Below are positions 1 to 64,000 of a DNA stretch of 64,000 bases, one piece after another. The DNA is from Balanoglossus misakiensis (taxonomy: Eukaryota > Animalia > Hemichordata). The stretch is taken from assembly GCA_040954595.2 (NCBI GenBank), contig CM082582.2, forward strand, positions 12,607,777 through 12,671,776, in the 5' to 3' direction. The notes beneath the pieces were generated by a model that was given only the letters and a program-made list of their open reading frames with translations, did no database searches and had not been told where the DNA came from. The translations under genes were made by a program, and so were the position numbers. Numbering within the stretch: position 1 is the stretch's first letter; every line of letters begins with the position of its first letter.

Positions 1-164
1 ATTTTCTGCACTTGATATGTCCTGCGTGAGACTTGTCATGTTGTCCTTGTGAATGACCTGGATGTGAAGTCAGGTCATGATCTCTCACAGATAAAAATAC
101 TTGATCTAAAATGGTAAGACTGAAGAAGTCACTTTGAGACAAAGCTTCAGTTCTGTTTATGTAT

Positions 165-1400
165 TCACAATGTGGATGTTTTCCCAGTTTTTCTGTTGTC
201 ACTATGCAAATCCGGGTAAACTTTGTTGTATAGAACCCTGTATGTTGTGTACCAGGTTACTAGAGAGATTGTCAATGCGACGACTTTGTGTGAGGTGGTG
301 TGGAAATAAACTTGAGTGCAGACAAGCATGAACTCCCACAAGAGACACAGCAAGGTCATTATCAAGAACATGACATTGATAAACATATGGAGGTATGGTT
401 TCTTCTTCAACTGTGTCTTGGACTTGGACCGTGATGCTAACTTCACGTAGTAGCACAACTCCTCGGAGATGAGCAAGGCACAGTGTGTGAGGAGGAATGT
501 ATGCCCGGAGATGTCATACCCATCCCAGTCATGACCATTTCTGACACACGATCTTTTGTTCGTGAACTCGCCTCCCCCAGAACACCCGCCTGTCATGTCT
601 TCAATCCAGAAGAACAATTCTACCCAACAGTACCACTCCACGGTGCCAACCACCAGACGCATCAAGTCTTTCGCCATTTTCCACACGTCCCCATTTCGCA
701 CTATGTAACTGGCCGGCAGAAGAAACACCATAGCAACCCCGCAGGTCCATCCCCACGACAATTTCACGAAATATTGATTGAAAACGTTGTTTTTGTCGGA
801 GAAATAAGTCTTAGGAGGGGTGGTGAGGTCACAAATGGAACTGCCAATGACGACTATCGCAATGTATAGAACTGCTTTCTTCGAAGGTTCCAGGAATAAA
901 TATCTGTAAAGAAAGCTTCCCCGTTGTTTCTTAGGAGATGACCTCGGAGAGGACAATCCAGAGGGCGACTCGTGACCTTTGACCCTGCTCTGTTGATCGC
1001 CGACTGAAGCCAAGTGATCCGCAGGCGAACGTAGTTCTTCGCCACTATCTGCGCGTACAGATCCAATCGTCATTTTACCACTTTTTAAGTTCCTCTCCTT
1101 ACTAGAAGAACTCTGTGACGAAGTTTGGCGTTTACTATCTCTTCTTCTCGACTTGCCGACGTGGCTTTCGTTACCAATGGCAATGCCAGCGTCGCTCTGT
1201 TTGGTCGACATATCTTTCCTGGAAGCGCTACCTTTGTTCGCTGACTCTTTCTTTAGATCCGTCTGTCTCTTCCACTTCTTTTCAGTGCGATTAGGACTTC
1301 TACTGACGCTTCGACGGCCTGGACTTTTGGATTTACGGTGACGTGTCAAGGATTGCTTGTCCGAGCTTTGGCGACTTTGCGATCGTGTGGTGGGCGCCAT
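165..1400 (-). CDS. FITM2: Fat storage-inducing transmembrane protein (FIT2/Scs3 family acyl-CoA diphosphatase), single coding exon, 411 aa, with a long basic Ser/Arg-rich N-terminal extension
   Basis: The ORF carries FIT-family motifs: YFSDKNNVFNQYFVKLSWGWT, C-x9-C..GHDWDGYDISGHTFLLTHCALLISEE (FLL..C.L.I.EE signature with the catalytic His) and TQVYFHTTSHKV, plus several TM segments. Confidence 0.93.
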   Translation of the reverse strand: MAPTTRSQSRQSSDKQSLTRHRKSKSPGRRSVSRSPNRTEKKWKRQTDLKKESANKGSASRKDMSTKQSDAGIAIGNESHVGKSRRRDSKRQTSSQSSSSKERNLKSGKMTIGSVRADSGEELRSPADHLASVGDQQSRVKGHESPSGLSSPRSSPKKQRGSFLYRYLFLEPSKKAVLYIAIVVIGSSICDLTTPPKTYFSDKNNVFNQYFVKLSWGWTCGVAMVFLLPASYIVRNGDVWKMAKDLMRLVVGTVEWYCWVELFFWIEDMTGGCSGGGEFTNKRSCVRNGHDWDGYDISGHTFLLTHCALLISEELCYYVKLASRSKSKTQLKKKPYLHMFINVMFLIMTLLCLLWEFMLVCTQVYFHTTSHKVVALTISLVTWYTTYRVLYNKVYPDLHSDNRKTGKTSTL

Positions 1401-1542
1401 ATTGCTTTTTCAAAGCATGCTGGGAACGGAGTTCAAAGGTTATAAACAACACCGAAACGGTTTGTGGAGGGACTGTGGTGTACTGAAAAGTAGGAAAGAA
1501 TTGTATCGCTGGCATAAAGTCTCGAGACAAGTTTGGGTGCAC

Positions 1543-1610
1543 TTTATATAGAGTGGTTAGTCGTGATCTGTAATAACAGCCGCAAAAGTGTTGCGTTAGT
1601 GATGACGTGG
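1543..1610 (-). promoter_or_regulatory. Candidate FITM core promoter: TATA box plus UPRE-like bZIP site
   Basis: tttatata at 1543-1550 reads TATATAAA on the minus strand, about 145 bp upstream of the ATG. GATGACGTGG at 1601-1610 matches the XBP1/ATF6/CREB3-type UPRE consensus TGACGTGG. Confidence 0.45.
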
Positions 1611-2162
1611 GTATGGCAATGATTCATCATCACTATGTATGGCGGTCACCATGTACAGTCATCGTACACGCACACAAAAGTTGACTTCATTATATGCATG
1701 ATATGCGTACATTTTACACGTGTAAGGTAATTGAACACCTTCCCGGGGCCGGGATGACCAGCCTTTGGCTTCAAAGTGACCGTGACCTGTTGCGGTAGAT
1801 AGCGCCTTCTTTAGTTCATTAATAAAAGGGAAAGGGTTAGAGAACACTGACCTAAAAGAATAACAACCGTATGGGAATGGTAAAACCAACAGAAGATGCA
1901 TTTGATCTCGAACTTTAAAATAACCATAACTTTATTCGTGCAATCCGATAATATATTAAATATAAGTTTCAAACATACAATCATTATTGTTCCCCCAAAC
2001 TCTGGAAAAAACTGCAGGCAAATGATTTGAACGTGGCAGTCTATGAGTAGCCATTGTACACGTACAACGTTGTAAATATTAATTTAACTCTCCTGTAACT
2101 TATCATCTGAATATGTCATTTGAAATATAAAAACATTTAATTATTTTAATTCCATGTATTAT

Positions 2163-5100
2163 TTAAACATCTGATACGCCTAGTGGTAGGACTTCTGTTT
2201 TGTTGTCGTCATCTAATTTTATAATTTCAATGTCCTTGACTTTAACGCCAAGACTCATTTTGCCGCAGGCTCTGCTTCCCAACCATCGGTGGGCAACGTT
2301 CAACGACTGGCGATTTCTTCTCCTTGCCAAGTCAGTCTGCAAGTCAATGTCCGACGCCCAGCGTCTCGAAATCGCCGCCGAGACGCTGGTGATTTCGGTG
2401 CGCTTCGCGTGACGGAGAGCTCCCGTTGTCTCGTCGACTTCTTCCAAGTGACCTTCCGAGTGGAATCGTGACATCGACGAAGCCGGGATCGTCGTCCACC
2501 ACAGCCGATCATCACCTTCGAGACTGTGCTGTGAGGGCGCCGCCACCGATGATGCCGACTGCCAACCCTCTAGTGTCCTCCTCTCCGTACTATCACTGAC
2601 CCTGTCGACAGTTAAATTTGTTCTCACAACTACATCCTGGGCAACGCTAGTTTCCCGTTTCCTTCTCAGTAGTCTGTCGATACTTAAACTGCTTCCCCTG
2701 TCCACAGTTTTCTGTACTTTTCTCAGTCCCTTCTCGCTGCTGAAACTGGCCCCTCTGAGGGAGGCCCTACTCGACAGTGGCCTGTCGTTACTGAAGCTTG
2801 CCCGTCTTTGCGGCCCACCCAACCTTGGCGGAGCACGAACGCGCGGTATGACAATCGGGCTGCCTGTCGCCAGTCTACCGTGTCGTTGACTTCTATCGCT
2901 GCCAAGCGAAGCATGTTCCGATCTGGGGTGCCTTGCCATTCGACGCGCTCCTTGCGGAGTCAGGCTTCTCGGCCGCCGCATCTCCCGTTCACCTGTGCCC
3001 GGCTTCAGTCCGTAAATAGCCGCGTTGTGTTCGACGTCACCTCGTCTTGTTCTCGCAGTGGTTATGAGGTCTCCAGCGCGGCTGTGAGTGGAGGGAACTC
3101 TGGCAACTATCGGAGCCGTACTCAAAAGCGTGCCCCCATCGGCGACGAGACCTTGTGACGCGGCGCTAGTAGCCGAGGCATCATCAGTCCGAACAAGAGT
3201 CGCAGAAGATCTGTTGCTGTCCGCATCCAAGATCTCTGCCCCATTACTCTGAGTTTTGGTGTAACTCCTGTTGTAGTACAAATCGTAAGGTGCAATGGCT
3301 TGTGGGTATCTATAGTCGTCGTACTCGTAATCGCTTTTCAGCAAGTATCTCTTCTTGCGCACGATTTTCTTTTTCACTTTCTTCCTCTCTCGGCAGCAGC
3401 AAAAGTAGATGATCACCGAAATGATAAACAGTAGTATAAGCAGTAACAGAATGAGTAATCCTATCAGAACGCCCTGGCTTAGTCCAGTCAAATTGGACAA
3501 AATGTCCAGGATGTTTCCTCCTATGAATACAAGAATATAAGAACAAGCATCGTTATTAACTTGGATGCCAGTACAAAAGGCGAGTTTGTCGGCCATTTTG
3601 AAAATAATGTTGAAACGCAGGCAAATTTTATGAGAACCTCAAAAGCTGCATACCTGTTTGACAGCTGGGTAGAGTTTCATCGCTATTATCGATGCAATTT
3701 TTGAAACTGTCACAGGTGTATTTCAACGGGAAGCACATCTGATGATCGCTATGGCAACAGAAAGGCGTCTTCCAGTCATCGGGTAGAACCTCTTCCAACG
3801 TGTCTGTCGAAAAAGTGAGAAAAAACACAGTGAAATGGTGAACACCGTGACAGGAATAATTCCGCCCGGTACATGTGATAAACGCGTGGTTTTTGGTATT
3901 TGTTTAGCTGTCATGGTTACCGGGTGTGTCCTGGGCAGTTTCACTCGTTTAAAAATCACGTTGTGGTATTTTTTGGGAAACCGTTAAAGGCGTTGGTCCA
4001 CTTTGGTTTTTTTTCCGACACTCCCCGGATTTGATGGAATGTTGTTAAGCCCTTACTTGCATTGAAGTCACACCCGTTATCAAAAAAGTGAATGCGTTGG
4101 CGTGAAAAGGGTTTGGCCAACAATATCTTTGTATCTATGAGTTGCGGCGACCCATGTGGTATCTGATTCACCTGTGTCTCAAGACACTTGCTTTTGCTGA
4201 ATGCATTTTACGCTATTATAGCGACTCGTGAGACTTGTTTAGCTATGTTGTAGACCACCTGTTGGCGGAAACATTTACGAATGCACACAAGGTTTTCCTT
4301 GTGCACACCTCGTGTGTTCAGGTTACTAGTATGAAACTAGCAGGTTTCTTGGTGAGAGCGCATATGGCATTATTTAGAATCGGCACAGAAAGCTAGACGA
4401 AAAGGCACGTTTCTCAGACTAACGCAATAGCAATTGTCTTCCTTACCCGATTTCTCTGTCTCTGGCAAGAACGCATTGAAGTAGGCGACAATGCCAGTGC
4501 TGTCCAGAAATTCCTGCGTGTCGTTGTGGTTGGTCACAAACTGCACCGTCAAGGAACTCCCGGTCGAGTTGACAGACTTCGGATAGCTGTCGCCACACAC
4601 CCCGAGACTTGGGGTGACCATATCAGCCTGGATGTTGTCACCGTCGTAGATCATAACTCTGTCGGTGTCGCAGTCTGGGGAGTAGGGAACGTCGAATGTC
4701 AAGAAGTTCAGTAGAATTCTCTGTCCATCATAAGGCGCCGTCACCGTTACTTTGCAATTGAGGTTGACCATCAGGTCGATGCCGAATTCAACGTGTCGTG
4801 TGTAGATGATTCCCGCTTCTGCCACGACAGTCTGCCAGCATATACCGGTGAACATGTTGACTGCAAAATTGAATGAAAATGCAATAGTTCACTATTATAA
4901 ACATCTTATAACCAAGTGTATAATAAAATCCTTATTATCGTAAAGTAGTTTTAAATTGAATGTACAGTTGCAATGTTACAGCCGATTGGCCAAAACTTTG
5001 TTAACAAGATACCTATTTAAGTATTTTGCAGTACTCTCTCCCCCGACTCTCCCTTCCTCCCTCCCTCCCCCTCTCTCCCTCTCATGTTTGTATTCAACAC

Positions 5101-6443
5101 ACTGCCTCTCACATGTCGTGAACTAATTCCAAGTTCAACGTGGCAGCATATCTGCGGCAATCACGCATGCGCTAGCTTCTTGATGTCGGGCGTTCTGAAG
5201 AGCACGTCCATTGCAAAATGCGAACGAGATATTGGGTTAATCCCACGGTCTCTCCGCACAGGACAGTGGTTGTTCTAAAACTTGAAAGCTTTTCTCGAAT
5301 TGGGTTAAGTCCCTCAGAGCAAAATCATGCATTTCACAAGTCGTCGCTTTTAAAGGCGGGGTTAGCATTCCTTGAAGTGGGTTATAAAAGCCACTATTAA
5401 CATTTAACCTCTTTTGAACAGAACTCCACTTCTCTCACGCTTAAGACCCTTGGTGTACGGCCCAAATAATCATGAACACGCAGCAAGCGACTTTGACTGA
5501 CAAGGAATGCAATACTAATAGATGAAGCATACATTTCTGTTTACCATTTACTGTTCAGCTGCATTGTACACGGAAATATCCCGTTGGTATATAAGTTTGG
5601 TCACACTTTCTACTTTGCATGCGATTGGTTTAGTTTGTAATTCAGTGTAACCACGGTAGCAATTGGCGGGAGAGTGATCCGGTGTTATAGTATGGTATGG
5701 TATGGTATATGGTATTGTATGGTGTTGTATGGTATGCACAACGGTTATTCGTCCTTTGATGCAGGACCGTGACGTCCTTGGCCGGGTTTTAGGGACTATA
5801 CGCTGGTAGGCGTTGTATTAAACCGAGGATAAATCACTTTTGCCATTTGACATGCTATTTGTGATGTCAAATTCTTTTCTGAATCTTCATGTTTCGTGAT
5901 TAAAAGGTAGACTATCACACCCAGGGCAGACAATTCAATTAATACAGTAGTTTCTCCTGGAGTATTCAGTATTAATTGACCTGGTGTATTGTTTTGAAAA
6001 CGTTATGTAACATATACTGACCCTCGGAGGCAAGGCTTACATGGTCAAACTTTAGATAAGTCCGTCCTTTTGGAACACATAGTAAATTTTCTGAAGTTCA
6101 ACATGAATGAGTACCATTTGTGCGAATTTGCATAAATTCGGCAAGTGTTTTGCATACAGAGGCCAGGGGATACATAGTTAGTCTCAAAAGAGTGAAGTAT
6201 TTGGTAAAGTAAACAGAGTTCAATAATTCCATTCGTATAGTCGAATGTTCGTGTTTCGTCGAAATGACGTCCATTTAGAGAAAAAGTTTTACACCTGGCG
6301 GCGTGGATTTGATAGAGCGTGCGATATGTCGACTTACCTTCACGATAAAGGAGCGGGTCTGCGTTCTGTCCATCGGCCTGACTGGCTAAAATATTTACCA
6401 GTGAAATTATAAGCAAAACGGACAGCATCATCTTTGACACCAT
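2163..6443 (-). CDS. CUB-LDLa-TM type I membrane protein, paralog 1; exons 6443-6338, 4860-4447, 3803-3654, 3520-2163 (about 675 aa)
   Basis: Signal-peptide exon (MVSKMMLSVLLIISLVNILASQADG), CUB exon (GICW..NLNC..LLNFLTFDV..C..DRVMIYDG..CG..STGSSLTVQF), LDLa exon (CDSFKNCIDNSDE..C), then TM, a CCC cluster, basic residues and a long cytoplasmic tail. All three introns are GT-AG phase 1 and the exon total (2028 nt) is in frame. Confidence 0.85.
5688..5735. repeat. Degenerate (TATGG)n microsatellite
   Basis: tagtatggtatggtatggtatatggtattgtatggtgttgtatggtatg seen directly. Confidence 0.7.
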
Positions 6444-9400
6444 TTCAGTGTTGTAATACCAGGCAGTGGAACATGTTCTGTGATTGCATGTATAGGCGCG
6501 AGTGTTCACCGGGACACCAGACTGAATATGCCCTACGTAAACGCCCTAAACATAAACACCAGATTGCACATCAACGTAAGGCACTTGTTGAGTATACGTA
6601 TATGTCGGTGTTTAAGGCACTTTTACATTTCCATATGAATGGAAAGACCAGTATAAAGGTTTAACGCTTGTTTTCTTTGCAACGACAGTACAGGGTGGGG
6701 CTCTCACAAAGGCGGTGACCCTTGAAACTTTCTTTGAGAAGTTAAAAGCGCTCGCATTACCAAACGCTTTGAAAGTGATAAACTAGTCTTCACTCAAAAA
6801 ATTCTGATTATCGTTTTCATTTTGCTTCGGGGGCAAAATAATAAGTCAAGTCTATTTCTGGGGCATTATTCGTTTACCTTATTCCATATGTATCCATTTA
6901 TGCTTAATAGTGCCTTCAAGCACATTCCTTCAAGAAAAGAGGGACTTTGCTTCAAGGCATGGCGCAATTCACGCCATGGTTTCAGACAGTGATATCTTGG
7001 GAGGAGTCAGACAATTCTGAATGTCTGAAAATTATTCGATCAATAAATACGGCTGACATACAACGCCCTCTAACTTGCAATTCGTCATTGATGCTATCAG
7101 ATATGAAAAAAGCGTTATAGGATGTACATGTACAGATGACCTATTAGTCAAGTATCTCTAACGAATCATTTGCCAATGGTTGTCCAAGTCTCTGTATCGG
7201 TGTCACGTGACCATGTCTATATTAAAACGGTCACGGGCGTGGCAAAATATCGATTGTTTGTCATTCAAAGAGATGTCATGATTTCGCAATAAACTTTTGC
7301 TGTAAAATCTTATATTGTGGCTTTTCGCCACACCTGCAAATTTCACCAGATCGCAACAAATCACGCCCTATATTTACAAGAAGTGACGCACGCGAATACT
7401 AGATCAGACTCAACTGCTGAGTTCCATTACTTTTTTCCTCTTTTCAATCACTTATTGTCATCTTTGTTGACGAATTCACTAGTTTTTCTATACAAAACTT
7501 GAAGAGGGCAGCGATTCGAGCCCATTGATCTATCTATCCATTGTCCGTCGTCCGTCTTCAAAGTAATTGCGATTACTTCATTTTAGCCACCAGCCACATT
7601 TCATGGTCCAATGCCGCCTAATATACCTAGAAGACGATATGCTAATTTGACCAAAATGAACAAGAATCTTAGACTTAATTGGACGCAAGGTTTCGATGCA
7701 AACTTGTGAATATGCAGCCTGTCGACTATGCGATAGAATCGCCACAAATTCAAATTCTTCTCAATGCATTCAATCCTATTCTTTATTGTTGACCAAAAGA
7801 TGTTCTTTATGGGGGATAGTCGTGATGTCTGCACAAATGATCTGACAAATAATAGTGACATCTTTTTAGTGTGCACTGGTCATCTCTAAGGAGGTGGGTT
7901 TAATTTAAACGCGTATTCTAGCCACTTCTAAACTAAAACAGCCTCTGGTTTAAAATGATATCTTGACATGGAGTTGCCCCCGGTATTACGCTTTCAATTT
8001 AGATCTGTGACGTCATTCTCCTGATATGAGATGCTTGTAGCAAACGCAAAAGAATGATTGTGTGACCAAGCCACCCAAAGCTAAGAAGAAAAGTGAATGT
8101 GATCACAGACACGCCTATTACACACTCGAACATGTAACTGGATACGACACAGGCATAAAATCGACATTCATACTCAACGCAGTAATGATTGCGTTCAGTT
8201 GAACATTAGAATGAGAATCTCACGCCTAGAAATCCTCAACATCCGACTGCTCTGTTCATGACGTCACCACAACTGACTCGTTGCGAGGTGTGACCGCCAA
8301 ACAAAATCTAGCACTACACATACTACCGTTTACTCGGTACAGGCAACTCGTTGACAAATTGACCACACTTGAATAAAAGCCACTGGACTCTCTGAACACT
8401 TTGCGTCTGTCCAGTGCTACTTAATACGAGAAGGCATTCTTTATCAATTTAATCTGCGTCTGCGCTATTACCAGTCCATCTGTACATAACTGTCCGCCAC
8501 CAAAGTGGCATCTGAGGTACTCAGTTGAAATTCTCTCTTTTCATGTTTAACGTTGCATTAGTGGGAAAGGTGACGTCATCTTGCATGAATGTCATTTTCA
8601 CTGGATAGACAGTATCCCACCTTAAATCTGAACCTAACTGTTTCTTTGTCATTCTTTTAACCAGGTGTGAAAACTTTTCCGACCAATCCGTAAAGCACTA
8701 CACGAAGTAGAAGACCAACTTTTAAAACCTGAACTGTGGGAATACCACGCCGTTTTGAGGTAAGCGAGTAATCGTCTTTTGGTTTTCAAGCGTCGGTGAC
8801 GCCATATTAATTAAGGATTAGGGATTTTAAAGAACAACACCAAATGCTGTCTGCAAGAGGCACAGTTCCTTTGGACCAAGACAGTTTCAAAAAAAGTTGC
8901 TGAGAGCGCGCGTATATTATTTCACGTACACTTTCTGTTTGTTGCCAAGTTACCTGGAGATGTTTGTTTTCCAGGGTGGGTATCTGGATATCACTGTTGA
9001 CACACGAAGCATTACGTCAGACAGTTACGAACTTTTTGAACCGCACGTTTTTATTTTCATTTCAATGGTTGCATAGCTAACTTATTGTTGTGTCCTGAAA
9101 ATGGCTAGACCAAAATAAATAACTGTCTGGCCTATGTGACACAAAAACGCCAACCTTTTGTAGAATGTAGTTCAATTACAGTTTATGTGCAAGAATGATA
9201 TTTGGAAACAAATTTCGACGACTGGATGTCGGAGTTGTTTCATACTAGATATTTTATTACATAATTTCTGAATAGATAAAAGTACATAAAACAAATCTTA
9301 TCACAAAATTAATTATAAAAACATTAAATTGTATTAATTGAAAAAAAATCATAAGAAGGATAACCGTCAAAGTTAAGTTGTCGATGTCGCCAGATGATTG

Positions 9401-9552
9401 TTGAAGATACAGAAATAATATCTCAACTGGAAGACCCTTTATTCGAGAGAATTATGAGACAATCAAACACTTGTCCCCACTGCATGAATACTGAACAGAT
9501 ACACAAGTAGACAAATTTTCACACCTGTCATGTGAAGCACATCTTTGATGAT

Positions 9553-12291
9553 TTATCGCAAAGAACACTGATCACCATCCCTATGTTTGTGAGCCGCTCG
9601 TGGTATGTGAAAGCCGCTTGTCGTTAACGGGTCCCGATTGAGAGGAAGAGAGGGGTTGGTATCCAGGTACTGTGGCAATCTGTTAACGACAACTTTCGAA
9701 CCCGAAACGTAACTCGACTCGTTCAGCAAACCACTCTCACCAGGAAAACCGGTGTAATACGAAGTTCTGTTCGGTTCACCAACCGTCGTGGAGGGGTCCA
9801 GCATACCTTGGTGCGTCGCCATGGCAGCGCTGGCTAGTAATGCTGGTCTGTCCACGCCCCTTCCGAATGTGTCTAGGGATGTGTCGGTGAAGTAGATTGA
9901 GTCCTCGGAACGAAAAGTCTGTGGGGTGAAGTTACCAGTGGTGGCCATGGGGACAGTTGTATGATGAAGATTCCTGGACGGAAGCCCGTTACTTCCGGAT
10001 CTCCCCTCCGATTTCTTCTTCTTCTTCTTCTTTTTCCTCATCCTGCGTTCCCTCATTCCATCTTGATTTACTCGTCTTGTCGTGATTTGTTTGGTGTGAA
10101 GAATCTTCTTGACAACTTTCTTCTTCTTTGTGCCAAGACAACAGCAGCAGATGATGGCCAGTAATATTGTCAGGAGAATGGCGAAAACGATAACAGCTAT
10201 GATTGTTGCCAAGATTTCCACGGAGATGCCTGTCAACAGAGCCAGGTCGTGGATCAATGACTTCCCTGTCGAGAGGACATATTAAAATAACATCAGACAG
10301 AGAGACAGACAGGCAGGCAGGCAGACAGGCAGACAGATAGGGCAGGTAGATTTTCGATTATCAGCACGTGGCTTGCAAACGTTCTTACCTAGTTTACATA
10401 TACGAAGGGTTTCATCGCTAAGATCCGGGCAGTTGTCGACTCCATCACATCGATACCGGCTGTTGATGCAGATAGAGTTATCGACGCAGCAGAACAGAAC
10501 ATCCCCATCATCGTCTGTTATCAGCTCTCCTCCCTGATCTGTGTTGTACAGGACAGAAACGTTCGTATGCCAATATGTTGCACCGTTCAAAATTCACAAA
10601 GGAAAATGTTCAAAATAATTCACGATCAGTTGCCTGATCAAAACAAAACAAGACAGAAATCTTACCTATCGTGGTGTTGTCCTCGTTTCTACCTAGAGGC
10701 TTATATGAAGTCCAGTAAGCGATAAATCCACGCACGATGTCATCGGTCGAAGAAAAGGACGGCGGTTCTTCGTCAGAGAACGACTCGTACTGCACAGTAA
10801 TTGAACTTCCGCTCGAGGAAAATTGACCGGGGTCGTCGTCGCCACATAGACCCTCCTCGGGGGTCAACAACGGGCTATTAATGCTATCACCGTCGTACAC
10901 ATGCACCGTCTCGATAAGGCAACCCGTGCTATTGAGGAGGCCGAATGTGTGAAAGTTCAGTTGGATTTGGCGTTGGGCGCTGTGCGATTTAATGGTGGTC
11001 TTACAGTTCCAGTTGACGGTGCTTCCGATGTTTCGGTGGTCGCGTGTTATCAGTTTGCCCGCCTCGGACACCACGTCATTCCAACACAGACCCTCGAAAA
11101 GATTGGCTGTTAATCCAAAAGTAAAATAGTTCATTTTAGGAGTTTCAGCGGCCTCCTATAGTTTACAATTATAGATATTCGTGTAGCACCACTGCAGCAA
11201 ATTTGATGACACTCGCCACAGATAATGATTTCATGAAGATAAGACAGTAGCAAAAGAATTTTCAGCATTTCAATCTCCCTTTGCATTAATTAACGAAGAT
11301 CTTTGCGGTCGTTTTGAATGCAATTTGCCAAATTAATTTTGACATGATTTTGTCCCATTACCCAATGTTCTTGCTTTCTTCTGAAAGCATTTAATATTTG
11401 TGTTCGTGTCTGGGAACTGTGTCGTTCTGCGTGCGACGTGTTTCCTCCAAAACGGTTAATGACGGCCTCGCGATCGCCCACCCGGCCGTGGCGCCAGAAT
11501 GCAGTGTGTTTTCCTGACGACAAAGATTTAAACGTCGTGAATGTCAGTCTAATTAAGTTCACTTCGATTTCAAGGACACCTTATTGTCAGTTTGGTCCCT
11601 TTTACATATGAAGCGTCTTCCGGAAAGGATGAAGATAAAAAAAAATTGCTCACACAAAACGACTGGACACATTACCCAACGGATTCACAGAAATGTCTCA
11701 GCGCGGCTACTTGGATGGAAGACAGACACGTAGCGCGTATAACCTCGTCTAAAGGTACACCACCTGTGTGCTCTGTCTTGAAAACACCGCAAGGGAATAA
11801 AAATGGTCCAACAAAAGAAACTAGGCTATTCTGTGCATTCGCCTTTTTAATCGCCAATAATATGTAGGCCTGTTTCAACACTCACACATACACGCTATAG
11901 AAATTGGAATTTGATTTAACAATCACATAACTTCTACTCTTACGAAAGAACATGGCAACGCGACATGCATTTTTGTTGCCATCACTGTTACGCTGTTCCC
12001 ATGTATACTCAATGTAATGTCGGTTACCTTGAACCCGACATTGCTGCCCTGCAGTGTGAATGGGACCTCTTATTACCACCCTTATACACGCACTAATTCA
12101 CCTACAGCTCAAACCCAAGCCTTTGACTCCTGTTTGTGGCGGGTGTGGCTACACTTTTCTTTACAAAAAGCAAACCAAGACATTTTTTCATAGTTACCTT
12201 CTTTGTAAAGTAGCCCATCGGTGGTCTCACACAACGAAGAATGAAAACAGCAGAAGAAACACGTGATGGTTATTATCAGTGTCGTCCCCAT
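9553..12291 (-). CDS. CUB-LDLa-TM type I membrane protein, paralog 2; exons 12291-12198, 11106-10666, 10538-10389, 10265-9553 (about 465 aa)
   Basis: The signal exon MGTTLIITITCFFCCFHSSLC..LLYKEG matches paralog 1 LLYREG at the same donor. CUB exon (GLCW..NWNC..QLNFHTF..VHVYDG..CG), LDLa exon (FCCVDNSICINSRYRCDGVDNCPDLSDE..C), TM with CCCC and a polybasic run. Phase-1 GT-AG introns, 1398 nt in total. Confidence 0.85.
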
Positions 12292-13944
12292 TCCCGCTGG
12301 TTTCACTGCCGACCCTGCGTGCATGCAGAATTCACAATTCTCTGTAACACGGATCGAGATTCCCCGAGTCTGCGCAAAACGATCGACTCAATAATACTTA
12401 CTTGCATGTGTGCGCGTCTCTCCGTATCACGTATAGTCAGCGCCATACCGAGTGGCGACATGGCCAAAAAAACTATTTGCAATCGTCCGACCACAAGGAC
12501 AAGACACAGTTCTCAGTAATTTCAGGTTACTAATATTTACTTTTATGGGGTTTGCTGACTGTATCATGTCAGGGAAGAAATGTCCGCTTTACTCAGTAGT
12601 TAGACATTGATATTTAAGATATTTGACACTCACGCAAAGATTTCTGTGTTGCATTTTAATGTTATGAGTGTGGAGAGATTTTCATAGATATATAGACGTT
12701 TCTCAGTCGCATAACTGCATGTACCAATCTTATCATTTGCATATGCGGTTCTCATGGATACTGAGAGTTGCGACTTCCGCTTGACAGTTTTGACTTATGA
12801 GACTACTACAGGGAAAAGAGAAAAAAACAGACGATGTCTGTATTTTAATGTGAACAGGAGACAGAAATGCATTAGTCGTTTAATTTATGACCCAGCCCTT
12901 TGTGTTTTTGGGGACAGATTTGTTGGCATGGCAGCCAATTGGTACTAATTAAGGCAAATTCGACCACGCCCTTGCTTGATCGACGTATTTATTAGTTACC
13001 TTTTCTGAAAGTAATTTTTGAATATGGAGAGAAATTTTACATAATTAAGAATATTGTGCTTTGGAAAATTACACTTTGGCAGGCGTGTACATCCACTTGG
13101 TCTGTAGTTATTTCTATAGCGTTACGATACTACCCTATCCTACGTGTTGAGCGAATATTACCTAAATGCATACATGCATGTATTCGTGGGGCCCCTAAGT
13201 CATTGATAAAACATGAACCGCATTCAATATACGTGTGCAGTCGGCGGGAACACCACAGAGTCTAAAAGTGTTCGTGAATCGTTGAGTGATATCTTCTACC
13301 GAATCGTTTGATTTTGTTCTTTCTACAGAAAAACGCCTTTTGGAAGCAAAACAACTCAAGTACCACCGTTTTCAAGGGAAAAAAGGTAAGGTTGCTAACA
13401 ATGAGTTAGATATCTCTCCGTTGACCTTATCCGGACTCAATTATTCTCCAGTACTCGCACCAGTCAAATTTTGGGGAACAGCAACTCTCGTTTCAAGGTT
13501 GTTGTTTTTTTCAACTGATGAAAACAGATCGATCAAACGTGACACAAAGAAGCACGAGTACCAATGCTACATTTCATTTGGCTTTTTCCTAACTATGTGC
13601 AAAATCTAGGGTTTGTCTTGAGCATGGAGTTCCATGGCTGCATACGAACTCTTGGATGATTTGTGTAGGGGGTGGCGGAGATCGCTTAGAGCTATGGGTG
13701 TGGTTACTTGTTCCACACTTTTCGAATGACCTTGGCTTTTCAATTCAAGGCCCGAGTTCACTTGTTTAAAATCCATTACAGCAAAAGCTGTTGACAAACT
13801 CTTGTCGCATTTTGGGTCATATAGTTATATTATCCGCAGGTGGTAAACTCCAGAAAGCCGGTCACCGGTTGTTGAAAGGTTTCTTCACTGGAATAATAAT
13901 TCAGCGTCTCTATTTCGTCTTCTACGCGAATAAGGTCCGTTACC

Positions 13945-16900
13945 ATGAGAACGTATTTTCTCAGATGGATGGTGTTAAGTTGCTGTCTCGTCGGATCACA
14001 AGGAGACTACAGTAGCAGTGAGTATTCGTAATTTTCGAAGTTCTAGAAGAACTATAGCGTTGGTTTTGTGGATTTATTTTAGCGCATGTCAAGTAATTGA
14101 AAGCGTTCGGCAGGTTTTACAGTAATGGGCACCACCAGCATATGTAGTCTGTGCAGAAAACACCTATAAACAATTGGCATGCGCAAAGACAACAGAATGC
14201 GTGCAACGCGTAGAAGCCATTCGTCACCTTTGGCCAATAATTGACGACACACACACAGAGCTTGAAGAAAAGGATAACTCACTTCCATTAAACCAGAAAC
14301 AGACGACAATCGTCATGGACTATATATTTTACTATCGAATCGATCGGTTTTATTGACCCTGAGGAAACAAACTAGGGAAAGCGAACAGCTCAAATTCAAA
14401 TCAAACAATTACTTGAGACGCAGGTGGAAATGTTCAAGGTGCACTTCAATTATTCAAAATTAATTTCCGTTTCCACCCTCACCGATCATCGACCCTTGGG
14501 TGTGGAAACGGGGCAAAGGCTACACAAACCGCAAACATGATTGTAAAATAAATTTCAAAGTACTGACATTTAAGGTGCAGAATCGTGAATATAACTATTA
14601 TTGTTCGCAAACCCTGAATGAGGGTAGGGTTGTTTACTTTGGAGTAAACTCCAACATTTTCCCATCAAAACGGATTTCTCCCGCACGATATCTAAATTTT
14701 GACAATTTTGAGTAAAATAATAATACATATAAGTATGGGGCAAGTGCTTTTGCATTAATTGACCATTTTAGACCAAAATGTTCTGCTTTTAAAAGAAACC
14801 CAGCTATTGTAGTTTATTTTCACGACATGGCCCGAACAAAGGAACCCATTCTGTGAAACGAGTGGTACGAACAACCACATGCTAAGTCCGTGCATAGGGG
14901 CAGTAATGTTTGAAAGCTTATATTGAGCCAGCGTTCATTTTACGGAATATGCCATCTCGTATTAACATTCCAAATGTTGTCAACTTTGAAAGGGTCTTTG
15001 TTCGACCTTACAAACCGGAACACAAGAGGGCAACAAAAACACATGACAACAACTTCATGAAAAGACGTATTTATGGGCCTGCTGTTCACAGGAAAGTTGT
15101 CGAAAGATGTCATGATGATTCAGTCTGAATGATCGTTTGTTTCACTAATGTAATGAATCATTTCACACAACCGTGATTTTTAAATATTCGCCTTTACATC
15201 AAGAGACAGTTTATTATCTATATTGTTAAACGTAGCAATTATAATAGCTTTCTTCAGTCGACATCGATCATACAGGTGGTTGCATGACTGGCGTAGTTGT
15301 TGTGCATCGTCACGGTTATTCCCCGACTGTAACTGCAAGGCTTAAGCACAAAGCTCAGTCAACCGACAAAACTCCCAAAAACAAGGTCGGTAGCCATCGT
15401 AAAAAGTATCACCACATTTTTCGGCCAAGGTAGGATAAATTCCCAAAGAACCTGGTAGCCAATTAAAACAACTGACTTGCCCTTTCCTTGCACCCCCTCC
15501 TCTGAGTGGCCAGTGTATTTCACAGACCGTGCTCCCGTGGAACTTTGCCCACAGCAATTCCATCTGACAGTAAATTCTCGCTAATCAATCTTTCCCTTCA
15601 ACCATCGAAGCATGGTAGGGGCCTTATGCTTCGCGTACCTGTTGTCCACCGTCACGGTACTTACCCTCGACTGTATATACCGTAGCACTGCAGTTGTGTA
15701 CACAGAATTCATTCAAGCGATATCGACCCCCACAAACGTGTGTAGCTGGTGTAAAAATCACACATCACTTTCAAATATTTCTTATTCTCCATTTTCATTT
15801 TTCCTTCACAGCTTACTTGTTCTCCGGTATATGCTGGCACAACATCAAACACCGCATAGGAAGGGTCTTCACGGAGCATGTGACGGGATCTGGGTATCCA
15901 CGCGGACAGCACTGCAAGGCGACCGTCATAAGCCCAGACGACCGCTACCGAGTTCTAGTCCTCTTCGAATCGTTCGATGTATATTACAGCGATGGCTGTA
16001 CCGAAGATTTTGTCCGGATTTACGACGGCGATAACATGTTCGACTCGGAGTTGCTGACGGAGCATCCGCTGTGCGGCAACTCTACTCCGCCGTCCTTCCA
16101 GTCGACGGGAAAGACCATCACAGTGGAATTCATGTCTGCCGATCAGTTGCCCAGTACTACTAGGAGTCTCGGTGCCAGGAATCCCCATGGTTTTGAGTTG
16201 GTCTTCAACGTGTTCCTTCCTTATGAAACTGTGAATGGTAAGTTGTTCATGTTCCCCGACGTGGCTGTCTGTCTGTCTGTCTCTCTCTGTCTCTCTCTCT
16301 CTCATGTGCCTCTCTGTCTCTGAGGTTAGTTCAACAACACCTATATCATACACTTGTTGACTTTCTCTTCTCTAGATGGCAACAATGAAACAGCGGCGAT
16401 ACCTGGAACGTTTTGCTGCGAGTCGGGCGACGTTTGCATCGACCAGTCGTTAGTTTGCGATGATTTCTACAACTGCCCCGATAACAGCGATGAAACGGAT
16501 ACTCTACGCTGCCTTGCGAGTAAGTGAGATTTGGGCAGTTTGCAAGTCTCTTTTTGGTGTCTTCTGTTGGTGCTGGTAGCCGTATGTGATTCAGAGCTTA
16601 ATCAACATCGAGGTCGCATGTAATCAAATTTTGTTTGTTTCATTTAGAAAAGACAGGTCTAGAAGAAATTGCCAAGACGTTAGGACTTCCCCTGCAGACT
16701 GTGATAGGTGCGGCTGTTGGATCGATCCTGTTTCTTATTTTGATAATAATCATTATCATCATCGTTTGCTGCTGTTGCTGCTGTGGCAAAGACAAGAAAG
16801 AGGTGAAAGAAATCCATCGCTTTTCGGAGAAGAGACTTCACTCCGGTTCAAGATCAGGTTCGGGCCAGGTGATAGCGAACCCGTACAGGAACTACAGCGG

Positions 16901-17384
16901 AGGGTCGAGGCATGACGTCATCAGGACGGATAACAATAAAGTAATCCACCATTATAGTAAAACATCTGAATCCTTGGTGTCAGTTGGAGGAAGAAGCCAC
17001 CAGAGCGGCGAGGGCCCTGCTTCTCAGACCTTTCCTGTAGAGGGTAGCAATGGATGGGCTCCTCCAGCTCAGGGTTTCTCCTATATCACAGAAGGGAGCG
17101 GAAAGAATTCGACGCACAATTCTGCAACGGAGGGGCCAAAACCCAAACCTTTCCACCTGCAGAAGAAATTCCCTCCCCTGGACGCGAAGGATGACCCACC
17201 CGTAGCCACCAGCAAGAAGCGGGAAGATCCGAAATTGGCCGCCGCGAAAAACTCCAGGGGGAAACGCTCGATTTCGTCGCGTGATGAGGGTTTTGAAACG
17301 GCTAGTGCTTCATCCGTGCGAAGTAGACCAGATGTAGTTTACTACAAGATGTATGACCAACCTCAAGAAAAGCAAAGCCAATAA
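13945..17384 (+). CDS. CUB-LDLa-TM type I membrane protein, paralog 3; exons 13945-14017, 15812-16237, 16376-16519, 16648-17384 (about 459 aa)
   Basis: Exon 1 MRTYFLRWMVLSCCLVGSQG (signal-like) ends at A|GTGAGT in phase 1. CUB exon (GICW..GYPRGQHC..FESFDV..CTEDFVRIYDG..LCG), LDLa exon (FCCESGDVCIDQSLVCDDFYNCPDNSDE..C), TM followed by six Cys. Total 1380 nt in frame. Exon 1 is the least certain part. Confidence 0.82.
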
Positions 17385-18454
17385 ACACATGCAGAAATTC
17401 CTAAGACTATATCTATATACTAAGACTATATTATGTATTATATATAAATAATATATAAACCTCGAAGTTAAACTATTATTAAATAGTTATAATACACAAA
17501 GATAGGGAAGCGTTTGGTTTGTGGGCTCCGGGCCGTTGGTTGGTGTCACAATAAAGCACTCAGCTATCTCTGTAACTGCCAAATATTGTAAGTGTTGTAT
17601 AAGAAGACCAGTGCCTGTCTACGGCACAGTGAAGTGAAACTTGGTAATATACCACTCATACTGATGTTAATATTGTGGTCGGTGTTGTTTGACAAATTTG
17701 CATAAACTTGCATAGATGACCGTATACCATCAATATATATACCCCTTTCCCTGATCCATCGTTATCTTAGGGGTAGGGATAAGTTGTTGGCATTTGTAAT
17801 GAATTTTTGTTAAAAAGTATAATAAACGCATGTATATTTTCTGGGTTTGTCTCTTCACTGGAAACTGTTTTGAAGATACAAACGCACAATTTGGTCAACT
17901 TCCCTAGGTAAACTGTCGTTAAAATTTTATAGGTGACATTTTTCTAAGCTTGGGGCGTTATGTTGTGCCAAATTCAGTCGAAGGGTGGCGCTACCTTCAT
18001 CTACATGCTCTTTATACCCAAGGGAATAAAATTAGGTCAGTACGCAGCCTCGAGGGCAACGTGGAACAAGCACATGATATGATGTACACGTGGAACACAT
18101 CAGCTGGCTGAACACTGCGCGTGATAGTGTAGCTAGCTGAGCTACATGGCGTGATCAGCCAGTGAATTTTACAAAGGCATAGGTTTGTCAACGAATAAAG
18201 ACCGACATTTCCTCCTAATGTCTATGTAGTTCCAAAATATATTTTATTGTAGTTTTTTTAAAGTAAAAATTATGCTATCTGAGTTGCTTTTATGACACCC
18301 GATTGAAAGAACACCCCTATGAAGTCTGAATGGGGTTGCCTAATCTCATTACACACCATCAGCTGATCATTTTAAACGAATGGGTCCAGTTGCTGTGTGT
18401 TCCCTTAGAGCTTGAATCTGCGATATACTTCGATGTACTAGATTAGAATGCTAG

Positions 18455-18461
18455 TATAAAA
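18455..18461 (+). promoter_or_regulatory. TATA box of PMT promoter 1
   Basis: TATAAAA at 18455-18461, 44 bp upstream of the uORF ATG and about 200 bp upstream of the main ATG. Confidence 0.6.
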
Positions 18462-18498
18462 AGCAAACTCAACACAATCTTGTTGTTAGACTACATCT

Positions 18499-18576
18499 AT
18501 GACACCAAGAGGAAGACAACACAACTGCCGAAGTCGCTCCTTCAGCCGAACCCGTCAAGCAATCCACACTATCTAA
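18499..18576 (+). CDS. Conserved-peptide upstream ORF in the PMT 5' leader, 25 aa MTPRGRQHNCRSRSFSRTRQAIHTI
   Basis: Translated by hand from ATG 18499 to TAA 18574-18576. The length and the M..RGR..N.RSRSFSR.R.A[IV] pattern match the plant PEAMT/XIPOTL1 conserved uORF as I recall it, and it sits in the equivalent position upstream of a PMT gene. Confidence 0.88.
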   Translation: MTPRGRQHNCRSRSFSRTRQAIHTI

Positions 18577-18653
18577 ACCTGGTGGATCAGACAAGCCAAA
18601 ATTGGCATTTTCGTTAAAATTCACATTCGCACTTGGACCAGACTTCCGCGACA

Positions 18654-21600
18654 ATGGCAAATCCTGCTTCGTACGGTTAGTATTCAATATTTGTTAGTTA
18701 TAATCTTAGGCTATTAGTGGAGCCATGGAGAAACGAGATAAATTTAACATTTATTGCCGAATATTTTAGTGGATGTTCAGTACGTGGGCAAAATAATGTA
18801 ATTGACATGATGATGCTCCATTCTGATTGGATGCGGCAACTTCTCTGAGAGTGTCCATATCAGTTTGGGATATGAATAGTTGCTTTGGGGAAATATTATA
18901 AATGGCAACTGTTCTAAGGCATTGGTCAGTGCGTGGCCAGACATGGATCAGTCATGTAAGTAAAGGGGGTGCTTCGTACATCCACGTCCACACACAAAGG
19001 TTGGCAGTGCGCCTGCATTGTTTGTATTCAAATTTTCTATATGAATGAGTGAGCAATGCGGGCTGACCGGCTAAGCGGCTAGCCGTCATATACAGAACTC
19101 TGACCTTCCCGTACCTTGGCGCTTTAATAGCATTGTATGTTAATTTTTAAAAAATGGCTGAAAAGCGTACAGTTGCACATTGCTGATGGAACTCTATCAT
19201 GATGTGATCGATAAGTGTACACACATGATATGTTTATTATGTTGTATTAAACATGGATGTGGTGTATGTATGTATGTATGTATGTATGTATGTATGTATG
19301 TATGTGTGTGTGTGTGTGTGTGTCTGTCTGTCTGTCTGTCTCTGTGTCTGTATGTGTCTGTCTGTCTAGATTAACTTGTCCACTGAACTGACACATCACA
19401 AGCTTATAAAAGAGAATGTATGCGTATAAACATTTCTTTTGTCTGCTCCACAGAAAATGGTAACATTCGTAATGTTATGAAAGACTACTGGGTCGATCAT
19501 TCTCAAAAGGCAACCCTTGAAGAAATGATGTTGGACTCTCAGGCTAGAAGTTTGAGCGAGGCAGAAATGCCCGAGATCTTGTCTATGCTGCCCAGGGTAG
19601 AAGGAAAGAGAGTTCTAGAATTGGGTGCAGGTATCGGGTAAGTTTGCTATGCTGGTTTTGTATAGACTTGGGTCTTCAGTTCACAATAATGGGATGAGAA
19701 ATTGTATCGTCCTTTTAATCATATGTTCTCATTGCAGACGGTTTACAGGAATCCTGGCAAAAAGTGCCTCTCATGTCACAGCAGTTGACTTCATGGAATC
19801 CTTCATCACGAAGAACAAACAAAACAACAGCCACCACGACAATGTGGAGTTCGTCCGAGCTGATGTCACTCATGTGAAGTTTCCAGAAAGAAGGTAAGTT
19901 GTATCAGGAAGGTAATAGTCCCCCATTGCAATGCACACCAATCTTTTGATCACATGAAATATACACATTAGGTTTACTCATCATACCAGCAAACTTTGCA
20001 GAAGATATGCTAATAAGCCAGGAGAATTCTTATTTATAGTTTTTATAGTTTGCTACAATGCTGCAGTTTGTTTTAATTGTTTTTCCATGCGAGAATTATT
20101 TTTTAAATTGGGAAAGGAAAAATCCATGAAATAGATGAATGTGTGCCTTCTAAATTATTCAAATAGTGTCATCTGAACTACAGTGAAGTTTTAGAAAGGT
20201 CAATGAAGAGCTGTGAAAAAAAAATCGTACTTAATATTCTGATCATCCAGTATACAAAAAAAACTAGGGCACACTGGGTTCTGTTAATAGCAAATTTTTA
20301 TTGGAAAAACACTATTTGCAACTTGCACAGTGCACAACACTAATATTAGTATCTGTAATAGGGGATTGAGCTAATATTAGTATATAAGAGATTGGAATCC
20401 AGAAATATCTCACCAATTCACTTCACGTAGCAAGCAAGTCTACACTAAACCACTACCCAAATCCCCATCCCTCAAAAAGGATGTTTCAATTACATATGCA
20501 AGTTCTGAGCGTGTCACTCATCGACACGCATAGACAGACAGACAATTACAAACACACATATAATACATTCAGAACAGTGTTTTCATTGCTCAAGTGATAT
20601 TTTGTGGTTAAGAATTGAAGTGCATTGTTTTCTGTTGGACTCTGGCTTCCTATAATTAGCAGTGAAGAACTTTGGACACATCTAATAAAGTCCACTTGTG
20701 TATCTTTGTCTACGCTGGCATTTCCAGGTCACAGGTCAGCTTGTCCGAGATCTAGATACGTGTGATATTCTTACAGGTTTCTTATCTGGGAATAATCTTA
20801 AAATATTTCGAGTAATGCTCAAAACCTTCCACCACCATAATTTTGTTTTACCCTTTCATCACAATTGTTTGACCCAACTTTATTGTTCTCATTGCCAATA
20901 CTGGATCTCTCCAGAGGAAAATGGGGGTGATAGGTATTGAAGTTTGAAATTAGCATTAACAAGTAACTGTCAAAATGCTATTCACCCTGGTCCCTGTTGT
21001 TATGAAACAGTTGACCAGTGATATCAGTGCAGTCCATCATGTACAGTGCAAACTTTGGACCATAAGCAACCTTTAGCCAACCTACTTATAAACTGTACTT
21101 ATCCTTAAAGGACTGTACCATTTAGAAATGGGTGTTGCAGCATGTGATGGGCAACTCGATGTGGTGGACAAACAAGTAGAACAAAATTGAAAATACACAG
21201 AAGGAATTGAACAACTGAAAATGTCACCACCCAACAATTGCACAATAATATTTGACGACTTTTCTTCCCTCTTTTCCAGTTATGACATCATATTTTCCAA
21301 CTGGTTGATGATGTATTTGACTGATGATGAAGTATTGAAGCTGGCTAAGAATGCACTGATATGGCTGAAAGAGGGCGGCCTTTTGTTTTTCAGGGAGTCT
21401 TGTTTCCACCAGTCAGGTACGTACATGTTTTTGTGATTTGATTCATAACTTTCTGACAATTCATTGATGTATGAGAATGGGAATAGATTATAGGATTACT
21501 AATGTCTGAAAATGTAGAGAATGTGATGCGACATGTATGTGAATGTTAATCCCAATTGGAGGATAGAGAATTAATAATTTGTCTGATCATCTTTCAGGGG

Positions 21601-23794
21601 ATACACCACGTAAAACAAACCCATCCGTGTACCGGTATCCCACTCTGTACAACGCGATGTTTCAGAGCGTTAGTGAACCGATTGAAGGAGAGGAAACGCT
21701 GTCATTGGGATTTGACATCATTTTCACCAAGTCTGTGCAGACGTACATCAAGGTGAGACCAGCTGTGTTGAAAGTCAGTTGTCATAGAAGGATGGTTGTG
21801 TTTGGACGCCAGAATACGTTTTTCTGCTGTACTGTGACTTTTTGTGATGTGTTCACAATTCTTTTTTCATGTTAGCTTAGTTTAGATTTGTCACATTGAC
21901 AATAAGTGATACTTTGTGCCTACATCGTTCTGAATGTTTTCATCTCGTTCACAGATGAAGAAAAACCAAAACCAAATGTGTTGGTTGATGGAGAAGAAAC
22001 GAATGGAGAATGCTGCTCACCATGGATACAACACCTTCCAATCATTCCTGGACAACCAACAGTATTCTAAACAGGGGATTTTACGATACGAGAAAGTCTT
22101 TGGGGAAGGCTACGTCAGTACTGGTGGAGCAGAGACTACAGAAGTAAGGAACTTGGACATTCATATACAGACTGATCACAGTTGACACGAGATACATGTC
22201 TTTATACCCACTGACTTCTGCCTGGATGTTGATAGTGTCAGAATATATGGGAAACATTTTCAACATTCTGTTTTGTACAGGAATTTGTTGCCACGTTGAA
22301 GTTACAACCAGGACAGCAAGTGCTGGATGTTGGGTGTGGCATTGGTGGTGGAGACTTCTACATGGCCAAGGTAATCAGAAACCTTTACCCTTTCACTCTT
22401 GTGTAGCTGTATATAGGTCCAGCTTGGCTGTTGAAAACAATGAAGTAGGGCCAAACCATGGTGGCGAAAAGGTTCAGTCTCTGCTTTTAATATAGCCATG
22501 TAAAGTACATGAATTGAAATATCAATAATCTTCCTTTTGTGTGCAGAAATATGGTGTAGATGTGTTGGGAGTTGACCTGTCATGCAACATGATTGAAATT
22601 GCAATGGAAAGAGCTTTAAGTCAGGAAGGTGATCCTCAGGTAAGAGAGGTTTTGGCAAATAACAAGCGCATTGTATTCTAGAGTATTGGCCCAGGAGCCG
22701 GGAAGTAAATGACCTTAAGAAGAATTGTGAAAAAGTAAAACTGATAACATTAAAACAAAAATGTTGTAACATGATCTGTTGCCGCCTGTCTGTTTATTTT
22801 TAATCTCTGATATATTTATTATTTCTACTTCACATTTTAACAGGTACAATTTGAAATATCTGATATCACCAAGAGAGAATTTGACAAAGACTCTTTTGAT
22901 GTCATCTACAGTAGAGATACTCTTCTGCATATTCCGGACAAACCAGCCCTGTTTGTCAAATTTTTGGTACGTTGAGAAAACCTTATTTTGATCCCAAGAT
23001 CTTACTTTAATTACATGTAATATGAGCCTCACAAAATTTCAAAATCTCACTACCACTATTTTGTTCAAACTGTCAAGAAATGGACCAAACCAGGAGGAAA
23101 GGTGTTGATCAGTGATTATTGCTGTGGACCACCTGAAAATCATTCTGAGGATTTCAAAAAGTATGTGGCACAGAGAGGGTATATTCTATACACACCAGAG
23201 GAATATGGCAAGGTGAGAGAATCTCCAAGTAAAAAATTAGTTTCTGAAGCTCTTGAACTGAAAATAGTGTCATCTGTGTTTGGGCAACGAAATTTGCCAG
23301 AACAGAAATGAGTACAATGTCTTCTTGTTCTACAGTTGCTTTCAGCTGCTGGTTTTATAAACGTCCAAGCTGAAGACAGAACCGAGCAGTTTATTGCTGT
23401 TCTTGAGAAAGAGATTAAGGAAGACATCAAAGAAAGAAAAGAGGAGTTCTTAGAAGTAAGTTATCATTTCTCACTAGAGCCACAACACCAATGCGGCCAT
23501 GTTTTTTTGCCGCGCTGGCATGATAAGATATTAACCCAATCACCACCATGGTTTGGTCCACATCCATTGTTTTCTGTGGTAAAGTTGGACCTCTATATAA
23601 TAAACAGGGGTTGCAAGGGTTAAACTAGAACAAATCATGGCTGGAATATTTACACGTAGCCGTACCTTATCATCCCACAGGACTTTTCTGAGGATGACTA
23701 TCACTACATCCTCGATGGATGGGAGAGCAAACTGAAGCGCTGTGGAGAGGGCGATCAGCGATGGGGTTTGTTCTACGCAGAGAAACCGCTGTAA
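18654..23794 (+). CDS. pmt: Phosphoethanolamine N-methyltransferase (two SAM domains, plant/Xenopus type); exons 18654-18675, 19454-19637, 19738-19893, 21280-21416, 21598-21752, 21955-22143, 22281-22370, 22547-22639, 22844-22966, 23078-23212, 23336-23455, 23681-23794 (about 505 aa)
   Basis: Motifs include [99 protein letters not shown] and [12 protein letters not shown]. All introns are GT-AG with consistent phases, 1518 nt in total. Exon 1 (MANPASY, G|GTTAGT) was inferred from phase. Confidence 0.95.
18897..18961 (+). promoter_or_regulatory. Candidate alternative PMT promoter and mini first exon (TATAAA, Inr TCAGT, donor GTAAGT)
   Basis: TATAAA at 18897-18902, TCAGT at 18926-18930 (about 30 nt spacing), consensus donor GTAAGT at 18956-18961, and a reverse CCAAT box (ATTGG) near 18826. 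Confidence 0.45.
19263..19366. repeat. Compound microsatellite (TATG)n(TG)n(TCTG)n in PMT intron 1
   Basis: Seen directly. Confidence 0.9.
22388..22472 (+). mobile_element. About 85-bp MITE, copy 1 (PMT intron 7)
   Basis: Starts ccctttcac and ends ccaaaccatggtggcgaaaagg. It shares the core aggtcca...aaacaatg...ccatggtgg with the copies at 23535 and 30361. Confidence 0.65.
23535..23619 (-). mobile_element. About 85-bp MITE, copy 2 (PMT intron 11), flanked by TTAA on both sides
   Basis: TTAA|CCC...GGG|TTAA at 23531-23623. The internal caccaccatggtttggtcc..cattgttt..tggacctcta is the reverse complement of the other two copies. Confidence 0.7.
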
Positions 23795-26575
23795 ACGCAA
23801 CAACAGAGGAAAAACACTTGCCATCAAAACTTGATGAAACCTTATGATTTTGGAAGTCAAAATCTTTCATAGTGAAACAAAGCGAAGTTGATTTGTCTGG
23901 CATCAGTCTGAAGGCTGATACTTGGGTGATGGCACTATTGAAACAATTTTTATCCTCATTCTATCATTCAGTGTTTTATGGGATCATTTTCTGGATCTTA
24001 TGTAAAATCAACCCTTCTTCTTGAAGGAGCCATAGATACACTTTTATTAATTGTCACGTAGAAACAGTTGATTTTCAGTGTTTTACTCTATGGTTGACAT
24101 TATTTTCTTTTACTACAACTTCTTTTCTCCCGTCATTTCTTGTGTCCGTATATTCTTGCTGTGTTCACTGTTAAAAAAGCTTCATGAACAAGCTAGGGTG
24201 ATTTTACTTTTTAGACCTATCAGGCTCCCAAATTAAGTCATGCATTGAATGTTTGACAGAACCTATCATCAGGAATAAAAAAAACTTTAACTCAGATACT
24301 GGTGTGTCGAAGTCCTAGCCTTATTTTATGCAACCAAACTACCCTGATGGGAACATCTGGTTAGTGTTAGCATAATCTATAACTGCGAGCCGTTCTGATT
24401 GGTTATTTGACAATTGGCTTGTACCCAGGTGCTGGGCTTATATGTAAATTAGTCTTCCCTTCATTATACATGAAGCCCCTTTGCATGCATGTCAGCATGG
24501 GCAGGTCTACATCTACTCGTGATTTCTGCAGCAAATGACAGTGCAGTTCCTATCAGCCCCTGGAAACGTCATAATTAGAGGTAAGACTATTTTCCTCATG
24601 TTTATATCTACCTCTTCGAACAGCAGAAGTTTCATGCTATTGAAGCTGAAATTTATGACCATTTCAGTGGTTCAACTTGGACGATGACAAGGCATCTTTG
24701 CTCAAAGCAGCATGGCCGCCGTTGGCTTTGCAGCCTTTGCAATTATGTTGAACTGTTTTCCGTTCAAGATTTACAACAACAGAGTGAAATTATTTCTGTC
24801 AGTTTGAAGGGGTTTACAGTAATGAATGCCTCATACACAGTGAGAGCTTAGTTTTCTTGAATGTTAGAAATTTGATGGGGTTTCAGTGAAGTACTTGATA
24901 GGTAATTTGCAGTTACTTTACTCAGAACTGCATACAATCTCTTATGGGTTCAAGTTCACTGTATACACTAGTGTGTATTCATCAACTCTACCTCATTGGA
25001 CTTGATTTGGGAATTGATTGAGCATGTGTGCGCATATCTAGAATGTCTATCAAGAAGTTCATAGCCATAGAATTTAAGATTTTACAGTTACCATATCCAT
25101 GTAGTGCTTTGGTTCCTACTGGCAAAATATACTAGTATTTCGATTGTAATTTTGAAAGAAGCAAGATGCTATGCAACATTCTATACTAGGTTGATTTCAA
25201 TTTTGACAACCAACACACATCCAAACCACAAAAGTCAACAGACTTGAACGAAAATGATGATGATATACCAACAATTTTTATTTCAAATTTGCGCTATGCC
25301 TGTAAAGACATTAACATTTGTAGTAAGTTATGAAGCTCTGATGAAAAAAAAAGCAGATGTTTGATATTCATAACATAAAGCAAATAAGGCAAAACTGGTC
25401 TATGCCAACATTGACTATTAAACTGTGATGTCAATGTGCTTTGACTGCTTCAGCACTGTGTCTTGTGGTACCCAAACATGGCTATAGAGGGCACCATGAC
25501 GCCTGAAACAGAATCAGATTTTAGGGAAAACAGACAAAAATACAATATACTTTTTTATTACACTTTTTTACATATATAATCTCTGCCATGTTTCTAGATA
25601 TACGGGGCAACATAAAGTTTCAAAGATTTTCCAGTTGATCAGAACTGATAATTAAAGACAAAAAGATTTTTCCAAGACATTTTATTGGGGATTCTCTGTC
25701 CAACACTTTCTGTTTATCAATACTGAAATCTTTGCAAGCTCGTCAAACACTTCACTCAGAAGTTCAGAACCACTCAATGTTGCCATGTGTTTACTCATGA
25801 GTCATCCACGTCATGGACGAGTCTGAATATTGCTTAGTGATCATCATAACATGACATAACATCATCAATCCTTGTAAATATATATTAACTTCTGTGTTCA
25901 ACTGTGGCAGTCCTTGCATTTTCCACAAAAATAAACACTGACCTTTAAATTTAATAATTTGTAAATGAGTTACAATAAATCTAATTTTTAATGCTGGTAA
26001 GTCATGTGATGCCAACAGCCAGAAGTCATGAAATGAAAAAAAAATATTACTTTCATAAGCCCTTCTACCATCTGGGTGCAAAATCAATTTAAAAAGAAGT
26101 TAATCTGGCAAAATTTCACACATGGTTTCAGGTCCATACATAATTCTACCAATAAGATGATATACCATTATACCCCCCCCCCCCCCCCCCAGTACATTTG
26201 TAATCATCATAAATTGATTGGCATGTCTATACCTTGTACCTTATGCAAGTGGGCTGCAAATTGAATTTATTCATTCGTAAAAAGTGGCTGCACAAAATTC
26301 CAAGTCTTGGCTTGCATCATGGAGATTTCAGAAGAAACAAAATTGTTATGTGAAGATAACCTACAAGATTCTATCAGTAGAGCAGCATAGTAATGTTCAA
26401 TCTTTTTCCAAATTTTTATTCTCTTATCAACCCCACAAGATGTTCATAAATTTGTGTTGTGTCAAAGGCAAGACGCCAACAATATCTGTCTGTCCAGTAT
26501 TATGAAGTTTCAGTGACGTTATCACCAATAATTTTGGAAGTCCTACAACTGTAAGTTGCTTCAATAGTCCGATTT

Positions 26576-28693
26576 TCAGTTGGGGAATTCCGGTGGACCG
26601 TGTGGTATGAGCGAGGTGAAAAATGTCGACACAAAGTTCCAAGCAGTTTCCATGACACCAGGCTGTGGTTCCTGATTGCTATCGTCACTATCATCAGTTC
26701 CTGTCTGTTCAGTGGCCACATCGTCATCATTGGAACTCGTCTCCTCCTGTGGCTGATCTTCTGAGGGCGGAGTTTCATCTGGTGAATCTGTTGGTGATGC
26801 GACTGGTTGTTCTTCCTGTGGTGGTTCCTGGGCTTGAGCTGGTGGTGCACGGCTATTCCTTCGAATCTGTCTCCTACGAACTCTGAACCATCCTCCTTGA
26901 TAACTGGAAAATACAGCAATCACACAATGTAAACCGTCGCCACAACCTTAATTACATTCTTCTCTTGCTGCTTTTTTCTGGGAGTATCATCAACTCAACA
27001 CAAGTTATTAATAGTAAACCAAAACACAATCATAGCAGGTAACAGAGTAACACATTGAAAATATTGTACAGTACTTACAGATACATCAATGCAACAAATC
27101 CCATGACTAGCAGGAAACGGTCGATGGATGAATAGAAATACACAATGCTCAGAAGTAATCCAAATCTGCAAAACATATAAACATAGTCCAACCAATCCCG
27201 ATTCATCTCCTCCTCGTCATCATCCATTGGTGGTCCACCAACACCTGCATTCATTCGCACGTTTTGATTGGCCGGCTGGTTGTTGGCTCGGTTTTCATTG
27301 GCCTGTTGGGGTTGTGGGGGTGCAACATTCTGATTTGGCTGTGGTTCCTCCACTGCAGTTTCTGGTATTTGCCCCACTCCACTCTGGGACATGCTGCAAA
27401 GTACACACATACCATTATATTCTTATTTCAATTTCCAAGCATGTACGCACATATACTGTACACATGTACAAATACGTTGAAGATATCAGTATATTGGATG
27501 AACCCTAGCTGCAGGACTTGACTACTCATAGGAACAGGGGTCAAATATATTGTAAACCTACGTCACACAATTGTACTTACTAATGCATGTACTGCGACAT
27601 ATGCTGCATATACATGTGCTGCATCCACATGGCTTGATGTTGCTGCTGCTGGTGATGGTGGTGGTGATGGTGTTGATATTGCGGCATGTAATGTGGCACA
27701 TTGGCCTGCTGGTGTGGCTGCTGATATTGCATCATCATGTTAAACCTGACCGTACCAGCAAAAAAAAAAAAAAGAAGACTTGCAGTTAAAGTTAGATTAT
27801 TGTGTAAGGCACTGATTGGTTTAAATATGTCACATGACAAATATTTACATCTGGCATTCATCATCTCTTACAACCTTGAAAACTCTAATTCCGTGGATAT
27901 AAATTGCATGTACTCACATGAACGGGTTGAATGGGTGGTGTGCTTGCTGTTGCAGCTGGGGTGGTTGCTGCATCCCATTACCTTGTGCATTTGCCACATT
28001 TCTGTGTCTCAGATGGGTTCCATTATCACTGGCTGTCGGATTGGAGGTATTGTGGTTCGAGGTGCCATTCCCATTCCCGTTCCCATTTCCCGCAGTCATA
28101 TTAGCTACACTCGTGGCACACACTAAGTGCACAGTGTGCGCATTGCATTCTTCATACTGTTGAAGATTAAATCATGAAAACCATAAGTTATAATAATTAT
28201 ATACTGCTTACAATATGAAATTCTAATAATCATTGTAAAAGTTGCCAAGACATGTACATGTATGTTGTCTTACCTGACGCAGAATATCTTTCAAAGCCAA
28301 ATGGTCGTGTAGAAGTTTCCCAGAATATATGATTTTTTGGTCTTTTTCGGGCTGAAAGAAAATGGTAACACAGTTATGGCATTAAAGAGACTGTCAGAGG
28401 ATGACTGAGCCATATACGAATGCTTCCTTTCCCCCTAGGAATGTTGTACATGTATCTTGACCTTATGTTGTGTCAAAAATGCAAATTTATAAAAGATGAC
28501 ATCTGAATCCTCATTGTCAAGAAGGCACTGGTAGAAAGCATTAGTCTGTACTTACCGGTTTATTTGGGTAAACATTCGACAGATGACTTTTAAGCTTTCT
28601 CACTGTCCATCCAGCTACGCACTCTACTGTCTGATCATCTATTTTCTGGTTAGGTGCTTTGACTACTAGTGTTATGGTTTGCAAAGGGTCCAT
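26576..28693 (-). CDS. HERPUD: HERP/HERPUD ER-membrane ubiquitin-like-domain ERAD protein; exons 28693-28556, 28351-28274, 28156-27918, 27745-27581, 27393-27079, 26903-26576 (about 420 aa)
   Basis: N-terminal UBL (ITLVVKAPNQKIDDQTVEC..WTVRKLKSHLSNVYPNKP..QKIIYSGKLLHDHL.LKDIL..HTVHLVC), HLRHR, MNA..GPPM.DDEE..NRDWLD, SIVYFYSS..RFLLVMG and the C-terminal TAWNFVSTFFTSLIP..PP are all typical of HERPUD1/2. Total 1263 nt in frame. Confidence 0.93.
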
Positions 28694-29689
28694 TATTTTG
28701 GTGCCTTATATCCGGGTACTGTATGCAAGTGACCGACGATTGATGATGTGTCAAACAGTCTCTTCTATTTTTCTCGAATGCCTTGTCGGACGTCTTTATG
28801 TACTACTTGTACTTACAAATGCGATGAACACCAAATAATCTGTCGTGGGTTGGTATCGTTGATTGTAAGGCTCACTCTGCTAGGAAAATACCAGGGTCTT
28901 CGTAGCATACGTAACGCAACGTCGGATATAAATATACTGCTTCCGGTAAACAATCGGACGATAAATCTGGTCAAAGCTTGATCCTGTGTATCTCAGAACA
29001 CCAGAAACCAGTCGTAAATATCCAAAGTGTCGGTAGACAACGAATGTATCTTAATATGCCTCTTTTACTCGTCAGCAGACAGCGTATTCATCAGCTCGAC
29101 ACAAAACAACACCTAGTCCATTACACCACAAACCACCCAGAAAGATAATGGCAGCTGGTCACGTGACCAGCTTTTACCTTACGATTTTTTGGTTGATAGG
29201 GCGTTCTCTGATTGGTTGGATCTTGTCGGGAATTTTCGGAAACCTCCCGAACTAAAATTCACCTCTCCTGAGGTTATGGCTGTAAAAATTATGACAATCC
29301 CTCCAATCCCATGCTGTACTAGTCTAGTTCCCTATTGTATGCGCGGTCATGCTGTAAAAATTCAGAAATGCGGCAAGGACCAAGGTCAAAGATCATAACA
29401 AACGTCAGTGACTGACATAGGGGGTATTGCGTCCGGAAGTGATTTCTTTGCAGGTCACCTAGGGGATCATTGATGACCGCTATATGTAGATTTCTATGGT
29501 CTGATCGATAATTTTGGTACCGTTATATGCATATTATGTAGTGTTGATTATCGTGCTTGACCTTAGGAGTTCGGACACTTCCTATTCTTTCCGGGCCATA
29601 TGTGAGTTCTTCGACGCGAAATTGCAGTAAATCATAACAATTCTAACCTCGGAGAAGCAGACAGCGAAGGTTTGATTCTCTTCGCCAAG
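28694..29689. promoter_or_regulatory. About 1-kb divergent promoter region shared by HERPUD and LPCAT
   Basis: The ATGs are at 28693 (-) and 29690 (+). The region has the 20-bp palindrome AGCTGGTCACGTGACCAGCT (29153-29172), an ETS-type CCGGAAGT (about 29434), CTTCCGG (about 28940) and ATTGG (about 29211). Confidence 0.65.
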
Positions 29690-32600
29690 ATGAGCGAACG
29701 ATCGAACCCCAAAATCCCTCGACAAGAGTCGTTAATGGTGCCCCTGGTCCAGAACCCCTTCGTGCACAAACTGAATTTAACATTACGTGATAAAATTAGG
29801 GTAAGTATGTAATATTCGTGAGTTTAATTTTAGTGCTGGTGTTGTACACATAACTAATTGAACGTGAACAAGCACGTAACAAAGTGTTGTGCAACGGAGT
29901 GTCCAACAAGTTGCATCATCACATCTCAGTGACATCACTGAAATTATACACAAGCACATCAGATATACATGTATAAATTACATGGTACATTATATGTATG
30001 AAACCAAGGCCACGCATGCTATATTTATCCCTGACAACACATAGCAGACAACTGTGCCCTGCCCTTCTGCTAACTGTTTCCACACACTCAATAAACCACA
30101 GAGCAATGACACCTAACCCATAACAAGCTATACAGCTGTCTACTACCTTCTGCAATATCCAAATAAATTTTTATCTGTCTATTCTTTCAGATTGCCATCT
30201 GTACAGTGACACTTCTCCCACTGCGACTGATTGGCATCGTGGTCTTCCTGATCATTGCTTGGATCATAGCGCTCATCGCCTTGGCAGGGATCAAAGATGA
30301 AGAAATGACTGAACCCCTCTCTGGATGGAGAAGGTATGGCAGGCATTAGAGTGTCATTAACCCTTTCACCCCCAGTTCCCTCTTTAGAGGTCCATCATTA
30401 CCATAGGAAACAATGGGTTTGGACCGAACCATGGTGGTGAAAGGGTTTCTGTTCACTTCAAAGAGTTTGTTGGTGGGAAGTTGATTGGGGTCTTTCATCA
30501 CAGATGCCTGTCAGTGTCTGACTCTGATGGATGTAGTGTTTTAGCGAAATGAGTTATATTATCACTCAGTCACAGAATATAGATGCTCGGTGTAGAGCAT
30601 GTAAATAACTCATTATTTGGAAATATGCAGTGGTGTTCATGATGAAAACCCCCAGATATAGTATGTGATACAGAATGAACCAGACACACCCAATGACAAT
30701 AAAACAGTGCAATGCTGTTGATATAAATAGAATTACCAGGGTTTAAAGTAGGAGACATAATGCAAATGTATTTTTTTATTTCCATTTGATTGATCACATG
30801 TGTAATAATGACGAGGGCCACAGACAGTAAGGCCAAAAAAGAAACGGGTTTGCATGATACCAAAAGTCAGACACATCTGTTTGTAACTCAACATATCTCC
30901 TGCACCTGAAAAAAAAGGAAAATGGTCACTGCTGCATTTCCAAATAGTGAGAAGTCGCAAAATTCTTTTATTGGCCTGGGCTGATCACAAATGGAGTACT
31001 GCAGGAGGCTAGGGGGTCACCTGCATTTAAAAGAGAGAGTTCAGAATACATGGCTTTCTAGAGGTGTTTCTTTCAGATTGTGTTCCCTTCCTGATATTAA
31101 TTAACTAGATTTTTCTTACAGAACTGACTAGTGAATGTTTTTATGTGTGTGTCAAATACATGCATGCTATCTCCTTACAGAAGTTGAAGTAACACAAATG
31201 TGGTTGTACATATGCACCAATCTACAAAAGCATTTCATAACCGTCATATTTCATTTATATACAATACATGTACCATATGTCCTGTCACCTCGTTTCGTGC
31301 TTTGTTTGTTCTGTGACTTACATGCACCTTTCATATAACTCACACACACATACACATACAACACATACTCACACACACACACACACTGTCACAGAATATG
31401 CGTCTGTCTCAGATGGCGTCCTCAGCTAACCTTTACTAACCACTACTAACCAACTAACAATATCTGTGTGGATTTAACCTCAAGCTAATAGCAACACTGC
31501 GTTCCTGTAGAATAATCCCTGTAGAGATTGCATCTACTCACCTGCACATTCTTTTTGCCACCATGCAGGAAACTAATCATACCAGTTACCTTGGCGACCA
31601 AACTAGGATTCAAATGTGGCGGCTTTGAAGTCGTAGCCAAGGGTCAAAGGTCAACTACGGCAAGAGCTCCATTGCTTGTAGTTGCACCTCATTCCAGCTA
31701 TTTTGATGCCATTCCTTTCCCTATTACGTTAGGGATGCCAGCTCCAGTGGCCAAAACTGAAATTGGCGATATTCCTTTCTTCAGAAGTATGTCGTACCTA
31801 ACAGTGCAATCGTCCTCACCATTTATTTAACACACCATATTAAATGATGTACACATAAAGTGCCTCTAAAGTATCACAATAGCTGACAATGGTGTCCCAT
31901 AAAACTTCTGGCCTGGTTGCTTTTCCTTAAACAGATAAATTTCCATCAGTTAAATTTATCGTCCAACTGTTAAAAAGTAATACTGGCAAATTCTCTCTTT
32001 TTCATTTTCATTTTCCTGTCTTGTTTTAAACTTGCTCAAAACTCGTCTTTAAAGTTTTGACTGTGAATGACTTTTTTTCATGATTTCCCAACAGATGGTT
32101 GAGGGACTACCCATATTTCTTCGCTCTCAGGGCGGTCTTCTTTTCTTCTGGATTTCACTGGCTGAAATTCAGGGGCCAAAGGGCATCATCAGTTGAAGCG
32201 CCTGTGGTGGCCATTGCACCCCACTCCACTTACATTGATCCTTTAGTCGTCCTTTTCGCTATCGCCATTCCTACTGGTGTTGGACGAATTGAAACTGCCA
32301 CTACTCCCATGGTTGGAAGTACGTTTCTCTGACAAATTCCAAATGAGACAACTTTTATTACAAAACACATTTGCAAATGCTCAGTGTAAACCGGTATTTT
32401 TCAGATACCATAGTCCCCCATGTGAAAAAAAAAGATAAAAGTTAGAAAAATAAAATCTACAGGCTCAAACATTTGTTTTTGAATGTACCAGTATATATCC
32501 TATTCCAAATTGTATTAGGGGAATACAGCTGACCACATCTTAGCAGACTTGAAAAACCTTACTGCTGAATGAAGCTTTGAGCTGGATTTGCTTTCATTGC

Positions 32601-34015
32601 AGTCCTCGCAATAAAGTTGATTCATCATCGTGCACATGGAAGTCCATGTCATCTTCATTAAAGCTAATAATTTGGTCAAATCATTTGTGAGTATCATTTG
32701 TGAGTATAGCTGAATGATTGTCACCAGTGAAGCAAACAGCGCAAGCCGAGAACGCACAAAGCGTTTGCAAATGTGTCCATTGCAGTCATGTTAAAGGCAA
32801 ATCATGGTTGGATATTTATGGGCAGTCTGTTTAAGTTTGCTGAAATAATGTATCGGCCATATTTGTGGCCCAGTTTGCCTTCAACATCCAGCAAATTGTG
32901 CTTTTAAAATTGGCAAAAAAAAGACTTCTGTATTAAAACAAGAACCTGTTTGTCACCCCTGCCAGAACATTATTCACATGTATCACAGCAATTCAAGCAA
33001 AGCAGTCGCCAAATAATCGCAGAAATCATGTGCTGCATTCATTGCAAATACCATGATATGGTTTCCTCGAGAATGTTCTATTACTGACACATGAGGGCGC
33101 CATTTATATTCTAAGATGTTCAATATCGTACCAGAACTCTCCATCAAAAGCCATGGTATTAATAAATATCAGATCAATATCTAAGGATGCAACATTTTAA
33201 TGTTTTACTAAACTAACATTTTTTTAGTTTGAGAAATTTGTGCTTTTAATCTTTTTAGTATGTGTGGATATAAAATATAGCATTGAGAAATTGATGATTA
33301 TAATGTTATGATAGTTATCTATAAATATATCAAGCTTCAAGAGGCAGCATTGATTTAAAAGTGACTCAACAATTTTCTTAGCTTCTGTCATCTTTCTTTC
33401 CTATTTTTTGTTCAATTTTATTTTTACTAAGCATTAGCAAAGGAAAACTTAGCTATGTAGGCATTAGCTGGCATGGCTTTAGATTGCTTTGAATTGAATG
33501 AAATAAAAACTCCATAATCCATGCATGCTTGGTATCCTGGAATGGCTGTTTCAAATCATTCCAACTAATACATCATCATGGAAAATCCTATATCAACCAC
33601 CTTTCCCTACAAATCATCTCCAGTCTGTTTCATATCAGTTTCCTCTTCCTTTTTAATAGCATGGTGAAGTGTTGTCATGGTGTCCCCAAGAGTGTCATCA
33701 TCCTAATCTGCATTATCACTACTTCTCCAATTCATATTCATGAATGAAGTGATGACAGTGGTTGTTGTCTGTTTGTTCATCCACCCCTCCCTCCATCTGT
33801 CTGTCTGTCTGTCTGTCCAGAACACTAAAACAAACACATCAACACTGCCCGTCAATTTGTTTTGTGATGTAATCAATCATTGGTTTTCCCCATATTTACC
33901 ATATGTTGAAGTTGTTTTCCTTGTTCAGAGCTATTTCTCTTATATGCTCACAGGTCTACTGTACATCAGTTTGTTTTGTGGTGTGATCCCATGTGGTGTC
34001 CATCTCTGCACTGAC

Positions 34016-34053
<38 letters not shown>

Positions 34054-37000
34054 TTCATCTCATATTTTATCTGCATTTCAGATTTGCTGTAGACACTAGT
34101 GAATGCTGCTTCCTCTGTGCTTTATGCTTTTTTTCTTCTCCTTCTTTTTCTACCCGGCACATCTTACAACCAGAACCGTCAAGAAACTTTTAGCACAAAT
34201 CGGGCGATTTCAGTTCTTCATGATGGGTTTCCATTATGTAACCGTCAAGGGCAAGCATGCACCGTCTTCAGAGGCACCAATCTTATGTGTAGCACCACAT
34301 AGCTCCTATGTCGATAGTCTACTCCTGTTTTGTGTAGGCTTACCCAGTGTGGTATCAAAGGAAGGCAATTTGGAGACTCCAATCTTTGGAAGTACGTCTT
34401 TAAATCTCTAGTGTTGAATTTAGCATAGTCTTCTTATAATATGTTTAATATGAAGTGTTGAATCTAGATTTTTGTTGTATTCTTTAGAAAAGTTTCTTTA
34501 AATTTCTAGTGTTAATATTACCTTTCTCTGCAGCATAGTCTTCTTAATAGTAACTATAGTGTTTAAAATGAAGTGTAAAATGTAGATCTTTGTCGCAGAT
34601 AGCCGCAGATGTTAGTGGGGTCTAAAGGAAAGTGGCAATGCAGTCAAGCTGTAAACTCTCTCACTGCCCTTTGCTGACATGACTTCAGTATTAAATTGCA
34701 AATCCTGGCTGTACCATGTACGCCCTCAATGATTGAGGCAATCAGAGCTTGTTTGGATAATGCTGTAAAGCCGGTGCTGTTACAAACTGTTTGGATAGAT
34801 GTTGAGGGAGCAATTTAGTGTAAGGCAGGGAGATTCAGAGACACAAAAGGAAGTCAAGGCTGATAGAGAATGTAGTCCAGCTGTAGGTGACTCTAAGATT
34901 TGCTGAGGAAAAAGGGAGGACATCAAAAAAAATGATGTGGGTTTGAAAGGAAGCATCATTACTGGCTCAGTGGCCAGCTCCATCATTTCATTATTATAGG
35001 GTTATTATTCACAAAATAGAGCCATGTGTGAATAGGGGTTACATGCGTGAGGTATTGATATGGAGCCTTGGGCAAGTCTAATAGATGATTTTCGACCCAT
35101 TGAGAGATCTTGCAAGATTTGGTCAATTCCGTAGCAATCGGTTGCTAGCCAACAAGTTGTGCTTTGTATGAAACTAGCAGAGGTACAGTCAGTTTAACAG
35201 AAATTGTAACTTTTGTGTTGTATAACATGATGTGTCACATGTTGTTTTTCCTGTGTCACATGAGAATGTCCTCCCATATAAATTGCCTAGCCTTGCAAGA
35301 TCATGCAGGGTCTTGTGGAGTTTGGAAAATCTTTCTGTCTGTATTTAATTTTGTGTGGGCCGGCCCAAAACATAAAAAATTGTTCCCTTTGGCCAAAACA
35401 GATGCCAAAACTAATATTTCACAATTGGTAAATTTTGCTTGGGGCTAGTCCTTCCTGACTGCCAGCCATTTTCTTTGTCCCTCGAATAAAATGAAATTAA
35501 ACTGATTACATCCATAATTTAATCCGTTAAACTTTAAATCCTGTGATTAGAGTTCAGTAATAATAGTAATAGAGTTTTAAGTGGAAAAGGTTCGCCACAG
35601 GGTCATGACAAACAGGTCTCAAGAGCAGAGAAAATGTAACTGCTTTCAGTAAAATTAATTTTATACAGTTAAATTAATATTCTCGCTTTATCTGCATGAT
35701 CTTATTTCTCAAATTATGAAATTAAAATGCATGCATTTTGCCTATTTTAGACAATTTGCCATAGATTCTAGTTGTTACACTGATTTTATCAAAATGGGCA
35801 TGCCAGTCTGTCAAAATATGCGTCGCAACTGGCCAGTACATAGTGAATAAGCAACATTAATTTAGAATTTATATGATCCTGTATTGAAGTTGATTTTTTC
35901 CGTATAAATACATTCTAATGCAGAAGTTCCCAATTTTTCTAAAGTAAGGTAAGTCTAAGTGGAACTCAAATTTCTGCAAAATTTAATTTCCATTTCAAGC
36001 AAATGTAATAATTTCTGGTCAACATTAAATGAATTCAAATTGGAATTGAAGAATTAAGAAACCTGTTCTGTACCGGGTATGTTCCAAGTAAATGACCTCT
36101 CAGTCAAATCTCTCCTCTGAATTCAAATGCAGTTTCCTTTGAATGAAAAATTCAAAGTATGTAACAAAAGGAATCCAATTTTGACATTTAAATTTAATCA
36201 AGGCAGAATATGTTGAAAGAAGTTCTCATTTCAAGCATGAAAAACAGCTTTTGACTGAAGAATTACAGGCAAATCTGCTGTAAAGACGTGATAAGATTGT
36301 CCAACTCTTACAATAGCTGATTAGAACGTTGCCATGGTGATATGTACTTGTGAAATGTACAAGTCCACTCGATTTTAAATGTGGAGTGCTTCCTGCTAGT
36401 ATCATTCTTGATTTTTTCTGTACAAGTCACGACAAAATATATTCTATTGTACTCATCCCCTTTTTCCGCTATCTGTTCAAACAGCCTTGGTGAGGATACT
36501 TCAGCCAGTCTTTGTATCACGGAATGATCCCAACTCCAGGCAGAATACAATCAAGGAAATTAAACGGCGAGCCCAGTCAGGTGGCAAGTGGCCACAAGTG
36601 ATCATCTTCCCCGAGGGCACATGCACCAACAGGTCCTGTTTGATCGGTTTCAAAGGAGGTGGGTTCTTTGACCCTCCTTAGCAACCGTTGCCAGCTGTCA
36701 CTACCCCCACTGAGCCAACTCTGCTATTGATCAACTAAAAAAAAGAAATCTGAGCATCATGTCCATGTAATGACAGGCACGATGTAACAAGCAGGAACTG
36801 TAATCAGCCACCTTCGAGATCAGACGAATTTGTCTCGTGGCTATACTTTTCATATTTTGTACTAAGAATATATGCCTTCAATTTTATGTGTGTCATTACA
36901 CAGTATACAAAAGAAGCTTAATCCAAGAGAAATATGCTAGGACTCTATATTGTTCTCCAGAATTCTTGCAAGTGAGAACTATCACTGTTGTGAAAATCCA

Positions 37001-40000
37001 ATGCTCCCGAGGTGCTTACACCACCTTACAACTCCCAACAATCTTCTCGTGTTTCTCTCAACCAGGAGCATTCTATCCAGGTGTTGCGGTACAGCCAGTC
37101 GTACTTCGCTATCTAACAGTTCCCGACACGGTGACCTGGACATGGGAAGGACCCGGAGCGTAAGTTTCATTAGTTTGATGACGTGTAGTTCATTTGGATT
37201 TAGCAGAAAAAAGGTTTTTCTAACACTTGATAATACGAAATGTTTTCTCTCTGAAGAACCAGTTCAACTCCATGACCTTTCCATACACTCTGGTTTCTGT
37301 ATCAAATTGTACAAATTGAGTTTTTCTCCCAATTGATTGCTCTTGAGCGTCGTTGTGTGTCTCTGAGGGACGATTGAATAATTGATTGGCTGTTGTGGGG
37401 AGTTTTATTATGCCTTCTTGATGGAGAAGTGGGTTTTATAGAATCAATTAGGGGGGGGGGGATCATTGGATAACCGCATTTCAGGCAAATGCTGTGTGCC
37501 CTAATTGTGCAAAGTGATGTACTTCATGGTTTAATTGGTTTGCGTAAATCCACTGTCATTTTTTTCAGGACACCTGTCTGTCAGGGACAGCTTTTTTAAA
37601 CAAGTGTTGCACTTTGTGCAAAATTTCACCTGCGTTGCATTCTTTTGTTAGAGTGGTACTCTTGTTTTGTAACTGATGCAAGAGTCTCTTTACATTCACA
37701 CCTCTACAAATCGAACAACTTCTTCAGTACCTTTGTTGTTCGGTTTAGACAGGTTTTACTGTACAACACTAGTGGCATTTTCTGTCCGGTAGACTTACTT
37801 TCCTGTTTATCTATACTTTGCTATTTTTTTATCATCATCTCTTTCTGCAGTTACAAAGTGTTCTGGCTGACCCTATGTAACTTAAACAACCAATTAGAAG
37901 TAGAGTACCTTCCAGTTTATAAACCGAACGAAGAAGAAATTAACGATCCCAAGTTGTTTGCCAGAAACGTCAGAGCTGTTATGGCTGAGTGAGTACATTT
38001 TCTTTCAAGCCATTACGCGTAGAACTAGGTCAGTTTATGCATAAAGGGAGGGGAGGGCAATATAATTCCTGATAAAAGTGGAAAAGAAAAATGAGAGTTT
38101 TATCTTTGATGTACATGTAGATTAGAGTCTGTAGACAATAAATCATTTGCCTACTGTGTCTACTTTGACAGTGACCTCCAGCAACTGACTTGCTAGGGAT
38201 TGTGGGTAATATAAGTATGCTGTCACTTTGAACATGGATCATGTGACAAAGAACTCAACTTGGCGAGAACCACAGACTTACAATATAAACAAAGTATTGG
38301 CTTGTAGATTGTGTTGGTATTCGCATACCCGATAGTTTTGTGAAACTGACAGTCTATGCATCAAAGAGCTTTTATATCAATAAATATATTTCCCAAATGA
38401 CGGAACATCTAACTGTCAAATCGTTCGAATGTGGCACCATTATTTCACTCATTTTTCTGTGTGATGACAGGGCACTGAATGTTCCTATAACTGACCACAC
38501 ATATGAAGATACCCGACTGATGATTCAAGCAACAAAGACAGGTTTGCCGCTCAGTGCAGGGCTTGTCGAGTTCCAGAAAATCAGGACCAAGCTCGGGTAA
38601 GAACTAATACCAGAATTTTGTGTTTCAATATGCTCATTGCAAGATAAGGCAATCTTTGTATGAGACTCTGCTATATCTGTCGCTATAATAATAATACAAA
38701 ACTCATTCAACTTTCATGTTTTTCAAATCCAAAAGATAAGAAGACCCAGAAATTTCAATTTCACTTTCTATGTTCCCATCCATTTGTTTAATTAGAAAAA
38801 ATCTGCCGCCTTGAAATTCTAAGTTGTTGACATAAATTGTTATCACTCGAGCATGCATGCAGAAATGTACTTGAAGCATGTGATACCTTTATGTCAGATC
38901 TGCAGCATACCACTGCATTATCAGGTATTTCAATTTAGCAAGGCGACTCTTACAGTTGCTATCTGAAGAATTGCAAAGTTATGAATAACTTATACTGGTG
39001 TCATGCCTAGGACTGAATGTATGTTTCTGTTAGATTGATAAGAGTGAAGATTACCCATGCAGTATTGAACACAATTAATAAATGATTTTACGCACAATGA
39101 ATTTTTAAAGTATCTGCATTCAATATTTTTGAAGTCATTAGAATATATGCAGTCAATACCGTCTTTTGTCACCAATAGCGTCAATACACCACTTCCCAGA
39201 AATCACCAGAATACGTACAGTCGATTTTCCGATGCGCATATTTGCATTACCCCCTCCCAACTATTGTTTGTTCTGAAGTGAGTTAACAATGCCATACCTA
39301 TCAGAAAATGGTCCGTGCCATATCACGTGCCGAAATCGCGAAGCTTGGTGCTTTTTTTCCCATGAATCAAAATACATTGAGTTGATGAAGCCGTAGAATG
39401 CACGGTAAAAAATAAATGTGCAAATAATATGTAGTGAAAATGTTTTTTGTTGAGAAAGCAACAGTAACATTTGTGTTTGAAGTGGCTTGCATCCACACTA
39501 TCACATTTTCTTTTTTGTCTAAACTGGTTGTAGCCAGGTGGTAATAATGACATGACTTTCTCTCATCTGTGGAGTGCTATTGTGACAACAATGTGTGAAG
39601 TGTTTTGTTGACGTGTGTGCGCTCCGACAATTTACACATCTTGTGAAGTTAAAAAAAACCTTGAAACTCAAGCATAAAATGTCACCTGATTGCAAATTGT
39701 ATGAATCAGGAATGAAGGATATGGAAGTACTCAGAGACACTGAGTGGACGGATGCATTGAAGTGATCAAATCGCCTTGTGTTTCATTCTCGTGTCTTTAT
39801 AATATCATGAAGTGTTTTTAGAACAGGCAAGGCTCGAGTTAACATTGTGTCATTTTTGAGTGGCCTTGCTTCAGAATGAGAAATTCAACTGCAAAAGAAA
39901 ACTCTGCTTCCAGTTGCAATCTCCATTGTTTATCAGCAATTCCAGGACGTTTTAAATCGAGTAACCCTGCCGCAAATTGTTGTTGAGTCAATGCAAACGG

Positions 40001-43000
40001 TCATTTTGGTAATCATAAACTAGAAACCCATATAATCCAACATCTGCAGCAATTGGAAGTACATTAGAGTCTTGTGTGAAGAGGTGAAATTGCAGGGCTA
40101 TGAAAGCTGAATGTCTAGGAATCATTACTTCCTCCTGAATTGTTAGTAAAACATAATCGATAAGTGTTGTCGTTAGCCGTTGAGTCCTGTGTGATGGCTG
40201 TTGTTCCAGGTACTGTCAAAGGATGTTGTATCAGTTGATTGCGATGGAAATGCTACAGTGAGGGTCTGAGGTCTGTGCAGTGAACATTTGCTAAACCTTG
40301 ACTTCATCCTTCAAAGGATGAAGTGAGAAATGCACTCACTCAGACTTAGTTCTGTCTATTTGCACGTCCATCCTGTACACTATCTGTTCGTACCGAGGTC
40401 CATCACCACATAGACCTGCTTTGAACCACTGTAAGAGTTGTACTATTTTGAGACAGAGTGATGATTGTTTTCCTGCACACCTTAAAATTTCAAAATTACA
40501 AGGAACAGGAAGTATGGGTATTATTCGAATCAAAACTGCCCTGTTTGATGTCATAGACAATAACGCAATTGGCAAATGTTTTGTCCTTGCAATGAAATTC
40601 TACTGTCATAAACAGACGCGGTACTTTCCATGGTAATTTTTTCTGCCTCAATCAAATTTCTTTTCTTTTTTTGTATATGACTCCGAGGCTTTTTGACAAT
40701 CACATAAAAACTACTTTGTGTTGCCATGGAAACTGTCACTTTTTGCCGATGTGCGATCGCCATAGCAATGCATCCAATATCGTTTATTTAATTCTAACAT
40801 AAATTGATCAAGGAACGTTGGTTGATTGAATAAAAAACTGTGGTTTTTCCTGTCAGGGACTACTTATTGAAAACTGAATAATGTCATTCATCAAATAGGC
40901 TCTTTTTTATTGCCATTTATTGTGTACAAATGAATTGGCTTCAAAACTTAATTGACACTACCGTTAATAAATTTGTCTTAACCCTCTGTGTAACAAATCT
41001 TTTCTTGGTTCATTGCCATGACAACAGCAGCTTGTTTGAAATATAATTGTAATTCGTGTCATTGTTTTCATCGTGCAGACTCGCCATCATGTTTAGATTG
41101 ATTAACTCCCCCTCCCTTTTCTCACTCCCTCCCTCTCTCGCCCCCCTCCCTCCCTATGTCATTGCCCGTTGTATTGGCCTGCTGTATTTATGTGTGAAAC
41201 TTCAAACTTTTCATTCCGTAAAATCTTCACTGCTGTGGGCAAGAATGTTAAATGCCAAAGCCATGCAGAAGTCATTGTTGGAGGGCATGCAGTGCTTCTG
41301 AGAGATTTGCATGTGACACTTGCATATTGGGAGCGTGGGTACAGATAGAGTTGTAGGTTTTAACCTGACTGTCAGTTCATTAACTACAGTGAAACCTAAC
41401 AGCTGCTGCACCACGCTGATTCAATTCAACCTCGACAAATGTCACAGTCCGGCTTATGACAGACGACACAAAGTAACAATGCTCGCTGACAGTTCATTTT
41501 CTTCCCTTCTTTTGACAGCTATAAGTCTGTACTATAGAAATTATTTTCATCAGATTCGCATGCAGGTCACTGTCAAGGTCGTATGAGCTGTGATTTCAGT
41601 TGACGGAGTAGAATTTGCACTGAAAGTTCAGTCAAAATTACAGGATGTCTCGTCTTGAATAGTAGCCATTGAGTTGAGAGAAATTACCGTTCCGGGGACG
41701 AGTCAGAATTAAGTCACATCTCAATTTAGATCTCATTCTGCAAGCCAGAGGGCATTGCAGGACTATGTCAGGCAGTTTAATAATTAATAAAGGGAGTATG
41801 ATTTAATGGAAATGAAATTAACTGCCTGGTTGATTGATTGATTTACAATGGTGGGTAGTGTCTGTATATGACCTGATGCAGATGCACAAATTGCCAAAGT
41901 TTATTTCTCGTGTTCCACGCAGCTGTGTCATCTGTGATTAAATGCAGAACGCTTTATAGAGAGCTGATTGAGCAGACACCCTAGAGAAGCAGCAGGTTGG
42001 GGCTTACAGTCGTCCCAGTCTCCAGTTCAGAAGTCATGTAAAATTCATGCAGTCCTTTTCATGCCAAACTCGCAGTTAAAAAGTTTTGACCCTTTTGAAG
42101 ATATGTAAAAGATTTGTCCATGCAGGAGTGTGCACGGTTTAGAGATGTGTCCAGACAGTCCCCATTATTATAGGTTTCGGATCAGATATCCAATTATTAC
42201 ATGGATATACTATATGTATATCATATGACAGCCAAAAGGTTTTCCGAGAAACATACTTTCTAATGATGATGGTGAGGAAGTAGAAATTCAATGTATTTAA
42301 GTTCATTTGATCTCCTTCCAAAAGAAAAGCACCACCACCACAACTAATCTGTAATCATCTTCTTCTTCTTCATCATCATTATCATCACGTGTCGTCTGTC
42401 CAAACACTCTCAGAATTTGACGGTTCGCAAGTGCAATTGACTCGATTCCTGGGTGGATGGATATTTTGAAGGTCATGCAAAACAAGCAACAGAGAGTGAT
42501 TCTTGACATGATGACTGTCTTTCAATAAATTACCCGAGGAAAGAAAAAAAGAAACATTAGCGGTGCTTGAGGAAATCAGGAAAATGCTTTTTAGAAACCA
42601 TCTGGCGCTCTACTTCTCTGAACATCTGTTGCTCTCAGCATTGAAACTACAGTATTACACTGGTACACCATTATCATCAATTTTGCATCATTTTGTCTGT
42701 CGCAGTAAAATCAACTCCGTGTGCATACTTGTATTTTTATCGGAGTATGAACACAGAAAATGTCCAGGCATCATTTGATCATGCTTTTAGTCCTCATTCA
42801 AAGGAGTTTGAAATATGACCTTACACTTGCAGACTAGGTTATAGCCATCATGAGTTGTTCCTTAAAACACGGCAGAATTAATTTGGACAGCAGAAGTGTT
42901 GCTTCCCAAAACATTGACCAATGTTCCCTGGCCAACTTTAGCAAAACACTGTGTTTACAATTAAGTTATTAACTCTGTGTTGAAACAATCGCTTTGTTAA

Positions 43001-44699
43001 CTCCATCATGTACATGTATTGCCTTTGATTGCTTTCCGTTTTCACCTTTTGTTTCCAGAAATAGAAGACACCATTACCCATGGTGCATTGCTAGACAGGG
43101 TCATGCCTCTTTGTAGAATAATGGGATTTTAATCAGTGAAGTGCATCTCATAAGATTGATCATAAAGCCATAATAAAACCATAAAATGGTTGTGGTAATG
43201 ATATCACTTGGCCATAAAGTAGTACATAATCTCCAGGAAGATTATTCACTCTGCCTCTGTTTTGAAAGATCTTCATATTAGTGGCGGTCCATGTCATGAC
43301 TGATTGTGTTTTTACTTTGAAGTAATCTTATCAACGAGTGCCACACAACCTTACCCTTGCCATGTTGATGCTCAATGGAGATGCACAAATAATTCAAAAT
43401 TGGAATCTGATGACACCATTTTACAGTTGACACCACTGTTTATAATTCAATACACAGTCATACTCATGTTGTGTAAATACCTGACAATAATAATATCTAG
43501 ATTTGTGATCTAAATCTTCACTTTTTTTACCCATATTCTCCCCACCCCAGGGTCACATTTGACAGCGTTGAAAACCTCCTACAAAAGTATGCTGACATTG
43601 CCAAGTCAGATGGCGATGACGTCATTGATCTTGACAGTTTTGCACATTATCTAGACGTCCCAGTGAGCCCAGCATTGAAGGAAATGTTTCAGCTCTATGA
43701 CAGGGTAAGTGTATTTAGGATTTGCAATCAAATATAAGCCTGAAATCCTGCAAGTGTAGATGATTTACTCATCATTCTGAATTTTTCTCTGTTAATCATT
43801 GTGCAGTGTATCTCTGAGGATTCAGCATCCATCGCCAATTAAATCCTTATTGAATATGATTATGGTGAACTGATGGGGGTAGTGATGATGATGGTGGTGG
43901 TGGTGATGCTGATGTTGATGATGACAGTTGTGGTGGTAGTGATTGAAACTTTGTTGTATAATCATGATATTTATACTGTCACCTGTAGGATGGTTCTGGG
44001 AAGATTGATTTCCGTGATTACATCATTGGATGTTCACTCTTATCACAACCAGCAAACAGCGAAGAAACCATACAGCTGGCATTTAAGGTATATTTCAGTA
44101 TTTGACAGTAGCAGATATTACATCTCCAATCATGTAATTTTAAATTTGCAACAATTTTACTCTCTCATTCAAAAATTTTGCACAGTGATCTTTTTATTCT
44201 CAATTTTAAGATACACTGAGCTAGAGTTGCCTTGAGCGAAAAATGAGAAAAAAACCTTAATGACTATGATTTTCGAGGCTCAGATTACCCTGACAAGATT
44301 TTGATTACTCTTCCAGATGTTTGATGAAGGCAACAAAGGCTACATCACCCAAGAGGAACTGACTCAGATTCTTCACAATGCATTCGGCATGACAGACACC
44401 GACGTCGCTAAACTCTTCCAAAATGTTGATCAGAGCACTTCCGGAAAAATTACCTACGGTGAGCTGGCAGTTATATACTGGGAGTCAACCTCTTCACACA
44501 TCTGCTACCATATCATCTCTTGTCATTTTCTGTTTCTTGTTTAAACTTTCTCTCTTTCCAACCTCCTCCAGATCAATTCAAGGCGTACGCACAGCAGAAA
44601 CCAGAATACGCAATGTTATTCAAGACGTACCAAGAGATGAATGCTGAAAAGGACGGCAGTACCGAACAGCGGCTGGGAGACAAACTGAAAACTGAGTAA
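29690..44699 (+). CDS. LPCAT2: Lysophosphatidylcholine acyltransferase (LPCAT1/2 family) with C-terminal EF-hands; exons 29690-29800, 30191-30333, [one of 31569-31786 / 32095-32318 / 34174-34391], 36485-36658, 37066-37159, 37851-37988, 38471-38596, 43551-43704, 43989-44087, 44317-44458, 44572-44699 (about 508-510 aa)
   Basis: Motifs include PRQES..NPFVHKL, TVTLLPLR, PLSGWR, APHSSY.D (motif I), QPVFVSR.DPNSR, FPEGTCTNRSCLI.FK.GAF.PG..VQP, DTVTWTW.GPG and TDHTYED; EF-hands DRDGSGKIDFRD and DQSTSGKITY; C-terminal KLKTE resembles an ER-retrieval signal. Phases are consistent. Assignment to LPCAT1 versus LPCAT2 is not resolved. Confidence 0.93.
30361..30445 (+). mobile_element. About 85-bp MITE, copy 3 (LPCAT intron 2)
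   Basis: Terminal inverted repeats CCCTTTCACC...GGTGAAAGGG, preceded by TTAA. Confidence 0.72.
31425..31458 (+). promoter_or_regulatory. Tandem array of four CTAAC/TACTAAC motifs (branch-point or STAR-protein sites) upstream of LPCAT exon 3A
   Basis: gctaac-cttTACTAAC-cacTACTAAC-caACTAAC lies 110-145 nt upstream of the exon 3A acceptor. Confidence 0.6.
31569..31786 (+). CDS. LPCAT alternative exon 3A (218 nt)
   Basis: tgcag|G..AGA A|gtatgt; encodes KLIIPVTLATKLGFKCGGFEVVAKGQRSTTARAPLLVVAPHSSYFDAIPFPITLGMPAPVAKTEIGDIPFFR. Confidence 0.85.
32095..32318 (+). CDS. LPCAT alternative exon 3B (224 nt)
   Basis: aacag|A..GGA A|gtacgt; encodes WLRDYPYFFALRAVFFSSGFHWLKFRGQRASSVEAPVVAIAPHSTYIDPLVVLFAIAIPTGVGRIETATTPMVG. 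Confidence 0.87.
34018..34050. repeat. (CAT)n microsatellite upstream of exon 3C
   Basis: About 11 CAT units seen directly. Confidence 0.9.
34174..34391 (+). CDS. LPCAT alternative exon 3C (218 nt)
   Basis: accag|A..GGA A|gtacgt; encodes TVKKLLAQIGRFQFFMMGFHYVTVKGKHAPSSEAPILCVAPHSSYVDSLLLFCVGLPSVVSKEGNLETPIFG. Confidence 0.88.
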
Positions 44700-45593
44700 A
44701 TAATGACGCACCACAAACACACAGACATCTACCAACCCACCTCAATCAACACAGTTCTTCCCATTATCAGTGGCGTTACACTACGTGATTCATGTTACAC
44801 AACAACATAAAATGTTTTTAAAAAAATCATAACAGAATATTGCCCAGTTAGTGAGAACACAATCTCCATTTTATAACACTGAACGTTATTTAATATTGAC
44901 TGACGTTTCTTTTAACACAAGCAAGGCACATGATATGCAACAAATGCGAAAAACTGAACAAGTTGCACCACCGAATTTTAGATGTATAAATTATTGCTTC
45001 TGCCTTTATACACAAAGAATCGCGGCGCGACGATCCCTTCACTTTAATGTGCAGTACCTGGCAAGAGCTAATTATATAACGCTCAACGCAATGCATCTGA
45101 TACCCACCCATTTGCAGAGTGACATGACAATGAAATCAAGAATCTGACTCCTGCAGGGCAAATGACTATTGACCTTTCTGCAGCAAAGCCAACCCCATAC
45201 AAATTTTAAAGGACTAGTATCAGCTCCTCAAAAATCAAAGCTTTAAACTTTGAGTTGCAAGTCAAGTTTTATTAGAATTTTGACACAAATGGAAGGAAAA
45301 AGAGTTTGAGAACCATTCATATGGGACAGACATCTTGTTCAGAAGTGACTCTGTCTCCAGCATACTACAATGTATGTTGCCATGGTAACTGCAAGATGGA
45401 AAAATCGCCTGGATTTTTAAACCAATACATTCCTAATAGACAGTATCTGTGTTGAGGATATTCTGAAATACATAGGTATATACTGTATACAGTATAGGTT
45501 AAGAGTTCAGAAAGTCCTCCCCCGACACCACCCACTTCTTGGTTCGACCCTGATGTGTCTACTGAAAGGTGGTTGGACCTGTTTACTGGGAAA

Positions 45594-45614
45594 TGGGGGG
45601 GGGGGGGGGGGGGG
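45594..45614. repeat. Poly-G run downstream of the LPCAT stop codon
   Basis: About 20 consecutive G. Confidence 0.85.
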
Positions 45615-48600
45615 AAGGGGTGTGAATGTCTCCAAGGTTGAGTCAGAGACTGCAGTGTTTTGATCCTAACACGGAGGCATTAGCAGCAAATCCCCCTTGG
45701 GTCTTTTACCCAATACGTATTGAGTTACATGTACTTGTCAAGATTGATCTGCTGAATTTGTTCGTGAATGGAACAATTGCTTCTCGAATTACCAGGCTTT
45801 AGTGAACTAATATCCTGACATACATATACCACTGTTCAAACCACTCTAATCATTGGGGTTCCCGATGTTTGTATGGAAGTGTTTCCCAGCATGATAATCA
45901 AATTTCAGCAGTTTGACTCCACATTTTTTCCAAATTTAAAACTTAACATGTTTCCCCCTAAAAATCAATGAGCAGTACATTCCTTCTGTGCAGCTCAAAC
46001 CATTTGCATTGTAACTTCCCTATCACTGTTGTCACTGCCTGCTCAAGCATTTTAGTTGTGTGTCCATCTCTCTGAAAGTTATCAACAATACTTACTGTGT
46101 AACATTGTTAGTCCAACATCTCAGTTGCAAAATCATAAAACGTAATGTGACATCGCTGTGTAAATTATGAAGTTGTGTAACTTAAACCACATACACTATT
46201 TACAGAGTAATTATTTATTGGTATTTTTTTCTCGTGAAAGTTGTAACTTTAAGCTATAATACATATAAGGGTTGGAATGAAACATGTAAGAGCTCAATAA
46301 TTGGGATTAGGGTTTTGAAGTGGACAAAGTCTACAGTAGAAGGGGACTGTATATAGATTTGGGTTTCATCCGTCTGTCTGTCTGTCTGTGCATCCATCTG
46401 TCTGTCTGTCCGTCTGTCTTCCTGACTAAGCCAGCGGGGTTAACTTGAGTTGGTACAAGTACAAAGTGTGTTGACTTCCATGTGAACATCACTTTCTGCT
46501 GAATCCCTATGGAAAACTCAAAGCTTTTTTGTCATATCCAGATTTTTTAATACTCAGAAATAACTGTACCATGGCCAGTTTCTTTCATGTCCAGTATATG
46601 TCTTAGTGATTTCTTTGAAGATGGTACACGTTACAATATTTCTTGCATGTGAACAAAAACTTATTGCATGTTATGATCAAATATGGCCTCCACTCATCAA
46701 CATATTTCTGTCATTGCCTATACCCAAGCCATTACTCAGACATGTCTGGATTTTTTTCCATTGTGGGTAAAGCCAAAGCATCCAGACAGAACAGATAGTT
46801 GTTGTGTGACGTGTTCCAATATGGCTGCCAGTCAGCCATTTTGTGTTAATTTCTTTACCCAACCATTCCTGCAATGGCCTCCATTAGAAAACGAGCTGAA
46901 CAACATGCTTTAGCATGTGGTTCATGACAATTCTGTGGCATTAATTATAACTTGGTTAGATTTATTATTTGCATGAAAGATAAAATATATCTCAGTAATT
47001 TACTGGACCATTTTCCATACATTTTTAACCTTGATTTTGAGTGCCTGCGGGTGTTTTACACGATATTGTACATTTTATCTAATGTGATATTGTTTGATGA
47101 ATAAAAGGTTGTAATATATGATAGTTACGCAGTTTCTTTTAACAGAGAGGTCCATGCGCGTTTGCAGGTTGGTCTTCCATTTCCTTTCTGTTTTGGCTGA
47201 CGTCCACCTGTCTGAGTGTGACCATTTCACAAACGCGGTCTGAGCAAGAACCAGAAATCTGGGCATTTATACCATTGTACTTTCAGGGTCTTTCATTGAT
47301 CTGCAAATGGTGGTCGTTCTTCTTTCTTATCCTGCAAATGAGGGAAACGTCGATTTTCTTGATTGACGTACTTCTGTCCTCATGTTTTCTCTTTGATGGC
47401 TTAGTCAAACGTCAGACTGGATATCTGGCACTTTTCAGAATTTATGACTCTTATTTGTCATTGTTGTATTTAACTTTGTTTTGATGGATAGTTCTCTTTT
47501 CTCCATTCTGGGAAAGAAAAATCATCATTCAAATGATTGTTTCCATCTCAGCTGATATGATCACTGTTGAGAGTGACAAACTATTCTATAATCACCAACC
47601 TCTTCTTGTACTTATAGGGCAGGTTCGATCGCTGTTCTCTATAAGTTGAGTTTATGAGACTTCAAACAGCAAAGAAGTAGTTTCTATCCCCCAGTCACTC
47701 TTTTGTTCCTATTTGATAAATTTTAGTACCATTTGATTTTAAGTGGATGCAAGTTTCACATGGTTTGAAATGCTCTTAATGTGTCCATTATGGGTCTTAA
47801 CGACCAACATGTTTCGAAAATGATTTTGTTGTTCAGGGGATCAATTTAAACCAAAGATTGTCTTATGTTTTATTCACCATAATTGCCAGGCAAATGATAC
47901 ATAAATGTTGCACAGAAAGGACGAATGGTTGACATAAATGAATTATAAATCGATCGTGTTACAATGACGTCAATCGGACAGCTGTTGTCAGGTTGGGGAA
48001 ATTATAATTCGGCAAACGGCTGACAAATTGTTGATCGTTTTGCATGACACTGACGAAGACAAACTACTTTTCTTCATTGTCAAGAAAGTTGAGACAATAA
48101 CTTACAGTGAAAACATTAATCATTAGGTTATTATGTATACTTCAGGGTTTTATTTTCCCAGCTTGATACCCTTTTACCTAATTTAAAATGATGAGACGAA
48201 GCACCATTTATGACTGCGGGGAATATGATCACTCTATGTGTCCATATAAGCTTCTTCCACTCGCATATATGTATTTATCTTGGTGGATACTTAATGCAAC
48301 AGTTTTCAGCGACTTTGATTGGGCTAATTAGTTGTTCACCTGCAGAGATAAGGTCTTGAAATGCCATAAATAATGGAAGTTTTTTTTTTAAATTACATGG
48401 ATCATCCCTGTATGTGAGATAAGTGGTGTCCATAGATGCAAACACTAGTCTTAGTAGCAGCTTTATTTTGACAATACAAAAATTTGCAACATGGCAACAC
48501 TTTTCTCAAATTGCAAATATTTTAATCAACTTCCAAATGTTCAAGAATGATTTCCAGTGATTATAAAGCTTCTTAGCAAGAGGAAAACATATCAGAAAGA

Positions 48601-51600
48601 AGGTCATTTAGAGCACAGAGATCTATTAACCCACAAAGAGCATGTAATAAATAGTTATGATAACAAGCCCGCAGGGAAAGAAGAGACTAGAGTGATGAGT
48701 GCAAGGAAATCCTGTGACACCAAAACACTTCAATTAGTGTTCCAGAATCTTAGTGGGGGAGGCAATTTCACTTTTTCTATCGTCTGAAAAACAAGACACA
48801 TCCAACCAACATTTGTAGGTCTGGAGTTTCCTATAAAAATGGTTGACTAAAATAGCAAAGTTATATGATTTCTCCATCCTTAACATTCCTTGCACAAATG
48901 TACTTTTAATGTTCGAGTTATCTAGTCACAAATAGCCTGCACTTTGACCAGCTGTGCCTGTATGTGTTGAAAGCCTGTATGTTGTATTGCATCAGAAAAT
49001 ATTCTTCCAGCCCCCCTGGCATTTTATGTTTTTTTTCTGCGAGAACAAATTTCTATTTCTGCTCTGTGGATGATAATGATGTGCTTCATCTGTTTGTGAA
49101 TGACGTCATCATAAAATGTTGATTTGTTTTAGTTTTTTATCAAGCGAAGGATAACGAGAACTGGACCTGTTGTCAGAGACGTCTCATCAGTTGGCTATTT
49201 ATAGACTTAGCTATGTTTGCTTCAATTATCTGTTGCCTAGCTGTCGCTATGGGATACGGAAGAAAACGATTACGAGTCCGTAGGGACCTTGATAACACTC
49301 AGACGACTATCGAAAGAAATTCTGGTTATCTGAGGCATCATTTATCCAGCCTCGTTCCCATTTTTTGTAATCCTGTGTGAAACGTGTCGCTTGTATCTTC
49401 AGCTCTTTGTGTAGGCTTCTTTTACCTATGTCGAAAAGTTTTGGAAGAAGTAGAGTTTATTGCCGAATGACTTATGTACGTCACCATTTTGTTTCGAGTC
49501 CGATCAAAACATCGGAAAAAATTGTTTTCAACGCTAAATATATATTTTTAAAACTTTCGATACGAGCAACGATTGCTATACACATTATATTAAACGATAG
49601 TAGATTGAAGTAACACAAATCTTAAGAGAAAAACAGAACAAAAAGGGTTAGAAAAATGACGTTATCGAGGGGATTAGCTGTAGGATGCGCGTTTCGGTCA
49701 CGTGACCGTCTTAGTAAGCGTCGCTCGCTGTACTTCTTCAAAAGTTTTTTCTAAAGTTAACTCCATTGTCGCGTAAAGGTTCTCGCGAAAAGAGGGGTAT
49801 GTTGCATGTGTGATACTACAATTAACTGAAGTCTTGGGATTCCGAGTAAGTTCCGGTGACTTAGCGCCATACTGTCCCAGTCGTTGGCACTGGAGATGTA
49901 CTTCATAAAATCAAGGTGATGCGAACTTCTTGAAACGTGGCGCGGTTGTCGACGTCTTGGGTAGGAGTGGGAGTGACTTCTCAGAGAAGGCACTGCGGTT
50001 AAAATTCCACATCCACGCTTCTGTAATAGCTTAATGGGTGGTATTAGCCACAGATAACAGGTCACACTATTCTCTGCTAAATCCAATTTAGGTGAGGTTT
50101 TATTAGCATATACTGCAGTGCGTGGACAATGATACACTGACATTGAAAACAACTCTCTTGGAACTAAATCCCAAATACTAAGCGTATTGACGCGTAACAA
50201 ATAAAACAGAAAGCCTACCTATGGGTAAGGATTCATGAAAATATACAAATGATATAAATATTGCAAACGTTTAGATAGAGTAGTACATACAGATACAATG
50301 TATAACCTATAAGGAAGGCAGCATCTGTGAATTATATACATTTCTACTGCCAATTTGATTACTCGATTAAGTTTTAATGAAATAGGTTTGCGAACAGCAA
50401 CGTACTTTGTTTTCGTCACTCGCCCGACAGCAATGTCACCAAAATCGCCGCTATAACAGTAGATTGGCTTTGAATGCCTGAGCTGGAGTTTCCCTAGATA
50501 AACAGTAACACATGAGCGTTTTGCAAAAAAAATATGAGAAGACGGTGAAGCAGAACTTCCTACGGCGTGACGAAATAAAGCGCCTTTGCCTAATACTTCT
50601 AATGGTTGGACAATGAAAATACATAAATTGATTGGAAATACATTATGCATGTATATACGCCTACATCCATGTCACACTGTACGTAATATCATAACCTTCA
50701 CTCAATTATCGAGACTATTTTGTTAGTCGTTGCGTTTCCAGGGCAACGTAACGGCAGTCATTGTGAGTCTCGCCCTTATTTACGCACATATCCTTCTCAA
50801 TGATACACAAAAGCTGGGTCCTTTGAAATGTTATTTCGCCGGGTTTTTTTATATAAAAAAATGTATAAAAGTGACATGAGTAATTTATTGAATTATTGCA
50901 AAACAGTGGCACACGAAAGGATTAATTTAAAACATTAGATGTTGAGGTTTATAGACAATAACTGAAAACAAACACTTATGATATAAGTATCTCATTATTC
51001 TAATGAGCAGAGTGTTTTAAACCTTTATTGCGCGTTTTGATCGATTTATCGACGATCAAGCACATTCATTGGTCGACGAAATTTAATGAATATTCATGAC
51101 CACAATTGGTTCTGTTTGTACTTCCAACAGAATAGCAAAACGTGTATCTGAAGAAACTAACCAAATCGATCGAAATATTATAATATGAATCTGTTTACTG
51201 CGTCCTATTGATTTTTTTTTATCTCACGTAAACCAAACTGGTCATACTTTATGAGCGGAGAATTGAATTTTTCTTTTATAAATGGGTTTCAACAGATTCG
51301 CTAATTTTTGAATGACAATTCCACTGGTCCTTGCAAATGCGCACACATTGAGAGTTGAACAGCAACACATCCTCAAAATACCCCTGTGCGCCCCCCGTCG
51401 ATAAAATAGACGCTTCCACAATCGCAGACGTGATATTATTATATTCACCTCCATTTAATAACGTCCATAGCAGGCAAAACGAGGCTACACACATTAAGAA
51501 ACGGTATTGTAACGCTGTGTTTTTATCATTACTTGTGTCGTGGACCGAACCAAGACACCACAGTGCCGCGACGTACGTGACTTTGCTCCGGAAACAAACC

Positions 51601-52092
51601 GGGTTTCAAAATGTAAACCATCCTTCTACAGAGGAAAGATATCTCGCTATGCATGTCGCCTCGCAACCATAATTCAACCGGCGGATAGTTGTGTTAGCAA
51701 CAAGAAAACGGACGCTAAAAGACAGCAACCGATCTGCGTGTAAGTATGCACCTGCCAGTGAGTGTGCGTTGACACAGCAGAAACCTTAGCGTGGGGACAA
51801 CTAACGACAGAAGGAATATTACTCCCACATTGACTGCGATATTTACGTACTCACCTACATCCCAGTTTTCTACATTATTTGCTATTTATGGCTGTCAGAT
51901 AACCTGAGCGTTTCGGCAATTGCCGTCCACCTTTACCGGTGTTAAGCCATGCACCGGCAGTCAAAGGAGGGAACGATGACTCGATAATTGTCTGAACGTA
52001 GTCAAAGTGCAATCGGAGACACGCGAAATACATTTTACTCGCGACTTTTCGGTTGAACTTTAAGAAGTCTTAACCTTGATAATGTTGGAAAC

Positions 52093-52354
52093 ATGCACGG
52101 TGGAGAGCCAACCATACACGGAAGGTATTTCGATCGACTTTCCGTTTGCGTGCCAATCGTTTTGCTCCTGGTGACAGGAGTCGCTCTTTCATCCGACTCA
52201 TCAACTCCGTCTACAACATTGCCATTGCTGTGCGATGGATTGCGGCAGTACGCGGATCTCCAGGTGCACGACAATCGCGGGCGTTACGCCATCTCTGTAA
52301 ACCACGACGTTCTAGACGTGACCCAGGGATACATCAGCGACGTTATATACACAG
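52093..52354 (+). CDS. Probable first coding exon of a secreted or membrane protein, possibly the start of a reeler-type domain; no further exons identified in the window
   Basis: A hydrophobic signal-like stretch LSVCVPIVLLLVTGVALS is followed by LCDGL...RYAISV...GYISDVIYT, with C..Y.I.V..Y....Y spacing reminiscent of the N-terminus of reeler domains. The sequence looks coding and ends at a donor ACAG|GTATGA (phase 1). Confidence 0.5.
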
Positions 52355-55300
52355 GTATGAACGCATGCTTGGTTGTAATCATAACACACATACACCTTTG
52401 AACAGTGGGAAAATACCCTCACTATTTGCGCCAGTGTGTTTGTGTATCGACTGTGTAAATGCATTTCTATTCCACACACATCACATATACGTCATTTAGG
52501 CCTAATACCGACGACGCGCTTGATCGATTTAACTCGAGAATTTCTAGACCAACGGTAAAAATGCAGTCAAAATATGGCATTTTTGGCCGCATTTTAAAGT
52601 CTGGTGCCTATAGTTTACATAACTGGCAGCCATCAAAAATAAATTTTCAAGACTAGGCACGCATGTCCACTATGATTTGCATTAAGTCGGCGAAACTGTA
52701 AGAAATTCAATTGCAGATCACATACTGCATTAATTCAATGTTAGAAACCCGGCGTCAGATAAATTTTAGACAAAATTACTGGTACACATACATTGGTGTA
52801 TACGGTGTTAACATTTATAGAATGTTTCATTTTCTAATTATATCTACCTTTACTCATGGCATTTCTAGTAGAAAACCGCAACTGGGGCCTACTCAAATAG
52901 CAAGTTTTAAACAAAAGCCACAAGGATATTATTCAGGCCTCGGGCACATCGATAAATACTTCGTCTGCACGCTGACTTACATCTTAACTAAAGCTAATCC
53001 TTTAATCACCGAAGGTCTTAATATGAAAAACGTCAAACCGGCGTCTCAGGAGGGGTTGCGATCTGTTAATCTTGTCACGTGACTCTTAAGAAGACTCCCT
53101 TCAGGGCAAACCCTGGACAGAGGTCTAGACGTGGCACGTGTGTGCGTGCATCACACGTTCTGGTAGTGGTAGTTCAAATAGTAACATGGCTGATTTGCAT
53201 ATTCTTTTAATAATGAAGTCGAATTTAGTGCCTTCTCCACAATTAAGAGGTGCAGAACGGCCATGATGTCAACACACCTCATGTTTTATCATTGGTCTTT
53301 CATGGCCTTACGTCATGCAAGTGCGAATGGACATGAACGTGTACGATAATCAAGTTATATCACTCCCAGGGGGAATCGTGTCAATTTCCCCGATGGTCAG
53401 GCTGCAATGAACATTCCTCTTATTTGACCATGCCCTTTATGGCCTGAGAATGCCAAGGGTGCACTGGGATTATTTACGATGTTCCGTCGGCGTAGTGATC
53501 ACACGTTGAGGGAGGTAGGAACGACACCTCCATGTAAAAAAAGCGGTGTGATTCCACGCGAAATGAGACTGGTTTTTGTATGTATACATTTTTGAGGTAG
53601 ACAAAAACACTTTACCCATTCGCTTGAATACAGATTCGTAAAACATAGTGACGTCAGACGTGTCATCCTGCAAAAGGGCAAAACTAGTTAACCCTGCGGT
53701 GGATTTGCAAGGCAGTGTAATGACAAGTGAAATATACGTAAAACAGATACGCAATTTTCTTCCATTTGAAATGCCGTTCTTCATGCTTTGTGTATTTCTC
53801 ACAGCGTCAGCGTGGCGAAGTGTGACAGGTTCTATAGAGCAATGTAAATTAAAAATAAGTTAATTGTGCTCAAACAAATATAGAAACGCTTAGATGAAGG
53901 CGATAATTATTTCGACGGACATGGGATTATAGGTCTTTTATTTCATGAAACAACAGAGACAAATGTGCTTGTGTGATGCACTTTCATTCGACCGAGTTTG
54001 CGTTCAATTGTGCGACAACTGTTTTAAAATGTGTTACATTATAATGCCATGACTAGACATGGTCATCACTGGAGGATTTCTCAGAACAGAAACCGTTATC
54101 AAATGACGAGAAAGACAATCTTCAACAAGGATTCCATCTTGCAAAAATCTGTATTACTTTTGACAGTGCTATGAATTCCGAGAACTATGCATTTTTCATG
54201 CTTCTGCGGACTGGTTTCTTAACTATGCCGACTCATGACTCCACTGAATGTACTTCATGATCCAACTAACGGTCTCTAACCGACTTAATGATGTCACAAA
54301 AATAAAACTCATCTCCTTGGGTGATTTTCCCTCTAAATGAGAATGACAAGCGAAAAGGTTACACATTGTTGACATTTTGATACTAGTAATTACGGCTGTT
54401 CCAAGAACCTGTAAGCGCTGCAAAGGATGCCGTGTGTTTAACAGTGGTGATCATGGCTACCACACGCTTCACATGTCAAAGAAAGGATCCACCGCCAATT
54501 ACGAGCACAAAAGAAGCCATCTGAAAATGTGCAGCACGTGGAACTGCTCCTTGCCCCTGCGAATTCCAATTGCAAAGTCTATAGATGGGGTCTGTTGTCC
54601 GACTTCCGTTCATATTAGGACTCCACCGCTGTCAAGACAGAAAGCTGGATCCAGCTTAGCTTGCTTTTGGTTTCATACCTGGTTAAGCGCATTAGAAAGA
54701 TGTTAAAAATTGCAGCCGCGTAGCTGATGAGTTGTGTGGATTTTAATTATAATAATAAACCATTTCTAATGATACTAACCTTGGCCGCGTTAATAATTTC
54801 ACGACTTCATTAAGCCTAGCATACGTAATTACTTGCAGTAGCACAACACGACGACGATTTAATGAGAAAATGGCACTGAATAAATTTGAATCCACCTGCT
54901 ATCAAGAGATCTCTTTCATGCATCCAGGTGAATATCGCATCGTATAAGTATCTTGTTCGTCAAGTCCCCTCTCTGCATGCATATGGATGGCATTTTTTTT
55001 TTCAAAAATTCGCAACTATCTGATACTGAGCAGTTCTTTTGGTGTTAGAGGCACTTGACAAATCGCCGAGATAATTAAAGTCGGAATGCCTGTACTGTTA
55101 ATGAGGGATGTGTTATCGCGTTCCGCAAAAAATATAATGATGCAAAAATACTCGATTCAAATGGAAGGTTCATATGATTAAAGTACATCCAAAATACTCA
55201 TTTAAACTCAGCAAAGCTTAACTTTGCGTCACTGATCTGCATACTAATAGAGTTCAAAGGTCAGGTTATTTTCATCTGACCATGTGCTGGGAACTGTAAT

Positions 55301-58300
55301 TTGCATTCAGGACACGTTCACTGATTGGAGACTGAATTAATGAAAGTTGGCCTGCCGTTTTCTTCCTCGTTGCTTCCCTGATCGCATTCTGAGGCTTCTA
55401 TCTCTAAAGGCTTCTGATGTGAGCAGCAAACGTGAAAACATTACATGTATGTGACATTTGTTTAACCTGTTGTATTTTGGAGACGAATGATACCACATCG
55501 AATTTAAGTTAGATTGAAATAATGTTATAATGTGCATTTGATCGACGTCTTCCGTATAAACTACGTATATCGTCGGTATTACAACCAGCGCTATAAAATC
55601 AACAAGCACGAAAGTCGTCTGATCCCATCGATTTCTCAAGGAACATTTCTCCTTTCCTGCAAAACAGCGATGAACTTAGATAAGCGGTCGCGATGTATCC
55701 GTTTTATCCGATGTTTATCTTTTCCAGTGTTTATGTTAGCTAGATGGCCTAGATGAAATGTCTCGTATGCACACAGCAGGTACAGTAGCTTATTGCTGTT
55801 TTCATATAGGTAAGAACGAAAGTTGGATAGGGAAATTGGTACGGACATTAACGACTTTTAGCGCTGGTAATAATTGGGCCGGCAATAATTCATACTTCAG
55901 TATGAATAACTGTTATTATTCATACTTTATTAGTAATAAGTGTAGTATTCATAAATGTTGACACTTGGGAGTTACTCAAGACTCAATTTCCCCCCTATGA
56001 AATATGATATTTATACCATTACCCACATGACATCTAAATGTAATTGTGATGTTATTACACTGTCAGGGGAATCTGAAAATGCTGTTAAATTTTCTGTAAG
56101 TCGTCAAACACAATTGTGTGGTGCTGTCAAATATGTTTTGCGAGATCAAAGATCAAGATCTGTGCAGGAAGAGAGAGAGAGCCTCGGGAGAGAGAAAGAT
56201 AGAGAGAGAAAGAAAGACAAAAAAACACGCATGCTCCCATCTTTTCTCGTCTGACGAACATTCATCAGACATTTGACTGTCATAGATGACTCTAGAATAC
56301 CAACCAGCACTGACAACCCGGGGTATACACGAAAGGATATTTTGTCTATCATACACTAGACTTCTTGACCGTCTGACGGCTGGTCTCCCCAGGCTGGCCA
56401 TCCCAATGCCCTCAACGCCTGTGCAATCACATTTCAATCTAGGTCCACAGCAAAACTCTTTTACGATTTCACTGCGCCCGTTATCGATGTGATCATCAAG
56501 CGATCCCAATTTATATTACCTTATCGTCAGCCACTGTTCGGTTGCCGCAGTCCCGATTGATTTCTGCCGTCAAGTTGATAGATAGCATGCGTCTCGATGC
56601 CTTCTGGTAAAACTCTGAAGCGACTGACAGTTGCGATTAACACTGGGTCCCATCTGTGTCAATCGATGCTGACATGGGCAAAGGGAGAAACTGAACCCAT
56701 TTTATTATCTTTAAATGATTCTAAATTGGTTTGTTGTTGCAAAGATTCCAATTGTACACAGGGCATCTGTTTTATTTTTTTCCCTTTAAATTGTGCGTTT
56801 CTAAATGAGGTTATTTATGAATCACAAACATTTGCAGTTGTCCATTATCATTGTCACGACAGGGTTCTTTTTCAAATTGGTCGTCAGGACGAATGAAAGA
56901 TACACCAAGCAAACATTACACATCATATACATTTCCTAAGAATTTTTTTTCGTGTGTTATATCAAAACCCTCAAATTAGTCAGTTCTTGTTAGCCAGTAT
57001 ATTAGCTACATGAGCTACGCGTTTCACAATACAAGAAACAGACAACTGGTCGTCACGCTTGAATCTGGCTGTGATTGACGTCTCTCGAACACTGACTGCG
57101 AGGCAACTTGAATATTTCATTCCCTTGAAGTGGCTGACTCTGTGTATTTAATGGGCGAATGATTGAGTCAGGCTTCAAAGGAATGATCCGAAAGCCCTCA
57201 TATCATCGAATCTACCCATTCTTACATTCGAGATAGATCAGGATTTTTTTTGCGTCTTTCAGTGTGTCCGTTGTTTTCTGTGTGATCTGATATCAGGTAT
57301 TCTTTCTGGCAACCATGATGCAACGCGGTCAGGCGCTGTATGCCGTCAACGTGCGTGCAGGATTGTGGGTAAAATAGGAAAACACACACTACACTGGAAG
57401 AAGAATACACACAGATGTACCAACGATTACAGATCTGCCTCATTACTGTAGACAATATCTGTATTGTAACCCAACTATAGGAGTATTTTAATGGATTCCA
57501 CACATTTATAGGTTTTCATACCGGTGATATATAAAGCACTTTAATAGCAACGGTGAAATGATTCCAAGTGACACATCAATGCTGTGTCCTGTGTTTATTT
57601 TCATCTAAATGAGGGACGGCAAACAAAGAATTGTAGTGGAAGTCACACAGAAAGCAACTCAACCCCAGGTGATCTCCACGTGCCGAAATACCTTCATTTG
57701 CAGAAAGTATTGTGGCTTTTCTCTCAGAGAGAGACTCCTTCTCATCAGAAATGTTAATGGCTTCGTGCACGTAGCTTTGCTTGAGAAGGGGATAAATATA
57801 CCCCTTGTAGCGCGGCTAACATTTCCAATTTCCTTTGGTGATAAACTCTCGTTGGAAATGGTTTTGCGAAAGGTGTGACGTGGCTGGAATACTCGCTGCG
57901 GGATTTGAAACGACTAGGGTGACGCGACGACATGAGAAGTCTAAACTGACAAACAACAAGGAGAAACTGAAAACTTAAGTACACTTGCAATGTTCTCTGT
58001 CACTCTTTATACCTGATCTTTGCAACACCACTGGAGAAAAGAAGCGACTCTCAAACTTTCACTGTGACTTCTACTGTCGTGAACACGTACACGTGTAAAT
58101 GGAAGCAAGGTATGGTGTCGCGCGAAACCCTACAAATAAAAGTTAAACGAAGCAATCTTTGTAACTGGTTAGATAATGGATATTGTTGACCTCGAATACC
58201 TTTCGCATTCGAAACCTTTGAGACGTTCATGAAATTCACGGTGGTCTTACATCTTACCATTTAAAACTACACCAGCCATTTAATTTATTTAAAAATTAAA

Positions 58301-61300
58301 ACACAAATGTTTTTGACAACGAAGTGTTAAGAACGGTTATCGAGCCACCCTGCAAACCTACGACTGATAATGATAAATCTCCTCCTTGATGTTTACCGTG
58401 CAACAATAATTGATAATATACGTTTGCTATGCTGTGTTTCCGATTCTCCTGACGTATCTACGGCCGACAGATTCCTTATAAGATCAACAAAAGCCCATTA
58501 GGCGCATCAATGTACAATTTTCATCAGATTATCCAGATAGCACGTCGTCTTTCTCCTCTGCCGAGCAAAATATAATAAGAAAACCACACATTCTGCCAAC
58601 TTTCTATAACAGTCACATATCATCAACACCGAGTCACGTCCATGTCTTTTCAATGGAACAACATTCATCAGGAACACAGGAAAACATTTACCGAGGAAAA
58701 GAAAATCTCACCAACGAACATTAATTTCAAAATAGACTGCGAATTTCAACGTGCGTCTGAGATCTCCCGAAAGGTATTCACAAAAGGTCTTAAAGCTGAA
58801 ATTTCATGTTCGTCTTGATTGGATCAGGATTTGGCAAAATTCAACTCAAATCCACGGGGACGCATTTCTGTTAAAATCTACATTTTCTGGTCACTCTGGG
58901 TAATAAACGTTATGTATAACGAATGTGAGTGAAAATTACCTAATCCGTGGTTTAGAATTCACAGCTGAACCACTGAAATCATTCCGAGATAATGATACGT
59001 GAATGAGCCCCATCAGTCAGTTGGCGCATGGTCAGATGTATAGATGTATGCGTGTGTACCTATCTGGCGGCCTATGTGTATTGTGTGTGACTATCTGTGT
59101 TGTGTGGGTCTGTCGGATGAGGGTGTGGCCATCAGTATTTTGATACGGTTGCTCTTGCAAATTATACAGGAAGAGCTATAATTAAACTTCGGTGAGACAT
59201 TTGTATCTTTTTTCACGTTTTCCCAAATATTACCAGTACAAGGAGACTTTGCGATGACGACGCCAACATCGTGATCTTCTAACTGGATTTGGATTTCAAA
59301 TCTATTGACTTCTCGTCGCAGAGTCCATATACCGAGTCTGAATCACGTGACCAATTGTAATCTCGTCTCACTGCAGAATTCTTACAATAGATGGTCACGC
59401 ACACCGCTGCTTGGTTGATCTACAAATTAGCATAATTTCCTTCGAGTCGCCAAAGCATGTTTGTCTTTTACTCACGACGTTTTCCTTTTGCATTTATCTA
59501 TTAGGTTAATAAAACCTCTCCAGTCATTTTCCATTTTTTGTGTGTTTTATAGTAATTGAAATTGACCACTTTGTCTTTATCTCGTTTCCCTCAGGACTGA
59601 AATGGTATCCAATTTCTTCAAATTACAATGATTAAAATGATGATTTCGCAGCAGAAACTGTCACTCCATTGGCCACTTTAACAAAATATTTGTATTATTA
59701 TTATAACTTTTATTATAACTATTCCGTGGCCTTTCAATGCACATAATCATTCTAGGTTTTAAGTGCTGCGATTAGTTGATTAATTTCATGAGAGCATCAT
59801 AAATTTTTCCAAGAAAGAATGCTTTCACCATTTACTTTTTCATTAATTTAGACGAGCAGGCATTGTCGATTTGCCATCGATAGCATCTTTCCCTTCGGTG
59901 GTTTCAAAGAGCGAATATATAGGATAATTCGTCTATGTGAATATCCCGTTGGTTTCTCGGTACAAAATGATATCATAGTCTCCTGTATGGGAGGCGGACT
60001 ACAGTAATTGGTGTTTTGATATGAGCGCTATTGGCAACTATGAAAGTATACCGTCAGCCTGGTCAGGGATCTATTGCCTTGTCAACGGTGAATAATTATT
60101 CTCAGGGTGCAACGCTTCGTCGGTTACCTTCTCGTGAACAACCTCGACATCAACAACACACGTCGGCAACCCTTTCCCAGTCTTAGAGTCTCTCAGAGTC
60201 AGGTCATTGGTTGCATATCGTGGTTTGAAGATATTTCTGTGGGTTTGTTTGGTCATCTTTAATAGTACAGCCATTTTCTCATGGCTTAAGCTCTGAAGCA
60301 GTCGTCCATAAACAGACAAGATTCCCACGCACCAGTATTTAAAACGGTCAGAATACTGCCTTCATTTTAGCTCTCTCTCCGGCATTGCAAATTCAATTAA
60401 TCAACCGTATTCTACATCTACTTTTGGTGTTGACATAAGTTCCTTACAGACCGTGAAGACAAATAGATGACTGTGAGTATCTTATAGAAACGAGAAAAGA
60501 ATGTTGGATTAATCGATCAGGAGCTTCTGTGTGTGTGTGTGCGTGTGTGTGAATGGATCATAATAAATAATTAATTACACTTTTTGATCAATTTTGAAAT
60601 AATGTGGTCTTAGTAATAACACTTTTCAATTATTAATTAATTTGATGATGTCTTTGCAAAATATTGTAAACATGAGTAGAGTATACGCGGGCAAATTTTG
60701 CAAAACAAAAATGATCAGACAACTGAGCACCTGTGTAGATGGAAACAGTTTTCTGATTGGTCAATTCACATGCGGTCCCCCTTGGATCTATTTTCTTTGG
60801 TTATGTATATGTGGTGATGGGTAGGCTGTTTTTCTGATTGGCTGACCAACTTAGTTGGTCGTGATGATTGGGCGATGACAATAGTGGCTTGGACACATCT
60901 CTCGTGATGTGTTCAGCCACGTGGATTGCGCTGGTCAGTTGGCTTCGCTTGGTTTACCTGCGTACACGCGAAGGCGTGAGGTCAGCTCGGATATTTTGTG
61001 TGCTGACTGAGAGACTGATATTCAAAGATTCGCCTTGCAGTTTGACAAAATTGAACACAAGCAGCGAAATACGAAAGGACGCAGAATTTATCCTGCCAAA
61101 ACGCAGTGAGGTTACGGTTCACAGCCATGGAGAGAGAAAGGAAAACACCATGCAACGACGGTCGGTACACTCGAGTAAATCATGGATCAACCATCCGGCA
61201 TTGGAATATCTCTACCCATATCGTTTGCTTCCGGTCCCTCTCCAGACGTTTCTCACGGAATAGTGATACCTAACAAGGACGTGAACGATTTGTGTCTGTT

Positions 61301-64000
61301 TGATAAACCCCAGGATATACATGTAGGTATAGGAAAGGCTTCGCTGACACACCTTCACCGGGCTTACTGGTATGTTACTGTTTGTTTATTTATCCGTGGT
61401 TTAAAAAATATTTTATTGCAATATGTATTGTCAGTGTGAAGCATACGCATTGCTTATGTCTAGAAAACTTAGGGAAATACTTCTCGTATGCTAGCACAGA
61501 TGAGACACGGCAAAGGACTTTGTTTACAATTCTGCTTAACCGCAAAATGAAATGCTTGGGGATATATATACTTCGGAACACATCATAGCCCCATGCCGGA
61601 GCGAAAACCAGCCCCACCATTTTCGCTCAGTTCAAAGGGCAAGAAATACAAAAACTGTGTATCGCTGCTCGGTATGACGGAGTGTGTAAGTGCTGCGCCT
61701 TTCATCATGAAATGGTTCGTTAGCAAGACATGTGTGACTGACGCTCGCTTTTGTTGGTGGGAGTTCTATCACTGCTTTTCATAAAATGAATAATCCGCGA
61801 TTCCATTTATGTGAAATAAAAGCGAGCGTATTCCTGAGGATTTCAGGAATGACACGGCAACCCTGCACGTTTCCACTGCGTGGTGATGTTCCGAGTCTGG
61901 AAAACACGAAGTTGACGAGACGTCAAATATCCTTAGAACGATGGACAGCGGCTTTCCGCTGTAACAGGGCCATTGCATTAGTGACTCAGAGGTACTTCGA
62001 CTGAAATGTTAGAAAAATTGCAGACATATTTAGTTTGATATTCCGTCCTAAATAGAAAATGAACGTCCGTGGAAATGGGAATTTATGCTTCTCCGTTCAA
62101 TTATCCTGGAGGGAATACGACAAGATCTTACAAGAAAAAATGATTGAACGATGTGTTGTTAGTACCGGTAATGGCTGACAAACCGAAATTTGCTGTCGAG
62201 TCTGCGGGAAAATGTTCACCAATGAACATACAGCAGACGTGAATTGAATATGCTCACGTGGATGGACGGTTAGACGGGGTGACTGTTCGTTCTGGTAGGC
62301 AAATTTTAACAAATTGCAAATGTTTTACATTAATTATGGAAATGTTTCCATACTATGGCACGACATCACTAGGAATGAATCTGCCTGTCATTTCACTTAG
62401 ACTTATAATAAACCGCTGTCTGACCAATCAGCGAATAATTTAACCCAAGGGTTAAGAGGTTTTTTCACCGTTACTTTGCTTTGAATGCTACAGACACGTA
62501 TGCGCATGTACATGCTCGGTTTGACCGATGCGAAGGGATGAGTCAATTTTAATACACAGTCAGACTAGCTGGAGCTGATCTAAATGTAGCTCTTTGTTGG
62601 AAGGCTTTATTTGTACAGAGTGGCGCCGGAAAAGTTCGCGTTCTGTCGGACTGAATACATGGAGCTGTTATTTTCTAGATATTTTAGCATCTACAAACTG
62701 GAATTTCGCTTATGGTTTTGAAATAGCCAAACACGTGGTATGCTTTTTCTGTGAACATGGTCGCTGGTGTTGCATCATAACCTAAAGCGCAAAATGCTAT
62801 AAAATGGAACATCGACTCGTGCTCTCCACTTTTCGACATGTCGTAAATAACCACCCTTTTACGGTTCACAAAATGGCCGCTGTGTCATAATAAATGGACT
62901 AGCGCTAAAATTTACAATCGCGTGTGTCCAGAATGTTTAGAAAGTGCTTCAAAGGGCTCTTTCTGCGAATCGGAGTTGAAAAAGTTACTAAGTTACAGGC
63001 TTTCTGATTCAACAACTGACGTTGGCCACTGCAATTATCTATTCATCATCTGAAATACAACGTCTCCTCCACTAGTGTCTGCAATAACTATTACAACACC
63101 CACGTTTTTGTCATGAAATATAAAAAGAAACCCTTGAGCATTTTTCCTGTCATGAAACGGAATAATGTCGCTTCTGAAGCTTTATTAGCGTTAGTTTCCA
63201 GTCTCATCTCAAGACCGCTCGTACGCATGGGCATTGAATCGTTGTAAATTGGAAAGTTTGCATTCATATTTTCCCAATTATTTCAGATCACGATTATACA
63301 TGGAAATGTTTGTGGTGCAGGCAAATTGTTTTGTCGTCATTAGAACTGGATCGTCCGTAGTCGACCTAAATATTCTGCAAAGGACACGTCACCCTTGGCC
63401 GATTTTAAGTCAGTAGTTGACCGAGTAAATTTTCGTCGCAATATCCATCGATTGACGCAATCCCCAGCGTTAGATATATGATTGGCCAGAAACAGAAGGG
63501 TGAAAATACAACTGACGTCATCGTCAGCAGGGATTGATGGAAATGGAAAATTGTCTACATTTAATGGCGTCGATTCCTCCATTGTTATTGCATTCAGCTC
63601 ATTCAATTTAACGAAGTAAATTTGATCGTCGTTGCCACCTAGACACAATAGGCGTCTGATGTATGTTTGTGCAATGTCATAAATGACATGCGTTTGTTGT
63701 ACAGGCAAGGGTTGAAAAAGAAATGTCATGTTATAAGAGGAAATATCAAACCACCGCAATCCTCGCGGTGATGAAAAATGACATTCGGAATTATCAAGTC
63801 CGGAATGAACATTTTTGCAGACAGTAATAACATCTTTCAGGTGATAATGTAATTTCTGTACTCTGACTTCAGAAGACATGGAGAAAGCGAAATTGTACTA
63901 TGCTCGTATAAACTTTGCCATTCCACTCTTTAGGTTTGGTAACACTGAGCATGCAGAAACTGCTCGTCGTTACTATAAAATGTTGGATACGTTTGTTTGA

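Follow-up and report, generated by a model that had tools for sequence, protein, structure and literature searches.

An upstream open reading frame belonging to the plant HG13 family, with an animal-type C terminus, in the leader of a hemichordate-type phosphoethanolamine N-methyltransferase gene: a likely choline/phosphocholine-gated arrest peptide

The leader of a phosphoethanolamine N-methyltransferase (PMT) gene in the 64-kb stretch of DNA analyzed here, termed the window, contains a 25-codon upstream open reading frame (uORF) that is, judged by its peptide, a member of the plant CPuORF homology group 13 (HG13; XIPOTL1/NMT1, PEAMT). We consider it likely that the uORF is an animal HG13 member encoding a choline/phosphocholine-gated ribosome-arrest peptide, which would lower the translation of PMT. 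An earlier sequence-only reading of this DNA proposed a regulatory peptide shared across kingdoms; the homology holds, and the animal presence of the family is already known and not new, an HG13 uORF in Xenopus tropicalis having been in print since 2007 (Hayden and Jorgensen, PMC2075485; the accessible text describes it as genome-checked, lists X. laevis and suggests a widespread role). New are the invertebrate member, the animal-type C terminus of the peptide and the occurrence of such a peptide ahead of an ATRR-like gene in the metagenome contig L011, the last two being absent from the sequence-only reading.

The uORF spans positions 18499-18576 of the forward strand and translates to MTPRGRQHNCRSRSFSRTRQAIHTI followed by the stop codon. 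A 77-nt spacer without AUG (18577-18653, forward strand) separates this stop from the PMT ATG at 18654, with a frame offset of 2. The uAUG lies in a weak context with T at -3 and is the sole ATG between a TATA-like element, TATAAAA (18455-18461, forward strand; putative promoter), and the main start, which lies in the strong context acaATGG. Re-reading of the sequence confirms the uORF as a real feature and agrees with the sequence-only reading in the coordinates of the uORF, the TATA element and the PMT start as well as in the contrast of a weak uAUG with a strong main AUG. A pyrimidine-rich stretch with an AG at 18488-18489 (18478-18492, forward strand) may be either an initiator-like transcription start about 33 nt past the TATA element or the acceptor of an intron, 9 nt ahead of the uAUG, and similar AGs are found 10-12 nt ahead of the uAUG in the related loci L011 and L054. 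An in-frame TAG (18487-18489) shuts the uORF frame on its upstream side, and the uORF would be contained in the mRNA both with a TATA-directed start and with an acceptor at 18489. The leader (18485-18675) has a fold z of -0.15, indicating no stable structure, and an Rfam search of it returned no match; with synonymous sites saturated and the flanks unrelated among related loci, a structured RNA leader or riboswitch is rejected.

The main ORF is assembled from 12 GT-AG exons between 18654 and 23795 and is intact, giving an open 505-amino acid protein. Coding exon 1 (18654-18675) is 22 nt long and ends at a phase-1 GTTAGT donor, and it is followed on the same forward strand by exons 2-5 (19454-19637, 19738-19893, 21280-21416, and 21598-21752), exons 6-9 (21955-22143, 22281-22370, 22547-22639, and 22844-22966), and exons 10-12 (23078-23212, 23336-23455, and 23681-23795), all picked by GT-AG borders, open frame and best match to the ortholog P0002. 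The acceptor of exon 10 (23078) has a poor pyrimidine tract and was picked by the best ortholog match. The splicing of 18675 to 19454, as drawn in the sequence-only reading, is supported because the N terminus of a longer Ptychodera flava isoform (P0028) reads across the same join (Y-ENGNIR, compared with ..Y|ENGNIR in the window). The product is a two-domain PMT with 80.8% identity (395/489) to P. flava XP_070574723 and 56% identity to the Selaginella and Klebsormidium enzymes, and a comparison of the P. flava ortholog with PDB entries gives those of Arabidopsis PMT (5WP4 and 5WP5) at ~1e-177. The window PMT groups with the enteropneust PMTs in quick trees (SH-aLRT 100), which identifies the gene on sequence grounds as a hemichordate-type PMT, makes an acorn worm the most probable host and upholds the earlier placement of the uORF in an animal PMT leader. 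This gene and the Arabidopsis CPuORF30/HG13 loci both begin their coding sequence with a short exon that is followed by a phase-1 intron. The exon ends in A-S-Y in the window as well as in the Arabidopsis NMT1-type locus L007 and the NMT3-type locus L029, and in T-Y in P. flava; the intron position is likely an old one common to both, and the agreement in residues could be coincidental. At least four proteins of P. flava are PMT-like (P0028, P0076, P0081, and P0082).

The peptide aligns with the NMT1-, NMT2-, and NMT3-type peptides ungapped over its whole length with 14/25, 14/25, and 15/25 identical residues, in line with the homology to the Arabidopsis NMT1-3 uORFs that had been proposed. 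The DNA is identical at only 40/78, 38/78, and 37/78 nucleotides, respectively, and the three serines shared by the window and the plants all switch between TCN and AGY codons. As in the plant family, the uORF has 25 codons with both termini fixed and precedes a PMT ORF that is read in another frame; the core G-[RK]-x-x-N-x-R-S-R-[ST]-F-S-R-x-R-x-A is present, and residues Asn-9, Arg-11, Ser-12, Arg-13, Phe-15, Arg-17, Arg-19, and Ala-21 are common to the window peptide and the plants. Arginine and serine together account for 9 of the 25 residues (36%), one residue short of the range of 40-48% published for Arabidopsis and rice (PMC2075485), which we take as descriptive and not as a criterion; Thr-18 takes the place of a serine, as it does in several plant peptides. 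Scored with a profile built from 19 distinct plant-type peptides, the uORF reaches 36.6 bits, compared with -3.1 for the runner-up among the window's 37,399 25-mers without a stop and with none of 200,000 shuffles attaining its score; there is some circularity in these values, since the plant peptides came from a search with a pattern drawn from the window. An independent check on the family identity is given by the published ESUCA table, in which the Arabidopsis HG13 entries equal, by eye, the peptides of L007, L030, and L029; the part of the ESUCA supplement seen gives each Arabidopsis HG13 peptide as 25 amino acids with Ka/Ks of 0.03-0.04 (PMC7106846). The peptide is not covered by any Pfam family, and an exact copy of it is absent from the protein collection searched.

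Relatives were collected with a degenerate DNA pattern in which the ATG and 11 core codons are fixed and the stop is free, a design with a fixed start register to which variants of other lengths are invisible. The scan yielded 56 loci in metagenome contigs, none in viral contigs and none in prokaryote genomes. Distinct sequences among them number 34 as DNA and 26 as peptides, and they are related to one another. All 56 have their stop at codon 26 (TAG 19, TGA 19, and TAA 18) against a background of 0.044 (4.4%) among comparable ORFs of the window. A PMT lies downstream on the same strand in 49/56 loci; among the remaining seven, L041, L043, and L053 are plant-type with <300 nt of downstream sequence, L011 and L014 precede other genes, and L024 and L054 have a splice donor after which no coding match was found downstream. 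No distinct uAUG has A at -3 (0/34), and 27/34 of the next AUGs have a purine there. In each of two loci, L005 and L010, a single spliced transcript carries the uORF together with a complete PMT. The reading of the window uORF as a chance ORF, as lying off the mRNA or as plant contamination is largely excluded and retains next to no probability, as it is opposed by the profile score, the conserved stop and the two transcripts, by the grouping of the PMT with those of hemichordates, and by the intron-rich neighborhood.

Several of these loci have individual features. A single PMT leader in L035, on a plant-type contig, contains two intact HG13 uORFs arranged in tandem at a distance of 164 nt. 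In L005 two tiny extra AUG-stop ORFs precede the conserved uORF (L005:1-98), and the PMT start is placed only 6 nt past its stop. L017 (971-1048, reverse strand) has an HG13-type uORF ahead of a divergent PMT that falls on a long branch outside the plant and animal groups, which suggests a protist member.

A difference between the window peptide and the plant peptides occurs at the C terminus. Glu-23 and Gly-24 are present in 19/19 distinct plant-type peptides (end A-[IV]-E-G), and the window has His-23 and Thr-24 in their place, so that it lacks the plant E23-G24 signature and represents a variant of HG13. The residues I22-H23-[ST]24 (animal-type end A-I-H-[ST]) are common to the window and five loci, namely L005, L010, L011, L024, and L054, His-23 being present in 5/5. 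The animal-type grouping rests partly on this C-terminal motif itself, with independent evidence of origin for L005, L010, and L011 and not for L024 and L054. In quick trees the PMTs of L005 and L010 are placed with the animals where plants and animals divide (SH-aLRT 100); a tree with both beside plants and algae is not rejected (p-AU 0.35), so their origin may be early-branching or non-animal.

Among these sequences the peptide is retained more closely than the DNA. The window peptide is identical to those of L010, L011, and L024 at 21/25 residues, at only 51-57 of 78 nucleotides, and the flanks of the uORF are unrelated among the window and the animal-type loci. Pooling the 15 pairs of the window and the five animal-type loci gives pS 0.82, pN 0.26, and pN/pS 0.32, and the 13 pattern-free codons of the same six loci give pS 0.79, pN 0.36, and pN/pS 0.46, all values being uncorrected and near saturation with non-independent pairs; the single pair L005-L011 has a pN/pS of 0.94. 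These ratios point to purifying selection at the peptide level among the animal-type loci and thereby support the conservation in relatives that the sequence-only reading anticipated. Its proposed check of dN/dS<1 is borne out in the animal-type pool and does not extend across kingdoms, as the pN/pS of the window compared with plants on pattern-free codons is 0.68-1.21, with no purifying signal outside the core.

Purifying selection alone cannot separate a function in cis from one in trans. A dual role was floated by Hayden and Jorgensen in the accessible text of PMC2075485, and the uORF could encode an RS-rich micropeptide that acts in trans as an RNA-binding or SR-protein-like factor, with any effect on PMT incidental. 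We regard this as improbable, given that the peptide always lies in a leader behind a weak AUG with a fixed stop position and that no fused or internal copy occurs in 267 proteins, mostly PMT and ATRR homologs, which is a narrow test.

In locus L011 (positions 4001-8062) a GTGAGT donor lies immediately after the HG13-type uORF (4001-4078), and next comes an ATRR-like gene in place of a PMT. An acceptor and a strong ATG (5792) are located ~1.7 kb past the uORF, and six GT-AG exons encode 261 amino acids of an adenylation domain, after which the locus ends; the gap between the uORF and these exons has no match to any protein fetched. A 43-amino acid exon used as the query retrieved 73 proteins, one of which is named glycine betaine reductase ATRR, and the best full-length matches are animal proteins of ~1,270-1,300 amino acids with AMP-binding, PP-binding, NAD_binding_4, and adh_short domains. 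The L011 domain has 58-65% identity to the A domain of these animal A-T-R1-R2 proteins, with the match starting at their N terminus, and it retains the F-x-x-W motif of the aromatic cage described for ATRR (Hai, Huang and Tang, 10.1101/559534), as judged by spacing. Fungal ATRR converts glycine betaine to choline and has orthologs in invertebrates (10.1101/559534), and the L011 gene is therefore predicted to be ATRR-like and to make choline by a route unrelated to PMT. ATRR regulation in that work is feedback inhibition of the enzyme by choline, and its main text has no uORF; L011 shows one. The link is seen in genomic sequence of a single contig, and the ATRR-like gene could have its own promoter or lie within a long PMT intron; no ATRR gene is found within the 64-kb window. 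In a further locus (L014:251-937, on a eukaryotic contig of 64% GC) a uORF with the intermediate end H23-G24 precedes a spliced thioesterase-like ORF, for which a search of cluster representatives recovered nothing beyond the ORF itself and a single repeat artefact, and an atlas search only weak thioesterase leads; this gene is without a known choline link and counts against a choline-sensor reading. The broader proposal, that HG13 serves the eukaryotic ribosome as an old and portable sensor peptide for the choline head group and that its animal variant stands before both PMT and the NRPS-like ATRR and coordinates the two routes, is given slightly less than an even chance.

Choline and phosphocholine interconvert, so either suits both genes. 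This weakens the view that the animal peptide represses in a sequence-dependent manner in response to another signal, such as choline, glycine betaine, CDP-choline or SAM, or to one relayed by a protein, for example an RS-repeat kinase, instead of being bound within the tunnel. That the C terminus departs from plants (His-23 and Ser/Thr-24 compared with Glu-23 and Gly-24) and that the product of ATRR is free choline rather than phosphocholine (10.1101/559534) both favor it; the eight core residues in common with the plants oppose it, and on balance it is unlikely but deserves weight.

A choline/phosphocholine-gated arrest peptide is the preferred reading. Leaky scanning with conditional arrest fits the locus because the uAUG is weak and the main AUG strong, because the sequence and length of the peptide are conserved, and because (phospho)choline enzymes lie downstream. 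Most scanning subunits would pass the weak uAUG and make PMT, and a minority of ribosomes would translate the uORF. At high (phospho)choline the nascent Arg/Ser/Phe core in the exit tunnel and the ligand would together halt the ribosome at or close to codon 25-26, and the halted ribosome would block scanning subunits, providing end-product feedback on phosphatidylcholine head-group synthesis. Speculatively, Phe-15 may touch the trimethylammonium and the arginines the phosphate or the rRNA. Repression of the PMT ORF that depends on both ligand and peptide is a probable outcome, and that such repression proceeds through arrest near the stop codon is favored with less assurance. In Arabidopsis, phosphocholine represses the main ORF behind CPuORF30 with the mRNA level unchanged (accessible portions of PMC3426882, PMC7503886, and PMC11062462); stalling on the Arabidopsis HG13 uORF is described as proposed in the portion of PMC6380273 seen, and the sequence dependence of the plant HG13 effect is given as undetermined as of 2007 in that of PMC2075485. 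In plant regulatory uORFs and arrest peptides it is often the residues of the C terminus that are critical (PMC4330380, available part), so the H-T end may change the ligand or ribosome specificity, and the replacement of the invariant plant E23-G24 by H23-T24 is a point against the arrest reading. Plant CPuORFs can also trigger NMD (PMC9305500, accessible text), which leaves some room for a constitutive dampener or NMD trigger that senses no metabolite in animals; we consider this highly improbable, as a passive uORF would need neither 14-15 residues in common across kingdoms nor a recurrence ahead of a second choline enzyme.

Among metabolite-gated arrest uORFs, the fungal arginine attenuator peptide and the SAMDC/AMD1 polyamine uORF share the layout. 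The bZIP11 sucrose CPuORF does so too, the layout being a short conserved peptide with a fixed stop ahead of a gene for an enzyme or regulator of the sensed metabolite (PMC3426882, PMC4330380, and PMC6380273, in the parts available). These systems differ from the window uORF in their ligands, no sequence kinship is expected, and arrest is shown there and predicted here. A close counterpart is Arabidopsis CPuORF30/HG13 (XIPOTL1/NMT1, NMT2, NMT3), for which Tabuchi 2006 and Alatorre-Cobos 2012 are reportedly the primary papers and with which the window uORF has in common the 25 codons, an ungapped identity of 56-60%, the downstream enzyme family and the weak uAUG. It is distinguished from CPuORF30 by its end Q-A-I-H-T-I compared with x-A-[IV]-E-G-x, by an N-terminal T-P compared with Q-Q, by its animal host and by being known from sequence alone. 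The Xenopus group-13 uORF is likewise an HG13 uORF in an animal (PMC2075485, accessible text), and the window differs in having an invertebrate deuterostome as host; the same text reports neither a functional test nor an ATRR link for Xenopus. The literature searched, with most subscription papers outside it, contains neither a functional test in animals nor an invertebrate member nor a link between a uORF and ATRR, and nothing on phosphocholine stalling by a PMT uORF since 2013 or on PMT evolution with amphioxus. The parts of PMC2527020, PMC9305500, PMC7530721, and PMC11050029 seen hold nothing on animal HG13, and the supplement of PMC7530721 may list a zebrafish pmt uORF.

Metabolite-sensing uORF peptides common to plants and animals are few. 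The contrast of one core with two fixed C termini in plants and animals amounts to natural mutagenesis, which would single out candidate ligand residues as opposed to lineage-ribosome residues. If the ATRR link holds, it would add independent genetic evidence that choline status is sensed and that the arrest peptide is movable between genes. A candidate switch of 78 nt that responds to choline in animal cells would also follow, as would a target for cryo-EM of the stalled ribosome.

The PMT gene is flanked upstream by a gene for a CUB-domain membrane protein (PF00431; 15600-17400, forward strand) and downstream by a gene at 26500-28700 on the reverse strand, presumably HERPUD-like, for which no Pfam match was obtained. 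About 6 kb downstream of PMT lies an acyltransferase gene (PF01553; 30100-38600, forward strand), which we take to be LPCAT-like and which is possibly another phosphatidylcholine gene adjoining PMT. One of its exons occurs in three similar versions, near 31525, 32084, and 34103, which are possibly mutually exclusive.

Follow-up and report, generated by a model that had tools for sequence, protein, structure and literature searches.

The LPCAT gene of the acorn worm Balanoglossus misakiensis carries, within the 64,000 nt stretch of DNA that we analysed (the window), three homologous versions of its third exon, and because inclusion of just one of them keeps the reading frame, the gene likely makes three enzymes. 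These would be the same except for the second membrane helix, the HxxxxD dyad and the next loop, with predicted differences in acyl-CoA preference. We consider it probable, taking all parts together, that exon 3 is used as one of three, that it derives from an exon pair as old as the bilaterians to which hemichordates added a third copy, that the same pair separated into LPCAT1 and LPCAT2/4, and that the isoforms differ in acyl-CoA use as predicted.

Gene layout and the frame rule

By its motifs 1–4, its PF01553 matches and its EF-hands, the encoded sequence is that of an LPCAT1/2-type acyltransferase of the AGPAT family. The vertebrate enzymes LPCAT1 (LPLAT8), LPCAT2 (LPLAT9) and LPCAT4 (LPLAT10) have the same arrangement of motifs 1–4 and EF-hands, after an N-terminal two-helix anchor that is predicted for the acorn worm protein too (PMC8753187, PMC4280512, PMC12315963). 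The features of the gene, in window positions, are as follows.

29690..29800, + strand: LPCAT exon 1, coding from the ATG (frame test; tblastn with the Ptychodera flava protein)
30191..30333, + strand: exon 2, constitutive, with the first membrane helix and a phase 2 end (frame test, tblastn)
31426..31458, + strand: cluster of CTAAC/ACTAAC repeats, 110–143 nt 5′ of exon A (motif counts)
31569..31786, + strand: catalytic exon A, alternative, 218 nt, class I in the best tree (identity to P. flava X3, trees)
32095..32318, + strand: catalytic exon B, alternative, 224 nt, belongs to a hemichordate clade and, in the best tree, to class I (identities, trees)
34074..34173, + strand: acceptor region of exon C, pyrimidine-rich, with five YGCY motifs (motif counts)
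34174..34391, + strand: catalytic exon C, alternative, 218 nt, class II, LPCAT2/4-like (identities, trees)
36485..36658, + strand: exon 4, constitutive, with a phase 1 start, AGPAT motif 2 plus motif 3 (PEGT) (frame test, PF01553)
37066..44699, + strand: exons 5–11, constitutive, with motif 4, the EF-hands and the stop (frame test, domain search, tblastn)
37066–37159, 37851–37988, 38471–38596, + strand: exons 5–7
43551–43704, 43989–44087, 44317–44458, 44572–44699, + strand: exons 8–11

Exons A, B and C are each bounded by ag and gt, share one open frame that is entered in phase 2 and left in phase 1, and encode the HxxxxD of motif 1 with His and Asp kept throughout. Each matches PF01553 as an isolated exon, but below the curated cut-off; exon 4 matches above it, covering the motif 2 position and PEGT, the motif 4 region corresponds to exon 5, and exon 10 encodes the EF-hands (PF13499, E 4e-9). 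The original prediction had placed motif II in the switched exons as well, which is incorrect: AGPAT motif 2 (Table 3 of PMC8753187) lies at His+38 to +43, offsets that were checked on Xenopus LPCAT2, and thus in constitutive exon 4, while the switched exon encodes the second membrane helix, the HxxxxD dyad and then a loop. When a profile that did not include these exons was run against the six frames of the window, it returned exactly A, B and C (E 8e-31 to 6e-25), and as the next match reached only E 0.29, the window holds no fourth exon copy; HMM and tblastn searches of the LPCAT gene likewise gave neither a fourth catalytic copy nor a second alternative cluster.

Recomputation reproduced the predicted coordinates, lengths and phases exactly, and with them the rule that only single inclusion is productive. 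Among the eight possible splice combinations, the three single inclusions yielded ORFs of 508, 510 and 508 aa; the product lacking all three exons stopped at codon 99, and the three double inclusions and the triple inclusion stopped at codons 160–166. As predicted, the copies are strongly diverged yet intact, with a mutual identity of 28–33% and whole frames and splice sites. The frame would thus allow one copy per productive transcript of this gene, the pattern that the predicted P. flava and insect isoforms also show.

Exclusivity would probably result from regulated splice-site choice, and nonsense-mediated decay would clear products with zero, two or three of the exons. Steric exclusion by close splice sites was considered and is unlikely because the introns between A and B and between B and C measure 308 and 1855 nt; the AG-free zones extend only 40 nt before B and 74 nt before C. 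The 25 longest of the 96 inverted repeats included no arm that pairs with all three exons, as a Dscam-type docking and selector system would have. The CTAAC cluster contains two overlapping triple matches against 0.06 expected, a number reached by 1 of 100 shuffles, and the five CTAAY motifs within 150 nt near exon A represent a level reached by 0.16% of window tiles; we take this cluster to resemble a Quaking/STAR-protein or branch-point-like element. The five YGCY motifs in 100 nt at the acceptor of exon C, a level reached by 0.8% of window tiles, presumably merit an MBNL-like label. Neither the CTAAY nor the YGCY cluster was clearly common to the arthropod loci.

Orthologous exons and the conflict between exon and gene trees

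All three exons have one-to-one orthologues in P. flava at 72–78% identity. Exon A is 78% identical to P. flava isoform X3; exon B is 72% identical to X1, 57% to its Saccoglossus and 61% to its Glandiceps counterpart, and its orthologues from four hemichordates form a clade (100/100); exon C is 72% identical to X2, 53% to Apostichopus and 51% to Xenopus LPCAT2. With exon B as query no match was obtained among longer proteins, and the orthologues surfaced with the P. flava query. RefSeq already lists three P. flava isoforms, which are automatic predicted models; X3, X1 and X2 have a common 82-aa prefix and a 352–353-aa suffix and differ solely in the catalytic exon, one per isoform, which together with the frame logic supports the mutually exclusive use that had been proposed. 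Two Saccoglossus records likewise differ only in this exon.

The arrangement extends to arthropods. Isoform pairs with one exon each occur in Athalia, two Schistocerca species and Bemisia, and in 13 of the 120 matches listed, all from insects, the two exons are joined in one protein, with the class I exon leading. Tandem pairs bounded by ag and gt, of 218 and 215 nt, were found at 4 of 60 genomic loci (three distinct sequences), again class I first; this is the order in the window, and boundaries and phases agree too. A class II exon is also present in the Logan-only contig protein P0132. Molluscs possess both exon types, and Biomphalaria and Bulinus LPCAT are 91% identical downstream and 32% in the catalytic exon. 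A single catalytic exon lies between exon 2 and exon 4 at six loci (L003, L013, L016, L018, L035 and L038), so that exon losses must be assumed if the pair is ancient. No vertebrate-named protein with two HxxxxD exons was among the 120 matches listed, which comprise proteins only, and the ESM Atlas returned generic acyltransferase clusters only.

Trees were built from 56, 29 or 42 chosen exons and from 37 or 21 constitutive rows, taken from several hundred proteins; most unnamed representatives were omitted, as were fish, mammal and hymenopteran rows that nearly duplicated others. In the exon alignment of only 72 columns, class I comprises arthropod exon 1, mollusc type 1, hemichordate A and B and vertebrate LPCAT1, and forms a 20-row clade (97/93) when Trichoplax, two cnidarians and Amoebidium serve as outgroups; its support in the unrooted exon sets was 90/95 and 94/95. 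Class II, which comprises hemichordate C, arthropod exon 2, mollusc type 2 and LPCAT2/4, is a grade and not a clade. Against the vertebrate enzymes, exon C thus resembles the LPCAT2/4 exon, and A and B fall with that of LPCAT1. The class placement of A and B within the tree appears soft; exon A has a one-residue deletion in common with LPCAT2 and insect exon 2, exon B carries the class II Arg at His+20, and joining B with LPCAT4 (p 0.30) or A with LPCAT2 (p 0.21) was not rejected.

The constitutive region follows the species tree and groups LPCAT1 with LPCAT2 at 99, in sets that do not include LPCAT4, which a rough FastTree did not place with LPCAT1/2. Monophyly of the vertebrate exons was rejected (p 0.033), as was, in AU tests, a joint tree of lineage-specific duplications (p 0.001 under LG+G4, 0.007 under LG+C20), also with the vertebrates left free (p 0.0002 and 0.010). 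As a control, a like constraint was not rejected in any of four constitutive 72-column windows or their sum (p 0.24–0.58). Tested singly in the 42-row set, arthropod, ambulacrarian and lophotrochozoan monophyly were not rejected (p 0.20, 0.21 and 0.12); in the 29-row set the values were 0.047 for insects, 0.085 for molluscs, 0.137 for hemichordates and 0.121 for protostomes. The alternative that the whole gene was duplicated in ancient times, into one class I gene and one class II gene, was rejected on the constitutive columns, where the class split gave p 0.001 over the summed windows. Mosquito paralogs were not supported as a second clean isoform separation.

We infer that exon 3 was duplicated once, before the protostome–deuterostome split, with a derived class I copy placed first and a class II copy close to the ancestral form downstream of it. 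Hemichordates would have duplicated class I again, giving A and B, and after the vertebrate gene duplications LPCAT1 would have retained class I and LPCAT2 and LPCAT4 class II. What the original prediction described as a parallel to vertebrate gene duplication is probably descent: LPCAT1 and LPCAT2/4 each appear to have retained one ancestral type of the exon. In vertebrates, LPCAT1 provides saturated, surfactant PC and LPCAT2 serves inducible PAF synthesis. Only tentatively do we propose the bolder statement as a whole, in which LPCAT1 and LPCAT2 would be fossilised splice isoforms, their catalytic exons stemming from mutually exclusive alternatives of a single gene that diverged earlier than the bilaterian common ancestor and are still spliced in insects, molluscs and acorn worms, the 72-residue exon would be the main determinant of their difference in acyl preference, and hemichordates would have a third specificity.

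Residues of the switched exon and competing explanations

A switch of acyl-CoA preference between isoforms is plausible from the residues because the exon holds the equivalent of mouse LPCAT2 Ala115, mutants of which change this preference, A115L and A115W among them (PMC12315963). The position is Thr in A, Leu in B and Gly in C; across the rows it is Gly in 22 of 23 of class II versus none of 33 of class I, while three added class II rows (marsupial LPCAT4, a barnacle and L033) have Ser or Ala, class I molluscs a small Cys or Ser and LPCAT1 a bulky Met. There is no simple map from this residue to specificity: A115L lowers the 16:0 preference of mouse LPCAT2, yet LPCAT1, with Met, prefers 16:0 and saturated acyl-CoA. 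LPCAT2 is the inducible PAF synthase. In PMC12315963, the exchange of a loop located after motif 4 abolished activity. Convergence at function-linked sites could also pass for common descent, and the exon tree is driven in part by the diagnostic columns themselves. The predicted structure of the P. flava C isoform matched PlsC 5KYM (E 1.7e-4, TM 0.61 by target) at a mean pLDDT of 68; residues 124–156, inside the exon, fell under 50, and since the model is unreliable there, the pocket positions were taken from PMC12315963 by residue offsets. In a sequence search of the PDB, the exon profile matched no solved relative.

Three active sites had been predicted, and His and Asp are indeed present in all copies; activity of all three enzymes is only putative because exon A carries Arg in place of a Gly that is required and nearly invariant. 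This kink Gly is Gly in 116 of 119 relatives, the only other Arg belongs to the P. flava orthologue of exon A, and the mouse LPCAT2 mutation at this position, G176A, abolishes activity. Nor does exon A have the Arg at position 116, which is otherwise near-invariant. Both substitutions would fit a reading in which the exons are real and old and A is a weak or inactive regulatory isoform, or in which localisation or regulation differs more than substrate, as would the motifs 2–4 common to all isoforms and the statement, in section 10 of PMC9741552, that ligand-binding residues are usually conserved in such exon pairs. We regard this as rather unlikely, given the dyad in every copy, the conservation of A with P. 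flava, a Saccoglossus counterpart of A that retains the Gly, and differences among the copies at a site known to tune acyl selectivity. That splicing uses a single exon, with the other two as decaying duplicates, is highly improbable in view of three intact frames and splice sites, orthologues annotated as separate P. flava isoforms and the retention of B in four hemichordates.

Independent exon duplication in arthropods, molluscs and hemichordates, with one copy converging each time on LPCAT1-like residues under selection for the same substrate shift, seems unlikely to us. Convergent tandem exon duplication is described as common between humans, flies and nematodes in PMC9741552, the single-lineage AU tests were mostly not significant, many of the few exon columns are functional, and some loci have a single exon; against this, the joint constraint was rejected under two models and accepted by equal-length constitutive windows, class I forms one clade, and arthropods and the window agree in boundaries, phases and class I-first order. 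A single ancient duplication is the history that we prefer.

Relation to known systems

We found no paper on alternative catalytic exons of LPCAT, as judged by titles and abstract starts; Drosophila mutually-exclusive-exome tables or Kassiopeia may include the gene. None of the main texts of PMC4494069, PMC9741552 and PMC7954323 mentions LPCAT, nor does one PMC9741552 supplement that includes a D. melanogaster gene list, nor do six supplements of PMC7954323. In KHK, ACOX1, PKM and PFKP, homologous exclusive exons likewise lie beside or over the binding site with the catalytic residues in every copy (PMC9741552, section 10; PMC7954323), and oyster AOX is a further enzyme with tandem duplicated exon substitution (PMC5589949). 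Compared with these descriptions, LPCAT swaps the whole dyad plus a pocket-forming helix, in three copies that are only 28–33% identical.

Vertebrates have separate LPCAT paralogs where the acorn worm has one gene with three alternative catalytic exons. In the isoform separations of Abascal et al. 2015 (PMC4494069; CALU, U2AF1, MARVELD3, FYN and others), each paralog likewise has one ancestral exon and exon and gene trees conflict. In LPCAT, the paralog exons fall in different classes and the constitutive region groups LPCAT1 with LPCAT2. The ten homologous cases of PMC4494069 start from exons that humans continue to splice alternatively and are no older than chordates (Table 1), whereas the LPCAT case would be as old as the bilaterians, with a separation that is apparently complete in vertebrates and comes into view from the invertebrate side. 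It would hence be an older separation than the homologous-exon cases tabulated there. If the reading is correct, the catalytic-exon difference between LPCAT1 and LPCAT2/4 predates the genes, invertebrates offer natural exon swaps on an identical background, and acyl-CoA/acetyl-CoA selectivity in the enzymes of lung surfactant and platelet-activating factor becomes directly testable. Drosophila LPCAT/CG32699, the single insect orthologue of LPCAT1 and LPCAT2, has LPCAT activity and localises to lipid droplets (PMC4293825), and the main text of that paper contains neither the word 'splice' nor a discussion of CG32699 isoforms. As a warning, LPCAT knock-downs and gene models in insects and molluscs would pool or fuse two enzymes.

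Three alternative catalytic exons in LPCAT

The LPCAT gene of the window comprises 11 exons in our model (29690-44699), and its protein carries PF01553 and EF-hands. Between exon 2, which ends at 30333, and exon 4, which starts at 36485, the original prediction had placed three alternative copies of exon 3 carrying the HxxxxD motif (motif 1), and all three were recovered with ag/gt ends, open frames and identical phases:

31569-31786, exon A
32095-32318, exon B
34174-34391, exon C

The ORF encodes 508, 510 or 508 aa when A, B or C, respectively, is the sole copy included. The other five of the eight splice combinations computed hit a stop at codon 99 or 160-166, which confirms that only single inclusion is productive; because these stops lie far upstream of the last junction, the five products would be targets of nonsense-mediated decay. 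The copies share 28-33% identity, and neither a profile search of six frames nor tblastn found a fourth copy in the window.

The constitutive region, that is, the rest of the protein, is 88% identical to the Ptychodera flava LPCAT2-like protein over 349 columns. In the tree it clusters with those of Saccoglossus and Glandiceps (support 96), so its source is very likely an enteropneust hemichordate. Three predicted RefSeq isoforms of P. flava (X3, X1 and X2) begin with the same 82 aa and end with a common suffix of 352-353 aa; they contain the orthologs of A (78% identity), B (72%) and C (72%), respectively. Two predicted Saccoglossus records differ solely by an A-like versus a B exon, and the predicted Glandiceps model carries B. 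A structural model of the P. flava C isoform, modest at a mean pLDDT of 68, matched PlsC 5KYM. We consider A, B and C very likely to be real mutually exclusive exons.

Steric blocking as the means of keeping inclusion exclusive is disfavoured by the lengths of the introns between the copies (308 and 1855 nt) and their short AG-free zones, and no docking-site/selector set stood out among the 25 longest of 96 inverted repeats. A CTAAY cluster upstream of A and a YGCY cluster upstream of C, which we take to resemble Quaking and MBNL sites, respectively, may act in exon choice. Directly after C lies a degenerate tandem duplication (34383-34593); one of its families contains, at 34481-34529, a 71% copy of the donor region of C that lacks the GT (D1 and D3). 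Intron 7 (38597-43550, 4954 nt) is by far the longest, and tblastn found no exon copy inside it.

Two exon classes across animals

The exon tree separated an LPCAT1-like class I from an LPCAT2/4-like class II, with a support of 90/95 in 56 rows and 94/95 in 29 rows. Class I contains arthropod exon 1, mollusc type 1, hemichordate A and B and LPCAT1 including that of lamprey, and class II contains arthropod exon 2, mollusc type 2, hemichordate C, Apostichopus and LPCAT2. Once outgroups (Trichoplax, Pocillopora, Sanderia and Amoebidium) and LPCAT4 were added, class I formed a clade (97/93), and LPCAT2 and LPCAT4 fell within class II, which was no clade but an ancestral-like grade. The constitutive-region tree matched the species tree and joined LPCAT1 and LPCAT2 at 99.

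Vertebrate monophyly on the exon was rejected (p 0.033), and monophyly of other single lineages mostly was not (p 0.047-0.21). Independent duplication in every lineage, imposed as a joint tree, was rejected under two models (p 0.001 and 0.007; constrained trees searched under LG+G4, outgroups held together too), and as a control the species constraint was accepted by all four constitutive windows of equal length. A bilaterian origin of the exon pair is quite probable, and a separation of the two types between LPCAT1 and LPCAT2/4 is likely. The best tree found unites A and B; grouping A with LPCAT2 was not rejected (p 0.21). In exon B, as in marsupial LPCAT4, the catalytic Asp is followed directly by Pro; a clade of B with LPCAT4 was neither found nor rejected (p 0.30), and convergence on lyso-PE use is possible.

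Tandem exon substitutions near active sites are described for KHK, ACOX1 and PKM (PMC9741552, PMC7954323), and separation of splice isoforms is a known kind as well (PMC4494069). LPCAT would join these two kinds; no publication on LPCAT in such a role was found among literature judged by titles and abstract starts.

Among the 120 listed matches (of 1349), 13 run two HxxxxD exons together, all of them insects, and isoform pairs differing at this exon alone occur in Athalia, two Schistocerca species and Bemisia. In 4 of 60 metagenome loci (3 distinct sequences), a 218-nt and a 215-nt exon with ag/gt ends lie in tandem; 24 loci have one exon (one a weak match) and 32 none, many of these on short contigs. 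Six loci genuinely have a single exon 3 between exons 2 and 4. At L013, L016, L018, L035 and L038, a class I exon stands alone there. L018 groups with molluscan class I, which suggests that one lophotrochozoan lineage has lost class II. Between Biomphalaria and Bulinus, identity is 91% downstream and 32% in this exon, which points to a mollusc gene with two alternative exons, and a barnacle gene model has both types within a duplicated block. The order is class I before class II in the window, in the tandem arthropod loci and in the 13 fused insect models, of which 6 were assigned by the tree and 7 by eye.

Of the two LPCAT units fused in the Anopheles atroparvus model P0003, one carries a class II exon and the other a class I exon; the second unit is a long-branch mosquito duplicate, and a clean second separation is not supported. 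L025, L029, L030 and L040, possible retrocopies, are LPCAT-like ORFs that lack introns and contain a class II-like segment; some carry a frameshift at the 5′ end.

Residues changed by the exon swap

When residues are counted from the catalytic His, mouse LPCAT2 numbering transfers exactly to Xenopus LPCAT2: RK104/105, D151, R166, P173-G176-R177 and motif 2 all match. The switched exon spans the second membrane helix (81-98 in the model) and motif 1 up to the PxxG kink. Motif 2, residues 184-189 (PMC8753187, Table 3), sits in the unswitched exon 4 and not, as originally predicted, in the alternative exons.

Position 115 lies at the predicted pocket floor, and A115L and A115W of mouse LPCAT2 alter acyl-CoA preference (PMC12315963). 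Exon A has Thr here, B has Leu and C has Gly; among class II rows 22 of 23 have Gly, among class I rows none of 33, a partly circular count because the classes are themselves defined in part by this column. Nor does the effect run in a simple direction: A115L lowers 16:0 use (PMC12315963), yet LPCAT1, which carries Met here, favours saturated chains. The kink Gly (G176) is replaced by Arg in A; among 119 proteins it is Gly in 116, and Arg otherwise solely in P. flava X3. As G176A abolishes mouse LPCAT2 activity (PMC12315963), exon A may be weak or atypical. On balance, we favour a specificity switch by exon choice.

Neighbouring genes

A single-ORF gene of the FIT (fat storage-inducing transmembrane) family at 165-1409 (-), with a long basic, Ser/Arg-rich N-terminal extension of ~170 aa, lies 28 kb away from LPCAT and adds another lipid-droplet gene to the window. 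A domain search found three CUB-domain exons:

4370-4888, minus strand, CUB-domain exon
10610-11155, minus strand, CUB-domain exon
15619-16323, plus strand, CUB-domain exon

Near each lies an ORF with a hydrophobic stretch, a Cys cluster and a basic tail (2163-3638, 9553-10281 and 16602-17384); together they probably make up a family of tandem single-pass CUB proteins in which one copy is inverted. A Pfam search of the exons at 26500-27422 (-) gave no HERPUD-matching result; these exons, which we presume to resemble HERPUD, are apparently head to head with LPCAT.
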